From IMG/VR virus record IMGVR_UViG_3300028800_000075: 64,000 nucleotides of DNA; one strand, 5' to 3'. The notes under the pieces were generated by a model, which was not told where the DNA came from, searched no databases, and saw nothing but the letters and a program-made list of their open reading frames with translations. This DNA comes from an uncultured virus (IMG/VR IMGVR_UViG_3300028800_000075). Its lineage: Duplodnaviria; Heunggongvirae; Uroviricota; Caudoviricetes. How positions within the stretch are numbered: position 1 is the stretch's first letter; each line of letters opens with the position of its first letter. A program made the translations under genes and the position numbers. Positions 1 to 64,000 of the stretch are shown here, one piece after another.

Positions 1-668
1 CAACCCTTGGCTCGCACGTAGTCACGCTCCGACGCCAAGAACATGTCGCAGTATTTACGTAGGTTGTCACCCGTCTCGGGCACTAAATACTCATCGGCGT
101 CGGCAAACACCACGACACGGTGGCCTCGCAGGTAGATGCGTTGAAAGCACTTGACGACGTTAGTGCACCATGCCCAATCGGCGACCCTCTCGCTCGGCAC
201 CGACACTACGTTGATGCGCGGAAAGTTGGCTTTTGCACGTAGCACGCTGTCGTCATCGGTGCCATTGTCAAGGACATAGAGGTTGTCGTACCCAAACGCG
301 GTGCCGTAGTACGAGCACCATAGCTCGAGAAAGAAGGGTTCGTTCCTGACGATGGTGAAGGCGGCAAAGTCACGCTTGCCCGTGTGGCCCAAGTTGACCA
401 TGTTGGCCGCTTGCTCCAGTGCAGCGTCAGGAAAGACAACCGCACTATCACGGGCCACCACGTCGGCCTCATATGTCTCCTTCAACCATGGATAGGCCTG
501 CGCATGGCCATTGCTGACGGCATCCTCGACCAGAGCCAATACAATGCGTTGCTGTGCAGGTGCCAACGTGGCCCAAGCGTTAGCATTGGGCCCCTTGACG
601 CTGTCGGCAAACTTGGTGCGGATGCTCTGCGCGAAGGCAAACGCCGCACGTTCGAGTTTTGCCGACAT
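1..668 (-). CDS. Glycosyltransferase family 2-like protein, runs off the window edge
   Basis: Not in ORF track; manual translation MSAKLERAAF...FTIVRNEPFFLELWCSYYGTAFGYDNLYVLDNGTDD...VVFADADEYL (GT-A fold, DxD). Confidence 0.8.
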   Translation of the reverse strand, partial: MSAKLERAAFAFAQSIRTKFADSVKGPNANAWATLAPAQQRIVLALVEDAVSNGHAQAYPWLKETYEADVVARDSAVVFPDAALEQAANMVNLGHTGKRDFAAFTIVRNEPFFLELWCSYYGTAFGYDNLYVLDNGTDDDSVLRAKANFPRINVVSVPSERVADWAWCTNVVKCFQRIYLRGHRVVVFADADEYLVPETGDNLRKYCDMFLASERDYVRAKG

Positions 669-681
669 CGACCGCTTGGTA

Positions 682-1182
682 TCAGTTGCTCGGGTGAGCG
701 GCCTTGTTGAGCGTCGCCGCCGACTGCACCAGCTCTGCATAACCCGGGATGGGCTCACCGGCGGCAAGGCCACCGTGTGCAGCGGTAGCGCCCGTCTTGA
801 ACTCGTTGACAATCGCCAGCACGTTGCCGACAGCGTCGCTCAACGTCGAGATCAACATTCCCCAGTTGGGAGCCGGCCCGGTCGCATTCTGAAAGGCGAC
901 GACGGCGTCATTGAGGGTGGCGAGGCCGTCAGTGACAGCGACCAACGACTTCTGAAACTTCGCATTGGCGGCGGCCTGGCTCGCCGCGGGCAGCGAGGGC
1001 AGGATGAAGTTCCATGCCGACGTAGCGGCGGCCACGGCGATCTGTGCCGACTGCTCGACGGTCTGCGCGACCTGCACCGGGGTGACAGTGCCAGTGCAAC
1101 CGACGAGGGCCGCGCCGACAGCGACAGGTGAGAGGACGACGGCTGCGGCGATGAGAATGCGGGGGAGAATTCTTGAGTTCAT
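682..1182 (-). CDS. Putative lipoprotein/membrane protein
   Basis: Basic N-terminus, hydrophobic signal, lipobox-like LVGC; Ala-rich helices. Confidence 0.6.
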   Translation of the reverse strand: MNSRILPRILIAAAVVLSPVAVGAALVGCTGTVTPVQVAQTVEQSAQIAVAAATSAWNFILPSLPAASQAAANAKFQKSLVAVTDGLATLNDAVVAFQNATGPAPNWGMLISTLSDAVGNVLAIVNEFKTGATAAHGGLAAGEPIPGYAELVQSAATLNKAAHPSN

Positions 1183-1222
1183 GGGTTCATCCTAAGTCAC
1201 GTGGTGGAGATGTATACCTAGG

Positions 1223-2164
1223 CTACGCGCCACACACTTGTTCGAACAACTTGACATACTTCAAGGCGACGTGGCCGATGTCAATGTCAGCGATAGACGA
1301 CGCGTCGAGCGACTGGCGGGGAGGCAGGTCCGCGACCTGGGTGACGTCGATGGGCGGCGGCGTGTTGTAGTCATAGAGCTCGAAGTCGAAGGGTGCGTCC
1401 TTGAGGACGTGGCCGTAGCCACCGACGAGTTCCTTGGTGCCACCCACCTCGCTGCAGGCGACGGGGGTGCCCTGTGACAGTGCCTCGATCACCGTATTGG
1501 GACAGTGATCGCCCCACGCCAGGTGCAACAACCAGTCGGCGGCCGAGTACACCTGCAGGTAGGTCGCCTCATCGACGGATCCCGCATAGAAGACGTGGGG
1601 GCCCGTCGCCCGGTGATCGGGGTTGCTGCCCAACACGATGAGGCAGCTATTCGGGTGAAAGGTGCGCAGGTGGTCGAACAGGGCGACGTTGGCCGCCAAT
1701 CGCTTCTGGCCGTGCCAGTTGGCGCTGCAGGCGTAGATGCGGTCGTAGGCACCACGCATGTCGAGCAACTTCGGAATGGTGATCTCGTTGACGGGCACCG
1801 GTGAGGTGCCGTTGTGGATGACGCGGCCCAAGACGTGGCCGGGCAGGCCGAAGTGCTTCAGCACCATCGTCATGTCGAAGGTCGATTGCCAGACAACGGC
1901 GTCGGCACGCTGGTACAACAACCGCATGCTGGTGTTCTTGGTGGCAAAGTCCTGCGGCCGCGACCAGATGCCGTCGAGGCGCTGCACCACCCTACGGGCC
2001 AGCGGTGCACCCGTGGGCTCGATGAAGACCAGCGACACGTCGGCACCCGTGCCCGTGTCGGCGACGGTGTGACCCTGCTCGAACAGGGCACGGGCCAACC
2101 GGGCACCGAAGGTGTTGGGCCCCGATGACGATGAGAAGATGACGTTGTCGAAGTGTACGATCAC
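1223..2164 (-). CDS. Glycosyltransferase family 4 (GT-B)
   Basis: GPNTF N-terminus, VIHNG, DHCPNTVIEALSQGTPV...GGTKELV motif. Confidence 0.9.
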   Translation of the reverse strand: MIVHFDNVIFSSSSGPNTFGARLARALFEQGHTVADTGTGADVSLVFIEPTGAPLARRVVQRLDGIWSRPQDFATKNTSMRLLYQRADAVVWQSTFDMTMVLKHFGLPGHVLGRVIHNGTSPVPVNEITIPKLLDMRGAYDRIYACSANWHGQKRLAANVALFDHLRTFHPNSCLIVLGSNPDHRATGPHVFYAGSVDEATYLQVYSAADWLLHLAWGDHCPNTVIEALSQGTPVACSEVGGTKELVGGYGHVLKDAPFDFELYDYNTPPPIDVTQVADLPPRQSLDASSIADIDIGHVALKYVKLFEQVCGA

Positions 2165-2541
2165 GACCGGCGCTTGACCTCGGCGATGAGGGGCACCGCG
2201 AAGTCGGTGCCAGACAACATCACCGCCATCAACGTCAGCTCCTCGGTGGGCAGGTGCCCGAGCTCGGCGCGCATGGTGAAGATGTCAGGGTCGAGCTCCT
2301 GGTTACCGTTGATCAGGATGCCGTCATAGTACGTCTGGCTCAACCAGTTGGCGGCCTCGTTCGACAGGGGTAGTTCCGCGTCCCTGATGACGTCGGTCAT
2401 CGCCTCGAAGATGGTGGTGTAGATGTCGGTGCAGGTGACCAAGTTGAGGCTCTTCTCGTCGGTGATCAGCGGCTGCAACTTGGCGCTCAACAGGCGCGAG
2501 ATGGCCTGGTGGAATTCCTGGGGCTTCAACCTTGATGTCAT
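2161..2541 (-). CDS. Hypothetical protein, paralog of 2538-2927
   Basis: 4-nt overlaps with both neighbours; shared S-x-EA-x-NWL motif. Confidence 0.75.
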   Translation of the reverse strand: MTSRLKPQEFHQAISRLLSAKLQPLITDEKSLNLVTCTDIYTTIFEAMTDVIRDAELPLSNEAANWLSQTYYDGILINGNQELDPDIFTMRAELGHLPTEELTLMAVMLSGTDFAVPLIAEVKRRS

Positions 2542-2927
2542 GCGATCGTCCTCCTTGCGTATTCCTGCTCCAGTTTAGCACCCATCTTGGTGCCGTTGAA
2601 CAGGTTGTGGAGCAGCTCAATGTCACTGTACGACATGTCGGAGAGCTTGTACTCATTGTGGATGATCAGCTCCGCCACTGATGAGGTGCCCTCGCTCGTC
2701 GCCACGTTGACGGCCTTGAAGTACTCGTCGGCGAGCCAATTCATCGCTTCGAGCGACGGTGCGCGTGAGCTCTTCGAGAAGATGCCGACGATGGTGGTGC
2801 GGATGGCGTCGCGCAGTTCACGTAGCAAGTTGGGTGTCAGCAACTGACCACTCGTGACGAACTTCTGCACCACGTGAGTGAGGTGCTGTTCGAGCAGCTT
2901 GCTAAACCTGATGTGACCGCTGGGCAT
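2538..2927 (-). CDS. Hypothetical protein, paralog of 2161-2541
   Basis: PSLEAMNWLADEYF vs LSNEAANWLSQTYY; -10-like TAAGAT 7 nt before ATG. Confidence 0.75.
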   Translation of the reverse strand: MPSGHIRFSKLLEQHLTHVVQKFVTSGQLLTPNLLRELRDAIRTTIVGIFSKSSRAPSLEAMNWLADEYFKAVNVATSEGTSSVAELIIHNEYKLSDMSYSDIELLHNLFNGTKMGAKLEQEYARRTIA

Positions 2928-2942
2928 GCGGTCAATCTTATA

Positions 2943-3860
2943 TCAGGCCTGCAGTACGTGTTCAAGGTACGTCACGTATTGCTGCACGCACGGGAGCCAG
3001 CCCGTAGGCGTCATCGCCGTGTTGGGAGCCAGCGGCCCGTTGAGGATCGCCTTCAGCTCGTCCCAGTTCTTGTAACTGTGGTCGGCACCCGCAAATTCGA
3101 CGCAACCTCCGCCGTCCTTGTGGACGTAGGTGGGCAGGCCGCACGATAGGCTCTCTAGCACATGGTTGGGCCCAGGATCGAAACGACTTGCCGACACGTA
3201 AACGTCGTGCTTGCCCAACTCGGCACCCAAGTCCTTGCCGAAGGTGGGCCTGATGACGTTGGTGTGCCTGAAGTCACACTCATGACGACCGATGTAGGTG
3301 AAGGCAAACTTGTCGGGCTGCTCGCCCACCAGCCTGTCGAGCTTCTGGTAGATGTCGGCACCCTTCATTTCGTGTGATGACCAGTGGTGCGCGACGATGT
3401 TGAGCTTGCCGTTGTTGAGCTTGGGCTGCGGGGCGAAGATGTCGGCGGCACAGCCGTTGACGATGACCGCCTGTTCCTTGCAGGCCCACCCCTTGGCATT
3501 GAAGTAGTCCTGCAACCAGTGCGATACGAAGACGGTGGCCGACACGTGGGGGGCCACCTTGAGGAGCAGCGCGTCCATGTGGCGGGTGCCCTTGCGGGCG
3601 TCGTTCTCGTTGACGCGGAGCACGATCTTCATGTTGGGGGCCTGGTACAGCTGGTGCATCACCGCCTGATCGACGGAGATGCCGGTGCCGTCGTTGTCGA
3701 GGCCCGCCAGCAGGCAGACATCGGGGGAGAAGTTCAGCGCCTCGTCGGTGAGCAGCTCGACGTTGGGCAGGGTGGGCGCGCGCTTGTGGAATGCGGCGAC
3801 CCACAAATTACCCCCACCCCACGGGCCTGAACGCGGTTGACGATTGACGTATAGCTTCAT
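2943..3860 (-). CDS. Glycosyltransferase family 4 (GT-B)
   Basis: GPWGGGN, VIVNG, SRFDPGPNHVLESLSCGLP motif. Confidence 0.9.
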   Translation of the reverse strand: MKLYVNRQPRSGPWGGGNLWVAAFHKRAPTLPNVELLTDEALNFSPDVCLLAGLDNDGTGISVDQAVMHQLYQAPNMKIVLRVNENDARKGTRHMDALLLKVAPHVSATVFVSHWLQDYFNAKGWACKEQAVIVNGCAADIFAPQPKLNNGKLNIVAHHWSSHEMKGADIYQKLDRLVGEQPDKFAFTYIGRHECDFRHTNVIRPTFGKDLGAELGKHDVYVSASRFDPGPNHVLESLSCGLPTYVHKDGGGCVEFAGADHSYKNWDELKAILNGPLAPNTAMTPTGWLPCVQQYVTYLEHVLQA

Positions 3861-3976
3861 GGATCTGATTCTAGCCTATTTGCAGGGCGCTTTGCACCCC
3901 ATCGAGCCGTGGTGATGCAATCGATGCGCAACTTGCAGAATTCACGATCGAATTGCGTATTCCCAATTCGCGACGA

Positions 3977-3983
3977 ATACTTA
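3977..3983 (+). promoter_or_regulatory. Putative phage late promoter motif ATACTTA
   Basis: Recurrent intergenic motif, 8 nt upstream of ATG 3992. Confidence 0.6.
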
Positions 3984-3991
3984 AAGTTACT

Positions 3992-4468
3992 ATGCCAAAT
4001 ACTGAAAGAGACAGCGGCCTCAGCGGCCAACACGACGGTGAACGTTTTTCACCCGCCACGTCACCAGTCCCCGGTTCATTCACCAACCGCGTTTCAAGTT
4101 CGCAGGGGGACAACTACGGTTACGACAACAGTAACTACGACTACAACAACGATGCCTCGGGGTCAATGACCTCGGGTTCCTGGTTCAATCGCAACCGTGA
4201 CAACACCTCAGGTTCACTGACGTCGGGTTCGCGATTTGACCACAATCGCAACCGCGATGCCTCTGGCCCGGTCACCACGTTCACTTGCATCCCTGACAAG
4301 CCCGTCGGCGTCCGCGCTGGCAACTTGCCCTTCGGCACCCCTGTCCGCGGCGTCGAGAAATTGTCTCCCAATGACCACGGTGACAACATTGTCCACGCGG
4401 GTAAACTGCCTCCCGAGACGATGGTCGTGCAGGCCGGCAACATCACGGCGCCCCTGTCGCGCTACTAA
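3992..4468 (+). CDS. Ser/Gly/Asn-rich hypothetical protein with an internal duplicated SGSxTSGSxF..NRNRD repeat
   Basis: Start moved to the ATG after the ATACTTA motif; repeat visible in protein and DNA. Confidence 0.7.
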   Translation: MPNTERDSGLSGQHDGERFSPATSPVPGSFTNRVSSSQGDNYGYDNSNYDYNNDASGSMTSGSWFNRNRDNTSGSLTSGSRFDHNRNRDASGPVTTFTCIPDKPVGVRAGNLPFGTPVRGVEKLSPNDHGDNIVHAGKLPPETMVVQAGNITAPLSRY

Positions 4469-4523
4469 GGTCTCTAACCCTAGGTACCACCTAGTTTTGC
4501 AGCACGTTCAATATCACTATATT

Positions 4524-4570
4524 TCGGTGCAGGATCGGTCGAAAGGCCGGGACTGCACCGATGTTCTTTT
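4524..4570 (+). terminator. Probable intrinsic terminator
   Basis: TCGGTGCAG..CGGTC-GAAA-GGCCG..CTGCACCGA hairpin followed by TGTTCTTTT. Confidence 0.65.
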
Positions 4571-4647
4571 AAGGGGCTCAAGTGCAACGTGCGCTGGTGG
4601 TTCAGGTCGACTGACAATCATGTGGGTGGGTTGATTACAATCAATTC

Positions 4648-5355
4648 ATGACACCACTCATTTCACTACTACTCCCATCGCGCAAACGTCACGCGAGCCT
4701 TCATCAATCGTTGGCGTCACTTGCTACGCTAGCGACCGATCCGAAACGCGTTGAAGTATTGGTACGTGCTGACGTTGATGATCCTCAAACGGTTGATGTT
4801 GCTCGCTCGCCATGGCCATTTCAAGTACGGACGCTTGTGGGTCAACGAGGCAATGGCTATGCTGATCTTCACCTGATGTACAATGAACTGTGCTCACACA
4901 GCACTGGTCGGTTATTGTTCCTATGGAATGATGACGCAATGATGTTGACGCCCGGGTGGGATGAAAAGTTGGTGCCCTTCGACGTCGGCAAGCTGTGTTA
5001 CCTCAATGTGGGCGTTGACGTCGGTAGTAAGGCACCTCAATCGGACAAGGGAGACTTGAGCTTTCCCATCGTTCACCGCACCTACTACGACGTGCTCGGT
5101 CACTACTCACCGTGGGCCCACAATGACACTTACGTATATTGGGTGTTGCAGCCCTTTTTCGGTCACGGCATTCACCACGAATCAGGTATTAATGTCAGGC
5201 ACCTGATCCACGACTACCTCGCGACAGGGGACGCCACGTCGGTTGAAGGTAGGAACATGCATCCCCAGACACGTGCAATCCGAAAGACGGCACCATTTCT
5301 GGCTCAGCTTGAAGCCGATCGCCAGAAGATCGCGGCTCACCTAGCAAGCAAGTGA
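4648..5355 (+). CDS. Glycosyltransferase family 2-like
   Basis: ISLLLPSR, VEVLVRADVDD, LFLWNDD motif. Confidence 0.85.
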   Translation: MTPLISLLLPSRKRHASLHQSLASLATLATDPKRVEVLVRADVDDPQTVDVARSPWPFQVRTLVGQRGNGYADLHLMYNELCSHSTGRLLFLWNDDAMMLTPGWDEKLVPFDVGKLCYLNVGVDVGSKAPQSDKGDLSFPIVHRTYYDVLGHYSPWAHNDTYVYWVLQPFFGHGIHHESGINVRHLIHDYLATGDATSVEGRNMHPQTRAIRKTAPFLAQLEADRQKIAAHLASK

Positions 5356-6263
5356 CCCTATACTTCGTGCACGGCATCAACACCATTGGTGCCTCGATGA
5401 AGAGGGCACCGGTTGAGAGTGAATACCTCGCCGCCGGTTTGCAGTACGCCGGCGCCGTGGTGCTTGAGGAGCGAAACTTCATCCTGTTGGCACACCGCGA
5501 TCACCGCGTTCAACGTACTGATCGCGTCATCAACTTCTTCTGTACAGATGAGAACGCTCACCTCGTTTATGGCGCCGTCGATCCACAATACAGGTGGACA
5601 TACCTGATCGATGAACGGGCGGCACTCGATGGCACCGATGGGTACGGAGCACGGATCCGCAATCACTTCCCACGATTTGACGTCACTCACGCCATCATCA
5701 CCTACCCAAGCGCGCGACACGTTGAAAATCTCACCCGGGCTAGCATCAAGTGTGCAGTGATGCCTCACTGCGTGCCCAGTCGGCGAAAGCGGGTGGCAAA
5801 GTCAGGTGCAATCGTCGTCTCAGGTACCATTGAAGAGGCAACGTACCCGACGAGGTGGCGCCTCGTCGAGGCACTCAATCACTTGGTACCAGAACTCCAG
5901 ACACGTGTCTCCACCGCACCCGGCCGTCCATACTACGATGCGCTCGATGCCTACCAATTTGGTGTGGTCTGCAGGGGTGGCACCGCCGACTGCCTCGTCG
6001 CCAAGTACGTGGAATTCGGCATGTGTCACGTGTTGCCCATCGGTGATTGCCCATCGTACATGCCTGCTGACATGCGACGGGAGATGATTGATGCCGAGCA
6101 CATGTCAGGTGAACAGGTGGTCGCCGAAGTCAAGCGGTTATTGGCGTCACCCGCCGAACTTGTTGCACGACAGGAGGCATACTGTGAGGCAGTACACCGT
6201 CACTATGACCTACGGGAGAATGCTCAACGGGCGGTGAGAGAGATCATCACTACCTTCACTTGA
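5352..6263 (+). CDS. Putative glycosyltransferase (GT-B-like)
   Basis: SGT..TYPTR, YYDAL..Y, LVAKYVEFGMC C-terminal GT-B pattern; GTGA coupling to upstream GT. Confidence 0.6.
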   Translation: MTLYFVHGINTIGASMKRAPVESEYLAAGLQYAGAVVLEERNFILLAHRDHRVQRTDRVINFFCTDENAHLVYGAVDPQYRWTYLIDERAALDGTDGYGARIRNHFPRFDVTHAIITYPSARHVENLTRASIKCAVMPHCVPSRRKRVAKSGAIVVSGTIEEATYPTRWRLVEALNHLVPELQTRVSTAPGRPYYDALDAYQFGVVCRGGTADCLVAKYVEFGMCHVLPIGDCPSYMPADMRREMIDAEHMSGEQVVAEVKRLLASPAELVARQEAYCEAVHRHYDLRENAQRAVREIITTFT

Positions 6264-7011
6264 CGTAGCCCCGCTGCCTCAGGAACACCGCCTCATCGCG
6301 TTGAAAGCGGGCGTCGGCGGTCTGGTACGTTGCGGGTTCATCCTTGATAGTGTAGTGATACATCACCCGAGGCACAAAGCCCCTCTTTTGCGCACGGTGG
6401 AGAATTGGCAGGTACAACGCTTGGTCCCCTGCGCGCCGCACGTACTCACCGTCCTCACCCCTGAAGTTCTGGTCATTGACGCCATTGATCAGCTGTTTCC
6501 TGAATGTCTTCAGGTGCGAGCTCACCCACGGGTGCTGGTAGACGACGGCGCCGGGAGGCAGGGGCCCGCTGATGTTCTTGTCGCTGAAGGCCCACCGGTG
6601 AGCCGTCCACAGCGCATCGGCCCCCGTCTGGTTGTAGAGGGCATTGAGGTAGGCCAGCGTATCGAGGTCGGTCAGCCAGTCGTCGGCATCGATCCTGCAG
6701 ACGATGTCGTCGTCATCGCACATGGAAATGCCCTTCAACACGTTGGCGACCTCCCACAATTTGTCGTCGTTCCACATCACCTCAATCTTATCGTGAACGA
6801 TCATGTTGGGCGTCCAACCCGGCGACACCAGGGCGCGCCACCTGTTGATGATGTCGACCTCCTTGATGACCTCGGGGTGATCCGACACATCGTCGACGAG
6901 GATGATGCGCCAATTGGGATACGACTGACCCACCACCGACGCCAGCATCTGGCCCACCGTCGCCGACGCGTTGTACATGGGGGCGACAAAGACGAAGCGA
7001 TTGTCAGTCAT
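6256..7011 (-). CDS. Glycosyltransferase family 2
   Basis: FVFVAPMYNA, QSYPNWRIILVDDVS, CRIDADDWL. Confidence 0.9.
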   Translation of the reverse strand: MTDNRFVFVAPMYNASATVGQMLASVVGQSYPNWRIILVDDVSDHPEVIKEVDIINRWRALVSPGWTPNMIVHDKIEVMWNDDKLWEVANVLKGISMCDDDDIVCRIDADDWLTDLDTLAYLNALYNQTGADALWTAHRWAFSDKNISGPLPPGAVVYQHPWVSSHLKTFRKQLINGVNDQNFRGEDGEYVRRAGDQALYLPILHRAQKRGFVPRVMYHYTIKDEPATYQTADARFQRDEAVFLRQRGYVK

Positions 7012-7432
7012 CTCCCACCTCAATCAGCTCATCGTCGACGGTGAACCACTTGCGGCCACACTTGACCGGGTGCTTGACGACAGGCCTCACGTTGGCCAGC
7101 ACCATGGCGTACTTCTGCACCAGCTTGCCCTGCTTGTTGTAGTCCCACAGGCGACAGCAGGCGGCCTCCTCGTCGGCCTCGGTGCCCAACCGACAGTCGA
7201 CAATGTCAACGACACACTGCATCGTGCCCGCGTCGGCCATCGCTGCCGTCGACACCATGTAGCCGCTGGCCCGCAGGTTGACCAATAATTCGAGGCCACC
7301 CGGCGACGTTGACTTCGTCGAACAGATGAGGACGGGCCCGCGGTAGGGAGTGCTCCAGAACCGCGTTTCAATCGTCTTGACGCCCGCCCGGATCAGGTAG
7401 GCATAGGGTTGGTGCAGACCGAGGGCTTTCAC
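7004..7432 (-). CDS. ASCH domain protein
   Basis: KALGLHQPYAYLIRAGVKTIETRFWSTPYRGPVLI (GxKxxExR); GTGA start overlap. Confidence 0.9.
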   Translation of the reverse strand: MKALGLHQPYAYLIRAGVKTIETRFWSTPYRGPVLICSTKSTSPGGLELLVNLRASGYMVSTAAMADAGTMQCVVDIVDCRLGTEADEEAACCRLWDYNKQGKLVQKYAMVLANVRPVVKHPVKCGRKWFTVDDELIEVGDD

Positions 7433-7686
7433 GGCGCCTCGACGGCGGTCAACTTGTTGAAGCACTCGAGGGCCCGACGCAGGTCGCCGAAGGTCAACGT
7501 GTAGGTCTGTTGCATCTGGTATGTTGATACCATGACGCCGGTGTCATCGGTATCACGAAAGGTGTCCGGGATGACGGGTGGCAGGCACTTAGCATACAGC
7601 GCGAAGGGCCGCAGCGCCGCGCGGCAAGCGTGAAGTTCCATCCTCAGCTTTTCGTTCTGCTCACGCAAGTCATCATCATCACTCAT
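7429..7686 (-). CDS. Hypothetical protein
   Basis: Fits operon packing; ALRPFA...TFGDLRRA pattern. Confidence 0.7.
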   Translation of the reverse strand: MSDDDDLREQNEKLRMELHACRAALRPFALYAKCLPPVIPDTFRDTDDTGVMVSTYQMQQTYTLTFGDLRRALECFNKLTAVEAP

Positions 7687-7690
7687 TGCA

Positions 7691-8176
7691 TCACCAAGTG
7701 TCATTATCGGTCAGGTCGAGCGCTTCACCGCACGAGCACCTGACCTTGACGACGGTGCCCGTGACGGCGGGGGTGAATTCCCAAGTGTAGGTGCCGACTG
7801 CACCAGTGTGATGCTTGTACGTGTCGTGTGCCTGCATCCAAGTGCGAACAAAGTGGTCATCGTCACCTGACACGTGGAACGACGTGGGTCTATGATAGAG
7901 CTCCTCCTCTTCACAGAAGGGGCACTTGGTGGGTAGGGGTCCCATCGACGGTTTCCACACGTGTTTTCTGGCAATGCACTTGCGAGACCACCACCAATCC
8001 CACAGTTTAGCGAAGCCCGTGGGAGGGGCCACGCGCGCGGCACAGGGACCCTCGTGACCCGGCGTACGTGAGCAATACCAACCCGGCGGCGGGATGGGAC
8101 ACTTGTTCGGTAAGTTGTAGAACTCGGGAGTTTTCACGTGGCCCGTTAGGGCGTCATTGTCATTACCAGTCGGCAC
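7691..8176 (-). CDS. Cys/His-rich hypothetical protein
   Basis: CSRTPGHEGPC, CPFC, CSCG motifs. Confidence 0.7.
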   Translation of the reverse strand: MPTGNDNDALTGHVKTPEFYNLPNKCPIPPPGWYCSRTPGHEGPCAARVAPPTGFAKLWDWWWSRKCIARKHVWKPSMGPLPTKCPFCEEEELYHRPTSFHVSGDDDHFVRTWMQAHDTYKHHTGAVGTYTWEFTPAVTGTVVKVRCSCGEALDLTDNDTW

Positions 8177-8894
8177 GTTCGCCTCCCACTTCTCCGGGTT
8201 TTGTCAGTAAAACTTGACCGTAATCACGATCAACGCCCTGGTGCTTATCATCAGCGAACATGATGCGATCCATGATGATCAGCTCCTTCGACGGATCATC
8301 GATCTCGTCGATGGCCTTACTGCACTTGATGCCCGGGTCTGACTTCGACGGCAGGTGATAATCATCGAAGAGGCAAAACTTCGTCCACTTGTCCTTCGTC
8401 TGCAACCAGTCGTGCTTCGTGCCCTCGTAGGAATGGTCACCATCGATGTAGATGAGGTCGTAGGGACCTGATAGGGTGGGCAGCACTTGCTGCGATGTGC
8501 CACGGGCGAACTGCACGTACTTGAACAGCTCGGTCGGCAGGACCTGACCCAAGGCATTGAGGAATTTGTCGTCGACGTTGGGTTCGACCGTCGTCACCTT
8601 GCCCGGGAGACCCGCGTCGTAGAAGGCCTTGGCGGCACACAGGGCCGAATAACCGCGGCCGAAGCCGATCTCCAACATCGACGTCAGGTTGTATTGACGA
8701 ATGAGGTAGTAGATCAGGATCCCGCGCTCGTAGTTGCTCCTGTACACTGCGCCGTACTTCTTGTAGTTGGGGTCGTTGGGATCTCGGGTGCGCTTGGCAG
8801 TGAACTCGCCCAACGTGTCAAAGTCACCCATGACGATGCTGTCAAGGGCGACGCCCATCTCTTCGAGTTTGGTCTTGACGTTCAGTGTTCTCAT
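8163..8894 (-). CDS. Class I SAM-dependent methyltransferase (Methyltransf_24-like)
   Basis: MLEIGFGRGYS, DLIYIDGDHSY, LFDDY. Confidence 0.9.
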   Translation of the reverse strand: MRTLNVKTKLEEMGVALDSIVMGDFDTLGEFTAKRTRDPNDPNYKKYGAVYRSNYERGILIYYLIRQYNLTSMLEIGFGRGYSALCAAKAFYDAGLPGKVTTVEPNVDDKFLNALGQVLPTELFKYVQFARGTSQQVLPTLSGPYDLIYIDGDHSYEGTKHDWLQTKDKWTKFCLFDDYHLPSKSDPGIKCSKAIDEIDDPSKELIIMDRIMFADDKHQGVDRDYGQVLLTKPGEVGGERADW

Positions 8895-9331
8895 GGTTCA
8901 TCCTTCGACTTGCGTTTGTTGGGCGTCTCGTGATCGTCTTTGGTAGGCGGGGGCTTATACGCCTTGAGCTTCTCCACACCCAGCACCGCGAGGTGGTCAT
9001 ACGGAAAGGCTCGATTGCACGGATCGCCGATGCGACGCTTCCACCCGTGTTGCTCGAGCCACGCCACCACGTCGCCTACCCGGGTGAACGGACCACGCTT
9101 GAGAGCCAGCGGCGACCGCCACCGACCCAGCACCACGGTGCCCAACTGCTTGACCCAGTCGGCCTCAATGCGGCGTTCAGTGCCGTCCTTGCGAATGACG
9201 ATGTCGACTTGCCTCGATGTCCTCAGGCGGTGATCGTCAGACAACACCCGCTTCATGTAGTCATAGGTGCGTGGGCCCAAAGCCAGCCACAACAGCAAGC
9301 GACGGAGTGGGAGCAGGCGTAGTTTCCTCAT
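8891..9331 (-). CDS. Basic hypothetical protein
   Basis: ATGA overlaps at both ends. Confidence 0.6.
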   Translation of the reverse strand: MRKLRLLPLRRLLLWLALGPRTYDYMKRVLSDDHRLRTSRQVDIVIRKDGTERRIEADWVKQLGTVVLGRWRSPLALKRGPFTRVGDVVAWLEQHGWKRRIGDPCNRAFPYDHLAVLGVEKLKAYKPPPTKDDHETPNKRKSKDEP

Positions 9332-9576
9332 GAGCATTCCTGTGCGTTGACTAATCCACTCTCACCTGGCATGACGGGGCCAAGCTTGAGGCCGTGCTGG
9401 CGATATGCATCTTGAACGCAGCTCATTCGACCATTGCACCTGATCGCGGTCGCCGTGCACATCTCGCTGGCATTCAGCGCCAGCGTTTTGCCGTCGACGG
9501 TGATGACTTTCTGGCACGTGCAACCCGTCATGTCGCGCCACAGTCTCTTGCGTAGTGCTGCAACCTCTCGCTTCAT
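9328..9576 (-). CDS. Small Cys-containing hypothetical protein
   Basis: ATGA overlaps. Confidence 0.6.
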   Translation of the reverse strand: MKREVAALRKRLWRDMTGCTCQKVITVDGKTLALNASEMCTATAIRCNGRMSCVQDAYRQHGLKLGPVMPGESGLVNAQECS

Positions 9577-9806
9577 GCGCCCACCTTCAAACGGTAACCA
9601 TAACCCCCGCGGGGTCCAAAGTTCTTGAGGCGGTCGAGTTCACCCCCATCACACATGCGCTTCAGAACGCTCGAGAGACTCGACAGTTTGACCGACTCAC
9701 TGGGGCCGATGCCGCTCTCCACGTTGAGCACGTGGTAGATGTCGACAGCGGTGACGATGGCACCGGCGTGCTTGAGCAGGTGGAGGACGCGTCGACGAAT
9801 GGTCAT
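9573..9806 (-). CDS. Putative winged-helix DNA-binding protein
   Basis: TAVDIY...LSSLSSVLKRMCDGGELDR...GYGYRL wHTH pattern; ATGA overlap at 9806. Confidence 0.6.
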   Translation of the reverse strand: MTIRRRVLHLLKHAGAIVTAVDIYHVLNVESGIGPSESVKLSSLSSVLKRMCDGGELDRLKNFGPRGGYGYRLKVGA

Positions 9807-10150
9807 GCGAGCAGCGTCCACTTTCCACCCAAGGTGCGGTACTCGATCGGGTGACCCAACTCCACCGCGTGGGCAATGCCGTATTCCATGCCGCGACTGG
9901 TACCTAGATCAGTGTAGACGACGGTCTTGTGGGCGCACTCGCGCCAGGCGAAACCCGCCGCGATGCCACGTTCACGCTCCTCGGGAATTTCATCACGTAG
10001 GACGTTGGGTTGGGTGTAGAGGGCATGGCTGACGAAGGGTGCCTCGCCCCGTTGCAGGCAGTCCTGCATGCAGGCACGGACGTAGAGGAGATTTTTCTCC
10101 ACGTCACCGGCAAACGGGCTCTCGATGATGACACGTTGCATGGTTTTCAC
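9803..10150 (-). CDS. Nucleoside deoxyribosyltransferase-like (DUF4406-like) protein
   Basis: VIIESPFAGDVEKN...APFVSHALY...SRGMEYGI; GTGA start with GAGGAG RBS. Confidence 0.75.
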   Translation of the reverse strand: MKTMQRVIIESPFAGDVEKNLLYVRACMQDCLQRGEAPFVSHALYTQPNVLRDEIPEERERGIAAGFAWRECAHKTVVYTDLGTSRGMEYGIAHAVELGHPIEYRTLGGKWTLLA

Positions 10151-12057
10151 GGTAGCTCCTCGGGTGGCGTACGATTGATGGTGATGTGAGGCGTCGTCGT
10201 CTGACCATCCCAGGGGCGGTGCCACACCCAACCCCCGAGCTTGGCCTTCATGTCGGCGGCCTTGGCGTCGATCATGGCGTCAGTGACATCGGCCCAAGGT
10301 ACCCCGAACATGTAGTTGTTGGCCCCGGTGTCGGCAGTGTCCTGATTGTACAGTGCGCGCCAATGGTTCTGCCAGTAATCACGATACAGCGTGATCTTGC
10401 GTTTGAGGTCGATCCAACTGTAGTGAAAGACGCACGGTAGGCCATTGATGACCTGATTGAACCATTGCTGATACTGCAGGCGTGCCTGTTCGTTGCCCAA
10501 CAATGCCATGCGGCGAACGTTGTCGACTTCGGGTGCGTTGAAGCTGACGTGGCCTAGTGGTTCGAATGTATCCACGTGAATCATGTCGCAGCCGTCGGTG
10601 CCCTCGGCGGCATAGAGGAGCCCGTCAGCATCAGCGCGGCGCAGGGACGCCGGAATGCCGTGAGTGATGTGGGGTGCGTTGCGGCTCAGGCGCCACTTGG
10701 CCGGGTTGACGTCACACCTGATCTTGTCCCACCCACCCCATCCCTCGATGACGGGTAGCGACATGATGTCGACGCCGACCGGGATGGCACGGCACAGGCC
10801 GTGGATCTTCTTAGCGTCGTCGGGGTGCACTACCTCGTCGGCGTCCATTTGCCAACAAAAGTCACCGGTGCACATGCGACGGGCTTCAGCCTTCTGCATG
10901 CCGTCGAAGATCGGGTGGCGCTTCGATGACCAATCACGCTTGACCTGCTTGACTTTGATACGTGGATCAGAAGACTCGAGAAATTGCAACGCTTCCCACG
11001 TGCCATCTGTCGACCCACCGTCGACGATGCAGATCTCATCGCAGAATTCTCCCATCGACTCAATGCAACGCAAGTACGGATACTGTTGCTTGACGGCGTT
11101 ATAGGTCGTGGTGTAACCGCTGATCTTGGGTCGATAGTCCATCATCGACTTGATGCCGTTCCAGAAGTGCTGGCGAGCAACGAAGAGGTAGCCTTCGATC
11201 GCTTCCACGTCGTCGGTCGCAAACCACTCCTCGTCCTTGTGCATCACGTGTTCATTGAGCTGCAACTTGCAGCCCAACAACTTGGCCTCGATGACCATGC
11301 GGGGGCAGGTATCGCCGCCTTTGGGGAGGTAGACGAAGCCTTCGGCTTGGGCCAACTTTTCCAACACTTGGTCGTAGGGCAGGTTCCACACCACTTCGAA
11401 CTGCTTGCCATTGTCAGCACACCACCGCTTGGCATCATCGGAGCCCTTGATCCAGCTGTCACTGCCCAACACGATCCAACCTGATCGAGGCGTGTCCTGG
11501 TCCTTGGTTCGGAGTGCCTTGAGGTACCCCAACGTTCTGTCGTCAAAGACGCTGGAGAGCACCGTGTTTGACTTGTTGACTAAGAACGGGAAGGTTGTCA
11601 GGTACCGCTCCTTCTGTTTTTCGCTCATCCACCAGTTGCCCATCGACCCGTAGAAGAACGTGCTGATGATCTTACCCGTGATGTCGTTCGAGCAGTCACA
11701 GGGCAGGCAAGTGGCGTGGAGGTGCTTTTCGGGTGAGCGGAATTTGCAGTACTTGAAGTCATACTCGACAATGCTGTACTTTAGGTTACCGACGATCGAT
11801 GGAATCAGCTGAAAATTGAGCTGACTAAAATTACCGAAGATCCAGAACAATCCCACGCCTGCTTGCAATAGCTCGAGCGTGACGTCTTTGCTGTGAAGCT
11901 TGAAGACCTCGAAAGGACTGGAGTCGATGAGGGCCTGTGTCGTCAGTTCTGCTCCTCCGACGTAGTCGCTGACAAACATGTCAGAAACAACGATGACTTT
12001 CGCCGTTAGTGGAATGGTGATCCGCTGATCTTGAAAGACGCTCTTTTGAAAGTCCAC
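10147..12057 (-). CDS. Bifunctional glycosyltransferase (GT-B N-half + GT2 C-half)
   Basis: GGAE N-terminus, DTCPRMVIEAKLLGC; then ISGYTTTYN, IVDGGSTDGT, QMDADE. Confidence 0.9.
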   Translation of the reverse strand: MDFQKSVFQDQRITIPLTAKVIVVSDMFVSDYVGGAELTTQALIDSSPFEVFKLHSKDVTLELLQAGVGLFWIFGNFSQLNFQLIPSIVGNLKYSIVEYDFKYCKFRSPEKHLHATCLPCDCSNDITGKIISTFFYGSMGNWWMSEKQKERYLTTFPFLVNKSNTVLSSVFDDRTLGYLKALRTKDQDTPRSGWIVLGSDSWIKGSDDAKRWCADNGKQFEVVWNLPYDQVLEKLAQAEGFVYLPKGGDTCPRMVIEAKLLGCKLQLNEHVMHKDEEWFATDDVEAIEGYLFVARQHFWNGIKSMMDYRPKISGYTTTYNAVKQQYPYLRCIESMGEFCDEICIVDGGSTDGTWEALQFLESSDPRIKVKQVKRDWSSKRHPIFDGMQKAEARRMCTGDFCWQMDADEVVHPDDAKKIHGLCRAIPVGVDIMSLPVIEGWGGWDKIRCDVNPAKWRLSRNAPHITHGIPASLRRADADGLLYAAEGTDGCDMIHVDTFEPLGHVSFNAPEVDNVRRMALLGNEQARLQYQQWFNQVINGLPCVFHYSWIDLKRKITLYRDYWQNHWRALYNQDTADTGANNYMFGVPWADVTDAMIDAKAADMKAKLGGWVWHRPWDGQTTTPHITINRTPPEELP

Positions 12058-12133
12058 TGTGTCACACCTCGAACCAATAGTACGTTCTCATTTAGCATGT
12101 GTTCACACATTGCGACAAACTCCTTCAATGCCG

Positions 12134-12140
12134 ATACTTA
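12134..12140 (+). promoter_or_regulatory. Putative late promoter motif ATACTTA
   Basis: Intergenic at the divergence point. Confidence 0.5.
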
Positions 12141-12160
12141 CCCCCAAGAGCCCTGTACTG

Positions 12161-12285
12161 TCTTTAAGTTCTGTATAGATCTTAAGAGATCTTAAGGGAA
12201 AGCGGTTGAGGACGAGCGGTGAGCTTCAGCAGTCAGTCTTAAGCAGATTTAACGCGCGCGAGAAACCTACCAAATCTCAAGATCA
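12161..12285. repeat. Cluster of AGATCTTAAG-like short repeats at the strand-divergence point
   Basis: Perfect tandem AGATCTTAAG x2 (12177-12196) plus TCTTTAAG, GTCTTAAG, AGATTTAA, AATCTCAAG. Confidence 0.55.
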
Positions 12286-12299
12286 ACGTAAAGACAACA

Positions 12300-12566
12300 A
12301 TGACATTCGCTAACGTTAGAGACATCATCACCTTGTTTCTGGCAATTCTCGGCAGCGTGTCGGGGTGTTGGGCATATGTCCAAAAACGCAGTTTTAAGCA
12401 ACAGGCACAACTCGTTGACAAATTAGCCGACATGGTGAAAGAGACGAAGGAAGTGAAAGAAGCGCTTGTGACTCACATTCGAGAGGATACTAGCGTACAG
12501 GCTACGATCGCAACGACCCTTAAGATATGGGTCGATCGCATGCAACGCGAGGAAGACAAGCGATGA
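12300..12566 (+). CDS. Small single-TM protein with coiled coil (holin-like topology)
   Basis: IITLFLAILGSVSGCWAYV TM followed by charged helix. Confidence 0.6.
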   Translation: MTFANVRDIITLFLAILGSVSGCWAYVQKRSFKQQAQLVDKLADMVKETKEVKEALVTHIREDTSVQATIATTLKIWVDRMQREEDKR

Positions 12567-12699
12567 ATTATCCTCATCACGTCACGAAGGAGAGCGTCGA
12601 ATGACAGCCGAAGCGCTACAACTCAGGCACGTATATGCGCAGATCTTGCTGATGTTACGGATCTTGAGCCAACGCCACAATTAAGAGTACTATCAACGG

Positions 12700-13920
12700 G
12701 TGAAGGTCGTTCATCCCAGCGTTAGTGTGGCCACCGCATTGCAGCGTGTCTGCACGTTACTTGAAGATCTCAGCGGTCGACGTTTTTTAGCGCGGGGCAA
12801 AGAACACCTAAATGTTCACACTCGGATGCAGGCTGCCTTTGCTCTAAAGTTTGCGAGCGTGCTCGAGCAAGCGCTGTACGAGATTATCATGGCCCATGCA
12901 CTTGCGGCTGAAAAATTGAGCCCAGGTGGTTTTGATCGGTGCCTTGTGTTGTTGATGGATGAGTTAGCGTCGAGTCCCGACGTCAGTCCATCCCGCCTTC
13001 ATGAAACGATTGAACCCAAGCATCCGACGTCAATTGATGTCGATCGAGTCGTGTTAACACATGCCGCCATGGCCATTTATCCCGGGACTAAGGCCATGAT
13101 CCGTGAGGCTTTGGGCCTTGCTGGATTTGCCGGGCGAATCATCATTGAAAAAACGCTAGCGTTGACGCCGTCCGTTGAACTTGTCAATGGTTACACTTTC
13201 AACCTGCAGAAATTATTGCCCATTGACGTCAACATCGTCAAGCCTCGCGTTTTTTGCATTGACGGATACCTTGAAGAAGTGGCGGAAATACATCACTTGC
13301 TCGAGGCTGCGGCTGATGCTAAGGAACCATGCATCATGTTCGTTCGGGGGTTAGCTGATGACGTCAAGCACACTCTCAAGGTCAATTATGATCGAGGCAG
13401 CCTTCGTGTAATACCCATTGGCGTTAGGTTTGACCTCGAGGGCATGAATACTCTGATCGATCTGTCGATGGTCGCTGGTTGTGACCTAGTGTCGAGCTTG
13501 AAGGGTGACCTCATCAGTGCAATCAAGTTTCAGGAAGCGCCCAGAGTTGACCAAGTGATCACTTTCAAGGATCAGGTGGTTGTCACAAACCTGGTCACCC
13601 GCCGGCGCGTTGCGGCACATGTCGCTGAGCTCCGTGCCAGACGAGAAGGCGAAGCGATCGATGACAAGGCCGGCCTATTCGACAAACGGATTCGATCACT
13701 GTCGCCGAATCACGTTGTCATTAGGTTGCCCGATGATAAGGACTTTGTCGTCAATTCACAAGCCATTGATTATGCCCTGCGCGCGACCGGATCACTGATC
13801 GGTCATGGCACCTTCGGCGCCGGCGGCCTCGCGGCGACTGAGGCCGCATCACGGGCGTATGCGAGCCGTTGCGTGGGTGTATTACGAGAAATAGGGGACG
13901 CCGTCACTCAGGATTCTTGA
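12700..13920 (+). CDS. Degenerate GroEL/Cpn60-like chaperonin
   Basis: Apical-domain-like GRIIIEK..VELVNGYTF, IHHLLEAA..KEPCIMFVRG..DDVKHTLKVN, LIDLSMVAG; GDGTT absent. Confidence 0.75.
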   Translation: MKVVHPSVSVATALQRVCTLLEDLSGRRFLARGKEHLNVHTRMQAAFALKFASVLEQALYEIIMAHALAAEKLSPGGFDRCLVLLMDELASSPDVSPSRLHETIEPKHPTSIDVDRVVLTHAAMAIYPGTKAMIREALGLAGFAGRIIIEKTLALTPSVELVNGYTFNLQKLLPIDVNIVKPRVFCIDGYLEEVAEIHHLLEAAADAKEPCIMFVRGLADDVKHTLKVNYDRGSLRVIPIGVRFDLEGMNTLIDLSMVAGCDLVSSLKGDLISAIKFQEAPRVDQVITFKDQVVVTNLVTRRRVAAHVAELRARREGEAIDDKAGLFDKRIRSLSPNHVVIRLPDDKDFVVNSQAIDYALRATGSLIGHGTFGAGGLAATEAASRAYASRCVGVLREIGDAVTQDS

Positions 13921-14884
13921 GTGCCCCAATGTCATCAAGAGCGTCCAACAGTGCCTGCGCGCTAGCATCATTGAGGCCAACCTTTTTGAAGACATCGCTG
14001 TCTTTCAAGCGATTGAACGCCTTCTGCTTGTGATCGGTGACCGCTCCTCCACCGCCCCTTTTCGTGCCCGGAGGTTGCGCCGGGTGTTCGCCGGTTGGTG
14101 TGGTCTTTGTTGTCACAGTGGTCTGCTTGGGTGGTTCGCCCGGTTGTGTTTGAGCCGATGGCACTGTGGGTTCTGTCGTGTTACCACTCTTGGTCTGTAC
14201 GTCGCCTTGGCCGGTGATCTGTGTTTTTAGATCAGGGGCTACATCAGCCGCCTTTGCACCCGTTTGAATTTTTTTGGCGATTTGAGAGAAGACGTTGACG
14301 GGAACCTTGATCAGTTCTTGTGCCAACGCTTGCCCATCAACATACGGGACTTTCTTGAACGTTCCATAGATGCCGCCCGGTGACAGGGCTTTACGAAGTT
14401 GGGCCGTGATTGATTTGAGTTTCTTTTCAGCGTCATTACCCGTGCCCACGATCGTCAACAAACTCTTAGTAGTGTCGGCTCCTTGGAGATCGACGCCGTT
14501 GTTATTGAGGATGGTCGGGACCTGTGAGAATCCCTTCTCAAGCGCACTAGCGAAAGTCGTCACCTTGACGATGGGGTTATCAACGCCGACCAATCCCTTG
14601 ATTTTGCTCCAGGCTTTGGTGAGTGGGCCACCCACGGTGTACTTGTTGATTTCAGCCTGTGCTTGCTCGATTGCCTTTGATAAGACGGGAAGTTGGGGAT
14701 TTTTGACGGTAGAGAGTTTTTGGATGATGGCGGTGACCTTGTTGAGGTCGTCTTCATTCATTGCCTCAATCAACAGGTTGGCTACGCGGTGTTCACGCAT
14801 GAGCTGTTCATCGATCCTTTGCAATCGTTCGTTGAGCGACTGATATTTTCGTTCGGTGCGCCGCTCTTTGAGTGATTTGGCCAT
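13904..14884 (-). CDS. Hypothetical, probably late/virion-associated protein
   Basis: Upstream ATACTTA and AAGGA RBS; LKE/LNE/LIE sites in the N-terminus. Confidence 0.75.
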   Translation of the reverse strand: MAKSLKERRTERKYQSLNERLQRIDEQLMREHRVANLLIEAMNEDDLNKVTAIIQKLSTVKNPQLPVLSKAIEQAQAEINKYTVGGPLTKAWSKIKGLVGVDNPIVKVTTFASALEKGFSQVPTILNNNGVDLQGADTTKSLLTIVGTGNDAEKKLKSITAQLRKALSPGGIYGTFKKVPYVDGQALAQELIKVPVNVFSQIAKKIQTGAKAADVAPDLKTQITGQGDVQTKSGNTTEPTVPSAQTQPGEPPKQTTVTTKTTPTGEHPAQPPGTKRGGGGAVTDHKQKAFNRLKDSDVFKKVGLNDASAQALLDALDDIGALKNPE

Positions 14885-14912
14885 TGCGAGTTCCTTCGTT
14901 GTTTACTGTAGC

Positions 14913-14919
14913 TAAGTAT
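14913..14919 (-). promoter_or_regulatory. Putative late promoter motif ATACTTA (minus strand)
   Basis: TAAGTAT on + strand, oriented toward gene 14884. Confidence 0.6.
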
Positions 14920-14946
14920 GCGGTTAGATTCGACTAGGTGAAGAGC

Positions 14947-15225
14947 ATGAACAAGAAGAGCCCGGCAGAACAAATTAACCTCGCGTCCATGAACTTGATG
15001 AACGCGGCTAAGGACGCGGTGACCACGAACATCATGACTGCGGTTCGTACCTCAAAAGTGGATGTCAAACCAGAACAACTTTCAACGCTGTTGTTGATCG
15101 TCAATGCCTCAGTTGAGGAGGGATACCAGAGAGGATTTCGTTTCTTTTCTCACGTAGTCAATACTGCACTCACCGAGGCCGTCACCGATGCGACAATGCC
15201 CGCACTGACAAAGAAGAAGTCATAA
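14947..15225 (+). CDS. Hypothetical protein
   Basis: ORF; first of a + strand block. Confidence 0.7.
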   Translation: MNKKSPAEQINLASMNLMNAAKDAVTTNIMTAVRTSKVDVKPEQLSTLLLIVNASVEEGYQRGFRFFSHVVNTALTEAVTDATMPALTKKKS

Positions 15226-15260
15226 CGCTAAAGGTGACTACGACGCCGAAGGGTGAATGA

Positions 15261-15728
15261 ATGGCGACCGGGCTAAAACACTTGATCACTTGCCGCTGTG
15301 TGTTGCCCCAATTCAAGCGGCGTGAAAATCCACCGCAACATCAATTTGTCGTGTTTTCGATCCTAGATGATAATGATGCTGTTCAACCTAAGTTCGTGCA
15401 GTGTAATAATTGTGGAATCATTCACAAAGTAATTGAAGTCAATCGATCGGTAATTGTGGCCGGCCGAGAAGACATGAAGTCAATTGCTGACATTGATGAC
15501 ATCAAATTGAATCTGTCACCCAATTTGTCGGCACTACTCGAGCAAAATAATGCTGATCTACCTACTTGGGAGGCGGTTCAGTATGCAATTGTCAATGAAC
15601 AATGGGGTAGTTTTATCGTCTTGTCGACCGATGAAGAAGACGGTCTCAAGCAGGGAAAATACGTTCGAATTTTAGGTCAGAATATGTTCAAGGTTGAAAC
15701 TTTCACTCGAGAGGAAGTGGTGAGGTAA
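15261..15728 (+). CDS. Zn-binding hypothetical protein
   Basis: CRC...CNNCG. Confidence 0.75.
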   Translation: MATGLKHLITCRCVLPQFKRRENPPQHQFVVFSILDDNDAVQPKFVQCNNCGIIHKVIEVNRSVIVAGREDMKSIADIDDIKLNLSPNLSALLEQNNADLPTWEAVQYAIVNEQWGSFIVLSTDEEDGLKQGKYVRILGQNMFKVETFTREEVVR

Positions 15729-15732
15729 TAAC

Positions 15733-16002
15733 GTGGTGACCTATGGACAGTCGCAGGCGGAAAAGTTGGCGGCGGAGAATGAAGTTTGCCGTCAGATCGT
15801 TCGAGAAGTTGCAAACTTAGGAATCAGTCAGCGACAGGCATTATTCGTGATGTACTTGATGGCGACTGAACTCGAGAATGGAGAGCACATGAAAGCTCTC
15901 ACTCGTTTAGTTCGAGAGTTGGGAGGCGATGATTTATTCCTGATTGGCAAACCCCTAGTTGATGTTGAAATGGGAGGTACTCATGGGACGATCGACGGTT
16001 GA
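15733..16002 (+). CDS. Hypothetical protein
   Basis: GAGG RBS, GTG start. Confidence 0.7.
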   Translation: MVTYGQSQAEKLAAENEVCRQIVREVANLGISQRQALFVMYLMATELENGEHMKALTRLVRELGGDDLFLIGKPLVDVEMGGTHGTIDG

Positions 16003-16588
16003 AAATAGTGCGCATGGTCGTACTCATTCAGAGTCAGTTGACATGGAACCTGAACAGGCCATGGCGATGGCAGCACAGAATTCAAGGATCGTTTTTCTCC
16101 ATGGAGATGTCACTGAACACTCGATTTCTAACGTTACAGCACAGATGCTGTTCTTGGCCAACATCAATAACAATCCAATTCACTTGCTAGTGTCCACGTA
16201 CGGTGGTTCAGTCGATGAGATGTTCAGTCTCTATGATCTAATCAGATTTCTACCGTGTCCTGTGCAGACAGTTGCTCTCGGCAAAGTCATGAGCGCGGGA
16301 GTTTTGATCTTGGCCTCAGGTGTCAAGGGTAAGCGTTTGATGGGTGCATCGTCTCGTATCATGATGCACTCCTTATCAGGGGGTGCCATGGGCAATGTTT
16401 TTGAAGTTGAGAATCATGCCGTTGAAATGAAACGAGTTCATGAGCTAACGGTGACTGCCATGGCACGAGAGACAAAGATGACCAAAGAACAAGTTGCGGC
16501 GATCATGGATCCGAAGCTAGACTACTTTGTCACCCCGAAACAGGCGCTCAAAATGGGGATAATTGACAGGATAATCGGCGCAGAGTGA
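15983..16588 (+). CDS. clpP: ClpP-family protease proteolytic subunit
   Basis: RIVFLHG, STYGGSV, VMSAG (Ser), RIMMH (His), LDYF..A..GIID; GGAGG RBS before ATG 15983. Confidence 0.93.
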   Translation: MGRSTVENSAHGRTHSESVDMEPEQAMAMAAQNSRIVFLHGDVTEHSISNVTAQMLFLANINNNPIHLLVSTYGGSVDEMFSLYDLIRFLPCPVQTVALGKVMSAGVLILASGVKGKRLMGASSRIMMHSLSGGAMGNVFEVENHAVEMKRVHELTVTAMARETKMTKEQVAAIMDPKLDYFVTPKQALKMGIIDRIIGAE

Positions 16589-16628
16589 TGGTGTAAATCT
16601 CTAACGTGGTGGGGTATGGTAGGCTGAC

Positions 16629-18308
16629 ATGGTACAGCCTGATTATCAGCAATATTTTCCATTTGCGTCAATTCGAGATGAACAACGTGCCGCGATTGAA
16701 TTTGTACTTGATGCATTCCTGGTTAAAAACAAGCGTTTTTGTATACTAGAGATCGGCACAGGCGGAGGTAAATCTGCCATCGGCGTGACGCTCGCGCGCT
16801 ATCTTGCTGAGCACGGTGGAAAGACAGTTGCGCCCCCGATACTGGGGTTTGAGGACGGCGATGACATTGAGACGACGGGAGCTTACGTCCTGACGACGCA
16901 GAAGATCCTGCAACAACAATACATGACTGACTTCGGTCCATCGTCGGGTCGCAACCTGATGAGGTCGTTGAAATCAGCCAACAACTATGAGTGCAGGTTC
17001 TACAGTGATCAAACGTGTGCAGAGTCACGACGATTGTTGAAACAGTTGGGAAAGCAACTCGAGGGTACAGAATTTCACAAGTGTTGCATGGGTAGTTGTC
17101 CATACATGATTGACAAGCAGGAGTTCATTGAATTTCCGGTTGGCATCACCAACTTTTCGTATTTCATGGCTGAGACGATGTATGCCAAGCAGTTGCAACC
17201 AAGATCACTAATGATAATTGACGAGGCACATAACATCGAGTCAGAGTTGGGAAAATTCGTTGAAGTAACCTTCTCGGAGAGGTTTGCTAAGCAACTGGGA
17301 TGTAAGGTACCCAAGCTGAACACTCCTGAGGATGTCATTACGTGGATCAGCGGGCCTTACAAGAAGGCCGTGACCAAGTCAATGAATGAGCTGGGCAAAA
17401 AGTTGTCCGTACACTTTGATAACGTTGCGACCGCTGGATTGGGTGACGTTAGCAAGAAATTTGAGATGCTCGACAAGCACTTGTGTAAGGTCAATCGCTT
17501 CATCGAAACTTATGATCCTACCAATTGGATTATGAATCCTGTCAAGACGCCGGCAAATGAAGCCCGTGGCGGGCGCAAGTTTGAGTTTAAACCCGTTGAT
17601 GTGTCAGGATTTGGTCATGAACACCTCTATCGATTTGGTAGTCGTGTCATCATGATGTCAGCATCAATCGTTGACAAGGACACCTTTTGCAAGTCGATAG
17701 GCGTGGTTCCTTCCGATGTGGCCTACCTCAAATTACCATCGCCATTTCCTGTTGAAAATCGTCCTATCCATTACTTGGGTGTGGGTAGCATGTCAATGAA
17801 TTGCATTGACCAGACATTGCCCAAGCTCGCAGCGACAGTCAAGGACTTGCTTGAGTTACACAAGACCGACAAGGGCATCATCCATGCCGGGACATATAAG
17901 ACGGCGCAGTACCTCATTGATCACGTCAAATCGACACGTTTGTTGCTGCATAATAGCGAGAATCGCGAAGAAACAATTCACTTGCACCTGCAGAGTCCCA
18001 ATCCAACAGTTCTAGTTAGTCCTTCAATGACTGAAGGTGTTGACTTAGCTGACGACGCCAGCAGGTTTCAGATCCTATGCAAAGTACCTTTCCCATACCT
18101 AGGTGACAAGGTTATTCAACTTCGAAAAGCCAGGAATTCAAGTTGGTATGCATGCCAGACGGCACGTACAATCATTCAAGCTTTGGGTCGATCTATCCGC
18201 AACGAGGCTGATCATGCCACGTCATACATTCTCGACGCAGACTGGCTTCGCTTTTATCGAACCAATGCAGCAATGTTTCCTCCGGAATTTTTACTTGCAT
18301 TATCATAA
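16629..18308 (+). CDS. dinG: DinG/XPD-family helicase
   Basis: Q motif, GTGGGKS, Cys cluster, DEAH, EGVD, KVPFP, QALGRSIR. Confidence 0.9.
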   Translation: MVQPDYQQYFPFASIRDEQRAAIEFVLDAFLVKNKRFCILEIGTGGGKSAIGVTLARYLAEHGGKTVAPPILGFEDGDDIETTGAYVLTTQKILQQQYMTDFGPSSGRNLMRSLKSANNYECRFYSDQTCAESRRLLKQLGKQLEGTEFHKCCMGSCPYMIDKQEFIEFPVGITNFSYFMAETMYAKQLQPRSLMIIDEAHNIESELGKFVEVTFSERFAKQLGCKVPKLNTPEDVITWISGPYKKAVTKSMNELGKKLSVHFDNVATAGLGDVSKKFEMLDKHLCKVNRFIETYDPTNWIMNPVKTPANEARGGRKFEFKPVDVSGFGHEHLYRFGSRVIMMSASIVDKDTFCKSIGVVPSDVAYLKLPSPFPVENRPIHYLGVGSMSMNCIDQTLPKLAATVKDLLELHKTDKGIIHAGTYKTAQYLIDHVKSTRLLLHNSENREETIHLHLQSPNPTVLVSPSMTEGVDLADDASRFQILCKVPFPYLGDKVIQLRKARNSSWYACQTARTIIQALGRSIRNEADHATSYILDADWLRFYRTNAAMFPPEFLLALS

Positions 18309-18389
18309 CCATTCAGTGTGACTCAAGAGCCATGTCTGTTTTACAGACTACACCAGAGTGGTATCATTGTCGGTGGAGGATCTTACATA

Positions 18390-18602
18390 ATGGAAACTGA
18401 CAATCAAGTGATCGCAAAGTGGAATGAAATCAAAGAATTGATGGCATCGCACGAACTCGACGTTGCCAAGAATGCACGTGGTACGGCAGCAGCTGGTCTT
18501 CGTGTTCGAAAATGCTTGCGTGAGGTGCGAAACAAGGCGGCCGCGCTGGTCAAGTTGACGATTGAACTTGACAAGGGTAAGAAATCACAACCCACGGAAT
18601 AG
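18390..18602 (+). CDS. Histone H1-like (Hc1-family) small protein
   Basis: DVAKNARGTAAAGLRVRK pattern; GGAGGA RBS. Confidence 0.7.
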   Translation: METDNQVIAKWNEIKELMASHELDVAKNARGTAAAGLRVRKCLREVRNKAAALVKLTIELDKGKKSQPTE

Positions 18603-18615
18603 GCTTAATTTCGTT

Positions 18616-18646
18616 GATGAAACCTCGGCATGATCGAGGTTTTGTC
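18616..18646. terminator. Bidirectional terminator between convergent genes
   Basis: AAACCTCG-GCATGAT-CGAGGTTTT hairpin. Confidence 0.7.
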
Positions 18647-18661
18647 GTTTAAGAAACATGA

Positions 18662-18940
18662 TCAACTATTGTTTCGAATCTTTTCAAAAATGCTTTTTTC
18701 GATTTGACAAATTCTCATCCTGGTTAGGCCATAGATTTGACCAATGTGTTGTAGCGTGTGTGGTCCATCTTGTGCAGCAATGTGTACACAATTATGGCCT
18801 TTAGCATATGAAATCCAGTGAGGACATCTGCTTCGTTGACAATCTACGTCTGCCTTTGCATGCACCGCAAAACAGGTGGTACCGTCAACGACTTTATGTT
18901 CATTTTGAACGACCTTCAAGTGTTTCTTATTTTCTTGCAT
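18662..18940 (-). CDS. Sigma-70 region 4 HTH protein with a Cys-rich N-terminus
   Basis: HTLQHIGQIYGLTRMRICQIEKSIFEKIR matches the TLxEIG...TRERIRQIE pattern. Confidence 0.8.
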   Translation of the reverse strand: MQENKKHLKVVQNEHKVVDGTTCFAVHAKADVDCQRSRCPHWISYAKGHNCVHIAAQDGPHTLQHIGQIYGLTRMRICQIEKSIFEKIRNNS

Positions 18941-19004
18941 GGTGGGGTGACCTACCTAATATAATGCAACATAGAACCCTCGTGTACAAGAGATTCAAGG
19001 TGAA

Positions 19005-20453
19005 ATGACAATTTCAACTGATCACGGGACGCCGGCACTTGATACTGCAATCCCAGAACAAGGTCACAAAAAAATCTATGTGCTAGACACAAATGTATTG
19101 CTCAGCGATTCCAATTCAATTTATTCGTTCGATGAACACGATCTAATCATTCCCATGGCAGTGCTTGAGGAGTTAGATCAACATAAGAGTCGCCAAGATG
19201 AAGTGGGCCGTAATGCTCGGCACGTCAGTCGGACGCTTGATGATCTACGTGCACAAGGAAATTTGGTCGATGGCATTGACCTCCATTCAGGTGGAAGGTT
19301 GAGGATTATGTCGATTGGTACGTCTGTCTTTCAGAATATGCCAGTGGAACTCAAAGAGCAGAAGGTCGACAACCTGATCATCGCCTTCATGCTTCAACTA
19401 CAGAAGAACGGTGAACGAGCAATTTTGGTGTCGAAGGACATTAATGTCAGGCTCAAGTGCGATGCGCTGAGCATCAAGTGTGAAGACTACCTCAAGATGA
19501 GGGTCACGGATAATCCAGAAAAGTTCTATAAGGGCGTTGACGTCATTGAGCTTGATGAAGAACTCATCGATCGTTTCTATCGGACCGGTGAATTGGATCT
19601 ACCACCACACGTGTTGAAGGGTCGCAAGCTATATCCCAACCAGATCATCGTCATCAAGAACGTCTGTGACGGTCAAACAATCAAGTCAGCGCTAACCAAG
19701 TGTGTCGATCCTCTGAAGCCATTGGTTCCTATTGCTAAGATCGAGCAGGCCTTTGGTCTCAAACCTCGAAACAAAGAGCAGACATTTTCACTAGATTTGT
19801 TGTTTGATGACAACATACGTCTATTGACGCTCATTGGACCATCTGGTTGCGGAAAGACGTTATTGGCGCTAGCTGCAGGTCTTGAACAGTTGAAAGGTTT
19901 GGGATCTCCACACACCGCGCGCTACGATAAATTGATCGTCACTCGACCAGTTCAACCGGTCGGTAAAGACATCGGTTTTTTGCCTGGTACGCTCGAAGAG
20001 AAGATGGAACCATGGATCGCGCCCATCCGTGACAACCTGAATTTTTTGATGGACAGTCGAAGGAGTCGACCCCGACGAAAACGGCCGACCGACGAGAAGC
20101 CCACCGGCGATGACAACATGTACCTAAAACTGATGCAGGAGCGCGGCTTGATTGAGATTGAGGCGATCACGTTCATCAGAGGGCGGTCGATCCCAAATGC
20201 CTTCATCATCATTGATGAGGCACAAAATTTGTCAATGCATGAGCTGAAGACGATCATCACACGGGTGGGTGATAACACCAAGATCATCCTGACGGGCGAC
20301 ATTGAACAGATCGACAATTCTCACGTCGACATGTATACCAATGGTCTGACGTGTGCCATCGAAAAATTCAAGGATCATGCAATTGCCGGCCATGTAGCCT
20401 TCATCAAGGGCGAGCGCTCAGAATTGGCGACACTAGCCAGTAGAATATTGTGA
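19005..20453 (+). CDS. phoH: PhoH-family ATPase with N-terminal PIN domain
   Basis: VLDTNVLL PIN; GPSGCGKT; IGFLPG; RGRS; DEAQN; GDIEQID. Confidence 0.95.
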   Translation: MTISTDHGTPALDTAIPEQGHKKIYVLDTNVLLSDSNSIYSFDEHDLIIPMAVLEELDQHKSRQDEVGRNARHVSRTLDDLRAQGNLVDGIDLHSGGRLRIMSIGTSVFQNMPVELKEQKVDNLIIAFMLQLQKNGERAILVSKDINVRLKCDALSIKCEDYLKMRVTDNPEKFYKGVDVIELDEELIDRFYRTGELDLPPHVLKGRKLYPNQIIVIKNVCDGQTIKSALTKCVDPLKPLVPIAKIEQAFGLKPRNKEQTFSLDLLFDDNIRLLTLIGPSGCGKTLLALAAGLEQLKGLGSPHTARYDKLIVTRPVQPVGKDIGFLPGTLEEKMEPWIAPIRDNLNFLMDSRRSRPRRKRPTDEKPTGDDNMYLKLMQERGLIEIEAITFIRGRSIPNAFIIIDEAQNLSMHELKTIITRVGDNTKIILTGDIEQIDNSHVDMYTNGLTCAIEKFKDHAIAGHVAFIKGERSELATLASRIL

Positions 20454-20482
20454 GTTAGCAACACTGGCAACATAGTTATGTC

Positions 20483-21229
20483 ATGACACAAGTGATGACT
20501 GAGGTGTTCTATGGTTATAAACACTGGACGCTTGAAGATCAACCACGTTGTTTCAACGTTGGAAGAGGTCGTAAAGGTCGGCCTGAGAGCTTAGCTCGTA
20601 ATCACAAGTGGCACGGGATTGTGAAGCGTTATGGTCTTCGTGTTGAGATTATCGTTGGTTTTAAGTGTGGCAACCATGTGCACGACTTAGGAGAAAAGTG
20701 TCATGCTAACGAAGAAGCAAATTCTTGGGAGGTTGAATGGGTTGTTAAGGAGAACACGTTCTCGATAAACCATTCACATGATGATCCGAATGATATCGGG
20801 TGCAACTTCACAAGAGGTGGAGGCGGCGTAGCAGGTTGGATACCTTCTGAAGAATCTAAACGTAAAAATAGTGAATCAAACAAGATTTCTACAGCGGGCG
20901 AGAAAAATGGAATGTTTGGGAAGAAGCAAAAACCTGAAACAATAGCCAAAATTGTAGCGAAAAATATTGGACGAAAGGATTCGGAAGAAACACGTCTCAA
21001 AAAAAGTAAAGCGAACACGGGCAGAAGTCATCCCGTATCAGAAGAAACGAAACAAAAATTATCTGAACTTCGCAAGGGAAAATCACCGTGGAATAAAGGA
21101 AAAAAGTTTGGTCCTAGGGAAATACCTCGTGAGTTCTCAGAACAAGCATGTAAAAATATATCGGAAGGCCACATGGGCGTTGCTCCGTGGAATAAGGGAA
21201 AGAAAACTGGAAAACGGCGCAAGGTGTGA
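20483..21229 (+). mobile_element. Free-standing homing endonuclease, GIY-YIG-like with NUMOD3 repeats
   Basis: FYGYKH..FNVGRG, NFTRGGGG, SEETRLKKS/SEETKQKLS, PWNKGK; AT-rich relative to flanks. Confidence 0.8.
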
Positions 21230-21303
21230 TGCGCTCGCAGATTCTCTGATCGACAGTCCAGCACTGGTCTGGGTTGGTTCGTCGGTGTATATTTGTCTTA
21301 GGC

Positions 21304-22311
21304 ATGGGCATTCTTGACAACAAGTCTCGCGTCTTAGACACGATTGTGACCCTCGAGGGTCGCCGTCAGTTGTCGCAAGGTGGACTTGACATCGCGTACT
21401 TGTCATTTACCGACGGTGCTACTTTCTACAAGGCGGACGTAGCCAGTGGAAGTCAAGACGCTACACAGAGAATTTTCTTCGAATCGTGTCAGTTGCCTCA
21501 GGATCAGATCACTTTCCGCGCTGATGATTCGGGTAATGTGTTGCCGTTCGGGAATGCCGACGGTATTCCACAATCGCCCGGTAAAATTTTGTCGTACACT
21601 TACACCGGTGTCAGTAGCACGTTGATCACTGACACTGCATCACAGAATACGTCGGCCTCACGGGGTCAATCATTTTCGGGGCATGTTGATGAACTGCTTG
21701 CTTCATCGGCCGACAATTTTCAGCGGTTGCGGGTCATCTCCACTCAAAACCAGTATTTTGAGGACGGTGCATTTGGCTTGGGCCCAGAACAGGTGACATT
21801 CACCATTACCAACAACAAACCAATCAGCGATGCGAACCAATATGCCACTCACGTCAGTGCGCTGGATAGCATCTTCAGCGATCCTAGGTTCAGTAATTTG
21901 CCCAATTTCAAGTACTTGCCACCCACCAACAAGGTGTCAAATGCTGCCCTTGATCTGACCGATCACCAAGCCACGAGCCAAATACAACTCGCTTCCTATG
22001 CTCCTTGGGGGCGTACGCAAGCCTTTGGATTGTCGTATGCACAGGTGATGCACGAGTTGCAGTACTATGAACTGTTGGGTTACATGAGAACGTTCAACTT
22101 TGATCCCACCTCAATTCAAAACACGCTGGTCGGTCAATTCTTTGAGAAGAACTTTGACACGCTTCGAAAGCTTGACGTTGTTGATTATGGTCGTCACCGC
22201 ACCGGTAGTCCGGCCGCTCCGACGGCCCACATCTTTTTTGTGGGCAAAGTTCAGGTAGATGAGAAGGGCACTGACACATTTCTTCACCTGTTTACGCTGG
22301 TCTTTGAGTGA
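21304..22311 (+). CDS. Putative virion (baseplate/tail) protein
   Basis: MGILDN..LDTIVTLEGRRQL N-terminus paralogous to 31817. Confidence 0.65.
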   Translation: MGILDNKSRVLDTIVTLEGRRQLSQGGLDIAYLSFTDGATFYKADVASGSQDATQRIFFESCQLPQDQITFRADDSGNVLPFGNADGIPQSPGKILSYTYTGVSSTLITDTASQNTSASRGQSFSGHVDELLASSADNFQRLRVISTQNQYFEDGAFGLGPEQVTFTITNNKPISDANQYATHVSALDSIFSDPRFSNLPNFKYLPPTNKVSNAALDLTDHQATSQIQLASYAPWGRTQAFGLSYAQVMHELQYYELLGYMRTFNFDPTSIQNTLVGQFFEKNFDTLRKLDVVDYGRHRTGSPAAPTAHIFFVGKVQVDEKGTDTFLHLFTLVFE

Positions 22312-22319
22312 GTTGAACG

Positions 22320-24797
22320 ATGTTCTTTAGGTTCCAACAAGTCGCCAATCTCATCACTGTTGATGATGCATATGCTGAATTGATCGAAATATTGCCCTCG
22401 GGTGACTTCAAGTTTCAATTCAGTTACACTGTCAATCCAGCATCGGCGATCAATCACGGCGCTAGTGTCGTCAACGTCAGCGTCATCAGTCGGTATTTAC
22501 AACCCGTCACCGTCTTGGGTAACACACAACGAGGCACAGTTGATACCACTTCGATGGTCAATAACATCAGATCACTGATGCCTAATGCAAAGACGGCATT
22601 GCTTCGTCAGGATAAATTTGTGGTCGCATCCAAGCGTAGCAACATCCTTTCATACGTCAATGATGAAATCTTGCAGATGGTGCGGGCAAATGTTGCCGCG
22701 GAGAATATCCCACAACTCAACACCCCTCAACTCAAGTTAGTGACAGCGGGTGATACGAAACAAAACAATGATCCACAACCGTTGCTACATCGTGTCGCCA
22801 ACTCTATGGCGGTCCCCAACATTCAACTCGCGTTGTCGGCGTCCTTTTTGACGCTGCCTCAGAAGTTGATGCAGGACATGATCACCCGCCAAGGCCTTGA
22901 TCCTTCGTACATCATGCAGTTGGCGGCCAGAGCACAGTCCGAGGACACAACTCGGGGAGGATTGAGCAATCCTTCGATGGCGGTTGAATTATCTACTGAT
23001 CCTGCCACACAGTTGGCCAATTATCACCTCTTTCCTTCAACGTCTACCGTACCACCGACTACCACTGATGATGTCACTGATGATGAACTAGTGCAGGTGA
23101 TGACGACGGTTACTGACCAAACCGTTGAAATTCCTGTAACCATGGTACTTTCACGTGCACTGCTACGTTCAGAAGGGGCAGCAACCAACTTTTTCGTTCA
23201 ATTTGACCTGTTGGATTCCGACTCTGGTGAACCCATTGACACTGTCATCAAAACGCTTAATGTACCAAAGGAACTACGTGTGTACAATACGCCCAAGTTG
23301 TCACCCACGCTGAAAACATCTGTTTCCCCCTTTGCAAGTCGGGCAACGTTGCAGATTCAACAAGTTGATTCTACAGCCACGGCAGTACAAGTCTTCAAGA
23401 AGACCATCTACGCTGCAACGCCTGATCTTGACACTTATGCCTTGATCGGAACGTATCAGACGTCTAAGCGACAAAATTCGCTTCACGTGCAGGTCGACAT
23501 GCCCATCTCGTCGGTAATTGTTTACCGCGTCATTCCTGTGGGTCCGCAGAACATTCAGGGGTTTGAGTTTGCTAGCACCGTGATCAAGCCTCCTCGATTC
23601 ACACCGACTCGTTCGATTGCATTGACGGGTACGCAAGTCGATCAAGGAATACGTCTCGAAGTGCGTAATCTTCCGACAAAGTGCGTTGCGATACAGTTTT
23701 TGCGGTGGAACATGACGACGCACGATAGTTCATATGTCACTGTCAATGGTGATGTAGGATTCATTGATGCTGCTTCTCGAACCGCCGATCTGATCACAAC
23801 CGTTGACGGCGATGTGCATGCTAATAACGTCTACCGTTACGTCGGTCGCCTGATCTATGAAAATGGAGTGACGGTTGACGCGGGCGATGTGACGATAGAG
23901 TTCTTGCAACCCGCGCCTGGCAAGGTGAACACGGTGATCGACAACATCATTGTCAATCACGATTCAACCCCTGACGTGTCGTTCAACATCAACACCATTA
24001 CTGCGAACACTGATCTAGACGCAATCAAACAGATGTTGGGCAACCAAGACCTGCAGCAATTCTTTCAAGGTGACCTGCAAACTCAACGTGATCAACTACA
24101 ACAGCTAATTGCACACAACGTGCAGCGTGTCGATCTTACTACTGGGATTCGTGAAGATTTTGGTACAGTGACGGTGTCAAACTTCGTTGATTCAGTCCTA
24201 CGGAAGAATCGCGCGATCAATCCTCTACAATATGGCCACGTGTATCGTTATGAGATCTATCCGTTGCTTAGGGCCTCCACGACGATGTTCGAAGCACTGC
24301 AACAGAATGCGATAGATCCGACGACAAAGAAGCCATACCAGTTTTCACCATCACAGTTCTTGCATCCATTGACGTTGACGAGGGGTGTCATCATCACTCC
24401 GCAAGGCGCTTCTCAGCGCTATGCCAAGGATCCCATGTCATTCGGAGCGGTCGGTGATGTGGCGACAATTGAAGCATCGTTCGACCGTGACACGGCAAAA
24501 ATTGTGAACCAGACTGCGTCACGTTTCAATCGATCGCTCAACATAATTGCGTGGCAAGTACAGGGTGACATTGAACAAGTTGACAATTTTCTCATCATGA
24601 AGCAGGTCAATGGCGTTCGAACGTTGTTGGGAAAAGCCCACACCCAATTTGCGCAAGGTGCATGTCAATACTTTCATGTGCTGACGTCACACGACGTGGG
24701 AGCAATTAGTTATGTCATCGTGCCCGTGATGAACAGTTATGCCGTGGGGACTCCCGCATTGACAAATTCAGTGATCGTGGACGTGCCATGGCAATGA
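22320..24797 (+). CDS. Large putative virion protein with beta-rich domains
   Basis: 825 aa, Thr/Val-rich, YRY..P/YRYEIYP patterns, structural operon. Confidence 0.6.
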   Translation: MFFRFQQVANLITVDDAYAELIEILPSGDFKFQFSYTVNPASAINHGASVVNVSVISRYLQPVTVLGNTQRGTVDTTSMVNNIRSLMPNAKTALLRQDKFVVASKRSNILSYVNDEILQMVRANVAAENIPQLNTPQLKLVTAGDTKQNNDPQPLLHRVANSMAVPNIQLALSASFLTLPQKLMQDMITRQGLDPSYIMQLAARAQSEDTTRGGLSNPSMAVELSTDPATQLANYHLFPSTSTVPPTTTDDVTDDELVQVMTTVTDQTVEIPVTMVLSRALLRSEGAATNFFVQFDLLDSDSGEPIDTVIKTLNVPKELRVYNTPKLSPTLKTSVSPFASRATLQIQQVDSTATAVQVFKKTIYAATPDLDTYALIGTYQTSKRQNSLHVQVDMPISSVIVYRVIPVGPQNIQGFEFASTVIKPPRFTPTRSIALTGTQVDQGIRLEVRNLPTKCVAIQFLRWNMTTHDSSYVTVNGDVGFIDAASRTADLITTVDGDVHANNVYRYVGRLIYENGVTVDAGDVTIEFLQPAPGKVNTVIDNIIVNHDSTPDVSFNINTITANTDLDAIKQMLGNQDLQQFFQGDLQTQRDQLQQLIAHNVQRVDLTTGIREDFGTVTVSNFVDSVLRKNRAINPLQYGHVYRYEIYPLLRASTTMFEALQQNAIDPTTKKPYQFSPSQFLHPLTLTRGVIITPQGASQRYAKDPMSFGAVGDVATIEASFDRDTAKIVNQTASRFNRSLNIIAWQVQGDIEQVDNFLIMKQVNGVRTLLGKAHTQFAQGACQYFHVLTSHDVGAISYVIVPVMNSYAVGTPALTNSVIVDVPWQ

Positions 24798-27700
24798 TAG
24801 CTTCGCTGCGCGTGAACAATGCCACGACGGCTAACTTGGGCAATGTGGCGATTCAACCGGTGACGACGACGCCGGGAGCACAGGCCAACAAGCAATTGAC
24901 CACGCCCGTGACCGCGATCTCTTCGCACCCGCTACCGGCATATCAAGCCCCAGTGGGTTTGCCCATCATTATCGTGAAGGGAGCCATTACTCTCAAGAAT
25001 GACTTGTCCGTCTCCGTCGCCGACGTTGTCAAGCAGATGACGGCACCTCGCATGGTCATTCCATTGACGAATGGCGTCAATACGATCATGCCCACGTTCA
25101 ACTTGGCCCTCAATGCCGGCAAGCAGAACGATCCACGCTTGACGTTGGGATTTATCGAGACGGCGACCAATTTTCAACCCTACGAACAATTGACAGGCAT
25201 CTCTCAAGAGCGGCCTGAAGTCGTCATGTTGTCGCATTTTTTGCCCCTGTTTGACCACGATGCTGTCGGTGCTTCTCCTAACTTCATTGGTCTCATTGAG
25301 GCCGGTGGCATCAATTCTTATATGACTGACGCTGGTAAGTACCTCGACGCTCAGATCAACATTCGTAACCTCCGATCGTTCAACACACAGTCATTGATCA
25401 CACAATTGAAGGCACGTTATGCCAACATCGCTAAGCAGTTCAACGATCGTGAAGCCGCATTTTCGTCGGCCTTAAGTGCACTCAACGTTGATGCATCATT
25501 CTTGTTGAACTTGGTCAGGATCATTGAATCACAGAAGGCGCAGCTTGATCTCAGGCACGACATCTATCTCATCGATCCCACTCAAGTTGGCAGCTTGAAC
25601 AGCACGAACTTTGCTCAGCAACAGGTCAGTACTAATGCACAGGTTGGGGGTTCAAGGGCACCAACCTCAAATTTTGCGAAGTTGGCACAGCGACTCAAGC
25701 CCAAGTATGACTTTGTTGACGTGTTGGTCGAATTGGGTTACAAGCAGGACACCGTCGCGAAAGTCTATGCCTCGTCTAAAATTTGGATGCAGGTCTTGGT
25801 GGAGCTGTCGTATGCTCTCAAGTATCACACCCTACAATTCTTGGACATCGATCCGTCGAGTCAGCGAAATGACACCAACCCATCGACGATTTTATTGCCT
25901 CAGGCTAATCGGTTTAGCCTGGCGTTGTCGCTACCCAACCTCGCCAACCTTGACGAGCTTAGTAACCTGCAGGTTGCACAAGCACAGGACACGCTGGGGA
26001 CGATTAGGCCTGCGTACAACCTCATCTATCAGAATGTGTTGTTTAAGGATGAAGAAGCACGCATTGCGGCTCTTGCTCACCTATTGACGTCGGAGTACCG
26101 ATATTCACAGGGCCTAACCAACGACTCGACCCGCCGAATACTCCGTGATTTTTATGGCTTCACCGTCTCTGATCAGGGTGGCAATTCATCGCTCTTTGAC
26201 TCAATCATCGGCAAATTTGGCAACAACATCACCGATTTCCCATCACAGGCGACCAATGTCCTGACGTCGATTGCACAACAGATTTCGGGCGACACCGGCG
26301 TCCTGACGTTCGAGACCAAGTACGTTGAAGGTGACACGGGCACTACGACGCCCGGAGGTGATTATTACTTCGATCAGATCCTGCAGACCGATGGGACGAA
26401 GTTCAACACGACGAACATTGATGCTCTCGCTCTCGTACTTGAGCGGTCACACGATGCTTTTAGCATCGTGGTAGATGGACTCAAGCTGATGGCCGATTAC
26501 GGCCGCGATGGCGTCATCCTAAATAACACATCCGCGTTGCTAGATGCTATCAAGACCAAATTAGTGGATGCGTCGGGTACCACATCTCAGATGCTCCAGA
26601 ACGACAAGTTGGCCGCCGTCTTTGCCTATGCCAGGAACGACAACAACGTTAAGTCGACGTTGTTTCTCTACATAATCAGCAAGATCTCCCGGAGTTATGG
26701 CATCAATGTGCCGGGCTTTGCCTCGTCACCGACGGCTGATAACACTCCGCTCGTTGACTATTTGGTTGAGTTGGTCAATCAATCGCTGGCGGCGTCGGTA
26801 CCGACGTCTCGCACGACGATCCAATTCATCAATGATGAAGGATTGAACAATGTCGTCACCACTGCACTGACGCCAGAAGCCATCGCGACGGCGCTCAAGT
26901 CAGGCACTGAATTGACGACGTACATTCAACAATTGATGAGCCAAATCCTCATCCAATTTCGTGTCACCACGACGGCAATCAACAAGGGTTATACCCGTTT
27001 CAATGGTTACATCGACACGACGGTGTTGATGGTGGCGTTTGATCTGATCATTGCGATGGTTGCCCGTTATGGCAACACTAGCATCGTCGGCACGACGTCA
27101 GATCAAACGACGATCACGGCAGGCTTGACCAACTATACCATCGCGCGTAGCGGCACTGGCAACGCTGATTCCATCCGCGAGTTGTCGGAACGTGCCGATG
27201 GTGAAGATGCTCGAGTGCAACAGATGATCCTCGCCATCATCGGCGGAATGAAGGCATTGAATGCTTCATTGAAGTTGATCAGCAACTACCTCAAGTCTCC
27301 TCCTGCAATTCAACACTTGCAGGACATTGCGACCATCTTGAACCATGATCAACAGCTGTTGGGCATGCTGTTTTCCGAACAACAGATCATGATGTTGGCT
27401 GCGTCGGTTCAAAATTTGCTAGCGGCGTCAGCACCCACGCAACCTACGTCTAAGGCCAAGGCTAGTCAAGGCATATCAGGTACCCCCAAGAAGGTGCAGG
27501 TGCTCGATGAATCACAAATCTCACCGGCCCTTCGAGCGGCGCTGTTTGGTTATTTCGGGACCGATCAATTTGCAACCGTCAAAGGCACCAATAAGCGGAT
27601 CTTAACGGTGGGAGTTCCATTGGGATTCACCCAACGCCTCAAGCAGAAAGTCAACATTCAACAACAACAGCGTGCATCATTCCAAAATCGTCGTAATGAC

Positions 27701-28924
27701 ATTGTCAATGTCTGTGTCTATAAGATTGACCTGGTCAATAGCGACATCATCTATAAACCCCAACGTTTCATGTTTGAAATGTCGCGGTTTCCTGCACGGT
27801 TGACGACGGCCCAATGGTTGCCATTGCCCCAACAACCCACCGCTGCCGACGTTATCAACTCAATTCCAACGTTGAATTTTAGCCAAGATCCGAACGCTGG
27901 TACTGCCGCGGCGATCACTAATGGCTTTGAATACGCGTCGTCAGTCATCGCCGGTAATGATGGCCTCAAGAATGTTCGCGTTGCTCTCGACGATGATTCG
28001 TATTCATTCTTGACGGCCAATCAAAAGGCGGAATTGTTGCAGAACCACGTCGCCAGTCAGTTGCTCGAGTCGTACATTAAGTTGATGATCGGCATGGACG
28101 TAGCTGAGTCAAATTTCAGCATGGCACCCGCAGCGCCACCAGCTGAAGCTAGCTTCGTGCAAACGCTCACAGAACACATGGTGTCGTCTGTCGCTGACCA
28201 AGTGACAAGGAAAGCAACACAGCCTCCGGGAAAGGGTTCTACTGCCCCCTCGGGTGGCGTCATGTTTTCAACGACAGTCGTGGGGTCTCCACCCGGCATT
28301 CAATCGTTGGCGGCACCTGCTTCAATCTCGCAGCCTACGTATGCCAACGCGGCCGGCGTCGGTGGGTCAGTGACAACATCAACAGTGAATGGTCAAATTC
28401 AACCCGCTTCAGCGCCCATTCAATCGCTAGAACAACAGGCCGTCGTCGGTAACCTTGATGCTAACCTCAGCACCATTTCTGCACGTAATACCTCCGTTGT
28501 GTATGAACAGCTCAGGACGATCAACGGTTTTTCCAACACTTTGACGACGGCATCGGATCCCACTTCACTGGCCCAACGGGTGGTGGCTCCGCGGACGTTT
28601 GACCGCGTCTTCAACATCATTGTTGATCCCAATGACTTTGAGATTGATGTGACAGCGACGATCGCTAGTCCCTATGGCAAGGACGCGTTAGGGCTGATGA
28701 TCGCCAATGGCGAGATCGTCACGGCAACCGAAAGTGATCAGGCTGCATTTCAGGTGCTAGCGACGGCCGTGCGAGCCACCACCCCCGGTTCTCGAAGCTT
28801 CGGCCGCGGTCGGCCCGCGCCCAACGTCAACAACTACCAATATCGCCCGCGTGATCGCAACAACGGCGACCTGATCACCGACAAGTACTTCGTCACCATT
28901 GAGACTCTCGACGAGGGCACGTAA
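24788..28924 (+). CDS. Large putative virion protein (1378 aa)
   Basis: Long ORF, T/S/N/Q-rich, structural operon. Confidence 0.6.
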   Translation: MAMIASLRVNNATTANLGNVAIQPVTTTPGAQANKQLTTPVTAISSHPLPAYQAPVGLPIIIVKGAITLKNDLSVSVADVVKQMTAPRMVIPLTNGVNTIMPTFNLALNAGKQNDPRLTLGFIETATNFQPYEQLTGISQERPEVVMLSHFLPLFDHDAVGASPNFIGLIEAGGINSYMTDAGKYLDAQINIRNLRSFNTQSLITQLKARYANIAKQFNDREAAFSSALSALNVDASFLLNLVRIIESQKAQLDLRHDIYLIDPTQVGSLNSTNFAQQQVSTNAQVGGSRAPTSNFAKLAQRLKPKYDFVDVLVELGYKQDTVAKVYASSKIWMQVLVELSYALKYHTLQFLDIDPSSQRNDTNPSTILLPQANRFSLALSLPNLANLDELSNLQVAQAQDTLGTIRPAYNLIYQNVLFKDEEARIAALAHLLTSEYRYSQGLTNDSTRRILRDFYGFTVSDQGGNSSLFDSIIGKFGNNITDFPSQATNVLTSIAQQISGDTGVLTFETKYVEGDTGTTTPGGDYYFDQILQTDGTKFNTTNIDALALVLERSHDAFSIVVDGLKLMADYGRDGVILNNTSALLDAIKTKLVDASGTTSQMLQNDKLAAVFAYARNDNNVKSTLFLYIISKISRSYGINVPGFASSPTADNTPLVDYLVELVNQSLAASVPTSRTTIQFINDEGLNNVVTTALTPEAIATALKSGTELTTYIQQLMSQILIQFRVTTTAINKGYTRFNGYIDTTVLMVAFDLIIAMVARYGNTSIVGTTSDQTTITAGLTNYTIARSGTGNADSIRELSERADGEDARVQQMILAIIGGMKALNASLKLISNYLKSPPAIQHLQDIATILNHDQQLLGMLFSEQQIMMLAASVQNLLAASAPTQPTSKAKASQGISGTPKKVQVLDESQISPALRAALFGYFGTDQFATVKGTNKRILTVGVPLGFTQRLKQKVNIQQQQRASFQNRRNDIVNVCVYKIDLVNSDIIYKPQRFMFEMSRFPARLTTAQWLPLPQQPTAADVINSIPTLNFSQDPNAGTAAAITNGFEYASSVIAGNDGLKNVRVALDDDSYSFLTANQKAELLQNHVASQLLESYIKLMIGMDVAESNFSMAPAAPPAEASFVQTLTEHMVSSVADQVTRKATQPPGKGSTAPSGGVMFSTTVVGSPPGIQSLAAPASISQPTYANAAGVGGSVTTSTVNGQIQPASAPIQSLEQQAVVGNLDANLSTISARNTSVVYEQLRTINGFSNTLTTASDPTSLAQRVVAPRTFDRVFNIIVDPNDFEIDVTATIASPYGKDALGLMIANGEIVTATESDQAAFQVLATAVRATTPGSRSFGRGRPAPNVNNYQYRPRDRNNGDLITDKYFVTIETLDEGT

Positions 28925-28928
28925 ACAC

Positions 28929-30908
28929 ATGACAATTTCACAACCCTCTAAGTTGGTCTATTCGATCGACGTGCCTGAAGTCACTGACTTCAACGCCGCG
29001 TTCAAGTACAACTTTTTTACGCCCGATGAGTGCGTCAATGATTCGGGCGGCGTACCCGCTCGTGCACTGTCGCGCCCCGGGGGTAACATTGACACCAACT
29101 TCATTCAGTGGTCGCTCACTCGGGTGCCCCGCGAGGTCACCTTCAACTTTTCGCTGCCCAAGATGGCCGACGTGGGCAATGCCGTCAGCGCTCAGGCCCA
29201 ACGTAGCAACGCTAACAGGACGACGGGTGCTCAATACGGATCGCTGATCCTAGACAATGTCGACAAAATTGTCAATGAGGACTTCTTCGCCGCCAATGGC
29301 TTTGTTGCCATCAGTTTTCACGACGGCAAGATCGATGACAAGATTCATTCATTGGTGACGGGTACTTTGGCAGTGCAGACGCTGCAATCAACGCATCCCG
29401 ACAGTACTAGTCACTACAAGGCATCCGCAAAGCTATCGACGGTGCTGCCCAATGACATCAAGCCTCACTTTGTCTTCCGCGCCTTGACGCAACCCAACAA
29501 TGCATACGGTGGACAATTTTACGTGCCTGCCGGCGACACGACGACTCGTGCGGCCACGGGAGGTTATGCTCAACCCTCATCGACCTCAACGACGCTGCAG
29601 CGGTTCGTCAACGGCTACTACGAGGGATTGAAGAACGTGTCGGTCAACGTGCAGGTCAACGCTAAGTTGTTGCAGGACATGCTCGAGCGGACGATCAGCG
29701 ATCCCACGACGTCGATGGCCGGCGATGTCACCAACATGCACTCATATGCCCGGTCAGCAAAGCAGGCAACGAACCAACGCGCGACGCCCGCAGTGTCGGA
29801 GAGCGACTACAAGACGTACGTGCCATACATCAGCGTTCACAAGCAGAACACGGCGATGCACCACGACAAGTACGGTGCCGAACTGGTGGGCTTTGTCATT
29901 GACAAGGTCGAAGTGCTGCCCGATGGTACCACCGTCGTTCACCCACCCATCGTCGTGGATAGTCCCCATGCGGCCACGACGGCCGACTTCCGCGTCAAGT
30001 TCAATGCTAACTACTGCTACAACATCAGGACGATCGCCCTACTGACGCTGCCGGCGATCGATGAAAACAACGAGGACATCGCGACTGTCAAGGTGTTGGT
30101 CAGCAGCAAGCCGTCGAACCGCGTCTACGTCAGCACCAGCAAGTTCGACGCTCCTCCTCCTCCCGGTGACATTGACTTTACGTGGAACTATGAGGCCCAG
30201 AGCCTGCTAGTGTCGTGGGCTTTTCCGGTCTGGTCACAGCAGGACATCAAGCAGTTTCAGGTCTTCAGGCGCACGACGGTCGACCACCCGTTTCAGTTGC
30301 AGAAGTCGTATAACTTCGACGATTCCGACATCAAATTTCCCGATCCCGAGAACCCCGATCCCGTGTTGGTGGAGTACCTGACGTCACCCTGCCAGTTCTA
30401 TATCGACGATGACTTCGATCCCAAGGTCAATTCTTCACGTGACAAGGGTTTCATCTATGCTGTGTCCTGTATCGATGCTCACGGCCTGTCGAGCCCGCTG
30501 TCGGCGCAGTACCGCGTGTGGTTCGATCAATTCAAGAATAAGCTGCAGCTCGAACACGTCAGTCACCTCGGTGCTCCCAAGCCCTATCCGAACTTGTACC
30601 TCGACGGTGACGTCTTCGTCAATACCATCAAGGTGGCTGGGCCCCACAGCAAACGGATGAAGCTGTACTTCAACCCGGAGTACTACTACTTGTACGACGA
30701 TCAGAACAGGTTGACGCCGACACTGGCGACGCAGCAGCGGGGAGGCAGTTACAAGTTGCAGTTCATCAACATCGATAATGGCAAGGCGCAGGACATCGAC
30801 ATTGCGATCAACGACCAGATGAGCACCAATTTGCAACCGCTGGCGACGACACAAGTCAGCCTCGGGCCCAAGCGACGGAATAGGGCACTGGCCAACAGTG
30901 CGCCGTAA
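28929..30908 (+). CDS. Putative virion protein with an FN3-like C-terminal region
   Basis: PPPPGDI..LLVSW..FQVFRR..FIYAVSCIDAHGLSS; ATG 28929 preferred. Confidence 0.65.
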   Translation: MTISQPSKLVYSIDVPEVTDFNAAFKYNFFTPDECVNDSGGVPARALSRPGGNIDTNFIQWSLTRVPREVTFNFSLPKMADVGNAVSAQAQRSNANRTTGAQYGSLILDNVDKIVNEDFFAANGFVAISFHDGKIDDKIHSLVTGTLAVQTLQSTHPDSTSHYKASAKLSTVLPNDIKPHFVFRALTQPNNAYGGQFYVPAGDTTTRAATGGYAQPSSTSTTLQRFVNGYYEGLKNVSVNVQVNAKLLQDMLERTISDPTTSMAGDVTNMHSYARSAKQATNQRATPAVSESDYKTYVPYISVHKQNTAMHHDKYGAELVGFVIDKVEVLPDGTTVVHPPIVVDSPHAATTADFRVKFNANYCYNIRTIALLTLPAIDENNEDIATVKVLVSSKPSNRVYVSTSKFDAPPPPGDIDFTWNYEAQSLLVSWAFPVWSQQDIKQFQVFRRTTVDHPFQLQKSYNFDDSDIKFPDPENPDPVLVEYLTSPCQFYIDDDFDPKVNSSRDKGFIYAVSCIDAHGLSSPLSAQYRVWFDQFKNKLQLEHVSHLGAPKPYPNLYLDGDVFVNTIKVAGPHSKRMKLYFNPEYYYLYDDQNRLTPTLATQQRGGSYKLQFINIDNGKAQDIDIAINDQMSTNLQPLATTQVSLGPKRRNRALANSAP

Positions 30909-30937
30909 AGTGTGTGAGGATAGGGTAAGATTAGGAT

Positions 30938-31114
30938 ATGACTAACGTAGAGTGCGACCATCGTTGCAAGCCTTTGGCAAATGATCATCCTGATCGACCT
31001 GGGAAAAAGTTCGAGTGCTGTTTATGCGGTGAATTGTTTGAAGAAGTGTGCAAACCAATTGCTATACAGCCTCAATTCAAGATGCACGTCGGCGCGCCAA
31101 ATAACAAGCCATGA
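30938..31114 (+). CDS. Small Cys-rich ORF (58 aa), not in ORF track
   Basis: MTNVECDHRC...FECCLCGE...; TAAGAT 6 nt upstream; ATGA overlap with GIY-YIG gene. Confidence 0.6.
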   Translation: MTNVECDHRCKPLANDHPDRPGKKFECCLCGELFEEVCKPIAIQPQFKMHVGAPNNKP

Positions 31115-31845
31115 TCGTCTACTTGGTCCGCAATCGCCTGAATGGGAAGGGCTACGTGGGGGTGACGAAGTATACGCTTGAATGGCGATGGAAAGAACAT
31201 TTGAGTGATGCCCGATGTGGCAGTAAGTTGGCGTTTCACTGTGCCATTCGTAAGTGGGGTGTTGACGCCTTTGAATTGTCGATCATTGAAACGTTGAGTG
31301 AGAGTGCATCACTTGTAGATCTTGACGTCGCCGAAAGACGGTGGGTTAAAGATCTCGACACTTTTGGTAAGAACGGTTATAACATGACACCTGGTGGTCG
31401 TGTTGGGGGTGGTTGGGTGAAGGGTTATGTTGTCAAACAATCAACAAGAGAGAAACTTTCCTTAAGTCGTCGTGGTAAGAAGAATTCACTTGAACAGAAT
31501 GTTTTAATTACCACTGGGGTTCGCGCGTATTACGCTACACACGATGGTCCCAACAAGGATAAACCGTGGAGTGATGAGACACGATTGAAAAATATGGTCA
31601 TCAGACACCCACGTAAAAAGCCCGTGTTTGGTTACAATGAAATTGGAGAGTGTGTGATTGCTTACTTGTCGATAGATGATGCTGTCGAAGCGACGGGATT
31701 GAGTTATCGTACATTGACAGGCAATCGAAAGAAGTACAAACTCAAGTACGTGGACGGGATTACTTACCGTCGTAGCAAGTTGACGATCGCTGAACTGAAA
31801 GAAGAAGGTAGACCCCATGGGCTGGCTCGACAATTCGACGAATAA
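31111..31845 (+). mobile_element. Free-standing GIY-YIG homing endonuclease
   Basis: IVYLVRNRLNGKGYVGVT, RWKEH, GYNMTPGG, NUMOD-like C-terminus. Confidence 0.9.
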
Positions 31846-32533
31846 CTTGATTCTTGATGCTTGTCTCACTGACGTGGGCCGTCAATTCCTCGCTCGCAAC
31901 GATGGCTCCTTCGCGGTGCACAAGTACGCGCTCGGCGATGACGAAGTCAACTACGGTATCATCACGAAATACGGCCGAACTGTGGGAGCCGAAAAGATCG
32001 AAAAGAACACCCCCATCTTCGAGGCGCTGACCAACCAAGCCATCGCCCAGAAGTATAGGTTGATCTCCGTCTCCAATCCCAACCTGCTGTACATGCCCCT
32101 ATTGTCCCTGACGGGTGATGCCAACGTTGACGGCCTCAACGAGCTGGTGACGCTGGGCCTCAACACGCAGCAGACGGCGGCTGTCACCGTGCAGCAGACT
32201 ATTCAGAATGAGACGACGATCGACGTGGAACTACGCGACCAGACGTTCCTGCTCGACGTGCCCAACCTCTTCGTGCAGATCCTGAAGAACACTCCTGAGA
32301 ACATCGACGGCAACCAGCGGGCGACATATGTCCTGACCAGGTCGCCGGCGGAGAACTCCTACGGTGGTTCGTCAGTGCAATTCACGATGTCAGTCAAGAG
32401 CTTGACCAATGCGTTGTTTCAGGTCTACGGGACGACGGCCGACAAGACCTTGATCAAGGCGTTCATGAAGGTGACGGGTGTTCAGAGCGGCGCGGTTCAA
32501 GAGATAGGAATTGTCATCAATCAAAACCTCTAA
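31817..32533 (+). CDS. Putative virion (baseplate/tail) protein
   Basis: MGWLDN..ILDACLTDVGRQFLA..YALGDDEVNY; paralog of 21304. Confidence 0.7.
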   Translation: MGWLDNSTNNLILDACLTDVGRQFLARNDGSFAVHKYALGDDEVNYGIITKYGRTVGAEKIEKNTPIFEALTNQAIAQKYRLISVSNPNLLYMPLLSLTGDANVDGLNELVTLGLNTQQTAAVTVQQTIQNETTIDVELRDQTFLLDVPNLFVQILKNTPENIDGNQRATYVLTRSPAENSYGGSSVQFTMSVKSLTNALFQVYGTTADKTLIKAFMKVTGVQSGAVQEIGIVINQNL

Positions 32534-32570
32534 GAGGTGTAGATCGTACCCTTAAGTGGTATGATCAGTT

Positions 32571-33473
32571 GTGTACGTCAAGACGATTGAAGAACTGTTC
32601 ATTGATAAACGCTGGGGTCACCCTAGAGCCCGCCACATTGACGTGTATGCATGTGATGAGTGTGGCGCAGAGCACATGACATCTCACAGGGCAGCGCATG
32701 CTACTAGCGCTGCATTGACGTTCTGTTCGCGTGATTGCAGTAAGCGTTCGAGATCAAGTGGAAAGTTAGCGCAGAAGTGTGTGGATGTTAGGGTTGAGCG
32801 GTACGGCGTTGAATACTCGTCGCAAGTACCCGGTGCGACAGAAAAGATGATTGTGACGAGGGTTGAGAGAACTGGGGCACTTGCGCCGTCAGATCCTACA
32901 TCATCATCGAATGTCAAGTTCAAGCAGACGATGATGGAGAGGCACGGTGCCGATCACCCGTCGAATGCCATTGGCGTCAAGGCGAAGAAGTTAGAGACGT
33001 ACCGCGAGAGGTACGGTGTTGATAGCCCGTTCAGTGCGGGATCACCGTTCAGATTATCAAGTGAAGAATTGAGAGTTGCAGGTCAAAAAGGGTATCGATC
33101 TACAGCGAGACAAGAGAACGGATGGATTGTGTCAAAGCCTGAGCAAGCATTAGTTGAGTTTCTGCGAATGAGGTATGGTAACGTTGAACAACAAGCTCTC
33201 GTTGAACACGGGACACGTAAATGCTGGTTGATTGATGCGTACGTATGCAGCATTGACACATATGTGCAGCTTGATGGTGAGTTCTGGCATGGTCTCGATA
33301 AACCCTACGAAGATCTACACCCGACCAGTAAGAGGGCTTATGATGCCGACCGGGCGCAAGATGAATGGTTCAGAACACATGGACGCAGATTAGTTAGGAT
33401 AACCGACAAGGAACTGATCATGTGCAATAAACTCAACGACTGGTCAACAGTTCTCCAACGATTGGAGGGGTAA
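32571..33473 (+). mobile_element. Free-standing Vsr/DUF559-like (EDxHD-type) homing endonuclease
   Basis: CDECG/FCSRDC, ERYGV repeats, SKPE..IDAY..VQLDGEFWHG..DRAQD..LVRI; own -10 TATGAT. Confidence 0.8.
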
Positions 33474-33477
33474 TCCC

Positions 33478-34722
33478 ATCGCAACCTTCAAAGAAGTCCT
33501 CCCGTCAGACATCAAGGTGGCTCGTTCGTTTCTGAACCAGCTCATCGACGTCCTGCAACAGGACATCAGCGGGTCGGTGTCTCGCCGCAAGTACCAAGTC
33601 TTCGTCACTGGGGGCATCGGACCTGGTGTGACGAGCTCTCTCTTTCAAACCGTCTATGACTCGGACTTCACGCTCCAGACCGCCAACGCCATCTTCGACA
33701 TGACGGTGGGCCTAGGCCCCGGCGGCACTACGGAGCTGACGAGCCAGACGGGCGTCGACGCCGCGGGCAAGGAACTATTCCCCAGCTCCAGCCTGATGGT
33801 ACGCGAGAAGATGGACGTCTACCGCCAGTTCGCGCAGTCGCTATTAGGCAATGCAACGACCACTTTCACCTCGCCGCTCAACAGCAGCAATCCATCGGAC
33901 AACATCGACGTGGCGCTGTTCATCGCCTTCAAGCGGTTGTTCGCACGTGACAGCATCAAGCGCGAGACGTTTGCGATGCGGTTCTTTCAGACGGCGTCGG
34001 CCGTCGGCCCATCGGGACAGAATGAGCCCCCGACTGCAGGCCCGGTCGGCGACGTCGGATGGATCACCAACCTCAACGTCAATTCGACCGTCGGCTCGGC
34101 GATTTACACCGACATCGGCGCCGCGACCAATAAGCTGTCGACGTTCGGGGGCCAGGTCGGCAACATTGTCGACAGCGCCAACACCACCCGTAACGTGGGC
34201 CTGATGTTCTATGATCGCGGCATCCTCGTCCTTGACATGGCCAAGGTGACCAGCGGCAGCCAGTTCGTGTCGGGCACCATCGACGCCATGGCAGCGCTGG
34301 GCAACCAGACGTTGGGTGCCAAGGGGACGGAGACCAAGTGGAAGTCAGCGTTCATCCCTGACTTCGTCGTCAGTGCGTCGATTGATAACATCATCGACCA
34401 CGTCGCCGGTTGCAGGATGGGCTCAGGCAGCAACACCGCCATCACCTTCCAGAACATCACCAACATCAATTCGAGCCTGATCTTCTGTCGGGCGGGCGCA
34501 GACGAGTTCAATTACTCGTCGAACCCAACATACACAGACACCTCCAACCGGATCGTGGTAATTGACGTGGGTCAGGAAGACACGCAGCAGAGCTTCACCT
34601 ACATCACGAGCGTTGGCCTCTATGACGCCAACGACAATCTCCTCGCCGTCGCCAAACTCAGTCGCCCGGTGCAGAAGAACAGTGAACGAGATCTGACGCT
34701 ACGCCTCCGCCTCGACTTCTGA
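33478..34722 (+). CDS. Putative virion (tail/baseplate) protein; probable non-AUG (ATC) start
   Basis: C-terminal YITSVGLYDANDNLLAVAKLSRPVQK..RLDF; GGAGG 9 nt before in-frame ATC-GCA-ACC-TTC-AAA. Confidence 0.75.
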   Translation: MATFKEVLPSDIKVARSFLNQLIDVLQQDISGSVSRRKYQVFVTGGIGPGVTSSLFQTVYDSDFTLQTANAIFDMTVGLGPGGTTELTSQTGVDAAGKELFPSSSLMVREKMDVYRQFAQSLLGNATTTFTSPLNSSNPSDNIDVALFIAFKRLFARDSIKRETFAMRFFQTASAVGPSGQNEPPTAGPVGDVGWITNLNVNSTVGSAIYTDIGAATNKLSTFGGQVGNIVDSANTTRNVGLMFYDRGILVLDMAKVTSGSQFVSGTIDAMAALGNQTLGAKGTETKWKSAFIPDFVVSASIDNIIDHVAGCRMGSGSNTAITFQNITNINSSLIFCRAGADEFNYSSNPTYTDTSNRIVVIDVGQEDTQQSFTYITSVGLYDANDNLLAVAKLSRPVQKNSERDLTLRLRLDF

Positions 34723-34796
34723 TCCTCGCGCGCCTTTGGTCGGTTCTTCATGTTTGGGGAATCGTGGTGTAGGGTAGTTAGAGAGTACAGCGACCG

Positions 34797-37346
34797 ATGC
34801 CCTCGATCTATCCGTTCGATCCCACTGACCTTGAAACGTTCACCGTCGTCACCAACCCGGTGCGCACGTACACGTCGAGTTCGACGCAGGGCTCCACAGG
34901 TTCGATCTACGTCTATCCGCGTCACTCGTTGATCCAGAAGGACATTCAGCCCGATTCTTCGTTCACCGAGGCGGCCCACGATGATGCCGATCTGTCGTCG
35001 TTGCTGCACCAAGTGCAGATGTCAGCCAAAGTCAGTGCCAATGCCATCACCCACGCCGGTGCCTTGGTCAGTGGCAGCCTCACCAGCCTGCTGACGCAGT
35101 ACATGGCAGGCTGCGCCACACAGGGGCAAGCCGAGCGCCTGAAGGTCAAGCTTGACATCGTCAGGTTTTCTCCTCCTCCCGCGTTCAACAGCAACACCCT
35201 ACGCAAGTTGATCATCAAGGACCAACTCAACACGTTCTATCGACCCACCTACCCGACGGCACACTGGGCCTACACCAACTACAACACCCTCAACTTCTTC
35301 ACCGCGTCGATGGTGCCCACGTCGTCGGTGTTGCTGTACCCGAACATCGGTGGGGGCAACGGAGGCCTCGTCGTCAACAAGGGCCATGCCAGCGGCACCT
35401 ACACGCCGAGTGGCTCCTTCAGCTTTGACTTCTACATCAATCCGCGGTACCAACAGGACGCGCCCAACAAGCCCTTCAAGGCGGGCACCATCCTCCACTT
35501 ATCATCGACCTTTGCCCTATCGCTGGTCACGGGTTCAGGCGTCGACTACACTGGCCGTAGCGTGGGCTTTCGCCTGCAGCTACAGTTGAGCCAGTCGGCT
35601 GACATTGCACCGTCGACGGCGGTGCCGGGCCCGTACCCGTCAGACCTCATCTTCCTGTCCAACGACAATAGCCTGCAGTGGAACCACTGGCACCATGTCG
35701 TCGTCAGGTGGGGCACCAACCAGATCAACAACGGCGTCGGCACTTTCAATGTCGATGGCCTCGACGTCGGCACCTTCACAGTTCCATCATCGACGATTTC
35801 ACCTGCAGCGTCGACGTTCTCACAAACCAGCAGCCTGGCCAACCCTGACGTCATGTGCCTGGGCAACTTCTACGAGGGGCCCAACACCAACGGCAACCCG
35901 ATGGGTGCCTTCTTTGCGTTCGATCCCGCCAACCGCGACGGCCTGCAGGTGATGTACGCCGAATACGGCGTCGCTGCACCTCCGAGTTACTTCTTTAGGC
36001 ACCCGCTCAATGCCGAGCTTCACGACGTCGCCATCCGTCGCTGCTACATGTCAGACACTGACATTGCCTTCAGCGCCAGCATCGGGCCCACCTTCCTTGA
36101 CAACACTTTCTCATTCTATGTGCCGCCCTTCTTCGTCGAGCAATCGCCATATCGCCAGTTTGTGGGTGACCATGGCGGCCTCCTCATCACCCCCTTTGAA
36201 GAGATCGACGGTGCCTCAACGACACCCTTCAGCGTCGCACTGTCGTTCGGCGTCGCGGGTCACTACATCAACCTTGAGAACTTTGGTAAGGACTTGGGTT
36301 CACAGGTCTTTCCGTTGCTACATCACCTGACAGGCGTTGCCATTCAGACGTCGACTAGTGCGGAGACGTGTAATGACTTCCTGTACTCGCAACCCTTCGT
36401 TGCCAAGCGCAACCTGACGATCCTACCTTGCGACGACGGCAATTTCGTTCCCAGCTTTCAATTGCTGGTGTCGGAGGGATTGGCCCGCGCCGTCGATGAC
36501 CTGGGCCTCGATGAGCTCAGCTTCATCAACCTCGACAACATGATCTCGACGGCGACGCTGATGTTCGGCGCGGGGGCCTTCGACGACGGCACGCAGCCCG
36601 ATGTGCAGGTCAATGCCTTTGCCAACATCCAGCTGGGCGCGACGCCTGAGACGCCTTTCACCGCGGCGGGCCCGGCAACGTTGAACTACATCAACACTGC
36701 ACAGTCGGGCAGTGACGTCGAGTTCGGTGCGCCGCTGACGGTCTTTCAACGCACGCAGGATCCGTCGTCGAATGAAGTCGTCGTCTTTGACATCAGCAAC
36801 CTGTACTACGGTTTCAGGATCAGCCCGGGTACGCTGACATTCAGTGAACCCGATCTGATGCGATCGAGCCTGTTGGGCTCGCAGCATGATATTACGCAAC
36901 CCAACACGCGTGGGCCCATCTCGATTAACTTGGCCGATGATGGGCGTGGCAACGTGTACCGGGCAGATTGCTTGACGCCACAGGCAACGTGGAACTCGGT
37001 GGGCAATGTGTATTACGACGAGGGTCTGGTGCTGCTCAAGAGCCCTCACCTGTACTTCTATGGCCTCAATCAATTCGGCACCAACTTCAGGGGTGAGCAG
37101 CACGTGCACGTCATGAAGCTTGATGCCTTTGCGCCGAGCAATCAATTGAACAGCTCGAGCAATCCCAACTACGCGTCGGTGCCTCCGACGGGCTATCCGA
37201 ATGACCCCGAGGACAACTTCGTCTACATCACCAACCTGTACTTCCACGACCGTGACTTAAATGTGGTGATGAAGACGGCACTCGCTCAACCCATCGCGAA
37301 AAGGCCGGGGGATAAAGTCCTCTTTAAGATCAAGTACGACTTCTAA
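34797..37346 (+). CDS. Putative virion protein with a LamG/concanavalin-like domain
   Basis: SFSFDFYINP, WNHWHHVVVRW; C-terminus YITNLYFHD..AQPIAKR..KYDF paralogous to 33478. Confidence 0.75.
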   Translation: MPSIYPFDPTDLETFTVVTNPVRTYTSSSTQGSTGSIYVYPRHSLIQKDIQPDSSFTEAAHDDADLSSLLHQVQMSAKVSANAITHAGALVSGSLTSLLTQYMAGCATQGQAERLKVKLDIVRFSPPPAFNSNTLRKLIIKDQLNTFYRPTYPTAHWAYTNYNTLNFFTASMVPTSSVLLYPNIGGGNGGLVVNKGHASGTYTPSGSFSFDFYINPRYQQDAPNKPFKAGTILHLSSTFALSLVTGSGVDYTGRSVGFRLQLQLSQSADIAPSTAVPGPYPSDLIFLSNDNSLQWNHWHHVVVRWGTNQINNGVGTFNVDGLDVGTFTVPSSTISPAASTFSQTSSLANPDVMCLGNFYEGPNTNGNPMGAFFAFDPANRDGLQVMYAEYGVAAPPSYFFRHPLNAELHDVAIRRCYMSDTDIAFSASIGPTFLDNTFSFYVPPFFVEQSPYRQFVGDHGGLLITPFEEIDGASTTPFSVALSFGVAGHYINLENFGKDLGSQVFPLLHHLTGVAIQTSTSAETCNDFLYSQPFVAKRNLTILPCDDGNFVPSFQLLVSEGLARAVDDLGLDELSFINLDNMISTATLMFGAGAFDDGTQPDVQVNAFANIQLGATPETPFTAAGPATLNYINTAQSGSDVEFGAPLTVFQRTQDPSSNEVVVFDISNLYYGFRISPGTLTFSEPDLMRSSLLGSQHDITQPNTRGPISINLADDGRGNVYRADCLTPQATWNSVGNVYYDEGLVLLKSPHLYFYGLNQFGTNFRGEQHVHVMKLDAFAPSNQLNSSSNPNYASVPPTGYPNDPEDNFVYITNLYFHDRDLNVVMKTALAQPIAKRPGDKVLFKIKYDF

Positions 37347-37363
37347 GTTGTTGATATCATTGA
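37344..37363 (-). promoter_or_regulatory. IHF-consensus site (copy 1 of a 20-bp element)
   Basis: Reverse complement TCAATGATATCAACAACTTA contains WATCAANNNNTTR. Confidence 0.6.
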
Positions 37364-37454
37364 CTTTTAAGTGAGTTGACTACATTCACGTTAATTCGAT
37401 CATGATCTTCATCGACGACCATAGTTAAGATCGACAAGAAAGTTGGTTGATCTC

Positions 37455-37607
37455 ATGAACATTCTCTGGATTCTGTGCTGCATTATCTTCGTGATGTGGC
37501 TATTGGGCTTTGTGTTCTTCCCCATCGCCGGCGGGTTCATTCACCTGCTGTTGCTCGTCATCGTCGTGTTGGTCATCGTCCGCCTGTTGCAAGGCCGCGG
37601 CGTCTAA
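37455..37607 (+). CDS. lmo0937-like small membrane protein (50 aa), not in ORF track
   Basis: MNILWILCCIIFVMWLLGFVFFPIAGGFIHLLLLVIVVLVIVRLLQGRGV: WLLG..GGFIH..RLLQGR signature. Confidence 0.8.
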   Translation: MNILWILCCIIFVMWLLGFVFFPIAGGFIHLLLLVIVVLVIVRLLQGRGV

Positions 37608-37643
37608 CCATCCCCATCGCAGCTCGTCGGACCTATTTACCTC

Positions 37644-37883
37644 ATGCGTATTAGGTTCGGCGAGCTCAAGCGACTGATCGGCGAGGCCAACCGCAACCGG
37701 CGCACGGGCCAGTATTCCTACGAGGCCAACTTCGAGCGCCTCTGCACCTGCGGTCACCCGTTGGCCGTCCACGCCGGCGACGCGCCACACCCGTGTTTCA
37801 ATGATGATACCGGCATTGCAGGTGCGACGGGTGAAGACTGCACCTGTGAAAGGTTCAGGCCCATCCGTGGCAAAAAAGCGTAA
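37644..37883 (+). CDS. Small Cys/His Zn-binding protein with LKRLIGEA leader
   Basis: CTCGH..H..C..CTC; CTATTTA 4 nt before ATG. Confidence 0.75.
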   Translation: MRIRFGELKRLIGEANRNRRTGQYSYEANFERLCTCGHPLAVHAGDAPHPCFNDDTGIAGATGEDCTCERFRPIRGKKA

Positions 37884-38268
37884 GCGTAAGCGTAAGGGCC
37901 ACTACCATACCGGCGTTCACGCGTCTCCCAAGACGGGCCTGACGTGTAAATACCGCTCGGGTTGGGAAAGTTCGTACATGCAGTACCTCGACGCGTCGCC
38001 CGACGTCATCACCTGGGCCTATGAGTCGATCGTCATCCCGTACGTCAGCAACAAGAAGACGGGCAAGCTGCGCAACTATCACCCCGACTTCCTCGTCACC
38101 TACGCCGACGGCCACATCGAACTCGTCGAGGTGAAACCCGCTAGACGGGTGCACCAGGTCAAGGTGGCCAAGAAGTTGTTGGCGGCGGGTGACTGGGCTC
38201 GGGCCCACGGCGTCGCACTGGTCGTCATCACCGAGGTTGAATTGAAGCAACTTGGCCTATTGAAGTAG
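37867..38268 (+). CDS. Head completion nuclease (T4 gp4 / TnsA-N-like)
   Basis: YRSGWE..LD..W.YE.IVIPY..YHPDF..LVEVKP..VITE. Confidence 0.85.
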   Translation: MAKKRKRKRKGHYHTGVHASPKTGLTCKYRSGWESSYMQYLDASPDVITWAYESIVIPYVSNKKTGKLRNYHPDFLVTYADGHIELVEVKPARRVHQVKVAKKLLAAGDWARAHGVALVVITEVELKQLGLLK

Positions 38269-38298
38269 TGAAGTCTCGGGCCATTGGGTGGGATAAGT

Positions 38299-38919
38299 AT
38301 GGGGGTGAGCAATCTCCTACGTGACTATGTCAACTTGCTCGTCGAAGCGCGTCAGCCGTTCGATCTCAAGGTCTTCCGAGGATTGACCGAGGACGACGCT
38401 GTGGAATACCTCGACTTTCACGCCAAGGTGCTGGGGTCGGGCGCGGGCAGGACGGTCTACGACGTGGGCCGTGGGTGGGTCATCAAGTGGGCGTACAACG
38501 CCAATGGCATTGAGCAGAACAGGGACGAGGCCTCTCGACGCAAGTGTGCAGCGCCTAATGCTCCCATCGTCCACGTGTTGGTGAAGGCGCCCAACTACCA
38601 GTGGGTCATCTCCAACAAGGTCAAGCCCGTGGTGGGTGCTTCCCTCGGGCGCGCCCTGAAGGCGACCGTCGGCATGTCTGACACTAGTGACCTAATGTTC
38701 ATCATTGAGACGAGCATTCATCAAGCGGAGGGGTATGAACTCGGGATTGATGACGCCGAAGCTCTTCGTGCCCATGAACGCCTGTATCACACTAATGAGT
38801 GGTACCGGGCACTGTACGACACCGTCAAGGCCTGCAAGATTAATCCCATGGAACTTCATGATGACAACTGGGGTCTCGATGACAAGGGCAGGTTGGTGTT
38901 GCTCGACACGGGAGGGTGA
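38299..38919 (+). CDS. Protein-kinase-like protein
   Basis: LGSGAGRTVY, VIK, QNRDE, ELHDDNWG, LVLLDTG. Confidence 0.75.
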   Translation: MGVSNLLRDYVNLLVEARQPFDLKVFRGLTEDDAVEYLDFHAKVLGSGAGRTVYDVGRGWVIKWAYNANGIEQNRDEASRRKCAAPNAPIVHVLVKAPNYQWVISNKVKPVVGASLGRALKATVGMSDTSDLMFIIETSIHQAEGYELGIDDAEALRAHERLYHTNEWYRALYDTVKACKINPMELHDDNWGLDDKGRLVLLDTGG

Positions 38920-38954
38920 CCTTTACAGGCGTCGCGTGAAGACCATGATCAGCC

Positions 38955-39644
38955 ATGAGCGTGATCTTGGGACTTGATGTAAGCACCAGCTGCACAGGAT
39001 TTTGTGTCATAGAGAGTGGCGCGTCGGCGGGTGACCACTACATGCTCGATCGAATTGAGTTTAAGAAATGTAAGACGCTGTGGGAGAAAACAGATGTGGT
39101 GCAGCGTGCATTCAAAGTCATCAGTGCCGAATTGTCTGCTCAATATCACATCTGCATTGACCGTGTCGTCGTCGAAGAGCCATTGATGGGCTTTCGCGCG
39201 GGAATGTCGTCGGCGCAGACGATCTCGACGCTGATGCGGTTCAATGGCATCACGTCGTACATCGCCCGTGATGTCTTTGGTGTCGATCCCGAGTACATCG
39301 GTGCCGCCCACGCCCGCAAATTATGTGGCGTCAAGCTCCAGAAGACGGCGATCGGCGGGCCCCAAAAGGAGCAAGTTTTCTCGTACATGAGTGAGCACGA
39401 CCTCCATGACGTCAAGTGGCCCGTGACCAAGACTGGCAAGCAGGTACTCTGGAGCCGCGACGCGACCGACGCCTACGTCATCGCTCGAGCAGCGGCAATC
39501 TGTGGGCCCATCGTGGTGACCAAGAAGCCCAAGAAGGTGCCAAAACCCCCGGGCGGGTGTGCCTACCCGTGCGAGCCTGGGTGTCCGGGCAAGCCCATGA
39601 AGGGCCTGACGATGTGCCGCAAGCACCAACCCTTCCCGGCTTGA
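38955..39644 (+). CDS. ruvC: RuvC-like Holliday junction resolvase
   Basis: ILGLDVSTSCTG, VVVEE, DATDAYVIA. Confidence 0.85.
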   Translation: MSVILGLDVSTSCTGFCVIESGASAGDHYMLDRIEFKKCKTLWEKTDVVQRAFKVISAELSAQYHICIDRVVVEEPLMGFRAGMSSAQTISTLMRFNGITSYIARDVFGVDPEYIGAAHARKLCGVKLQKTAIGGPQKEQVFSYMSEHDLHDVKWPVTKTGKQVLWSRDATDAYVIARAAAICGPIVVTKKPKKVPKPPGGCAYPCEPGCPGKPMKGLTMCRKHQPFPA

Positions 39645-39676
39645 ACCATTGACCTGATCTGGGTTACGATCGGCTC

Positions 39677-40663
39677 GTGCCCGTCGTCTCCGTGACCGAT
39701 CGCGTCAAGTTCATCGAAAGCGTCTTCGGTCTCGGGCGCCTGGCACGCAATGGCCGCAATTTCGACGTGCGCTGCCCGGTCTGTGCACCCAAGGACGTGT
39801 CGAAGAAGAAGCTGGCCATCCTATTAGAGGATGATCAGTGGCACTGTTGGACGTGCGGCGCGCGCGGTCACAGCCTGTGGTCGTTGGTCAGGAAGTACGG
39901 TACCCGTGACCAATTGCTCGAGTATCGCGATCGGTTCATGCCTGCCGACAAGCGGGATCACCGGTGCCTTGACATTGTCATCGTCGATGAGCCCTCAGGC
40001 GTAGAACTTCCTGATGACTTCAGGTTGCTGGCGACGTCGACGTCCCGAGACACCGATGTGCTGGCGCTGCGCAGGTACTTGACCCAACGCGGCATCACCC
40101 AACGTGACATGTGGTACTTCAAGTTGGGCTACAGCTCAGACTTCAGGTGGAAGCGCCGCGTCTTAGTGCCATCATTCGATGCGCGCGGTGCCCTCAACTA
40201 CTTCGTGGGCCGCGCCGTCGACAAGTTTCGCAAGCCCAAGTATGACGGCCCCGATGTGCCGCCTGGGTACAAGCTCCAGATCATCTTCAATGAGCTCAAC
40301 ATCGACTGGTCACAGGAGCTGGTGCTGTGCGAGGGCCCGTTCGACCTGATGAAGTGCCCTGACAACGCAGTGCCCTTATTGGGCAGTGACCTCAATGAGA
40401 CCAGCGCGCTGTTCAATGCCATCATCGTCAACAAGACGCCCGTCGCCTTGGCCCTCGACGCCGACATGCGGGTGAAGAAGACGCCGAAGTTGGCCCGCAA
40501 GCTGGCGGAGTTCGACGTGCCGGTGAGGATCGTCACGGTGCCGACCGACCCGGGTGACATGGCCAAGCGTGACTTCAGGCAGGCGTTGGTGACAGCGCGG
40601 CCCTTTAGTTGGGACGATGCTTTCATGGATCGGTTAGACGTAGCGGCACAGATCAGGTTGTGA
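39677..40663 (+). CDS. dnaG: DNA primase (Zn finger + TOPRIM)
   Basis: CPVC..WHCWTC; YFVGR; CEGPFD; ALDAD; DPG. Confidence 0.9.
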   Translation: MPVVSVTDRVKFIESVFGLGRLARNGRNFDVRCPVCAPKDVSKKKLAILLEDDQWHCWTCGARGHSLWSLVRKYGTRDQLLEYRDRFMPADKRDHRCLDIVIVDEPSGVELPDDFRLLATSTSRDTDVLALRRYLTQRGITQRDMWYFKLGYSSDFRWKRRVLVPSFDARGALNYFVGRAVDKFRKPKYDGPDVPPGYKLQIIFNELNIDWSQELVLCEGPFDLMKCPDNAVPLLGSDLNETSALFNAIIVNKTPVALALDADMRVKKTPKLARKLAEFDVPVRIVTVPTDPGDMAKRDFRQALVTARPFSWDDAFMDRLDVAAQIRL

Positions 40664-40733
40664 GGGTGCCCGCCGCCAACATCCATTGTACAGATCCTTT
40701 GCGGTGCTGTACTGATCTATAGAGAGTGCCTGC

Positions 40734-41381
40734 ATGCTAAGGATTGCCCACACGGCTGATGTCCACGTCCGTAATTTAAGTCGCCACGCAGAGTATAAGC
40801 AGATCTTTACTACCTTCATCGAGCGGTGTAGGGAACAGAAGGTCGATCACATCTTCATTGGGGGCGATAGTTTTCACACTAAGACTTCTGGTATGTCGCC
40901 TGAGTGCATTGAGTTCATGTGCTGGTGGTTCAGTGCGTTGGCTGAAGTTGCTCCCGTCCACGTGATGCTCGGTAACCACGACCTCAACTGCAGCAACCGT
41001 TCGCGCCAAGACGCCATCTCTCCCATCATTGCCGCACTCAACAATCCACGCGTGCACCTCTACAAGCACAGTGGCACCTACGAGTTTGCCCCTGGTTATG
41101 TGTGGGGTGTCTTTAGCCTGTTTGACGAGGAGAATTGGGACAAGGTCAAGCCCATACCGGGTAAGGTCAACATCGCCTGTTACCACGGCCCGATCTGGGG
41201 AGCGACGACCGACACCAACTGGTTGATTGAGGAAGGCACCACGGTTGAATTCTTCAAGGGTTGGGACTTTGCAATGTTGGGGGACATCCACACTCACCAA
41301 TTCTTAGCAGGCCGCGACGTGGAGCTGGAGATCGATGCCGCCGACATTGGCAACTACCCGGAAGCCGAGGTGATCGGGTGA
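40734..41381 (+). CDS. sbcD: SbcD/Mre11 (gp47-like) nuclease, N-terminal fragment
   Basis: HTADVH, GGDSFH, GNHD, CYHG, LGDIH; ends before the YPGS segment. Confidence 0.88.
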   Translation: MLRIAHTADVHVRNLSRHAEYKQIFTTFIERCREQKVDHIFIGGDSFHTKTSGMSPECIEFMCWWFSALAEVAPVHVMLGNHDLNCSNRSRQDAISPIIAALNNPRVHLYKHSGTYEFAPGYVWGVFSLFDEENWDKVKPIPGKVNIACYHGPIWGATTDTNWLIEEGTTVEFFKGWDFAMLGDIHTHQFLAGRDVELEIDAADIGNYPEAEVIG

Positions 41382-43999
41382 GCGCCGGTAAGATCAAGAT
41401 CCGCGTCAAGCGACCGTGGGTGGGTTACCCATCTTCTCCTGTGCAGCAGAACTATGGAGAATCGCTGACACATGGTTACTTGCTGTGGGACATCGCCGAC
41501 AAGTCTAACTTTGACGTCAAGTTCTGTGAGTTGCCCAATCCGCAACCCTACGTGACGCTAGAATGGACTGGGTCGATCGGTGCCCTGGTCAACAGGGCCA
41601 AGAAAATCTGTGCGTCAGGCGGCCGCTTCAGGATCAGGAGCAAGGACGTGCTGGCACAGAAGGAGGTGACGCTGCTGACGCAGGCCCTGCAGGAGGAGCT
41701 CAAGGCGTCGGAGGTGACCTTCAAGAATGACCATCAGGTCAATCGCGATGTGCTGCAGGCCGGTGCCGCCATACTGGCCAAGGAAGACCTCCGTAACCCC
41801 GATGTGTTGTTGAAATTGGTGAAGGACTATCACCCCGACGGCGTCACCGACGATGAGTGGTCGGCCGTCCGTGAGCAGATCGGCAGCTACTTGACCCGTG
41901 CTCTCGACAGTGATGACGTCGTCCGTAATACCAAGTGGTCACTGCGACACCTGGCCTTCGACAACATGTTTGCGTACGGTGCAGGCAATGTCATCAACTT
42001 TGACAAGTTGCCGGGCATCGTCGGCATCTTTGGTCCCAATCGCGCTGGCAAGTCGTCGATCGTCGGCACCGTCATGTACTCGTTGTTCAACACCACCGAC
42101 CGGGGCAACGTCAAGAACCTCCATGTCGTCAACGTCAGGCACGACCACTGCTACACTAAGGCCATCATCGACGTCAATGGTACGGGCTACGTCATCGAGC
42201 GCCAGACCGTCAAGCACGAGAACAAGCACGGCGCTGTCAATGCCAACACCAACCTCAACGTCTTCAGGATCAATGATACGGGTGAGGCCGTTGACCTGGC
42301 GGGTGAAGAGCGGAAGGACACCGAGAAGGTGATTCGCAAGTTGATCGGCACCGGTGACGATTGCCTGCTGACCAGCGTGGCATCGCAGGATGAGATCAAG
42401 CAGTACATCAACCATGGGTCGACGAAGCGGCGGCAGATCCTGTCGCGGTTCTTAGATCTCGACATCTTCGACAGGATGTTCAGGTTGGCCACCGATGACG
42501 TCAATGTCAACAAAGCGGCGCTCCGCCAATTGCCCGAACGCGACTGGCAGGAACAACAACGCTCGTTGAACGAGAGGCTCGATGCTGCTCGTACAACCAT
42601 CGATGAGAAGGATCACCTGCTCCACGACGCCAGCCAGCAACTCGATGAACTGCGCCAACAGTTGGCCTCGTTCAAGGACTTCATTCCCGTGACACAGACG
42701 CAGGTTGAATCACAACGTAATCACGTTGATTCACTGACGACCAAGGCCCGGGCCACGACTCAAAAGATCGATGAATTGCACGCTGACATTGGGCTGATGC
42801 TGAAGAAAGTGACGTCGATCGATGCAGTGCTAGTTGACTATGACCTAGGCGCATTGAAGCAGCGCCAAGAGGCCTATCGCGTCCTAGAATCATCATTCGA
42901 GGTGCTCCGTCACGCACACGAGAAGGATGCTGACCTGTTGAAGCAACAGCAGCGGTCGCTGAAAATACTTGACGACGTGCCGTGCGGTGATGACTATCCG
43001 ACGTGTCGCTTCATCAAGGATGCCCACAAGAACAAGGAACGCGTAGAGCCACAGCGTGACAAGGTAGAACGCTCTCTCGACAAGTTGCAGAAGGCGGAGC
43101 TGGCGTTGCAAGCGCTGCAACAAGAGGACCTTCACAATAAGGTCACCAAAGTTGAACAACTGATCAGCGCACAGGCCAAGCTCCGCGTTGACATTGCTGC
43201 AAAGCAGGTTCAACTTGTCAAGTTGGAGGGTGCGCTAGATGACATCAATGGCACACTGGAGCCCACCGCACGCCGGTTAGCGGAACTCGAAGAAGCGTTG
43301 AAGAATGAAGGAAATGTGGAGGTCGTGACGCTGCGTCGCCAGATCGATGAGCTCCAGAAGGCAGCGCGCAGGCACGATTCTGAAAAGTTGACAGCGGCAT
43401 CAGAGGTGGGTCGCATGCAGTCTGACCTCGATAAGTTGGCAATTGATGCGACCCACCGCCACAACCTGTTGCAGTTGATGAAGGCTCACGAACTGATTGC
43501 ACAGGCCTTCTCGAGGAAGGGCATCCCGGCGTTGATCACCACGTCACAGCTCCCCGTCATCAACGCCGAGATTGCCGAGATTCTTCACGGCATCGTTGAC
43601 TTCAACATTGAGCTTGAGGTCGACGACGTCAATGATTCCATGGAGGTCTACATTGACTACGGCGACAGTCGCCGGCCCATCGAGCTGGCTAGCGGCATGG
43701 AGAAGATGATCGCCTCGTTGGCCATCCGCGTGGCGCTGATCAACGTATCATCGTTGCCCAAGACCGACATGTTCATCATCGATGAGGCCTTTGGCCCCAT
43801 GGATCCCGCTAGCGTTGAGGCCTGTAACCGCCTGTTGATGTCACTCAAGCGCTACTTCAAGACCATCGTCGTCATCACCCACGTCGACGGTGTCAAGGAC
43901 GCGGCCGATCACATCATTGAGATCAACAAGGTCGAAAAAGATAGCTGCGTGATGTACAATGAATCGTGGCATGGCGACCGTACCTCCGAGACAGACTGA
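41378..43999 (+). CDS. sbcC: SbcD C-terminal fragment fused to SbcC/Rad50 (gp46-like) ATPase
   Basis: GTG start overlapping TGA with GAGG RBS; GYPSSPVQQNYGE..GYLLWD then GPNRAGKS, PCGDDYPTC, ASGMEK, IIDEAFG. Confidence 0.9.
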   Translation: MSAGKIKIRVKRPWVGYPSSPVQQNYGESLTHGYLLWDIADKSNFDVKFCELPNPQPYVTLEWTGSIGALVNRAKKICASGGRFRIRSKDVLAQKEVTLLTQALQEELKASEVTFKNDHQVNRDVLQAGAAILAKEDLRNPDVLLKLVKDYHPDGVTDDEWSAVREQIGSYLTRALDSDDVVRNTKWSLRHLAFDNMFAYGAGNVINFDKLPGIVGIFGPNRAGKSSIVGTVMYSLFNTTDRGNVKNLHVVNVRHDHCYTKAIIDVNGTGYVIERQTVKHENKHGAVNANTNLNVFRINDTGEAVDLAGEERKDTEKVIRKLIGTGDDCLLTSVASQDEIKQYINHGSTKRRQILSRFLDLDIFDRMFRLATDDVNVNKAALRQLPERDWQEQQRSLNERLDAARTTIDEKDHLLHDASQQLDELRQQLASFKDFIPVTQTQVESQRNHVDSLTTKARATTQKIDELHADIGLMLKKVTSIDAVLVDYDLGALKQRQEAYRVLESSFEVLRHAHEKDADLLKQQQRSLKILDDVPCGDDYPTCRFIKDAHKNKERVEPQRDKVERSLDKLQKAELALQALQQEDLHNKVTKVEQLISAQAKLRVDIAAKQVQLVKLEGALDDINGTLEPTARRLAELEEALKNEGNVEVVTLRRQIDELQKAARRHDSEKLTAASEVGRMQSDLDKLAIDATHRHNLLQLMKAHELIAQAFSRKGIPALITTSQLPVINAEIAEILHGIVDFNIELEVDDVNDSMEVYIDYGDSRRPIELASGMEKMIASLAIRVALINVSSLPKTDMFIIDEAFGPMDPASVEACNRLLMSLKRYFKTIVVITHVDGVKDAADHIIEINKVEKDSCVMYNESWHGDRTSETD

Positions 44000-44268
44000 T
44001 CGACGATCGACCCGGTGACTTTGTCGTCATCGTGCCGGTCGATGCCTCACCCGTGACGCCGCTGGCGTGTCCGATCTGTGATCACCTGATGCGGTCGCAG
44101 GATGATGATCGTGCGTACCGTGAATTTGGGTGCTGTGAGCGCTGTGCCATGATGTGGGCTCATCCACGTCGACAGGCCTGGCGTGACGGTTGGCGACCAT
44201 CAGCAGAACAGGTGCAAGGGGTTGAAGTTGATCGCCCACCGCTATCACTTGTCCTTGAACTGCGTTAG
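43966..44268 (+). CDS. Zn-binding hypothetical protein
   Basis: CPIC..CCERC..W..GWRP. Confidence 0.75.
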   Translation: MAWRPYLRDRLIDDRPGDFVVIVPVDASPVTPLACPICDHLMRSQDDDRAYREFGCCERCAMMWAHPRRQAWRDGWRPSAEQVQGVEVDRPPLSLVLELR

Positions 44269-44283
44269 TCCTGTGCAACGGCC

Positions 44284-44290
44284 ATATTTA
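44284..44290 (+). promoter_or_regulatory. Putative late promoter motif ATATTTA (terminase operon)
   Basis: Intergenic, upstream of GAGGAG RBS. Confidence 0.6.
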
Positions 44291-44310
44291 GGCCGAGGAG
44301 CAACCTTCTC

Positions 44311-44691
44311 ATGGCAGACATTGATTACGCAGCTCTTCAACAGTCGTTCGACACGACGTGGGGCCGTTCATCGACACCCAAGACGGCAGGATACTCTGTC
44401 AAGGTGACGCTGTTGGGACCTGATCGGCTGATGACATCGTACGCCGCTATCGTCAATTTTGGTACCGAGAGGGAATCACTTGAGATGAAACGGCGCTATG
44501 CCGAGGAATCAAAGGCGGTGACCAGCGAGGTCTTGAAGGTGGTCAAGGCCAATTACAAGGAATTGGCCGATGCGTCACTGTCGACCAAAGAGTTGTCGAG
44601 CGAAGACAGCCTTGAGATCACCAACTACAACGTTCATAACCCCCGCCGAAGTGCCTATTACAGGCGCAAGACGGTGTACGAGATCGGGTGA
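44311..44691 (+). CDS. Hypothetical protein upstream of terminase
   Basis: GAGGAG RBS; coupled to terminase. Confidence 0.8.
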   Translation: MADIDYAALQQSFDTTWGRSSTPKTAGYSVKVTLLGPDRLMTSYAAIVNFGTERESLEMKRRYAEESKAVTSEVLKVVKANYKELADASLSTKELSSEDSLEITNYNVHNPRRSAYYRRKTVYEIG

Positions 44692-47531
44692 TGAGTGAAC
44701 CTCATCTAGGCCTGTCGAAGCCTCAACAGGTGCAAGAGATCCTGAAGTGTGGTAAGGATCCCATCTACTTCATCAAGACCTACGTCAAAATTCAGCACCC
44801 GAAGAGGGGGACGATCCCGTTTGAGACCTACCCGTTTCAGGACGACTGCATCAATGACTTCAAAGAACACCGCCTCAACATCGTCCTGAAGTCACGGCAG
44901 TTGGGACTATCGACGATCAGCGCGGCATACTCGCTGTGGCTGGCGATCTTTCACAAGGACAAGAATGTCCTCGTCATTGCGACCAAGCTACCCACGGCCA
45001 TGAACTTCATCAAGAAGATCAGGGTCATGTTGCAGAGCCTGCCCCCATGGCTGTTGCTACCCAAGTTTGAGCCCACCAAGCAGGCCATCGCCTTCAGCAA
45101 TGGCTCGACGATCACCGCCATTCCGACGTCCGACGATGCCGGGCGATCGGAGGCCTTGTCACTGCTGATCGTTGATGAGGCTGCCTTCATCCGTGACTTT
45201 GAGGAGATCTGGACAGGACTGGCACCCACCTTCTCGACGGGAGGTAGTGCCATCATCTTGTCGACGCCCAATGGTGTCGGTGGCCAGTACTACCGCCTGT
45301 GGGTCGAGGCCGAGGCGGGCCTCAATGACTTCAATCCCATTAGGCTGATGTGGGATGTGCACCCGGAACACGATCAGGCGTGGTTTGTGAAGGAGAGCAG
45401 ATCGCTGTCGAGGCGTAAGGTCGCTCAGGAGTTCTTGTGCGTGGGCGGTGATACCAAGATTGTGACGCCTGATGGGTACAAGATGGCAGAAGAGTTGCAC
45501 ATCGGCGACTTGGTCATGACGCACGTTGGTAGGTTTCGTCCTGTCACCCGGGTAAATAGTAGGCTTGTAAAAGACGGCGAGGAACTGTATGAGGTCAGTT
45601 CACCAGGTAGTCGTCAGTGTAAGTTCGTCTTGACTGGCAATCATCCCATGTTGTCATACCGTTTTCGTGCCAATCAGATCACGTCACTTCAATGGATTGA
45701 ACAGAATGCGTGTGAGCCATCGTGGATTGAGGCTACGACAATTGCCGGTACTCGTAAGACCACGGATCGAATTCTCAACGCGCTAGTACCAGTGTTTAGG
45801 CCTGATGAACCCACTGAACGCTTGACGTCGATTGATTTGTCGACGCTTTACCCATCAGTCGATGTAACGCCTGACACGTGCCGCTATGTGAAGCAATGGG
45901 GTAGTACTAAACGTCATGTGCCTGTTGACTTTGACTTAGGCATGTTTGTAGGATTGTACTTGGCTGAGGGGTGTAATGCACGGGGTGGGCTTGACATGGG
46001 GTTTCACATTGATGAGATGGAGACACACGCTCGTTGGTGCGTTGATTTTCTCGAGAAGTTGGGTTGTCGAACGACGTTGTCTCCATCAGAGATTGCAAAT
46101 GGTTGTCGTCTGTGGACACACAATAAACATGTTGGTGCGCTTGTCAGATCGTTTGTCATGGGTCAAACGGCTCCTATTAAACATCTTGATCTTGATAGGG
46201 TTCTATCATGTGGCCGTGAGTTTATCAAAGGTCTATTGTATGGGCATCACGCGGGAGATGGTAATCACGAGCACACTACGAAGACATCCACGTTCAGTAC
46301 TTCGTCGAAGTTGGTGTATCAATTACGTACCCTCAACACCATGTTTGGTCTGTATCCTCGGATCGGGCGTGTTGAACGTAGTAAAAAGAACCCAAAGCAC
46401 CATGATATGTGGTATCTCGAGTTTCAGGCAGGTGGGACGACGTACCGTGAATTGCTCGAACGCGGACAATTGTACAAGCCCGGATCAAGGACGCGTCTCA
46501 TTGGTGAGTACTTTGTTGGTCAGCACTCATTGAAGGATATATCGCACCTTCGTGATGTCGATGGGGGTTACACCGTCTATGATATCAGTGTGGCCGATGA
46601 CAATTCATTTGTTGCTCAATCTGCAGTTCTTCACAATTGCGACTTCATCACGTCGGGTGACACCTTCCTACAACCCGGTGACCTCGATGACCTAAAGTTG
46701 CAGATCATGCAACCTGCGTCGAAGGAGGGCTTTGATCGCAACATCTGGGTCTGGAGCCCACCCATTGCTGGTCACACCTACGTCATCAGCGCCGACGTGT
46801 CGAGGGGCGATGCACGTGATTATTCGGCCTTTCACATCATCGATGCGGGTGACTGCGAAGTGGCCGCCGAGTACATGGGCAAGGTGCCGCCCGAGAAACT
46901 GGCCGACATGTTGAACGAGTGGGGCCGCAAGTACAACGATGCCCTATTGGTGCCCGAGAACAACACCTTTGGCTACTTCGTCAACGTCAAACTCCGCGAT
47001 GCGCTGGGCTACAAGAAGCTGTACTACACCAGCAACGGCGGCGACCCCTTCAATTACGTGCCCACCAACTCTGAGGAGCTGCCGGGTTTCCCGACTAACC
47101 AGAAGTCACGGGTGCAGATCCTGGCCAAGCTGGAGGAGATGATTCGCAACAAGACGTTGAAGACGTACTCACAGCGCCTCTATGATCAATTGCAGGCCTT
47201 CGTGTGGAACGGCAACAAGCCCATGGCCGGCAAGGACAGCTTCGATGACTTGATCATGAGCCTCGCCATTGGTTGTTGGTTGGTCGAGGGCAGCAATGGC
47301 CTCAGTGAACAGGCCGTCGCCATGTCGTACGCTATCCTCAATGCGACCCGCGTCCACGTTCGGGACATCAATCAGATGCCCGGCGGCGTCAACGAGGCAC
47401 AGCCTTTGGTCAATCCCAACATCAAGGGCATGAATGCACAGAGTGTCTATCGACCACGCGACGCGTCGCAGGTGGCACCACGTAATCCGTACCAAAGAGA
47501 CGTCAGTGACTTTCGCTGGTTGACTAGATGA
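44688..47531 (+). CDS. Terminase large subunit (T4 gp17-like) with intein
   Basis: KCGKDPIYF, KSRQLG, LIVDEAAF, STPNG, ADVSRG, DDLIMSLAI. Confidence 0.95.
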   Translation: MMSEPHLGLSKPQQVQEILKCGKDPIYFIKTYVKIQHPKRGTIPFETYPFQDDCINDFKEHRLNIVLKSRQLGLSTISAAYSLWLAIFHKDKNVLVIATKLPTAMNFIKKIRVMLQSLPPWLLLPKFEPTKQAIAFSNGSTITAIPTSDDAGRSEALSLLIVDEAAFIRDFEEIWTGLAPTFSTGGSAIILSTPNGVGGQYYRLWVEAEAGLNDFNPIRLMWDVHPEHDQAWFVKESRSLSRRKVAQEFLCVGGDTKIVTPDGYKMAEELHIGDLVMTHVGRFRPVTRVNSRLVKDGEELYEVSSPGSRQCKFVLTGNHPMLSYRFRANQITSLQWIEQNACEPSWIEATTIAGTRKTTDRILNALVPVFRPDEPTERLTSIDLSTLYPSVDVTPDTCRYVKQWGSTKRHVPVDFDLGMFVGLYLAEGCNARGGLDMGFHIDEMETHARWCVDFLEKLGCRTTLSPSEIANGCRLWTHNKHVGALVRSFVMGQTAPIKHLDLDRVLSCGREFIKGLLYGHHAGDGNHEHTTKTSTFSTSSKLVYQLRTLNTMFGLYPRIGRVERSKKNPKHHDMWYLEFQAGGTTYRELLERGQLYKPGSRTRLIGEYFVGQHSLKDISHLRDVDGGYTVYDISVADDNSFVAQSAVLHNCDFITSGDTFLQPGDLDDLKLQIMQPASKEGFDRNIWVWSPPIAGHTYVISADVSRGDARDYSAFHIIDAGDCEVAAEYMGKVPPEKLADMLNEWGRKYNDALLVPENNTFGYFVNVKLRDALGYKKLYYTSNGGDPFNYVPTNSEELPGFPTNQKSRVQILAKLEEMIRNKTLKTYSQRLYDQLQAFVWNGNKPMAGKDSFDDLIMSLAIGCWLVEGSNGLSEQAVAMSYAILNATRVHVRDINQMPGGVNEAQPLVNPNIKGMNAQSVYRPRDASQVAPRNPYQRDVSDFRWLTR
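45438..46637 (+). mobile_element. Intein (400 aa) with LAGLIDADG endonuclease in terminase
   Basis: QEFL|CVGGDT...TGNHP...GLYLAEG...GHHAGDG...VYDISV..VLHN|CDF. Confidence 0.93.
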
Positions 47532-47562
47532 ACGGGTGGCGAATACCTATGATTGCAGAAGG

Positions 47563-48204
47563 ATGCCCATGACGACCCAAACTCCCAAGATCGGCCTACT
47601 GAGACTGCGGCACCTGATCAACGAAGAGACCTCGCAGGTCACTGAAGCCGTCGACCACGCCAGCGCCGCGGCCATCGTCGGCGGTGCCTCGAACCTGTTG
47701 AAGGCGATCGAGAAGTTCAAGGAGAAGGCGTCGCCTGCCGCCGTCAATGCGCTGACGCCGCACTTGGGCAACATTGAGAAGGTGCTGGAGGACATGGTCA
47801 ATACCCCGGGCTCCTACGTCGCCAGGGTCAAGGTGGAGCCCAAGAAGGTGTCGCTAAAGGCCGTGAAGAAGGAAGGTGCCTTGAAGGAGGCCACGGGCGG
47901 CGACGGCAAGCTCGAGAAGGTAACGGAGCAGAACTGGCAGCACCTCGAAGTGGGCAACACCTACCTCGTCAAGGCGGGTCGAGACCGCACGCAGAGCAAC
48001 TTCGTGGGTTGGGTCGACAAGAACGGCGAGCACACCGACAACGAGGATCCGACGCAGGTTGACCTGAAGTTCGTCGACGTCAAGGATGGCTTCGAGTGGA
48101 CGGCTTACCACCACGACGGGGGCTATGCGGTGGGTTCAAGTGCGGATGCGCTGTACGTGAAGGAGACGGATCAATATGATGGGCTCGGCGAGGTGGTGCC
48201 GTGA
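47563..48204 (+). CDS. Hypothetical protein with LRHLINEE leader
   Basis: ATACCTA at 47543, AAGGA RBS; INE/VTE/LKE sites. Confidence 0.75.
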   Translation: MPMTTQTPKIGLLRLRHLINEETSQVTEAVDHASAAAIVGGASNLLKAIEKFKEKASPAAVNALTPHLGNIEKVLEDMVNTPGSYVARVKVEPKKVSLKAVKKEGALKEATGGDGKLEKVTEQNWQHLEVGNTYLVKAGRDRTQSNFVGWVDKNGEHTDNEDPTQVDLKFVDVKDGFEWTAYHHDGGYAVGSSADALYVKETDQYDGLGEVVP

Positions 48205-48506
48205 TTCGTGTCAGCGTTGAGCGGTTGAGGCGATTGATCAAGGAAGAGATTGAGGATCACCCTAAGATTATGACGCTGGCACAGGTGAAGCAGCAGTTTC
48301 CTGACGCATACAAGTACCTGTTGAATGGTGACATGCAGGACCTCAATGGTCGTGACATCAAGACACCCAAACATCTGCAGCACTACATGGACGCCTGTGA
48401 CTCCTACTTCTTCATTGACGGTACGGGTCAACTTCACATGAAGGATGCCTATGAACACGAGGTCTGGGATCCTGAGAAGAAGATGTTTTGGTGGCCGCAG
48501 GCGTGA
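48201..48506 (+). CDS. Hypothetical protein with LRRLIKEEIE leader
   Basis: GAGG RBS, GTGA coupling. Confidence 0.75.
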   Translation: MIRVSVERLRRLIKEEIEDHPKIMTLAQVKQQFPDAYKYLLNGDMQDLNGRDIKTPKHLQHYMDACDSYFFIDGTGQLHMKDAYEHEVWDPEKKMFWWPQA

Positions 48507-48565
48507 CGTTTGTGATGTAGGATCGAACGAAGGGAGCTCTCTCTTGACTAGAGGGGCACAGAAGA

Positions 48566-51500
48566 ATGGCGAAACGCGAACCTAGAAGCCTCTTTAGAAG
48601 GTTAAGTCGACTTTTCAAGAGTGGCCCAGTCGTGAAGAGGAAGATACGTGCCCTCGACACGAGCATTGCTGTCGCCGATAAGACGAAGAGCTCGGGTACC
48701 CTGCTCTTTCAGAAGTCGTTGTCTCCCACGTATGCGACGATCACGAGCAACGCATACAATCTCTCGGAACGATTAATGAGGTATCAAGATTTTCAAGAGA
48801 TGGAATATAGTGTTGACGGTGCGACCTTGATTGCCCAACCTGATGGGTTCAAGACAATCGCCGAGTTGGCTGCGGAGTGTGAAGCAGATCCCAACAAGAC
48901 GTTCATCGTTTACTCTTATGACCATGAGCAGAAGCGCATTGTACCTGCATGGGGTAAGCAGGCGCGCCAAACGTGTGTTGACCATGCGTGGAAGGTGACG
49001 TTCGATAACGGCAAGTCGCTGACGTTGAGCCCCGAACACCGCTTGATGTTGCGCGATGGTACGTATCGCAAGACTGAGGACTTACAGCCTGGCGATGCGA
49101 TGATGCCATTCTACCGCAAGGATCTGTTTGCGAACGCAGAAGAGGGCACTAAGGGGTACTCGTGGGTCTACACGATGGATGGACGTTTTCGCGGGTGGAC
49201 GAAGGAACACCAGCTGGTATCTGAGTGGGTGGCCGGACGAGAGTTGACTGAGGATGAGTGCGTTCACCACATCAACTTCGTCAAGACCGACAACAGGCCT
49301 GAGAACTTGCGTATCATGACGAAGAGCGACCACAGCTCGTACCATGCAGCGCTCAACAATGGGGTGAAGTGGGCGCCAGAGAATCAAGAATGGATCGAAA
49401 GGTTCAAAAAACAGCACGCAGAGTGGATGCGTAACAATGCACCATCGCGCCGCAACGATGTCACGTTCTCTAGAATCATTCAGATCGCTGAGAAGGTTGG
49501 CTTCGACATCACCAAAGTGTCCAGGGCCCTTAATGTCACTACGTTCTTGGTTCATGAGCGGCTCACTGCCAATGGGTTTCCTACGTTCGAAGCGTTTACA
49601 GCGGCATATGGTCACGGTATACCTGAGGTTGTCATTCATCAGGCCTCAAAGCTAACGCGTGAACTGTCGCTTGACACGATCAAACACTTGATTGTTGAGG
49701 CAGACACCAAACGTTCGATGGCGGTGAAGTTAGGTTGTACCGTCAATGTCCTCGATAAGTTCCTCAATCGGCGCATTAATCGAACGTGGAATGATGTGAG
49801 GAAGGAATGTGGGTTGACTACCTACAAACAAATTCGTCAAGGAGGTCGTCCCAAGGGTTCAAACGGCAGCGATCTCACGTTCAAACAGATCTGTGATGCT
49901 TTCGAACCAGGCCTCACCTTGCCACGTCTGACTGAAAAGCTAGGTGTCAACAAGAATACGATTATCTCTCGCCTTGCGCAGAACGGCTTCAAGAAGTTTA
50001 GTGAGTTCGGCGCATCTTACCAGAACTGCAAGGTCGTTTCTGTCGAGTACGTCGGCATCATTCCCCTCTATGACCTCACAGTCGATGGTTACAAGAACTT
50101 TGCAACCGACAGCGTCATCTCACACAACACCCCTGAGATCGCTGCCGCGATGGACATCTATGCCGATGAGACCGTCGCCGCAGATGAGAAGGGCATGTGC
50201 CTCCACGTCTACTCCGACAATGAGAAGATCAAGGAGCTGCTCGAGGACCTCTTCTACAACGTCCTCAACATTGAATTCAACTTGCGCTCGTGGGCTCGTA
50301 ACCTCTGCAAGTACGGCGACTTCTTCCTCTACAATGACGTGTCGCCCGAGTACGGCGTCGTCAACGCTTTCCCGATCCCGGTCAACGAGGTCGAGCGCGA
50401 AGAGAACTATGACCGTGAAGATCCCTTCGCCGTCCGTTATCGTTGGGTGACGTTGGGCAACAGGACGCTCGAAAATTGGGAGGTGACCCACTTCCGCTTG
50501 TTGGGCAATGACATGTTCCTCCCATATGGCTCGTCGATCATTGAGCCCGCGCGCCGCATCTGGCGCCAGCTCATCCTGATCGAGGACGCCATGTTGGTCT
50601 ACCGCGTCGTGCGTGCCCCCGAGCGCCGCGTTTTCTACATTGACGTGGCCAACGTGCCCGCGACTGAAGTCAACAATTACATCGAACAGCAACGTCAACA
50701 GATGAGGACGACGCCGGTCGTTGACAACCAAACTGGCCGCGTCGACCTACGCTATAATCCGATGTCCGTTGAGGAGGACTTTTTCATCCCGGTGCGTGGT
50801 GGCGAGAGCGGCACTAAGATCGACACGTTGGCGGGTGGTGTCAACACTGCCGCAGTTGAGGACGTCGCCTACATTCAGAAGAAGCTGTTCGCTGCACTGA
50901 AGATCCCGCGGGCCTACTTGGGCTACGATGAGATGTTGAGCAGCAAGGCGACGCTGGCACAGGAGGACATTCGGTTCTCCCGCACCATCTCCGTCATTCA
51001 GAAGACGATGATGGCCGAGCTCAATAAGTTGGCCATCATTCACCTGTACGCTCATGGCTTTGACAATGAGGACCTGCAGAACTTCACCCTACGCCTCAGC
51101 AATCCGTCGACCGTCGCTCAACAGCAGAAGTTGGAGCTGTGGCGCGCCAAGTTTGAAATTGCGGGTTCGGCCCCCGAGGGTATGGCCAGCAAGAAGTTCA
51201 TTCGCAAGGAGATCTGGGGATTGAACGACGAGCAGATGGAGGCCATCGACGAGGAACGGTTGGCTGAAAAGAAGATCGATGATGCCATCGAGGCAGGTGA
51301 GGGTGCTGACGACGGTGGAGGCGGGGGTGCAGGTGGAGGCGGGGGTGACGATGACCTCTTTGGAGACGCCGGCGCTGGTGGTGGCGATGAAGGTGGCGGC
51401 GCCGAAGAAGCAGGTGGTGGCGAAGAGAAGGCTCCACCTGAAGAGAATGCGGGTGAAGAACCCGAAGAAGAGGTTGAGCCCGGCGCTCAATTGTTGACCA

Positions 51501-52009
51501 GCGGCGACGACAATGACAATGAGTCATTCGCATTGAAGTTGGGTGACAGCGATGATAGCAAACCCATCAAGCCCAAGTCGCAGCTCCAAAAGGCCCTCTA
51601 TAACAACAGTCGCCACCGCAACCACGGTGCCAGCAAGACGCACATGCCTGACTTTCAGAAGATGACGTCGAATGACAATCCCGCGATGGAAGATCCCTAC
51701 GACAATGATTGGTTGAAGTCAGTCGTGACGAATCCATTCGCTGAGGGTAGTTCGCCTCCCATCGGGCGCCGGACGAGACTGTCTGCTGACATTATGTCAA
51801 CAATGAGGAGAATGACAGCTAAGTTCACTGCCGATGGTGAGGTTACTCGAGCTACGTTGAATGAGGGCCGTGATGTGCAGGATGAGATCGATGGAGGAGG
51901 TCAATCCATGTTCGATCTTGACATTGATGCTGACGTTACGCCGAGTCGCGGTCAGCTCAACGAGAGCGCAGTACTTATTGGTGATCCCACCGGGGAGGAC
52001 GACGAATGA
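48566..52009 (+). CDS. Portal protein (T4 gp20-like) with intein and acidic C-terminal tail
   Basis: PEIAAAMDIYADE, KYGD, LIEDAMLVYR..RAPERRVFYID, EEDFFIP, ALKIP. Confidence 0.95.
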   Translation: MAKREPRSLFRRLSRLFKSGPVVKRKIRALDTSIAVADKTKSSGTLLFQKSLSPTYATITSNAYNLSERLMRYQDFQEMEYSVDGATLIAQPDGFKTIAELAAECEADPNKTFIVYSYDHEQKRIVPAWGKQARQTCVDHAWKVTFDNGKSLTLSPEHRLMLRDGTYRKTEDLQPGDAMMPFYRKDLFANAEEGTKGYSWVYTMDGRFRGWTKEHQLVSEWVAGRELTEDECVHHINFVKTDNRPENLRIMTKSDHSSYHAALNNGVKWAPENQEWIERFKKQHAEWMRNNAPSRRNDVTFSRIIQIAEKVGFDITKVSRALNVTTFLVHERLTANGFPTFEAFTAAYGHGIPEVVIHQASKLTRELSLDTIKHLIVEADTKRSMAVKLGCTVNVLDKFLNRRINRTWNDVRKECGLTTYKQIRQGGRPKGSNGSDLTFKQICDAFEPGLTLPRLTEKLGVNKNTIISRLAQNGFKKFSEFGASYQNCKVVSVEYVGIIPLYDLTVDGYKNFATDSVISHNTPEIAAAMDIYADETVAADEKGMCLHVYSDNEKIKELLEDLFYNVLNIEFNLRSWARNLCKYGDFFLYNDVSPEYGVVNAFPIPVNEVEREENYDREDPFAVRYRWVTLGNRTLENWEVTHFRLLGNDMFLPYGSSIIEPARRIWRQLILIEDAMLVYRVVRAPERRVFYIDVANVPATEVNNYIEQQRQQMRTTPVVDNQTGRVDLRYNPMSVEEDFFIPVRGGESGTKIDTLAGGVNTAAVEDVAYIQKKLFAALKIPRAYLGYDEMLSSKATLAQEDIRFSRTISVIQKTMMAELNKLAIIHLYAHGFDNEDLQNFTLRLSNPSTVAQQQKLELWRAKFEIAGSAPEGMASKKFIRKEIWGLNDEQMEAIDEERLAEKKIDDAIEAGEGADDGGGGGAGGGGGDDDLFGDAGAGGGDEGGGAEEAGGGEEKAPPEENAGEEPEEEVEPGAQLLTSGDDNDNESFALKLGDSDDSKPIKPKSQLQKALYNNSRHRNHGASKTHMPDFQKMTSNDNPAMEDPYDNDWLKSVVTNPFAEGSSPPIGRRTRLSADIMSTMRRMTAKFTADGEVTRATLNEGRDVQDEIDGGGQSMFDLDIDADVTPSRGQLNESAVLIGDPTGEDDE
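48809..50128 (+). mobile_element. Intein (440 aa) with HNH endonuclease in portal
   Basis: EMEY|SVDGAT...SPEHRLM...VHHINFVKTDNRPENL...LYDLTV..NFA..ISHN|TPEI. Confidence 0.9.
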
Positions 52010-52872
52010 AGCCTAGGTCAAATTCACACAACAAACGCCGAAATACCGGGCTCCTCTACGAGTTTTTGGTCTACAGCATCTCGCGTGCGTTGGTTGAGAA
52101 CAACACCAAACGCTCGAACGTGGCACTCAAGGTGATTCGTCGGCACTTTAAGCCGGGCTGTGAGCTGTACCGAGAATTTCGTCTCATCAACTCTCTGCTC
52201 AGGACGACGGTGTCGAGCGAGGCCATTGCCGCGTCGATCATTCAAGAAGCCAAGCTTGCAGCTCGTTCGCACGATGTTGCAAAGCTCGATCGTGAAAAGT
52301 CCGTATTGATCAACACCATCAATCGCGCGATCAACGATAGCGACTTCTACGATCACCAGGTCAATGAGTACAAGATGTATGCAACGGTACAGACGCTGTT
52401 GAACGACTGGCGTGTTGCCGACAGTGACCTAGGTAGGGTCGCTCAGTATGAGGATCAATTGTTGAAGTGGTTGGTGACTGAGAAGGCAACGCCCGTCGAC
52501 ACCGTGGTCTCAGATGACAGTCCCGGGCACAGTCGATTGTTGATGAAGATGATGATGAAGCGCCTCAATGAGAAGTACGCTCACGCGCTCAGCGATACTC
52601 AAAAGCAACTGCTCCGTGCCTACGCCTTCTCGACGGCCAACGACGATCCTGCCTCAATCAAGCTCAAACTTCAGGAAGTCCGCCAGGGACTGGTCATGGA
52701 GATTGAGCTCTATCAACGCAATAATCCAGACGACGTTCACATCAACAAGAAGCTCGAAGAAGTCTACAATCACCTCGCGGGTGAGACGTTCGACGTGGTT
52801 GATGATGATGCGGTGACGCGGTTCATGCTGTACACCAAGCTCAGCACTGAACTCACTTCGGAGGGAACATGA
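52006..52872 (+). CDS. Hypothetical head-module protein
   Basis: HNKRRNTGLLYEFL N-terminus; between portal and protease with ATGA overlaps. Confidence 0.8.
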   Translation: MKPRSNSHNKRRNTGLLYEFLVYSISRALVENNTKRSNVALKVIRRHFKPGCELYREFRLINSLLRTTVSSEAIAASIIQEAKLAARSHDVAKLDREKSVLINTINRAINDSDFYDHQVNEYKMYATVQTLLNDWRVADSDLGRVAQYEDQLLKWLVTEKATPVDTVVSDDSPGHSRLLMKMMMKRLNEKYAHALSDTQKQLLRAYAFSTANDDPASIKLKLQEVRQGLVMEIELYQRNNPDDVHINKKLEEVYNHLAGETFDVVDDDAVTRFMLYTKLSTELTSEGT

Positions 52873-53543
52873 CTAATACAGCCAACTTGAGGCGCCTTGA
52901 GAGTTACGACGTCTTTGACTATAAAGTAGTCACTGAAGACGTACCGGCTCGGATCACTGAGGACACCAAGGGCAACAAGGTCGAAGTGCCGGCGACCAAG
53001 AAGATCATGATGAAGGGTATCCTGCAGAAGGCAGACACTCTCAACCAGAACGGCAGGATTTACCCGCTCGCGATTCTCGATCGTGAGTGCCGCAACTATC
53101 AGAAGTTCATTCTCGAGAACCGTGCCACCGGTGAGCTCGATCACCCCGACAGCTCCGTCATCAACTTGAAGAACGTTTCGCACATCGTGCGCGAGGCCTA
53201 CATCGAGAACGGCACTGTCTTGGGCACCATTGAAGTCCTTGACAAAACGCCGTCGGGCGCCATTCTCAAAGGGTTGGTGGATTCAGGCGTCAAGATCGGC
53301 ATCTCCAGCCGCGGCGTGGGTTCAACGCGGAAGCAGGGCGAGTACCAAGTCGTCCAGGACGATTTTCAGCTGATCTGCTGGGACGTTGTGAGCGAACCGT
53401 CAACGCCTCAAGCATTCATGATTCCCGAAGGAAAAGAGATCACGTCTGCCGAATTGAAGCAGCTCTTCAGCAAGTCAGATCGGATTGACCGCGTCTTGAA
53501 CGAGATTTTGTTGCGTGGCGTGCCAACCAAGGATGTGAGGTGA
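52869..53543 (+). CDS. Prohead core protease (T4 gp21-like)
   Basis: NQNGRIYP, GELDHP, VSH, GISSRGVGS, DVVSEPST. Confidence 0.95.
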   Translation: MTNTANLRRLESYDVFDYKVVTEDVPARITEDTKGNKVEVPATKKIMMKGILQKADTLNQNGRIYPLAILDRECRNYQKFILENRATGELDHPDSSVINLKNVSHIVREAYIENGTVLGTIEVLDKTPSGAILKGLVDSGVKIGISSRGVGSTRKQGEYQVVQDDFQLICWDVVSEPSTPQAFMIPEGKEITSAELKQLFSKSDRIDRVLNEILLRGVPTKDVR

Positions 53544-53546
53544 TCA

Positions 53547-53927
53547 GTGCCCCTAGGAACTCCCCCTGCCGGATTTAGTTTCTCGCCCGAGTACCAGTCG
53601 GCGGCTTTACCGTGGGTGACGTCATCGCTCGCGACGAGTGGTTCGGCAGAGATTGACTTTCCGTTCATCACCCGGTTCATTGCCATCACCAACTCGTCGA
53701 CTAGCTCGCTGTCGTTGGCCTTCAGTCTCAATGGCAGCAATGGTAACAACAAGATCCTCATCCCCGGCAACACCTACGTCAATCTGGAGTACCGCGTGGC
53801 CAGCGTGTGGATCAGGGCTGAGGCGTCGGGTTCTCTACAGTACAGCATTGCCGCCGGTCTGACGACGATCCCCGCCAACAGCATGCCGTCGTTGTCAGGT
53901 AGCGCCGGGTGGTCCGGCGTGGGCTAA
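53547..53927 (+). CDS. Ser/Gly-rich putative virion protein
   Basis: EYQSAALPWVTSS, three SGS; head operon. Confidence 0.65.
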   Translation: MPLGTPPAGFSFSPEYQSAALPWVTSSLATSGSAEIDFPFITRFIAITNSSTSSLSLAFSLNGSNGNNKILIPGNTYVNLEYRVASVWIRAEASGSLQYSIAAGLTTIPANSMPSLSGSAGWSGVG

Positions 53928-54421
53928 TGCTTGACATCGTCAAGTACCCAAATTCTGCGCTCGCACAAGCTTGTCGTTCGGTCACCCAATTCGATGCCGC
54001 GTTGATCGCGTTCGTCGAACAGATGACCGAGGCGATGTACACCTTTCATGGAGTGGGGCTAGCAGCACCCCAAGTTGGTGTCACCGAGTGCATCACGTTA
54101 ATTGATCCATCAGCGGGTGATGCAACCAACCAATTGCAGGTGCTGATCAATCCAAGGGTCACCTGGCGGTCGCCTGAAGTAGAGATGGTAGAAGAAGGTT
54201 GTCTGTCGTTGCCTGGTGTGCGCCTGAAGGTCATGCGAGCACGTGCCATCGATGTTGAGTACTTTGATTTGGCAGGTGCTGCAAAGAACGTGCGGTTTGC
54301 GGGCCTGCCGTCACAGATTGTGCAGCACGAGGTCGATCACATCAATGGCATTACGGTGTTAGACCGGGTCCAGCCGTTAGCACGGACCATGGCCCTTAAG
54401 ATCCTACGTGGGAACAGGTGA
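53927..54421 (+). CDS. def: Peptide deformylase
   Basis: GVGLAAPQVG, EGCLS, QHEVDH. Confidence 0.95.
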   Translation: MLDIVKYPNSALAQACRSVTQFDAALIAFVEQMTEAMYTFHGVGLAAPQVGVTECITLIDPSAGDATNQLQVLINPRVTWRSPEVEMVEEGCLSLPGVRLKVMRARAIDVEYFDLAGAAKNVRFAGLPSQIVQHEVDHINGITVLDRVQPLARTMALKILRGNR

Positions 54422-54428
54422 ATTGAAC

Positions 54429-54890
54429 ATGGCGCTATCTAGGAGTGAATTGAAGTCGGTCATCAAAGAACTGTTGGTTGAGATCCTCAGCGAGGGCTTG
54501 GGTAATGTGCAATCGATTGCACCGGGTCCTCGTGCGGCAGCATCGCCCATCGGTGAAGCTCGCCGTCGTGTGGCTCCAACCAACGTCAAGCGTGCTTTTG
54601 ATCCGCGCCTTGATACTCCCCTACGTGGTCGGGCTCCGCAAGTGTCAGCGACAATGCAGGAGACGATCAAACGAGAGTCGGGGGGTAATCCGATCATGGC
54701 TGACATCTTTAAGGACACCGCGATGACGACGCTGCCGACGATGCAGGCGCACGGTGACACCGGAGCGTCCGCGGGCTCGGCACCGATGTTGCAAGAACAG
54801 TTCAATGGTAACCCTGAAGACGTCTTTGGTGAGGAGACGGCGGGTCGTTGGGCCAACTTGGCCTTCGCCGTCGTCAAGAAGCCAGCGTAA
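54429..54890 (+). CDS. Hypothetical protein with LKSVIKELLVE leader
   Basis: AGGTG RBS; C-terminal RWANLAF resembles scaffold RWATLAG. Confidence 0.75.
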   Translation: MALSRSELKSVIKELLVEILSEGLGNVQSIAPGPRAAASPIGEARRRVAPTNVKRAFDPRLDTPLRGRAPQVSATMQETIKRESGGNPIMADIFKDTAMTTLPTMQAHGDTGASAGSAPMLQEQFNGNPEDVFGEETAGRWANLAFAVVKKPA

Positions 54891-54904
54891 AATCATCGAT
54901 GGGC

Positions 54905-54911
54905 ATATTTA
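54905..54911 (+). promoter_or_regulatory. Putative late promoter motif ATATTTA
   Basis: Intergenic before 54939. Confidence 0.6.
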
Positions 54912-54938
54912 GCTGCATACCACGGAAAGGTGCTAGCA

Positions 54939-55211
54939 ATGAAGACGAACGTTAAGTCGGTCAAATTGACCCCTGCCCTGCTCAAGCGAATCATTGAGGA
55001 GGAAGTCGGCAAATTCGGTCCTCCGGAGGATGTCGAGAAGAAAGCTGACGACACCAAAGAGACCGACGCAGATGAGTTTGCCGATTCTCTCGACAAGCAC
55101 ATTGACTTCATGAAGGCGCTCAAGATTGAAGAAGGGCGCTTGGTCAAGCGACTGGCACGAGTGCAAGAAGCCCGCAAGCGCGCGCAAAAAGCTCTCATTG
55201 CTCGGGTCTGA
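54939..55211 (+). CDS. Small putative prohead-core protein with LKRIIEEE leader
   Basis: KLTPALLKRIIEEE, acidic middle, coiled-coil C-terminus. Confidence 0.75.
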   Translation: MKTNVKSVKLTPALLKRIIEEEVGKFGPPEDVEKKADDTKETDADEFADSLDKHIDFMKALKIEEGRLVKRLARVQEARKRAQKALIARV

Positions 55212-55231
55212 TCTGAGAAGAGGGTGATGTC

Positions 55232-55774
55232 ATGGGTGTGTTAGGAAGGTACACGAGTTACGTTGGCGGCGGTGCAGCCACGGTTGCACACGCGCTGCTC
55301 TCTAAGTTGTTTCCTGGTGGGCCCCTCGCCACGCAGGTTGCCAACGGTGATGAGAAGGGCGCGCAAGCGCTAGCACAGGCCTCGGCGACGGCCAAGGTTA
55401 CCAACGGCGTTGGGGGTCTTCAACCCACCGGTGGCGTGCAGGCCGGTGACCTCGGCATGTTCCCGTCGGGCGTTGACTTGTCGTTCAACTACAACATCGG
55501 CAATCCTCCCAACTCTTCACCCGACGTCAGCACCGTCAAGTGGACGAAGGCCGGCGACCCCGCCAACCCGTACACCCCTGACATCACTTCGCCTGGGCCG
55601 GGTCGCACAGACGGCGTTGACAAAGACGTCGATCCCAAGATTGCAGCGGCTGACATCAATCCTGCACCCAGCGTTGCTGATGTCCGTGATCCGACGACCG
55701 ATGGCCCGGCAGTTTCACAGAACAACACCATTGGCGTGCCACAGAAACTCGGTGATTCGGGCGGCAACGTCTGA
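55232..55774 (+). CDS. Gly/Pro-rich putative virion protein
   Basis: GAGGG RBS; head operon. Confidence 0.7.
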   Translation: MGVLGRYTSYVGGGAATVAHALLSKLFPGGPLATQVANGDEKGAQALAQASATAKVTNGVGGLQPTGGVQAGDLGMFPSGVDLSFNYNIGNPPNSSPDVSTVKWTKAGDPANPYTPDITSPGPGRTDGVDKDVDPKIAAADINPAPSVADVRDPTTDGPAVSQNNTIGVPQKLGDSGGNV

Positions 55775-55800
55775 TCTTGTGAATTTGTGCTGATCGTCCG

Positions 55801-55807
55801 ATACTTA
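55801..55807 (+). promoter_or_regulatory. Putative late promoter motif ATACTTA (scaffold gene)
   Basis: Intergenic, upstream of GGAG RBS. Confidence 0.65.
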
Positions 55808-55830
55808 CTCTCAAGGTTCGTGGAGAAAGC

Positions 55831-57927
55831 ATGAGCAAGCAATTGTTCGAAGAAGCACTGGCAGATGTCAAGCAGGTCAAACAAGTGGCCGAAGACAGTG
55901 CTAAGCGCGCGATCCTCGATGCTGTCACTCCTCGGATCCGTGACTTCATCGATCAGGCGCTGTTGCGCGAAGAGGCGATGCCGGGCATGCCCGGTTCGAA
56001 CCTTGAAATTCTCGATGATGGTGGTGATGAGTCGTTTGAGTTTGAAGCCCCCAAGGGAGCTCCTCCCGGCGAAATCACCGCGGCAATCACCCCGCCCGAT
56101 GCCGAAGGCAAGGTCACGCTTGACCTTGATGCCATCTGCAGTGGTGGCGACCTTGCATCAACGGGCCCCGGCGCGGTGGTGCCTCCTCCCATGTTCGGAG
56201 AGCCGGTGATTGAACCGACTGAAGAGTATGAGATCAGCCTAGAATCACTCAATGCACTGCAACCCTTGATCAAGGCCGCACGCACGGGGCGCAGCATCAT
56301 GCAACCCAAGGATGTGTCGGCCATCATCGGTCGCGTCGTCGAGCACGTGCAATTGTTGGGCAAGGCCAGCGGTAAGGTCAAGGCCACTAATTCATACGGC
56401 GTTCAAATCGCCCAGATGATTTCACACGTGGAAGATATGTATGACTACGTGCAAGAGTCGGTCACCGACGCTACAAGCAAAAACGCATACGAAACTACGC
56501 TCGAGACTACATTCAGTACGCTCACCAAACTTCAGGAGTCAACGACAATGTCGAAAAAGGCACAACACAAGGGTCAGATGAACGAAGCGGATCTTACGCT
56601 GAAACTGACTGGTCTGCCCGACGATGTCGAGGACAATCTTGATAGCGTGGGCGTCGATCTCATCACCGGTGAAGAAGACGGTGAAGAGGGCGCAGAAGGC
56701 CTCGAAGGCGGCGAAACTGACGATCTGGGCGACCTCGACCTAGACGGCGGACAAGGATCACAAGAGGGTGAGGACAATCAGATGGAGAATCGCAGGTTGA
56801 GCGACGACACGATCGTCGAGATCGATGAAAACATGCTCCGCCGCGAGATCGCTCGGATGCGCTCGCTCCGTGAGGAGACGAAACCGGCTTCGTGGGGCGA
56901 TGGCTCCGGCGACGCCAAAATCCTCAAGAACTTCGGTGGAGGCAAGGATGAGGGTGATCCTCTCGATCAGGACATCGTTGACCTGTCCCCGGCCAAGGGC
57001 TCTCGCCCGAAGGGTGATAACCCGCCCGCCAACCACAATCGCAACCTGAAGACCGAGCAGGACGATCAGGACATGGACGAGGGTCAGGACCAGATGGACG
57101 AGTCCGATGATCAGATGGACGAGTCCGATGATCAGATGGACGAGTCCGACGATGACGATCAGATGGACGAGGCAACTTACGAGCCCGATAACCATGACAT
57201 GTCTGTCGATGAGAGCGATGACCTCGATCAACTGCAGAATCGCCGCAAGGAAGACGAGTACGGCGCCGACGTGCAGGACGGTCATGCGACGGCCACGTGG
57301 GACAAGCGTCGCCACGAAGCGCTCCGCCGCCTCAACTTCGAGAAGAAGCTGCAGGAACGCGCTCAGTCACGTGCTTCGGCCCTCAAGAAGGAAGCCGCAC
57401 GTGCCAAGTCGGCCCGCAACAACAAGCGCCTCGCCGAAGTGCGCCAGGAGTATGCAACGGTTGCCAAGCGGTTCAACGAATCGCTCGCCCGTAGCACCAA
57501 GATGTCGAAGCTGGCGGCCATGGCCACCAAGAAGCTTCAAGAGGCTCGTCGCTCGAATAGCGCAGCCGCCCGGCCCACGGAGAGCAAGGCCGAAGTGATC
57601 CTCCGTAACAAGTTGGCAGAAACGAATCTGTTCAACGCGAAGCTTCTCTTCACCAACAAGCTCCTGCAGAACGACCAGCTGACGACCCGCCAAAAGGCGC
57701 AAGTCATCAAGCAGCTCGACGAGGCAGCGACGGTGCGAGAGGCCAAGCTCATCTACACGAGCCTTGCCAAGACCTTGGCGGGTTCAACGAAGTCGCTCAG
57801 CGAAGGCCAAGACCGTCAGGTGTTGGGTTCCGCAGGTAGGGTGACTCGCCCGGCATCTACGCCGACCCTCAATGAGGGCGTCGAGACCGAGCGATGGGCT
57901 ACGCTGGCCGGCATTACCAAGAGGTAA
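55831..57927 (+). CDS. Prohead scaffold/core protein (gp22-like role)
   Basis: Immediately upstream of MCP; acidic and coiled-coil; NLFNAKLLFTNKL, many L/M-x-E sites. Confidence 0.8.
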   Translation: MSKQLFEEALADVKQVKQVAEDSAKRAILDAVTPRIRDFIDQALLREEAMPGMPGSNLEILDDGGDESFEFEAPKGAPPGEITAAITPPDAEGKVTLDLDAICSGGDLASTGPGAVVPPPMFGEPVIEPTEEYEISLESLNALQPLIKAARTGRSIMQPKDVSAIIGRVVEHVQLLGKASGKVKATNSYGVQIAQMISHVEDMYDYVQESVTDATSKNAYETTLETTFSTLTKLQESTTMSKKAQHKGQMNEADLTLKLTGLPDDVEDNLDSVGVDLITGEEDGEEGAEGLEGGETDDLGDLDLDGGQGSQEGEDNQMENRRLSDDTIVEIDENMLRREIARMRSLREETKPASWGDGSGDAKILKNFGGGKDEGDPLDQDIVDLSPAKGSRPKGDNPPANHNRNLKTEQDDQDMDEGQDQMDESDDQMDESDDQMDESDDDDQMDEATYEPDNHDMSVDESDDLDQLQNRRKEDEYGADVQDGHATATWDKRRHEALRRLNFEKKLQERAQSRASALKKEAARAKSARNNKRLAEVRQEYATVAKRFNESLARSTKMSKLAAMATKKLQEARRSNSAAARPTESKAEVILRNKLAETNLFNAKLLFTNKLLQNDQLTTRQKAQVIKQLDEAATVREAKLIYTSLAKTLAGSTKSLSEGQDRQVLGSAGRVTRPASTPTLNEGVETERWATLAGITKR
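57091..57171 (+). repeat. In-frame 21-bp tandem repeat encoding QMDESDD
   Basis: CAGATGGACGAGTCCGATGAT x3 (third has one mismatch) plus a partial copy. Confidence 0.9.
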
Positions 57928-57990
57928 GTGACAGCGTCGCAGAACAACACGACTCGAACCAACTAGTTACAGATCACAGGAGACAATCAG

Positions 57991-59940
57991 ATGAAGTTCT
58001 TCAGCATGGAACAGCTTGCCGCCGGTATTAAAGACCGGCACGTCGGCGCCGAGCGCGCCCGACTGGTAGAGAAGTGGAGCCGCACCGGCCTGCTTCGTGG
58101 CCTCGATGGCCAGCGCCGAGAGATGATGGCGCAGCTCCTGGAGAACCAGGCAGCGCAGGTCCTCCGCGAGGTCGGTAACTCGATCTCGACGGGTGGCGGT
58201 AACATGTCCAACTCGGGACAGATCTCCGGCTTCACCAACATCGCCTTCCCGATCGTCCGCCGCGTCTTCGGTGGCCTCGTCGCCAATGAGCTGGTGTCGA
58301 TCCAGCCGATGAGCCTGCCGTCCGGCCTGATCTTCTACCTCGACTACACTTACGGCACCAACGTCGGTGGCGAGGGCACGTCGACGGCGGCGACCTACGC
58401 TTCCGGACAGTCGATCTATAACAACCCAACCGGCAAGGGTGTCCAGTCAGGATCGCTGGCGACGGGCGGCATGTACGACCTCGTCAACGTGGGCTTCAGC
58501 AAGGTGCACCAGTCGGCGTGGATCGGCGGCGCAGCTAGCCCCTACAACACCGGTTCTAGCGGCCAGGTCGGCGCGTGGAACAACCTCAACGGTACCTTCA
58601 TGCCGGGTGGCCTCATCTCGGCAATGTCGGGCGTCAATGGCCAGCTCTGCAACTTCGACCCGCAGCTCGATGTCGACATGCAGTCGGGCCTGCTCAACGC
58701 CGTCTTCCTGTACCTCAACGTTGCCGACATGCAGTCGAGCGTTGCGAACGGTGACTTCTTGGCCGTCGAACAGGTCGCGGTCTTCGCGCTCAGCGGTACT
58801 GTTGTCAACAACGGCCTCACCGCCTGGAGCCAATCGTACCAGTCGGGTAACGGCGTCCTCAACCTTCGCCGCCTCAACAAGCGCGGTAACCTCGCCAGCT
58901 CCAGCTTCACGCTGAACCCGCTGGCAGGCACCCAAGTCCAGTGCGTCCTCCAGACGCCGGCGTTCGGTAACACGTGGCAGGGTGCTTCGGCGGCTACCAC
59001 CGCCAACGGCGCGTTGCTTCGCTTCGATGCAGCGTCGAACGTTCGCTTCTCGATGACGATCGCAGACGGCCTGACGACTGACCGCAGCGGCGACGGCGCC
59101 ACGCTGGTCATCCCGTCGTTCGAGTCGGACTTCGGCGTCAACCCGTCGCCCGCCATCCCCGAGATTGACATCAAGATTGAGTCGATCTCCATCACCGCGA
59201 CGACCCGCAAGCTCCGTGCTCGCTGGTCTCCCGAGCTCGCACAGGACCTCAATGCGTACCACTCGATGGACGCTGAGGTTGAGTTGACGAGCATCCTGTC
59301 GGAGCAGATCGCTCTCGAAATTGACCGAGAGATCTTGAACGACCTCGTCACCGAAGCCAACGGCGCCAACATGTACTGGAGCCGTGCACCGGGCAAGTTC
59401 GTCAACAAGCTGACGGGCATCAACTCGACGCTGGCGACCAACTTGTCGATCGGGCCGCAGTTCACCGGCACCGTTCGCGAGTGGTACGAGACGCTGGTCG
59501 AGACCTGCATCGACTGCGCCAACACCATTCACCGCAAGACGCTCCGTGGCTCGGCCAACTTCATGGTCACCAGCCCCGACGTGTCGACCATCTTCGAGTC
59601 ATCGGTGCTCTACAAGCCGAAGTACTCGATCGACGGCGAAGGTCAAGTCGGATCGCCCTTCACCATCGGCGCGGAGGCCATTGGCACCCTGTCGAATCGC
59701 TTCACGGTGTACAAGGATCCCTACTTCCCCCGTAACCGCATCCTGATCGGCTACAAGGGCGGCAGCTACCTTGAGACCGGGTACGTGTACTCTCCGTACG
59801 TGCCCCTCATCGTGACGCCGACCATCTTCGCCCCCGAAGACTTCACACCGAGGAAAGGCGTAATGACGCGGTACGGTAAGAAGATGGTGCGCACCGACTT
59901 CTACGGCACCGTCACCGTGCTCGACATGAACATCATCTAA
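57991..59940 (+). CDS. Major capsid protein (T4 gp23-like)
   Basis: LLENQ, FPIVRRVF, VSIQPMSLPSGLIFY, RKLRARWS.ELAQDLNAYH, EIDREI, YSPYVP, GVMTRYG. Confidence 0.97.
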   Translation: MKFFSMEQLAAGIKDRHVGAERARLVEKWSRTGLLRGLDGQRREMMAQLLENQAAQVLREVGNSISTGGGNMSNSGQISGFTNIAFPIVRRVFGGLVANELVSIQPMSLPSGLIFYLDYTYGTNVGGEGTSTAATYASGQSIYNNPTGKGVQSGSLATGGMYDLVNVGFSKVHQSAWIGGAASPYNTGSSGQVGAWNNLNGTFMPGGLISAMSGVNGQLCNFDPQLDVDMQSGLLNAVFLYLNVADMQSSVANGDFLAVEQVAVFALSGTVVNNGLTAWSQSYQSGNGVLNLRRLNKRGNLASSSFTLNPLAGTQVQCVLQTPAFGNTWQGASAATTANGALLRFDAASNVRFSMTIADGLTTDRSGDGATLVIPSFESDFGVNPSPAIPEIDIKIESISITATTRKLRARWSPELAQDLNAYHSMDAEVELTSILSEQIALEIDREILNDLVTEANGANMYWSRAPGKFVNKLTGINSTLATNLSIGPQFTGTVREWYETLVETCIDCANTIHRKTLRGSANFMVTSPDVSTIFESSVLYKPKYSIDGEGQVGSPFTIGAEAIGTLSNRFTVYKDPYFPRNRILIGYKGGSYLETGYVYSPYVPLIVTPTIFAPEDFTPRKGVMTRYGKKMVRTDFYGTVTVLDMNII

Positions 59941-59942
59941 GT

Positions 59943-59962
59943 TCAATGATATCAACCACTTA
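59943..59962 (+). promoter_or_regulatory. IHF-consensus site (copy 2 of the 20-bp element)
   Basis: TCAATGATATCAACCACTTA, 19/20 identical to the inverted copy at 37344. Confidence 0.6.
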
Positions 59963-59981
59963 GGTGGTTGTAGATGAGGTT

Positions 59982-60009
59982 GAGAGGCTACTCGAAAGAG
60001 TGGCCTTTC
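59982..60009 (+). terminator. Hairpin/terminator after MCP
   Basis: GAGAGGCTACTC-GAAA-GAGTGGCCTTTC. Confidence 0.7.
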
Positions 60010-60054
60010 GCCGTTAAGCCTTTACAGGTATTCGCCAGAGGGATACTTATTGAC

Positions 60055-60552
60055 ATGCCCGCATCCAGAGCACTACGCAACGAGATGGAACGCTTGGGCC
60101 TTGACCACACCAAGGCCTATACGCAGCACCAATTGAATGAGGCCTACGCCGCTCACCAGGCGGCGCAGCTTGCGCTGCAGGTGGTGCCCGTCGCAGAGCC
60201 TGTTGGTGGATCGTTCCCGGAGACAGCAACTGTCGCACCGTTGACCAGCGACGCCACGGTTAAAGAGACTGTACTTGAGCCCGTCACTCCTTCCCCCACC
60301 GCCGCCCCTGATCAATCCTTGACTGACGTGGAGCAGCAACCTGCCGCCGCCCCGCCGGTGCTTGTGGAGACTGCTACCGAAGCAGGATTACGCGTCGACG
60401 CGGCTCCTGTGACCGATGCTGTGGCGCTGGGCACCGACAGCCAGACGTCGCACACTGACGAGCTAGCCGTCGCGGCACCCGATGCCGCTGATGTGCCCGC
60501 TGCCGCCTCAAGCAAGAAGGGTAAGAAAAACGTCGCAAAGAAGTCTGACTGA
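60055..60552 (+). CDS. Ala/Pro/Thr-rich low-complexity protein
   Basis: ATACTTA 5 nt before ATG 60055. Confidence 0.7.
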   Translation: MPASRALRNEMERLGLDHTKAYTQHQLNEAYAAHQAAQLALQVVPVAEPVGGSFPETATVAPLTSDATVKETVLEPVTPSPTAAPDQSLTDVEQQPAAAPPVLVETATEAGLRVDAAPVTDAVALGTDSQTSHTDELAVAAPDAADVPAAASSKKGKKNVAKKSD

Positions 60553-60603
60553 CACCTTTACTTGTCACACGGGCTACATACTTAGTTACAACGGAGAACT
60601 GAC

Positions 60604-61131
60604 ATGAGCGTAATCGTCGATAGTAGAGGAGTTGTCGAAGCGGGTGATGGGCAAGGCAACCTGACGGTCGCCGGCGCGACGGTCACCAACATTAGCTACA
60701 TGACGGCACAACCGCTGGTCGGTTCGGCCTCCTTCGGCGCCCCGGCGCTGTCGCCCGGTGGCCTACCCGGTCTCACCGCCATCCCAGCACCGGGCTTTTT
60801 CGCCGTTCCAGTGTCTGGTTCGGGCGGCCCCAGCGGCAAGGGTGCCGGCGGCTTCACGGGTTCACTGCCCTCTCCGGCGACCTACCCAGGCGGCGAAATT
60901 CTCATCACTGACACCCTCGGTCAGTTCGCCTACCTCATCACCGGCTCCATTTCGGTGATGTCGAGCTTGACGGGTTCGTCAGGCGGCGGCACCGGCGCAG
61001 GTCTCGCCAACGCGGTCAGCGTCAACGGCACCAAGTTGACGGTCTCCCCCGGTGGTACCGTCGGCTTCTGGTCGGACAGCAAGGGTTGGCTGGTCTGCGC
61101 AGTGTCGGGTACCCTGATCCTGAACGCGTAA
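60604..61131 (+). CDS. Gly/Ser-rich putative virion protein
   Basis: ATACTTA at 60578, GGAG RBS; several S/T-G-S. Confidence 0.75.
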   Translation: MSVIVDSRGVVEAGDGQGNLTVAGATVTNISYMTAQPLVGSASFGAPALSPGGLPGLTAIPAPGFFAVPVSGSGGPSGKGAGGFTGSLPSPATYPGGEILITDTLGQFAYLITGSISVMSSLTGSSGGGTGAGLANAVSVNGTKLTVSPGGTVGFWSDSKGWLVCAVSGTLILNA

Positions 61132-61146
61132 TTCACGTCCTTCTCT

Positions 61147-61188
61147 CGGCACACTGTTGGCCCGCGGAAAGCGGGCCGTGCCGTTTAA
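61147..61188 (+). terminator. Probable terminator
   Basis: CGGCAC..GGCCCGC-GGAAA-GCGGGCC-GTGCCG-TTTAA. Confidence 0.6.
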
Positions 61189-61366
61189 GGCCGCCCACAG
61201 AATAATCGTGATCTGCGTGTTGTAGTTCAATGGGTCAGTTAATTGGGTCTTGTGCAGATGGTTTGTTCTTCGGCAGAATGTCTGTCTCAGACACTTGTAC
61301 ACTCCTACTCACGGGTGTAGTGTATGTTTGACGGCACAGAACAAGGCCGACAGGAGAGTATAGATC

Positions 61367-61657
61367 ATGAGCAGGAAGAACCGTAAGGTCATTGCGACCA
61401 ACAAGAACGCGCACATCATCAGCCGCACCGATCGGACTGGCAAGGTTCGTACCGAGACCAGCCGCCGCGATGAGGGTGAGCTCGACGTGGCAATTTCGAC
61501 CGATTGGAACAACAACGCGACGCGCGTCTTCATCGACGCAACTGGTCGTGCCGATGGCCACAACCGTGGCTACGCCGATCTCACGCTCAACGGCCGACAG
61601 GCACGGATGTTGTTCTTGGCGCTGTCGAAGCACTTCGGCGTCACCGGCAAGTACTAG
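61367..61657 (+). CDS. Basic hypothetical protein
   Basis: AGGAG RBS. Confidence 0.75.
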   Translation: MSRKNRKVIATNKNAHIISRTDRTGKVRTETSRRDEGELDVAISTDWNNNATRVFIDATGRADGHNRGYADLTLNGRQARMLFLALSKHFGVTGKY

Positions 61658-61693
61658 CATCGAGTGAACACGAGTTCACAATAGTGTAGGATT

Positions 61694-61726
61694 GGGCGAG
61701 GTTCCTTATGGGGGCCTCGCCCTTTT
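61694..61726 (+). terminator. Intrinsic terminator
   Basis: GGGCGAGGTTCC-TTAT-GGGGGCCTCGCCC-TTTT. Confidence 0.8.
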
Positions 61727-61742
61727 CACATCAGGAGATCAC

Positions 61743-62099
61743 ATGAAACTCACCCTCAACGCACAAGAATTGTTGGCGCTGTACGACCTGCTCGAAGCGA
61801 CGAGGCCGCGGCTTGCTATCGAGACCGATCAGGGGTCGCCCGACTTTCAGCTCCATCAATTACAGAAGCGTATCAGGTTGTGCATCATCGCCGCCTTGCG
61901 GGCCCACGGCACCGATCCGGTCGACGCGTTCCTGGCCCGTGAACAGGCCAAGATTGACGGCCTGATCGGGCAACCTATCGATGTCAAGGGTCATGCGACC
62001 TCCAATGTCTTCACCAATCTCGACGATGAGGCACAAGAATCGATCAGCGACAAATCGCAAGATCGAAACGATCCATCATTTCACCCATGCTTCCGGTGA
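61743..62099 (+). CDS. Hypothetical protein
   Basis: AGGAG RBS before ATG 61743. Confidence 0.7.
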   Translation: MKLTLNAQELLALYDLLEATRPRLAIETDQGSPDFQLHQLQKRIRLCIIAALRAHGTDPVDAFLAREQAKIDGLIGQPIDVKGHATSNVFTNLDDEAQESISDKSQDRNDPSFHPCFR

Positions 62100-62138
62100 G
62101 TGTACCAATCATCGCAGGTGTGGTACTTATAGATGTAC

Positions 62139-62504
62139 GGGGATGAAAGGTTTCGACACGGCGAAGACTTGGTGCGAAGCAGGCCAGGGGCGACCAGGTG
62201 CCCTGACAAACACGTGGTCACGTTTGATCGCCAACGATAACGGCATCGCTGATTACGCTCTCGTGGCGTAACCAACGGGTTCCCAACGACCTAGGAACAG
62301 AATGTTGGGCGCGCTGACACGTCGTCAGCAAAAACGTCTACCTCCCGACGTGATTGGGAGCACGCCAAAGCTCGTGAGTGAGGTGCGTGTAAGAAGTGTC
62401 CTAACCCACTAGTCCCGCCCGAGGACGATCAAGTAGATGGGCTAAACCTGTAGAATCGCACCGAAGACGCGTCGTGGACCCGGGATCATTCCCCGGCATC
62501 TCCA
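62139..62504 (+). ncRNA. ssrA: tmRNA; tag peptide ANDNGIADYALVA* at 62230-62271
   Basis: 5' GGGGATGAAAGGTTTCGAC; 3' CCGGG-ATCATTC-CCCGG-CATCTCC-A; G3:U70 wobble; ssrA-type tag ORF. Confidence 0.95.
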
Positions 62505-62530
62505 CGAATTCCAACGATAGAAAGACACAG

Positions 62531-62785
62531 ATGAGCACCAAGATCGCCGATCGGCGTCGAGCCAACGGCAGTAGCCTCGATGGGCGCGCCCTGACCAATC
62601 GAGTTGCACTTGAAGTCAAGGGCATGCCGCTTGCACAGGCCTTCGCCACCGTACGAGCAGCCGGCTATCAGTTGCTGATCGCCAAGCACGACGGGGTGCC
62701 TCGCCCATCGGAAGTTGATCACCTCGACGACCGCATCGTCGTCAACGTGGTGCAGGGGCTGATCACTGATAGTTGGGCCGGGTAA
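62531..62785 (+). CDS. Small protein, weak peptidase-inhibitor I78-like pattern
   Basis: GMPLAQA..AAG..DG...DHLDDRIVVNVVQGLI...G. Confidence 0.5.
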   Translation: MSTKIADRRRANGSSLDGRALTNRVALEVKGMPLAQAFATVRAAGYQLLIAKHDGVPRPSEVDHLDDRIVVNVVQGLITDSWAG

Positions 62786-62829
62786 ACTCTGTAGTATACC
62801 AGTCGCCCCGTACCAAGTAGAATTGTCAC

Positions 62830-63027
62830 ATGTCAGCACAGACCGAACGCCTCATTGAGGACATCAAGGCCGTTGAACAGCAGCTCGCCAAACGTTTGGC
62901 CGAAGGCATCAAGGATGCTTCCGACACGACGATCGACGTGCTCAACAAGCGCCTGTTGGAGTTGCAACACCAATTGACCCACGCCAATCAGAACCTCCAC
63001 GAAGGCCTGCGCATCCTCAAGAGTTGA
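62830..63027 (+). CDS. Small coiled-coil protein
   Basis: TAGAAT 6 nt before ATG. Confidence 0.7.
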   Translation: MSAQTERLIEDIKAVEQQLAKRLAEGIKDASDTTIDVLNKRLLELQHQLTHANQNLHEGLRILKS

Positions 63028-63203
63028 GCGTGACGCTACCTGATCAATCGTGGGATGCCCAGTTCGCTGACTTTTTGTCGCGTGTTGTGGCCGCGCGTGT
63101 CGCCGGTACAGACATGGCAACGCTACGACTTGAATACGCACAGTTGTTGGCAACGGCGCCTCCCGGCAAGAAACAAGCACTCAATCTCAAGGAGCTCACC
63201 TGA
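63024..63203 (+). CDS. Hypothetical 59-aa ORF, not in ORF track
   Basis: TTG start overlaps previous stop; its TGA overlaps next ATG; fills the gap exactly. Confidence 0.55.
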   Translation: MSVTLPDQSWDAQFADFLSRVVAARVAGTDMATLRLEYAQLLATAPPGKKQALNLKELT

Positions 63204-63439
63204 TGGCAACAACACCTAACGCACCCCAACGCATTGACCTCTACCAACCCATCATGGCGACGAGATCAGGCCCTCAACCGCTAGCACTCCGCGTCGGCGT
63301 TGCTAATACCACGTCGATCAGCGAGGGGGTGCCTTCGGGTCCCATCCGCGTTGAGACCTACGTGCTGTTGAGCGCGCTGCCTGAGGATCTCCGCCGCCGC
63401 GTTGAGCTGGCCGTCCAAGTGCTGTTGGCCGGGCGCTGA
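63203..63439 (+). CDS. Hypothetical protein
   Basis: AAGGAG RBS. Confidence 0.75.
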   Translation: MATTPNAPQRIDLYQPIMATRSGPQPLALRVGVANTTSISEGVPSGPIRVETYVLLSALPEDLRRRVELAVQVLLAGR

Positions 63440-63475
63440 TCGATCACCACGCACCACGCGTGGTAAGATCGAAGG

Positions 63476-64000
63476 ATGAGCGCACACGGCTACATCCCGC
63501 TGGTCAAGCAGTACATCCATCAACGTCTTCCCAAGGAACACGTCCCTGCCTTACTTGAGGTCGGTGTCGATCGCGGGGTGATGTGGTTGACGTTGCTGAC
63601 CTTCTTGGCCCGCACTCGCCAACAGTTCATCGCTGTCGGTGTCGACGTGTTGGTGCAAGAGCAGGTGCAGCTGATGCTGGCCCACCTCGACCGCGCCGAG
63701 CAACAGCAGGCCTACCTCATCGAGGGCAACAGTCTCGAAGTGCTGCCCAAGATGGTCGAACAAGGCATGAAGTTCGACGTGTTGTTGCTCGACGGCGACC
63801 ACAACTATCACACGGTGTCGCAGGAGCTAACACACCTTGAAGCGCTGACGCACCCGCATGCGATCGTGATAGTTGATGACGTATTCGGCCGCTGGAGTGA
63901 GAGGGACCTTTTTTACGCTGAACGAGAAGGGTATGAGAACATCAAGACTGCTACTCAACGCGTTGACACTGAGAAACATGGCGTGAAAGTAGCAGTTGAT
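63476..64000 (+). CDS. Class I SAM methyltransferase (Methyltransf_24-like), runs off the window edge
   Basis: LLEVGVDRG, GNSLEVL, FDVLLLDGDHNY, IVDD. Confidence 0.88.
   Translation, partial: MSAHGYIPLVKQYIHQRLPKEHVPALLEVGVDRGVMWLTLLTFLARTRQQFIAVGVDVLVQEQVQLMLAHLDRAEQQQAYLIEGNSLEVLPKMVEQGMKFDVLLLDGDHNYHTVSQELTHLEALTHPHAIVIVDDVFGRWSERDLFYAEREGYENIKTATQRVDTEKHGVKVAVD

Follow-up and report, generated by a model that had tools for sequence, protein, structure and literature searches.

The locus analysed here has its closest described counterparts in the seg and mob genes of T4-like phages, in which intronless homing likewise involves an endonuclease gene that lies between conserved genes in the same orientation, without an evident promoter of its own, and whose presence among close relatives is sporadic. 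The T4 literature also describes expression signals of an essential neighbour inside the endonuclease gene, an arrangement shared with the present locus that favours retention of the endonuclease (PMC2988022). A second counterpart is I-Bth0305I, a Vsr-like phage homing endonuclease that is reported to interrupt a conserved gene and to cut immediately next to the point of insertion (PMC3239194). Like the enzyme encoded here, I-Bth0305I ('EDxHD') is a multidomain phage endonuclease with a C-terminal Vsr-like fold, which in our case is assigned by predicted structure.

Confirmed non-NTG starts in bacteria and phages are very few. The weak start codon of infC serves IF3 autoregulation. In E. coli, infC and pcnB (both AUU) are the only genes with non-NTG starts named in the accessible sections of one study, which also state that AUC and ACG can initiate with methionine and that near-cognate codons reach about 0.1–3% of AUG (10.1101/063800). 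Both genes resemble the present case in having a near-cognate codon at the true start of a conserved gene, apparently kept by selection. Termination–reinitiation coupling, as laid out in the excerpts at hand, shares with our locus a very short stop-to-start distance (+4 nt here) and a Shine–Dalgarno sequence (SD) inside the upstream ORF (PMC12548453, PMC6728339), the spacing in classic coupled gene pairs being +3 nt (PMC12548453).

The DNA analysed (the window) is a 64,000-nt stretch from an uncultured Caudoviricetes virus, and its relevant features are as follows.

31111–31845, + strand: GIY-YIG homing-endonuclease gene (244 aa) between the 669-aa and 238-aa genes, assigned by PF01541 and phrog_314.
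31817–32533, + strand: conserved 238-aa gene, which normally precedes the 414-aa gene where relatives lack the endonuclease.
32534–32570, + strand: 5′ cassette flank containing GAGGTG, ATC (32543–45) and, by alignment, what may be a copy, degenerate and gapped, of the codons with which the 414-aa gene begins.
32571–33473, + strand: free-standing homing-endonuclease-like gene (300 aa, GTG start), ending ...RLEG-TAA.
33465–33469, + strand: GGAGG Shine–Dalgarno sequence within the last endonuclease codons (L-E-G).
33471–33477, + strand: endonuclease stop TAA (33471–33473) and 4-nt spacer TCCC (33474–33477), read from the sequence.
33478–33480, + strand: ATC, a putative near-cognate initiation codon at the conserved start position, from the sequence, the orthologue alignment and contigs.
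33478–34722, + strand: conserved 414-aa gene of a giant-phage family, from at least 4466 related proteins and an AF2 model.
33517–33519, + strand: GTG chosen by ORF callers (401-aa product), discounted as the principal start, with no SD preceding it.
34797–37346, + strand: 849-aa paralogue, sharing by BLASTP only a common C-terminal domain of ~77 aa.

The locus departs from each of the described systems. Compared with the T4 seg genes, the embedded signal is a ribosome-binding site and not a promoter; compared with seg and mob together, the start codon of the neighbour has been changed to a non-NTG triplet, the nuclease is DUF559/Vsr-like rather than GIY-YIG or HNH, and a possible 5′ relic suggests a target adjoining the insertion site rather than one hundreds of base pairs away. 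I-Bth0305I is intron-encoded, whereas the window endonuclease is free-standing, with no ribozyme, lacks a sequence match in the PDB and differs in its N-terminal DUF7487 repeats. In contrast to infC, the weak codon is polymorphic in the family and occurs strictly together with a mobile-element junction and a maximal SD. The coupled pairs described in the passages at hand use NTG starts, and one of our loci (L180) has no upstream ORF. A literature search that was not exhaustive found no paper linking a homing endonuclease to a non-canonical start of its neighbour.

The ATC at 33478–33480 (+) is in frame with the 401-aa ORF, which is the call of the ORF listing and starts at GTG 33517, and it follows GGAGG at a distance of 8 nt by coordinates (33470–33477; 9 nt by the count made in the junction survey). 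An earlier note on this DNA had read the start in just this way, and the sequence confirms it at 33465–33480. The ATC reading frame is open from 33418, the preceding TGA lying at 33415, and between 33418 and GTG 33517 it contains no ATG, GTG or TTG. One alternative is initiation at GTG 33517, which would yield a 401-aa protein missing its first 13 residues; another is that the gene is decaying. This GTG is the first canonical in-frame codon, and the public cluster representative for the window phage (P0002) is the 401-aa call; nevertheless, we consider either version very improbable. The 20 nt preceding the GTG (TCCTCCCGTCAGACATCAAG) are without GGAG, GAGG or AGGA, in agreement with the earlier note's remark that this codon lacks a properly spaced ribosome-binding site. 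In the other near-cognate loci the aligned codon is ACN, TCN or AGC, so that the GTG is unique to the window phage and is not a shared alternative start. Residues 12–25 form a strand in the AF2 model of the 414-aa product (pLDDT 77), and the gene is uninterrupted and shares 85% identity with its closest relatives, which argues against decay.

Selection on the codons that the shorter call would discard points the same way. Over codons 2–13 of the 13 surveyed non-NTG loci, pN/pS is 0.22 (at pS 0.83), close to the 0.17 found for codons 14–40, and the corresponding values in canonical relatives are 0.17 and 0.16; codons 2–13 thus experience the purifying selection seen in the remainder of the gene and are translated. 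Most of 120 orthologues begin MATFKEILPSDIK, with the methionine exactly at the ATC position, and the N-terminal pattern in most of them, read by eye, is M-A-T/I-F-K-E-I/V-L-P-S-D-I-K. In about 10 of the 120 the call was extended upstream and has I, T or L at the methionine position. The homologues start at MATFKE and not at MARSF, a start at the latter being one of the outcomes that would have refuted the earlier note. No canonical in-frame start, upstream or downstream, is shared across the non-NTG loci. An orthologous position, no alternative start and purifying selection on the following codons are what marks a genuine non-canonical start, and on this comparative evidence the ATC really does appear to occupy the true initiation codon position of a conserved giant-phage gene.

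Could the base itself be wrong? The rarity of ATC starts is the sole point in favour of a sequencing or assembly error in which the true base 33480 is G, and we put the chance of this close to nil. The ATC is identical in four IMG/VR assemblies (L001, L002, L005 and L012), in a 361,059-bp metagenome contig (L098) and, with 0 differing letters, in Logan contigs of 4/4 runs (X7, X11, X12 and X13), and 13 other distinct loci from other samples show non-NTG starts too. The ATC of the earlier note, as opposed to an ATG, thus stands at the level of contigs, the Logan evidence being contigs at a word depth of about 3–11 rather than raw reads; run X7 may be the source sample, and all four runs are rhizosphere samples from one year. 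RNA runs carrying the window stretch were not found.

The survey of start codons drew on 152 related loci, 101 of them distinct and 100 full-length. A non-NTG codon occupies the start position in 13 distinct loci, and a 14th (L180, ATC) came from a scan of IMG/VR DNA for the junction pattern. The scan returned 10 loci, comprising 8 already known, L180 and L179, the last a chance match that lies in an unrelated gene. By codon, the near-cognate loci are distributed as follows.

ATC: the window, L083, L020, L022, L114, L124 and L180.
ACG: L052, L043, L061 and L064.
ATT: L062 and L137.
GTC: L066.

A common junction is present in 14/14 of these loci, consisting of an upstream frame that ends in L-(G/E)-G-stop, 4 nt and the near-cognate codon; the stop-to-start distance is exactly 4 nt in every case while stop codons and spacers differ. 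GGAGG is found in 13/13 near-cognate loci of the survey versus 0/87 canonical loci, and the L180 junction likewise reads GGAGG, stop, 4 nt, ATC. The earlier note's association of the non-ATG codon with an endonuclease gene directly upstream extends to the family, the junction being present in 14/14 near-cognate loci. Its supposition that endonuclease-free relatives would lack ATC survives only for relatives with a clean intergenic region (0/87 non-NTG), whereas remnant-bearing loci keep the near-cognate codon. Comparison of the loci shows that the codon is real and its position orthologous, that codons 2–13 are translated and that, in every locus examined, the non-NTG start goes with the junction module.

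Near-identical junctions carry different codons (ATC in the window versus ACG in L052; ACG in L061 versus ATT in L062) and never NTG, the changes falling at codon position 2 or 3 only. Position 3 is G only where position 2 is C, with 4 ACG set against 10 codons of the form xT(not G). In endonuclease-free alleles, position 1 of the start codon varies between A, G and T, and T2 and G3 are invariant. No other systematic difference separates near-cognate from canonical alleles over positions +4 to +39.

On the gene tree, loci with a non-NTG start are dispersed: 8 changes are required, of which well-supported (starred) branches force at least 2, and L124 (ATC) is sister to L125 (ATG) with support 100. 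With only 2 changes forced in this way, the tree argues weakly for many independent origins, to which one ancient origin followed by recombination is the alternative. The same number lends something to the idea that a single ancestral cassette brought with it a mutated start that was near-neutral under a perfect SD, the present variants being products of drift and recombination. Lying 4 nt from the cassette end, the codon would be co-converted with the cassette, and remnants without the nuclease do keep it. We nonetheless judge this explanation unlikely: adjoining synonymous sites are saturated (pS 0.83) and spacers differ in most lineages, yet 14/14 codons remain exactly one mismatch from ATG or GTG, with 0 NTG, whereas drift should yield NTG and two-mismatch codons, and G3 is seen only with C2.

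The 300-aa ORF has a Zn-finger-like CDEC...C..C motif, DUF7487 repeats (PF24308, E 7.6e-11) and a C-terminal DUF559/Vsr-like nuclease domain, and its residues 28–162 match the PHROG family phrog_3339 'homing endonuclease' (E 3.7e-11). A structure search of ESM Atlas with residues 185–300 retrieved DUF559 and Vsr clusters at TM 0.75–0.82; Pfam gave a weak hint of DUF559 only, in one orthologue of the 300-aa protein (E 0.053), the AF2 model of the C-terminal domain had a pLDDT below 50, and phmmer and profile searches of the endonuclease against PDB chains returned chance-level rows only. By predicted structure, the ORF contains a nuclease domain of a known homing-endonuclease type. The match at fold level speaks for a relationship to the EDxHD enzymes, one that the PDB sequence searches do not show. 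Intact orthologues are 49–56% identical to the window endonuclease, and all clade members retrieved with its alignment (48–100% identity), L083 included, precede a 414-aa gene whose start is non-NTG. Relatives at ≤40% identity occupy other places, ahead of ATG or GTG starts, and in loci where a different endonuclease lineage has entered this intergenic site the start remains ATG, GTG or TTG (L007, L009, L024/26 and L028/29). The cassette is sporadic, being present in 8 distinct genotypes, reduced to remnants in 5–6 more and absent from 87 distinct loci.

A group I intron or intein was rejected, as Rfam returned no family at E≤1 over 28000–38000 and the non-ORF flanks of the endonuclease ORF, only 37 nt and 4 nt, leave no room for a ribozyme core. 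An intron splitting a gene was likewise rejected, the 238-aa and 414-aa genes being separate in 87 relatives. From its sequence context, the 300-aa ORF lies outside any self-splicing intron or intein. Its 37-nt 5′ flank is possibly a relic of the 5′ end of the target, weak and degenerate in the window. Two other loci, L022 and L083, carry a clear copy of codons 4–9 of the 414-aa gene just upstream of the endonuclease start, and the 101 loci (1.36 Mb) contain no extra match to the codon 4–9 pattern beyond these 2. The original site of insertion, or the target, would accordingly lie inside the first ~10 codons.

The near-cognate codon is also kept where the endonuclease has been deleted or replaced (L052, L062, L137, L180, L066 and, in part, L124). 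In L052 and L137 nothing is left but a remnant ORF of 29 codons, which has an ATG of its own and, in L137, overlaps a 117-aa ORF through ATGA; L062 has a short remnant ORF and L124 the nuclease half only (121 aa). A broken remnant behind a GIY-YIG gene is found in L180, where the frame ending at the junction stop consists of 7 codons with no start codon and ATC is kept, and in L066 an unrelated GIY-YIG ORF ends in the LGG-stop junction. Every deletion derivative retains the last endonuclease codons with the SD.

These derivatives bring translational coupling into consideration. The near-cognate codon would make de novo initiation poor, so that the gene would depend chiefly on ribosomes captured by GGAGG after terminating 4 nt upstream; its expression would be tied to translation of the endonuclease ORF or remnant, deletions would have to keep the 3′ end of the cassette, and the embedded ribosome-binding site would have a role comparable to that of the essential promoters found inside T4 seg genes. 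We regard this, the leading rival, as rather unlikely. A stop within a few nucleotides of the downstream start, the hallmark of coupling, is found at +4 nt in 14/14 loci despite differing stops and spacers, all deletion derivatives (L052, L137 and L124) keep the SD-bearing last codons, and the unrelated GIY-YIG ORF of L066 ends in the same LGG-stop junction. The literature supplies precedents, documenting +3-nt spacings with an SD-dependent scanning model (PMC12548453) and retention of endonucleases through seg-embedded promoters of essential genes (PMC2988022). However, ATC persists in L180 behind a frame of 7 codons without a start, and coupling offers no clear phage-level reason for selection against reversion to ATG. 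Nor do the junctions offer a conserved RNA structure for translation to open, the window fold having a z of −0.19 and the alignment fold of 13 junctions amounting to −1.74 kcal/mol with 0 compensatory pairs. On these same figures, we dismissed a conserved RNA structure that would hide the SD or start; the window alone has a local CUCCAA/UUGGAG hairpin.

In every case the upstream ORF is followed by the gene in the +1 frame, and GGAGG precedes the stop, a combination reminiscent of a prfB-type +1 frameshift at the endonuclease stop that would produce a fusion reading into the 414-aa gene. In prfB, the SD lies about 3 nt upstream of the slippery codon and stop. Here the SD overlaps the last sense codon, the P-site tRNA at the GGA-TAA junctions of L061, L064 and L062 could not re-pair in +1, and L180 has no translatable upstream ORF; moreover, a frameshift would not constrain the codon, which is always near-cognate. 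We hold such a frameshift to be exceedingly improbable.

The reading that we prefer, to which we assign about an even chance, is that the ATC at 33478–33480 is a real start maintained by selection as part of the junction module of the endonuclease cassette, with NTG avoided for target immunity. The junction module is the 3′ end of a free-standing DUF7487 + DUF559/Vsr-like cassette or of its remnants. The last codons (L-G/E-G) encode a perfect GGAGG SD, and the codon at the start position differs from ATG or GTG by a single base (ATC, ATT, ACG or GTC). Initiation at this codon would most likely be carried out by the initiator tRNA, assisted by the optimal SD and probably also by ribosomes that have just terminated 4 nt upstream. 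The endonuclease would recognise a stretch at the 5′ end of the 414-aa gene that covers the two unvarying bases of the start codon, T2 and G3. With T2 and G3 in the target and position 1 variable, a cassette genome would remain uncut only if T2 or G3 were altered, and viability would require that the codon stay near-cognate and be compensated by a maximal SD. NTG would be avoided, we infer, because it would restore the endonuclease target. The earlier note had offered immunisation of the target and tuning of expression as the two possible roles of the change, and the comparative data fit both.

More tentatively, and at somewhat less than an even chance, the start codon of an essential phage gene may itself be the immunity determinant of a homing endonuclease that targets the first ~10 codons. 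If the target spans NTG, every cassette-carrying genome must break its own start codon, through changes from ATG to ATC, ATT or ACG and from GTG to GTC that would arise repeatedly, and such genomes would survive because the cassette supplies, in its own last codons, a perfect SD, together with a stop placed 4 nt before the start from which terminating ribosomes would pass to the weak codon. Several observations bear on these proposals. Loss or replacement of the endonuclease leaves the near-cognate codon in place, a persistence that self-immunity does not require and that counts against immunity alone. Near-cognate codons are weak in E. coli, so a highly expressed protein would need strong compensation, which counts against the preferred reading. 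The target relic is clear in two lineages only and degenerate in the window.

Among the neighbouring genes, the GIY-YIG gene matches PF01541 (GIY-YIG, E 1.1e-8) and phrog_314 'homing endonuclease' (E 3.9e-31). The junction AAGGTAGACCCC-ATG, which the earlier note had placed behind this gene as equivalent to that of the 300-aa ORF, does occur at 31805–31819 (+), but the GIY-YIG ORF runs to 31845 and overlaps the ATG. In most canonical loci, a homologue of the 238-aa gene lies 2–37 nt upstream of the start (tblastn); its product belongs to no Pfam or PHROG family. The N-terminal alignment with the 849-aa paralogue, which the earlier note had used as support, is absent, BLASTP aligning the 414-aa product with it over the C-terminal 77 residues only (27% identity, E 2e-6).

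A special phage-encoded initiator tRNA was rejected, with no candidate in the window, which is without any tRNA, or in the nearest record (G001; 141,862 bp, estimated 38% complete). The latter has 24 Rfam tRNA matches. In this record ARAGORN identified a single tRNA-Met(CAT), whose U1:A72 end is paired and whose anticodon stem lacks GGG/CCC, and which by these criteria we take not to be initiator-like; ARAGORN found no tRNA with a GAU anticodon in this estimated 38% of a genome.

The family of the 414-aa product numbers at least 4466 proteins at E≤1e-3 among 8000 candidates scored and, among the matches listed, most are 408–416 aa long, with 100% coverage, on contigs of up to about 370 kb. The product has no Pfam or PHROG family and no Foldseek match to the PDB at E≤1e-3; its best VIA-align Z was 5.2, under the noise bar of the tool, the structures matched being small beta-domains from baseplate, tail and neck proteins of phages, and its BFVD matches are uncharacterised phage proteins. 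The phage GenBank collection holds no DNA match to the locus, and its protein matches are distant, confined to the C-terminal domain and found in Microcystis, Rhodothermus and Flavobacterium phages. We treat the product as a candidate virion protein, for which the 'structural gene' of the earlier note would be too firm a name.

For annotation, the consequence is that gene callers place the start of the 414-aa gene wrongly in all such phages, with calls that are either too short (401 aa in the window) or extended upstream. For the family, 14 distinct natural loci have kept a near-cognate start, with no NTG, always together with a mobile-element junction. They provide a natural system in which to ask how far a perfect SD and nearby termination rescue initiation at AUC, AUU, ACG and GUC, whether a homing endonuclease can force a change in the start codon of its neighbour, and whether translation signals inside selfish genes can lock those genes into a genome. 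If the immunity proposal is true, a mobile element would have rewritten the translation of its neighbour and, in doing so, made its own 3′ end indispensable.

The junction upstream of the 414-aa gene, as it stands in the window, comprises the following elements:

32571-33473, + strand: endonuclease ORF, 300 aa, 3' end CGA TTG GAG GGG TAA
33465-69, + strand: GGAGG, the SD sequence, read from the window
directly after the endonuclease TAA, + strand: spacer TCCC, read from the window
33478-80, + strand: ATC, the putative near-cognate start codon, followed by GCA ACC TTC AAA GAA

A mechanical ORF listing starts a 401-aa ORF at GTG 33517, in the same frame as the ATC; no ATG, GTG or TTG precedes 33517 in this frame, which is open from 33418, and no SD-like purine run lies upstream of the GTG. 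The earlier note had placed an ATC behind GGAGG in frame with the 401-aa ORF and had judged GTG 33517 a poor start, and both points hold, as does the GIY-YIG junction that it quoted from the window. An inverted repeat (CTCCAA...TTGGAG, 6 bp, 3-nt loop, window 33451-33467) could allow pairing of the SD sequence over its first half in this phage; the 12 other junctions do not conserve it. The note had also called for a read-level check of base 33480, and at contig level the base is confirmed. Four IMG/VR assemblies of different sample origin (L001, L002, L005, L012) all read ATC; the codon recurs in a 361-kb metagenome contig (L098) and is found with no differing letter in Logan contigs from 4/4 runs, these being low-depth contigs, with one run a possible source, and all runs being rhizosphere data sets of one year. 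The non-NTG codon is genuine.

To survey start codons, 152 loci (72 IMG/VR and 80 metagenome contigs) were fetched with patterns from mid-protein, so that the sample is blind to the start codon; once duplicates were removed, 101 distinct loci remained, of which 100 were full-length. Within the full-length set, 88 loci carry ATG, GTG or TTG at the start (in four of the 88 as an ATG two codons further in) and 12 carry a non-NTG codon. The truncated locus L137 is the 13th such case, and L180 the 14th, recovered by a scan with the junction DNA pattern in which the start codon was left free; L179, from the same scan, was rejected as a chance match in an unrelated gene.

Loci with a non-NTG codon at the start position
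ATC: window, L083, L020, L022, L114, L124, L180
ACG: L052, L043, L061, L064
ATT: L062, L137
GTC: L066

Each of these codons differs from ATG or GTG by a single base, at either the second or the third position. In 14/14 near-cognate loci the upstream ORF ends L-G-G or L-E-G, and between its stop (TAA, TAG or TGA) and the near-cognate codon there are always exactly 4 nt, of variable sequence (TCCC, AATC, AAAC, AAAA, ACCC, ACCA, GACA, AGTC, GAAA, GAAG, CATC). GGAGG is formed by the last sense codons of the upstream ORF, at 8-9 nt from the start; it is present in 13/13 near-cognate versus 0/87 canonical loci, the latter having mostly 4-nt SD matches. From +4 to +39 the two classes are not separated at any further position. 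Endonuclease-free alleles start with ATG (67), GTG (18) or TTG (2). Wherever the non-NTG codon occurs, it accompanies an endonuclease-derived junction that has a maximal SD sequence and a stop 4 nt upstream.

The family of the 414-aa protein is very large (4466 proteins at E<=1e-3 among 8000 candidates scored), with members on contigs of up to ~370 kb, i.e. giant phages. Most of the 120 matches whose N-termini were listed begin MATFKEILPSDIK, the window equivalent being (I)ATFKEVLPSDIK; about 10 of the matches listed were called with a short upstream extension and have I, T or L at the M position, an early hint of further cases besides the window, and a few were called truncated. Across 13 near-cognate loci, codons 2-13 give a pS of 0.83 and a pN of 0.18 (ratio 0.22), and codons 14-40 a pN/pS of 0.17; the values for 32 close canonical relatives are 0.17 and 0.16, respectively. 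These 13 loci share no canonical in-frame start, upstream or downstream, and the window GTG (codon 14) is ACN, TCN or AGC in all the others. This pattern of substitution shows that codons 2-13 are translated in near-cognate loci and, since no canonical start is shared, translation must begin at codon 2 or directly ahead of it. The sole candidate common to all is the near-cognate codon with its perfect SD sequence, which occupies the start position of the orthologues. Frameshifting by +1 out of the upstream ORF, of the prfB type, does not fit: the SD sequence overlaps the last sense codon, re-pairing in the +1 frame is impossible at GGA-TAA junctions, and L180 has just seven codons and no start in the upstream frame.

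The N-terminal half of the 300-aa protein matches DUF7487 (E 7.6e-11) and phrog_3339 'homing endonuclease' (E 3.7e-11). In predicted structure (TM 0.75-0.82) its C-terminal 116 residues resemble DUF559 and Vsr clusters, although the AF2 model of this domain is poor, the Pfam DUF559 signal is a weak hint at most, and sequence searches of the PDB with the endonuclease gave no match. Intact orthologues at 49-56% identity occur in L022, L043, L061, L064 and L020, and a search with their alignment (A1) found this clade solely before the 414-aa gene, always with a non-NTG start, adding L083; distant relatives (<=40% identity) lie elsewhere, before ATG or GTG starts. The gene varies in presence among close relatives. 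On a gene tree from which the first 40 alignment columns had been left out, the non-NTG state requires 8 changes, at least two of them forced by starred branches, and L124 (ATC) is sister to L125 (ATG) with support 100. Such sporadic occurrence and scatter are the behavior of a free-standing homing endonuclease, as which the 300-aa ORF would act, with putative cleavage activity. The same intergenic site holds, before canonical starts, a GIY-YIG gene in L007 and distant DUF7487 genes in L009, L024/26 and L028/29. At least three other endonuclease lineages (L007, L009, L024/L026, L028/L029, L066, L180) occupy this hotspot, which separates the 238-aa gene from the 414-aa gene; the distant DUF7487 proteins there show 27-28% identity, and two DUF7487 endonuclease genes stand in tandem in L061/L063.

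At five or six loci the nuclease has been lost and the junction kept, in every case with GGAGG and a near-cognate codon. L052 and L137 retain a 29-codon ORF (MKLVRITD...LEG/LGG), L062 a short ORF of 26 codons from its first NTG, L124 the nuclease half (121 aa), and L180 a broken remnant behind a GIY-YIG gene, while in L066 the GIY-YIG ORF itself ends ...ALGG-TGA-GAAG-GTC. In L137 (505-826 and 822-909), a 117-aa ORF runs through an ATGA overlap into the 29-codon remnant, whose stop lies 4 nt before the ATT start. A degenerate pattern for codons 4-9 (F/I-K-E-V/I-L-P) has 31 matches at the gene's own 5' end among the 101 loci and only two elsewhere in 1.36 Mb, L022:3077-3093 and L083:2476-2492, both immediately upstream of the endonuclease start and forming a direct repeat around the cassette. 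The corresponding flank in the window (32534-32570) is degenerate, aligning to the gene 5' end solely with gaps and mismatches, and contains an ATC at 32543-45. The repeat, clear in two lineages only, suggests as a lead that the original insertion of the cassette fell among the first ~10 codons of the 414-aa gene and that a functional 5' end may have been regenerated at the cassette's 3' side.

The 414-aa protein has no Pfam or PHROG family. Its AF2 model is confident (pLDDT 77, pTM 0.70), and Foldseek of this model against the PDB gave no match; VIA-align reached a sub-threshold Z of 5.2 to phage baseplate, tail and neck proteins over a small domain of N- and C-terminal strands, and BFVD matches are uncharacterised phage proteins. 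The 'structural' role previously assigned is therefore a reasonable guess from context and not a result. The proposed N-terminal alignment with the 849-aa paralogue lends no support, since just the C-terminal 77 residues are common to both proteins. Gene calls for some relatives merge the 238-aa and 414-aa genes into a single fused ORF (cluster P0093, 671 aa, 18 members; L180:1263-2588), a sense codon replacing the upstream gene's stop, and the P0093 and L180 proteins extend beyond the usual ...RLDF end (ARKRSFRYTK / ARKSSFRCTR). The window also carries a full-length tmRNA gene (62139-62507, + strand; Rfam RF00023, 84.7 bits; ARAGORN tag peptide ALTNTWSRLIANDNGIADYALVA). The nearest record, G001, has an array of 24 Rfam tRNA matches (C1 ~121,900-133,100 and 96,186-96,257; L188-L211), two four-letter anticodons predicted by ARAGORN (ggtg, ttca), and a single tRNA-Met(CAT) that resembles elongator or tRNA-Ile2 and not initiator.

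We infer that initiator tRNA starts at the near-cognate codon, where GGAGG would aid initiation and ribosomes terminating 4 nt upstream probably do so as well; PMC12548453 treats coupled gene pairs spaced at +3 nt as classic cases and notes that scanning ribosomes can be held by an SD sequence. Near-identical junctions carry different codons (window ATC versus L052 ACG; L061 ACG versus L062 ATT), and junction spacers and synonymous sites are saturated, yet among near-cognate junction loci there is no NTG and no two-mismatch codon. The pattern suggests a double constraint, to avoid NTG and to remain near-cognate, and that the codon is a neutral legacy seems quite improbable. NTG might instead be avoided as endonuclease self-protection, the explanation that we tentatively prefer and one that covers both constraints: the endonuclease would recognise the gene 5' end including T2 and G3, whereas endonuclease-free alleles may have A, G or T at position 1. 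According to PMC3239194, one phage homing endonuclease of the Vsr-like type cuts beside its own insertion site. The main difficulty for self-protection is persistence of the codon in remnants, and also downstream of unrelated GIY-YIG genes; such persistence is better fitted by resistance alleles in a population exposed to the circulating endonuclease, or by a coupling or retention module. The module, somewhat unlikely overall, recalls the essential promoters embedded in T4 seg genes that favor endonuclease retention (PMC2988022). A non-exhaustive literature search found no link of a homing endonuclease to an adjacent gene's non-canonical start. The arrangement combines known kinds of element, namely free-standing homing endonucleases, near-cognate starts and translational coupling, and its core finding is unusually clean and well replicated by cross-locus comparison.

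Follow-up and report, generated by a model that had tools for sequence, protein, structure and literature searches.

A phage Mre11-Rad50 gene in two pieces and its relation to homing endonuclease cassettes in related loci

The window analysed here is a 64,000-nucleotide stretch from an uncultured virus (IMG/VR IMGVR_UViG_3300028800_000075), and it carries a jumbo-phage DNA-repair gene which usually encodes one long Mre11-Rad50 protein and which is here genuinely present as two pieces. It is probable that this gene in pieces is a single-chain, SbcDC-like Mre11-Rad50 gene that was fractured by the cassette of a free-standing homing endonuclease. Among relatives, the endonuclease gene was shown to be present at this site in some, decayed in others and absent from others. 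The original prediction of a natural split enzyme reassembled by a charged beta-zipper was partly supported, and the footprint of a homing endonuclease cassette had no place in it.

The two pieces and their junction

The N-terminal nuclease piece (ORF-N) stops with the TGA at 41379-41381, 27 residues past GDIH, and its C-terminus reads ...GDIHTHQFL and then AGRDVELEIDAADIGNYPEAEVIG. The second piece (ORF-C), with the N-terminus V/M-SAGKIKIRVKRPWVGYPSSPVQQNYGE...GYLLW, is in frame -1 relative to ORF-N. Coordinates and motifs agree with the earlier description, in which the nuclease ORF ends soon after GDIH and the next ORF supplies the expected continuation and enters Rad50; the GTGA stop/start overlap and the GAGG ribosome binding site were also found (Table 1). 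The span first proposed for the split, 41261-41520, starts however at the nominal first start of ORF-C in the ORF listing (TTG 41261), which falls within ORF-N, whereas the true junction is at 41378-41381. Most compact junctions of the relatives have GAGG or GGAG 8-15 nt upstream of the start, and termination-reinitiation coupling may operate at the GTGA overlap.

The gene order is primase, Mre11-N, (endonuclease), Mre11-C/Rad50, a small Zn protein, a 126-aa ORF and terminase, and the relatives in which the flanking genes were read, Mel-JY01 and L028-L034, share it. The window also has a free-standing TnsA-like ORF, the product of which is homologous to the nuclease domain of the endonuclease found inside the split of the relative L002 (33% identity, E 5e-13).

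Table 1. Positions of the split gene, its motifs and neighbouring features in the window
Feature	Position	Strand	Remarks
TnsA-like PD-(D/E)XK endonuclease ORF, free-standing	37801..38268	+	context; PF08722 1.5e-13
DnaG-like primase	39677..40663	+	immediately upstream
ORF-N, N-terminal Mre11/SbcD nuclease piece	40734..41381	+	215 aa, motifs I-V
Nuclease motif I	40755-40766	+	on ORF-N
Nuclease motif II	40860-40868	+	on ORF-N
Nuclease motif III	40971-40982	+	on ORF-N
Nuclease motif IV	41181-41189	+	on ORF-N
Nuclease motif V	41280-41297	+	on ORF-N; GDIHTH
Acidic tail of ORF-N	41307..41378	+	residues 192-215, net charge -6
GAGG Shine-Dalgarno-like motif	41367..41370	+	within tail codons; last base 7 nt before GTG 41378
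GTGA overlap, ORF-C start / ORF-N stop	41378..41381	+	
ORF-C, basic head, Mre11 remainder/capping region, linker and Rad50/SbcC ATPase with coiled coil	41378..43999	+	GTG start 41378, 873 aa
Basic head of ORF-C	41381..41416	+	residues 2-13, SAGKIKIRVKRP, net charge +5; putative return strand of ribbon
Mre11 C-terminal part of ORF-C	41417..41932	+	residues 14-185; WVGYPSS strand, QQNYGE, GYLLW, capping region, linker
GYLLW strand of ORF-C	41474-41488	+	
Rad50/SbcC module of ORF-C	41933..43996	+	
Rad50 P-loop	42032-42058	+	GPNRAGKSS
Rad50 hook C-x6-C	42983-43006	+	CGDDYPTC
Rad50 signature	43691-43705	+	SGMEK
Rad50 Walker B	43769-43795	+	MFIIDEAFG
Rad50 H-loop	43874-43888	+	ITHVD

All the motifs of Mre11/SbcD (D-x-H, G-D, G-N-H-D/E, H and G-[HD]-x-H) are on ORF-N, and all 83 rows keep its residues D9 H11, G44 D45, G80 N81 H82 D83, H151 and G183 D184 H186 unchanged. 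This piece matched PF00149 Metallophos (2e-11, Pfam) and phrog_100 (2.9e-18), and the best of the SbcD/Mre11 structure chains was 7dog_A (2.1e-11). The Mre11 part of ORF-C alone had no match in a profile search of PDB sequences, and a complete phosphoesterase sandwich with its capping domain is obtained only from ORF-N and ORF-C jointly. ORF-C also has the Walker A, signature, Walker B and H-loop of a Rad50/SbcC ATPase, with a long coiled coil between them. It matched AAA_23 (7.9e-11, above the Pfam cut-off) and phrog_77 (1.9e-52), the Pfam matches to SMC_N and SbcC_Walker_B being below the cut-offs. The canonical spacing of the Rad50 zinc hook is CxxC; ORF-C lacks it and has C-x6-C at the apex instead, the hook cysteines C744 and C751 of the alignment of its relatives being invariant in 61 rows.

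It was confirmed, as had been claimed, that the split gene is natural and maintained and is no frameshift or assembly error, since the junction is identical in independent assemblies and the split is kept in the relative L006. The IMG/VR locus L005 is 100% identical to the window over 10,645 nt and locus L004 is 99.92% identical. In addition, Logan contigs from the runs X10, X11 and X12, which are contigs rather than raw reads and whose runs may share one campaign, cross 41378-41381 without a difference or a gap; in run X13 there is a hole at this position. L006 (69% aa identity) keeps the break with an ATGA overlap and has a 3-nt indel just past it. A sequencing or assembly frameshift in a normally continuous gene has thus a negligible probability: a single-base frame change at the G-rich GGGTGAG is a common type of error, but the junction reads the same in L005, L004 and the X10, X11 and X12 contigs, and L006 and 19 further distinct junction types keep the split. 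That the fracture killed the nuclease and left a decaying pseudogene with both pieces drifting is also very improbable. ORF-C of L004 contains two stop codons, but every one of the 7 differences in this locus is a G>T or C>A change, a pattern pointing to damage or to an artefact of assembly. Moreover, both pieces stay open with all the catalytic motifs across ~30-40% divergence, and the closest record to the window, 141,862 nt long and only 38% complete, contained no second copy.

Relatives and the endonuclease at the break

The usual relative is a single Mre11-Rad50 chain of ~1050 aa, the length being ~1000-1100 aa in most of the 150 best representatives; Mel-JY01 has an Mre11-Rad50 CDS of 1066 aa and LR756501 an ORF of 1202 aa. 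No relevant description of phages coding Mre11 and Rad50 as one chain was met in the literature search, and many phages are shown here to encode it. The fusion of the C-half to Rad50, which had been taken as part of the split arrangement, is present but is not peculiar to it, since the whole family is single-chain Mre11-Rad50.

The window has two adjacent colinear ORFs where homologues are continuous. A split with homologous tail and head at the same break was found in 29 of 170 sources, with 21 distinct junctions when differing rows of tail, head and spacer are counted; the loci were retrieved with split queries, so that 29/170 is no prevalence. The gene is unsplit in 134 of the 170 (133 called and L135 judged by eye), where a link of 11-22 aa forms the hairpin with neither tail nor head. 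The tails at the break are thus carried by 29/29 split and 0/134 unsplit loci, the exception being four unsplit representatives (P0008, P0009, P0020 and P0135) with tail and head as one ~45-aa insertion. As this insertion is continuous in unsplit proteins, the idea of tail and head as a tag restricted to split genes was not upheld. The comparison with homologues that had been suggested found the break and the charge pattern kept in all 29 split sources. In them ORF-C is intact and continues for at least 843 aa past the YPGS motif; L031 and L077, truncated by the contig, and L004 are the exceptions. The clade of the window has 14 rows, 13 split and L007. The junction spacers of the 29 sources are 924, 908, 137, 76, 24, 12, 6, 0, -1, -4 and -8 nt, and the -4 overlap occurs in 13 of them.

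It is hardly credible that a full-length chain is made by recoding, whether the ribosome shifts to the -1 frame, reads through the stop or hops as it does in T4 gene 60. ORF-C overlaps ORF-N by 4 nt and is read in the -1 frame, L087 and L095 have an in-frame stop with head codons immediately after, and the accessible part of a preprint (10.1101/2022.08.31.505936) describes the T4 bypass element as moving with the endonuclease mobA. Against this, the frame relations are 0, +1 and -1 and the pieces are spaced by anything between -8 and 924 nt, whole genes included, so that no single recoding signal is conserved, and a programmed frameshift or bypass with conserved signal and frame relation was not found among the 29 split sources. 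No X XXY YYZ heptamer was seen by eye at the junction ATC GGG TGA, the downstream GGG landing sites give the wrong frame, and a start codon (ATG, GTG or TTG) with a Shine-Dalgarno-like motif is conserved at the head.

The conserved blocks of inteins are a Cys or Ser at position 1, TxxH, and a terminal HN followed by Cys, Ser or Thr. A split intein was considered and rejected: the tail begins A-G-R, the head has no HN[CST] ahead of WVGYPSS, and with 24 and 12 residues both are too short for one. Neither ORF-N nor ORF-C matched a Hint or intein family (Pfam, E<=0.01), in agreement with the earlier remark that the required blocks are absent.

An endonuclease gene of the ~300-aa PD-(D/E)XK type lies between the pieces in L002, L029 and L032. 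That of L002 (305 aa) is TnsA-like (PF08722 5.8e-6, above the cut-off), and those of L029 and L032 (300 aa) have Zn-ribbon repeats and an ECDGDYWH motif, with weak matches to Vsr/DUF559 that are below the cut-off. The two endonuclease genes at the site therefore differ in the nuclease domain, TnsA-like versus Vsr-like, which is a point against fracture by an endonuclease cassette. Of the endonuclease gene, ~40 nt at the start and ~130 nt at the end are left in L030, and no more than the final ~60 nt in L028; L031 was also counted with them as bearing a remnant. In the 4-nt overlap of the window an endonuclease gene or remnant is absent and, judged by its sequence, the window corresponds to the endonuclease-lost, compacted end state. 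An endonuclease origin in its own lineage is suggested by the homology of its tail and head with the endonuclease-bearing alleles, as its own junction has no remnant.

Lateral movement of the tail-endonuclease-head cassette is shown by the alleles L028, L029 and L030, on the evidence of sequence identity: motif V and tail are 92-96% and the head 93-98% identical, while beyond the cassette the N cores are 72-77% and the C parts 64-73% identical. The N cores of L028 and L030 are also 86-87% identical to those of the unsplit L052 and L055. In the DNA tree the six split rows require six changes, all of them forced by starred branches.

It is unlikely that the ~45-aa insertion is an old elaboration of the hairpin and that the window gene was split by ordinary mutation (a frameshift followed by selection of a start codon), with endonucleases elsewhere merely favouring the same loop. 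The four unsplit insertion-bearing proteins fit this explanation, as the insertion could predate the split, and so does the lack of a remnant at 41378-41381. The tail flavours (KYPG..., ...GWK... and ...YGxS.IEIIEE) roughly track deep clades, so that old vertical descent with losses fits as well as old cassettes. The clade of the window has no mosaic signal, and in it the core is better conserved (mean pairwise identity 71%) than the tail (55%) and the head (56%), the value for ORF-C residues 61-185 being 43%. However, the long insertion is present in 0 unsplit loci but in 29/29 split ones (170 sources), and the endonuclease gene occurs at precisely this point in two distant lineages, with a decay series from the full gene down to short spacers. 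Moreover, tail and head demonstrably move with the endonuclease gene between diverged alleles, and the junctions, from -8 to +24 nt with three frame relations, resemble varied deletion end points.

According to the preferred explanation, fracture by an endonuclease cassette, the cassette would have entered at the turn of the beta hairpin after nuclease motif V. It would have delivered the codons of the acidic C-terminal tail with a stop, the endonuclease gene between the pieces, and a start codon with the codons of the basic N-terminal head. In the window lineage the endonuclease gene would afterwards have been wholly deleted and the pieces compacted to the GTGA overlap, with the Shine-Dalgarno motif inside the tail codons.

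Charged tails and the predicted assembly

The two polypeptides would be translated separately, although probably coupled, and ORF-N and ORF-C may then reassemble non-covalently. ORF-N would give all the conserved metal-ligand motifs I-V, and the final strands of the core would come from ORF-C, together with the capping region and the tethered Rad50 ATPase. Tail and head could form an extended antiparallel ribbon, with the hydrophobic faces together and the acidic and basic faces paired, adding to the core interface. This assembly is predicted by the models described below, and its activity and the role of the tails are proposed.

Across the split sources the charge of the tail is -3 to -11 and that of the head +4 to +9, the exceptions being L002 (+1) and L101, in which the start was mis-picked. 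The pattern first noticed in the window, an acidic tail and a basic head with alternating hydrophobics, is kept in all split relatives. By homology to the model of the unsplit P0020, the tail probably runs outward as one half of a long beta ribbon and continues in a short helix and a short strand. This AF2 model has a mean pLDDT of 88.7 (79-83 in the insertion) and places strands at 193-204, 217-221 and 224-236 of the insertion and a helix at 206-211. Its TMt was 0.68 against the nuclease and capping domain of 7dog_A (SbcD) and 0.67 against 7yzp_A; it has helices at 555-944, and its top Foldseek matches are Rad50/SbcC chains.

The complex prediction of ORF-N with ORF-C gave an ipSAE of 0.90 in three runs (best control 0.01), a mark reached by 116/157 solved complexes and 2/215 mismatched pairs, and this pass may mirror the resemblance to solved Mre11 structures, as the halves belong to a fold with solved relatives. 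At least 92% of the contacts agree between runs and the partner pLDDT is at least 73. The predicted interface comprises ORF-N residues 178-203, 205, 208 and 210-215 and ORF-C residues 2-22. The contacts with the lowest predicted error are however those of the beta strands of the phosphoesterase core, not of the tails; for instance, residues 34-39 of ORF-C are paired with residues 3-7 of ORF-N at an expected error of 0.3 A. The models thus agree on the reassembled core as the main interface and are consistent with tail-head strand pairing, so that the electrostatic beta-zipper of the original prediction holds as regards strand pairing and fails as the chief contact. The acidic and basic tails probably help to hold the halves together. 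To read the pair as a portable heterodimerisation tag stays speculation, because the least-error contacts are in the core and because the comparable tails of a split ribonucleotide reductase (RNR), discussed below, are dispensable for heterodimer formation.

A further proposal is more doubtful, and we put it somewhat below an even chance. Tail and head would be cargo of the endonuclease cassette rather than sequence of the host gene, a transferable 'splint' which renders invasion of the essential single-chain Mre11-Rad50 gene harmless, moves with the endonuclease gene into alleles 25-35% different in DNA, outlives the endonuclease as a permanent fission and can give, by re-fusion, an in-frame beta-ribbon insertion of ~45 aa. 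If this were true, mobile endonucleases would give rise to lasting gene fissions as well as to new insertions in proteins, and tail and head together would be a naturally optimised, possibly portable, complementation module.

Comparison with known systems

In phage T4, gp46/gp47 is a two-gene Mre11-Rad50 system. E. coli SbcCD (structures 6s6v, 7yzp and 7yzo) shares with the window motifs I-V, the capping domain, the coiled-coil ABC ATPase and a Cys hook. In contrast to two-gene SbcCD systems, the phage family has no gene boundary between nuclease and ATPase, the boundary in the window is inside the nuclease domain, and the hook is C-x6-C rather than CxxC.

The fracture of an SbcD-like gene is already in print, and as far as the accessible part of that paper goes the window is a further case of a known kind (Dassa et al. 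2009, PMC2677866). One 'fractured' locus was described there from Lake Gatun metagenome data with, as in the window, SbcD-like N and C halves as adjacent ORFs and no split intein. Its halves carry 25 additional residues at the C-terminus and 9 at the N-terminus, which other SbcD-like proteins lack and which lie between consecutive conserved motifs. The halves are separated by a Vsr-like endonuclease ORF that overlaps the downstream start, like those of L029 and L032, whereas the window has no endonuclease gene and a 4-nt overlap of its pieces; the published model provides for loss of the endonuclease gene (step III). That part of the text mentions neither the continuation into Rad50 nor the pattern of charges, and no remnants of decay, lateral movement of tails or re-fused forms. 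The same source gives for split inteins in fractured genes the same layout (host N, endonuclease, host C) and a proposed electrostatic pairing of the halves. Unlike these, the tail of ~24 and head of ~12 residues are kept in mature unsplit forms and no ligation is expected.

The closest case for the tails is NrdA of Aeromonas phage Aeh1, encoded as NrdA-a/mobE/NrdA-b, whose oppositely charged tails are reported, in the part of the paper available, to be essential for activity (Crona et al. 2011, PMC3045599). Like the window gene as interpreted here, it encodes an essential enzyme, was fragmented by a free-standing homing endonuclease, and has independent translation of the pieces and, at the break, unique charged tails which came about with the insertion. 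The polarity is opposite, the C-terminal tail of Aeh1 NrdA-a being basic and the N-terminal one of NrdA-b acidic, and the HNH-type endonuclease is still there whereas the window has none. The role of the tails was measured in Aeh1, where they serve the dimerisation of heterodimers and are dispensable for heterodimer formation, and is predicted here. From this one tested case it was proposed that endonuclease-borne charged tails may generally neutralise gene fragmentation. The T4 topoisomerase gp39/mobA/gp60, as cited in the same source, is also split in connection with an endonuclease, with tail-like extensions of similar charge distribution, and its extra sequence moves with the endonuclease gene as in the Mre11-Rad50 cassette; T4 gene 60 however has a 50-nt translational bypass, whereas the Mre11-Rad50 split has no bypass or conserved recoding signal.

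Beside these cases, the present family offers ~21 natural junctions of one enzyme, with an intact endonuclease, an internal deletion, a short remnant or a compact overlap, together with unsplit controls with and without the insertion, and thus material on how gene fission turns permanent. It also gives direct sequence evidence that the tails move together with the endonuclease gene, and the idea of charged tails becomes testable in Mre11-Rad50, a well-understood enzyme.

The split gene and its junction

The gene encoding the Mre11/SbcD nuclease is carried in the window by two ORFs: ORF-N, which encodes the N-terminal nuclease piece, and ORF-C, which encodes the rest of the Mre11 fold together with Rad50/SbcC. 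The product of ORF-N ends 27 residues past GDIH, in an acidic alternating tail (AGRDVELEIDAADIGNYPEAEVIG) with a net charge of -6. ORF-C, whose frame is -1 relative to ORF-N, opens with a basic alternating head (SAGKIKIRVKRP, net charge +5) followed by WVGYPSS..QQNYGE..GYLLW, and from about residue 186 it encodes the Rad50/SbcC ATPase with its P-loop, long coiled coil, SGMEK signature, Walker B and H-loop. The apex of the coiled coil is C-x6-C rather than CxxC. The Pfam families matched were Metallophos for ORF-N and AAA_23 for ORF-C; neither ORF matched a Hint or intein family. The ORF layout, the GTGA/GAGG junction, the charged ends and these Pfam matches bear out the original prediction in its description of the split, including the claim that intein motifs are absent. 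The split itself is confirmed, and the interpretation then given to it is partly supported.

Features of the window and of related loci, with coordinates
Feature	Coordinates	Strand	Remarks
ORF-N	40734..41381	+	215 aa; Mre11/SbcD motifs I-V
ORF-C start (GTG)	41378	+	best reading; overlaps the TGA stop of ORF-N (GTGA)
GAGG	41367-41370	+	upstream of the ORF-C GTG start
Free-standing endonuclease-like ORFs	20483-21229, 31111-31845, 32571-33473		PHROG homing endonuclease / GIY-YIG matches
Free-standing TnsA-like ORF, endonuclease-like	37801-38268		homologous to the endonuclease inside the split of related locus L002 (33% identity, E 5e-13)
One ~1050-aa Mre11/SbcD + Rad50/SbcC chain	L001 2359-5559; L003 1431-5039; L007-L022 (related loci)		homologous to window 40734-43999

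The claim that the junction is not a frameshift error holds as well. Other metagenomes in IMG/VR contain two contigs that match the window, L005 at 100% over 35734-46378 and L004 at 99.92% over 35734-44490, and contigs of three more sequencing runs (X10, X11 and X12) bridge the junction with zero differences, while X13 has a hole there, with no contig over 41336-41390; this check was made on contigs, not raw reads, of runs that are all "rhizosphere metagenome" of 2019 and may belong to one campaign. Stronger evidence than identical contigs is given by the relative L006, where ORF-N is 69% identical to that of the window, the break falls on the same residue, the overlap here being ATGA, and a 3-nt indel shortly past the junction keeps both frames. 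A frameshift error is thereby ruled out. L004 differs from the window at seven positions (37404, 37433, 39236, 41869, 41940, 42647 and 42984), all G>T or C>A. Two of these changes, in the codons at 41939 and 42647, interrupt ORF-C with stops. The pattern suggests oxidative damage or an artefact of assembly more than a genuine pseudogene.

The fusion of the C-half to Rad50, which had been presented as part of the split, is present but is not special to it, the relatives being normally single chains of about 1050 aa. In Microcystis phage Mel-JY01 ORF-N and ORF-C are both covered by one CDS of 1066 aa, which lies downstream of a primase, as do the window ORFs, and LR756501 carries a single ORF of 1202 aa. 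A full HMMER scan with ORF-N returned 2772 proteins at E<=1e-3, and most of the best 150 are about 1000-1100 aa long. Moreover, the AF2 model of the unsplit homologous protein P0020, with a mean pLDDT of 88.7, matches Mre11/SbcD chains (7dog_A, TMt 0.68; 7yzp_A, 0.67) as well as Rad50/SbcC chains. For these reasons the fusion is the ancestral state of the family. No description of natural phage Mre11/Rad50/SbcCD fusions was found in the literature searched, nor any literature on Mel-JY01. Blastn of 40734-43999 against the phage collection gave no match, an IMG/VR scan with the homologous protein P0142 no relative, and a profile of the N-terminus of the C piece (A3) no match to PDB sequences at E<=1.

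Tails, heads and endonucleases among the relatives

In unsplit members (133 loci and L135) the segment linking GDIH..Q to the YPGS strand is a beta hairpin of 11-22 residues. The 170 sources classed (169 loci and the window) comprised 134 unsplit with this short link, among them L135, mis-called by the script and assigned by eye, 29 split and 7 without the motif region; since the loci were fetched with split queries, these counts are not prevalences. By hand count the split sources represent 21 distinct junctions, the window, L004 and L005 being one phage. The charge pattern recurs in the split homologs: all 29 have an acidic homologous tail, R-[DE]-V-E-[IL]-x-[IV]-[DE]-x-x-[DE]-L-x-x-Y-P-G-..., with a charge of -3 to -11, and a basic homologous head, K-K-I-K-I-[KR]-[VT]-K-[KR]-P-W, with a charge of +4 to +9 except in L002 (+1) and L101, where the script picked a wrong start.

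Among 160 rows from the representative search and the first loci there were 144 short links, 9 split, 3 fragments and 4 unsplit proteins (P0008, P0009, P0020 and P0135) with an insertion of about 45 aa in which tail and head are continuous. These four are spread over three or more separate parts of the tree and may be re-fusions after loss of an endonuclease, or ancestors of the split forms. When tails and core identity were compared by eye in distant lineages (L002, P0108, P0127 and P0135), the result fitted transfer and descent alike. Two N pieces, P0145 (191 aa) and P0062 (177 aa), stop a few residues past GDIH and have no tail; they may be contig-end fragments, or reflect another interruption (an intron or other insertion) at the same hot spot.

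Some junctions hold an endonuclease-like gene. In L002 the two pieces are separated by an ORF of 305 aa, which has Zn-ribbon repeats together with a PD-(D/E)XK domain of TnsA-like type. In L029 and L032 the intervening ORF is 300 aa long and runs at its 3' end into the start of the C piece; besides Zn-ribbon repeats similar to those of L002 it has an ECDGDYWH motif of the Vsr/DUF559 type (Pfam matches below cut-off). Remnants of the latter gene persist in L030 (the first ~40 nt and last ~130 nt only) and L028 (the last ~60 nt only). Other split junctions, which between them show all three frame relations, have spacers of 24, 12, 6, 0, -1, -4 and -8 nt, and because of this variety a recoding mechanism common to the split relatives is excluded. 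Translational bypass with GGG as take-off and landing sites was rejected by eye, as translation resumed at either downstream GGG (41418-20 or 41422-24) would be in the wrong frame. A free-standing endonuclease gene would invade, decay and be lost, and its loss would leave the host gene split; the endonuclease-bearing, remnant and compact junctions are those expected of this life cycle. It is quite probable that the window carries an endonuclease-derived gene in pieces with charge-complementary tails.

The loci L028, L029 and L030 are mosaics. They are 92-96% identical over the ~100 nt coding for motif V and the tail and 93-98% over the first 60 nt of the C piece, against 72-77% for the N cores and 64-73% for the C parts; moreover, L028 and L030 share 86-87% identity in their N cores with their unsplit neighbours L052 and L055. 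A 40-row DNA tree of the N domain requires six changes for its six split rows, all forced by starred branches (L026|L054 98, L030|L055 97, L028|L052 97). Protein trees gave 12 changes for 13 insertion-bearing rows out of 160, and 13 changes, at least four of them forced, for 25 split rows out of 83. Homing with short co-conversion tracts would produce such near-identical cassette flanks beside diverged N and C parts, which argues that tail and head move together with the endonuclease gene. In the clade of the window, where 13 split rows have the unsplit L007 nested among them at 99, no endonuclease gene was found, and tail and head are 55-56% conserved versus 71% for the core. Judged from these sequences the split appears old and vertically inherited here, unlike that of L028-L030.

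Predicted assembly of the two pieces

The conserved metal-ligand motifs (I-V) all lie on ORF-N; the other core strands would come from ORF-C, as would the capping region and the Rad50 module. Complex prediction of ORF-N with residues 1-185 of ORF-C (own alignments of 83 and 76 rows), for which the best control scored 0.01, reached 0.90 in three runs. Among solved complexes that mark is attained by 116 of 157, and among mismatched pairs by 2 of 215. The runs share at least 92% of contacts, with partner pLDDT of at least 73. The model supports binding of the two pieces, without showing it, and the pass may stem from likeness to solved structures, because the pieces are halves of a fold with solved relatives.

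As to the electrostatic beta-zipper that had been proposed, the confident interface does take in the tail (192-203, 205, 208 and 210-215) and the head (2-13), but the lowest-error contacts are between core strands (ORF-N 3-7 with ORF-C 34-39). In the P0020 model the insertion forms a strand (193-204), a helix (206-211) and two further strands (217-221 and 224-236) with pLDDT 79-83. The break of the window corresponds to the turn before the last of these strands, so that in a long ribbon RDVELEID would run outward and the head would form the strand leading back. The GTGA overlap and the SD-like motifs in most compact junctions suggest a probable coupling between the end of ORF-N translation and the start of ORF-C translation.

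Genomic setting and known systems

The window is phage DNA, encoding a helicase, PhoH, a portal protein, proteases, a major head protein and a terminase. Its nearest record is a linear viral contig of 141,862 nt rated 38% complete, which suggests a jumbo phage. Mobile elements are abundant in the window. In the ORF of the terminase large subunit (44688-47531, 947 aa) there is a Hint_2 match below cut-off at residues 251-295; the sequence CVGGDT... at its beginning and ...VLHNC further on in the ORF make an intein probable. An ORF of 1147 aa (48566-52009) matches portal proteins only at 653-913 and HNH endonucleases at 188-480; the portal gene may thus hold an HNH-bearing intein, or have an endonuclease fused to it. 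Moreover, an ORF of 649 aa (57991-59940) matches the major head protein only at residues 374-632, its N-terminal ~370 residues being unexplained. The GC content is 45-51% over approximately 12-27 kb (12000-27000) and 54-62% in the rest of the window.

"Fractured genes" were described by Dassa et al. 2009 (PMC2677866), whose proposal was that the stop and start codons come from an invading element, which can itself disappear later. A single locus from Lake Gatun in that report has SbcD-like N and C halves around a Vsr-like ORF, with no split intein and with 25 extra C-terminal and 9 extra N-terminal residues. It matches the L029 type, a likeness by description, not by sequence comparison. In the literature searched this was the sole relevant report combining SbcD, a homing endonuclease and a fractured gene. 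In the nrdA of Aeh1, oppositely charged tails resulting from mobE insertion were shown to be essential for activity, being needed for dimerisation of the heterodimers and not for heterodimer formation, and similar tails were predicted in other fragmented genes (Crona et al. 2011, PMC3045599). Given these two precedents the kind of split is already known. What is new in comparison is the compact end state without an endonuclease and the fact that it persists, the decay series of the endonuclease gene at the split, the mosaic evidence for cassette-borne tails, the unsplit insertion-bearing forms, and the recognition of the host gene as a single-chain Mre11-Rad50.
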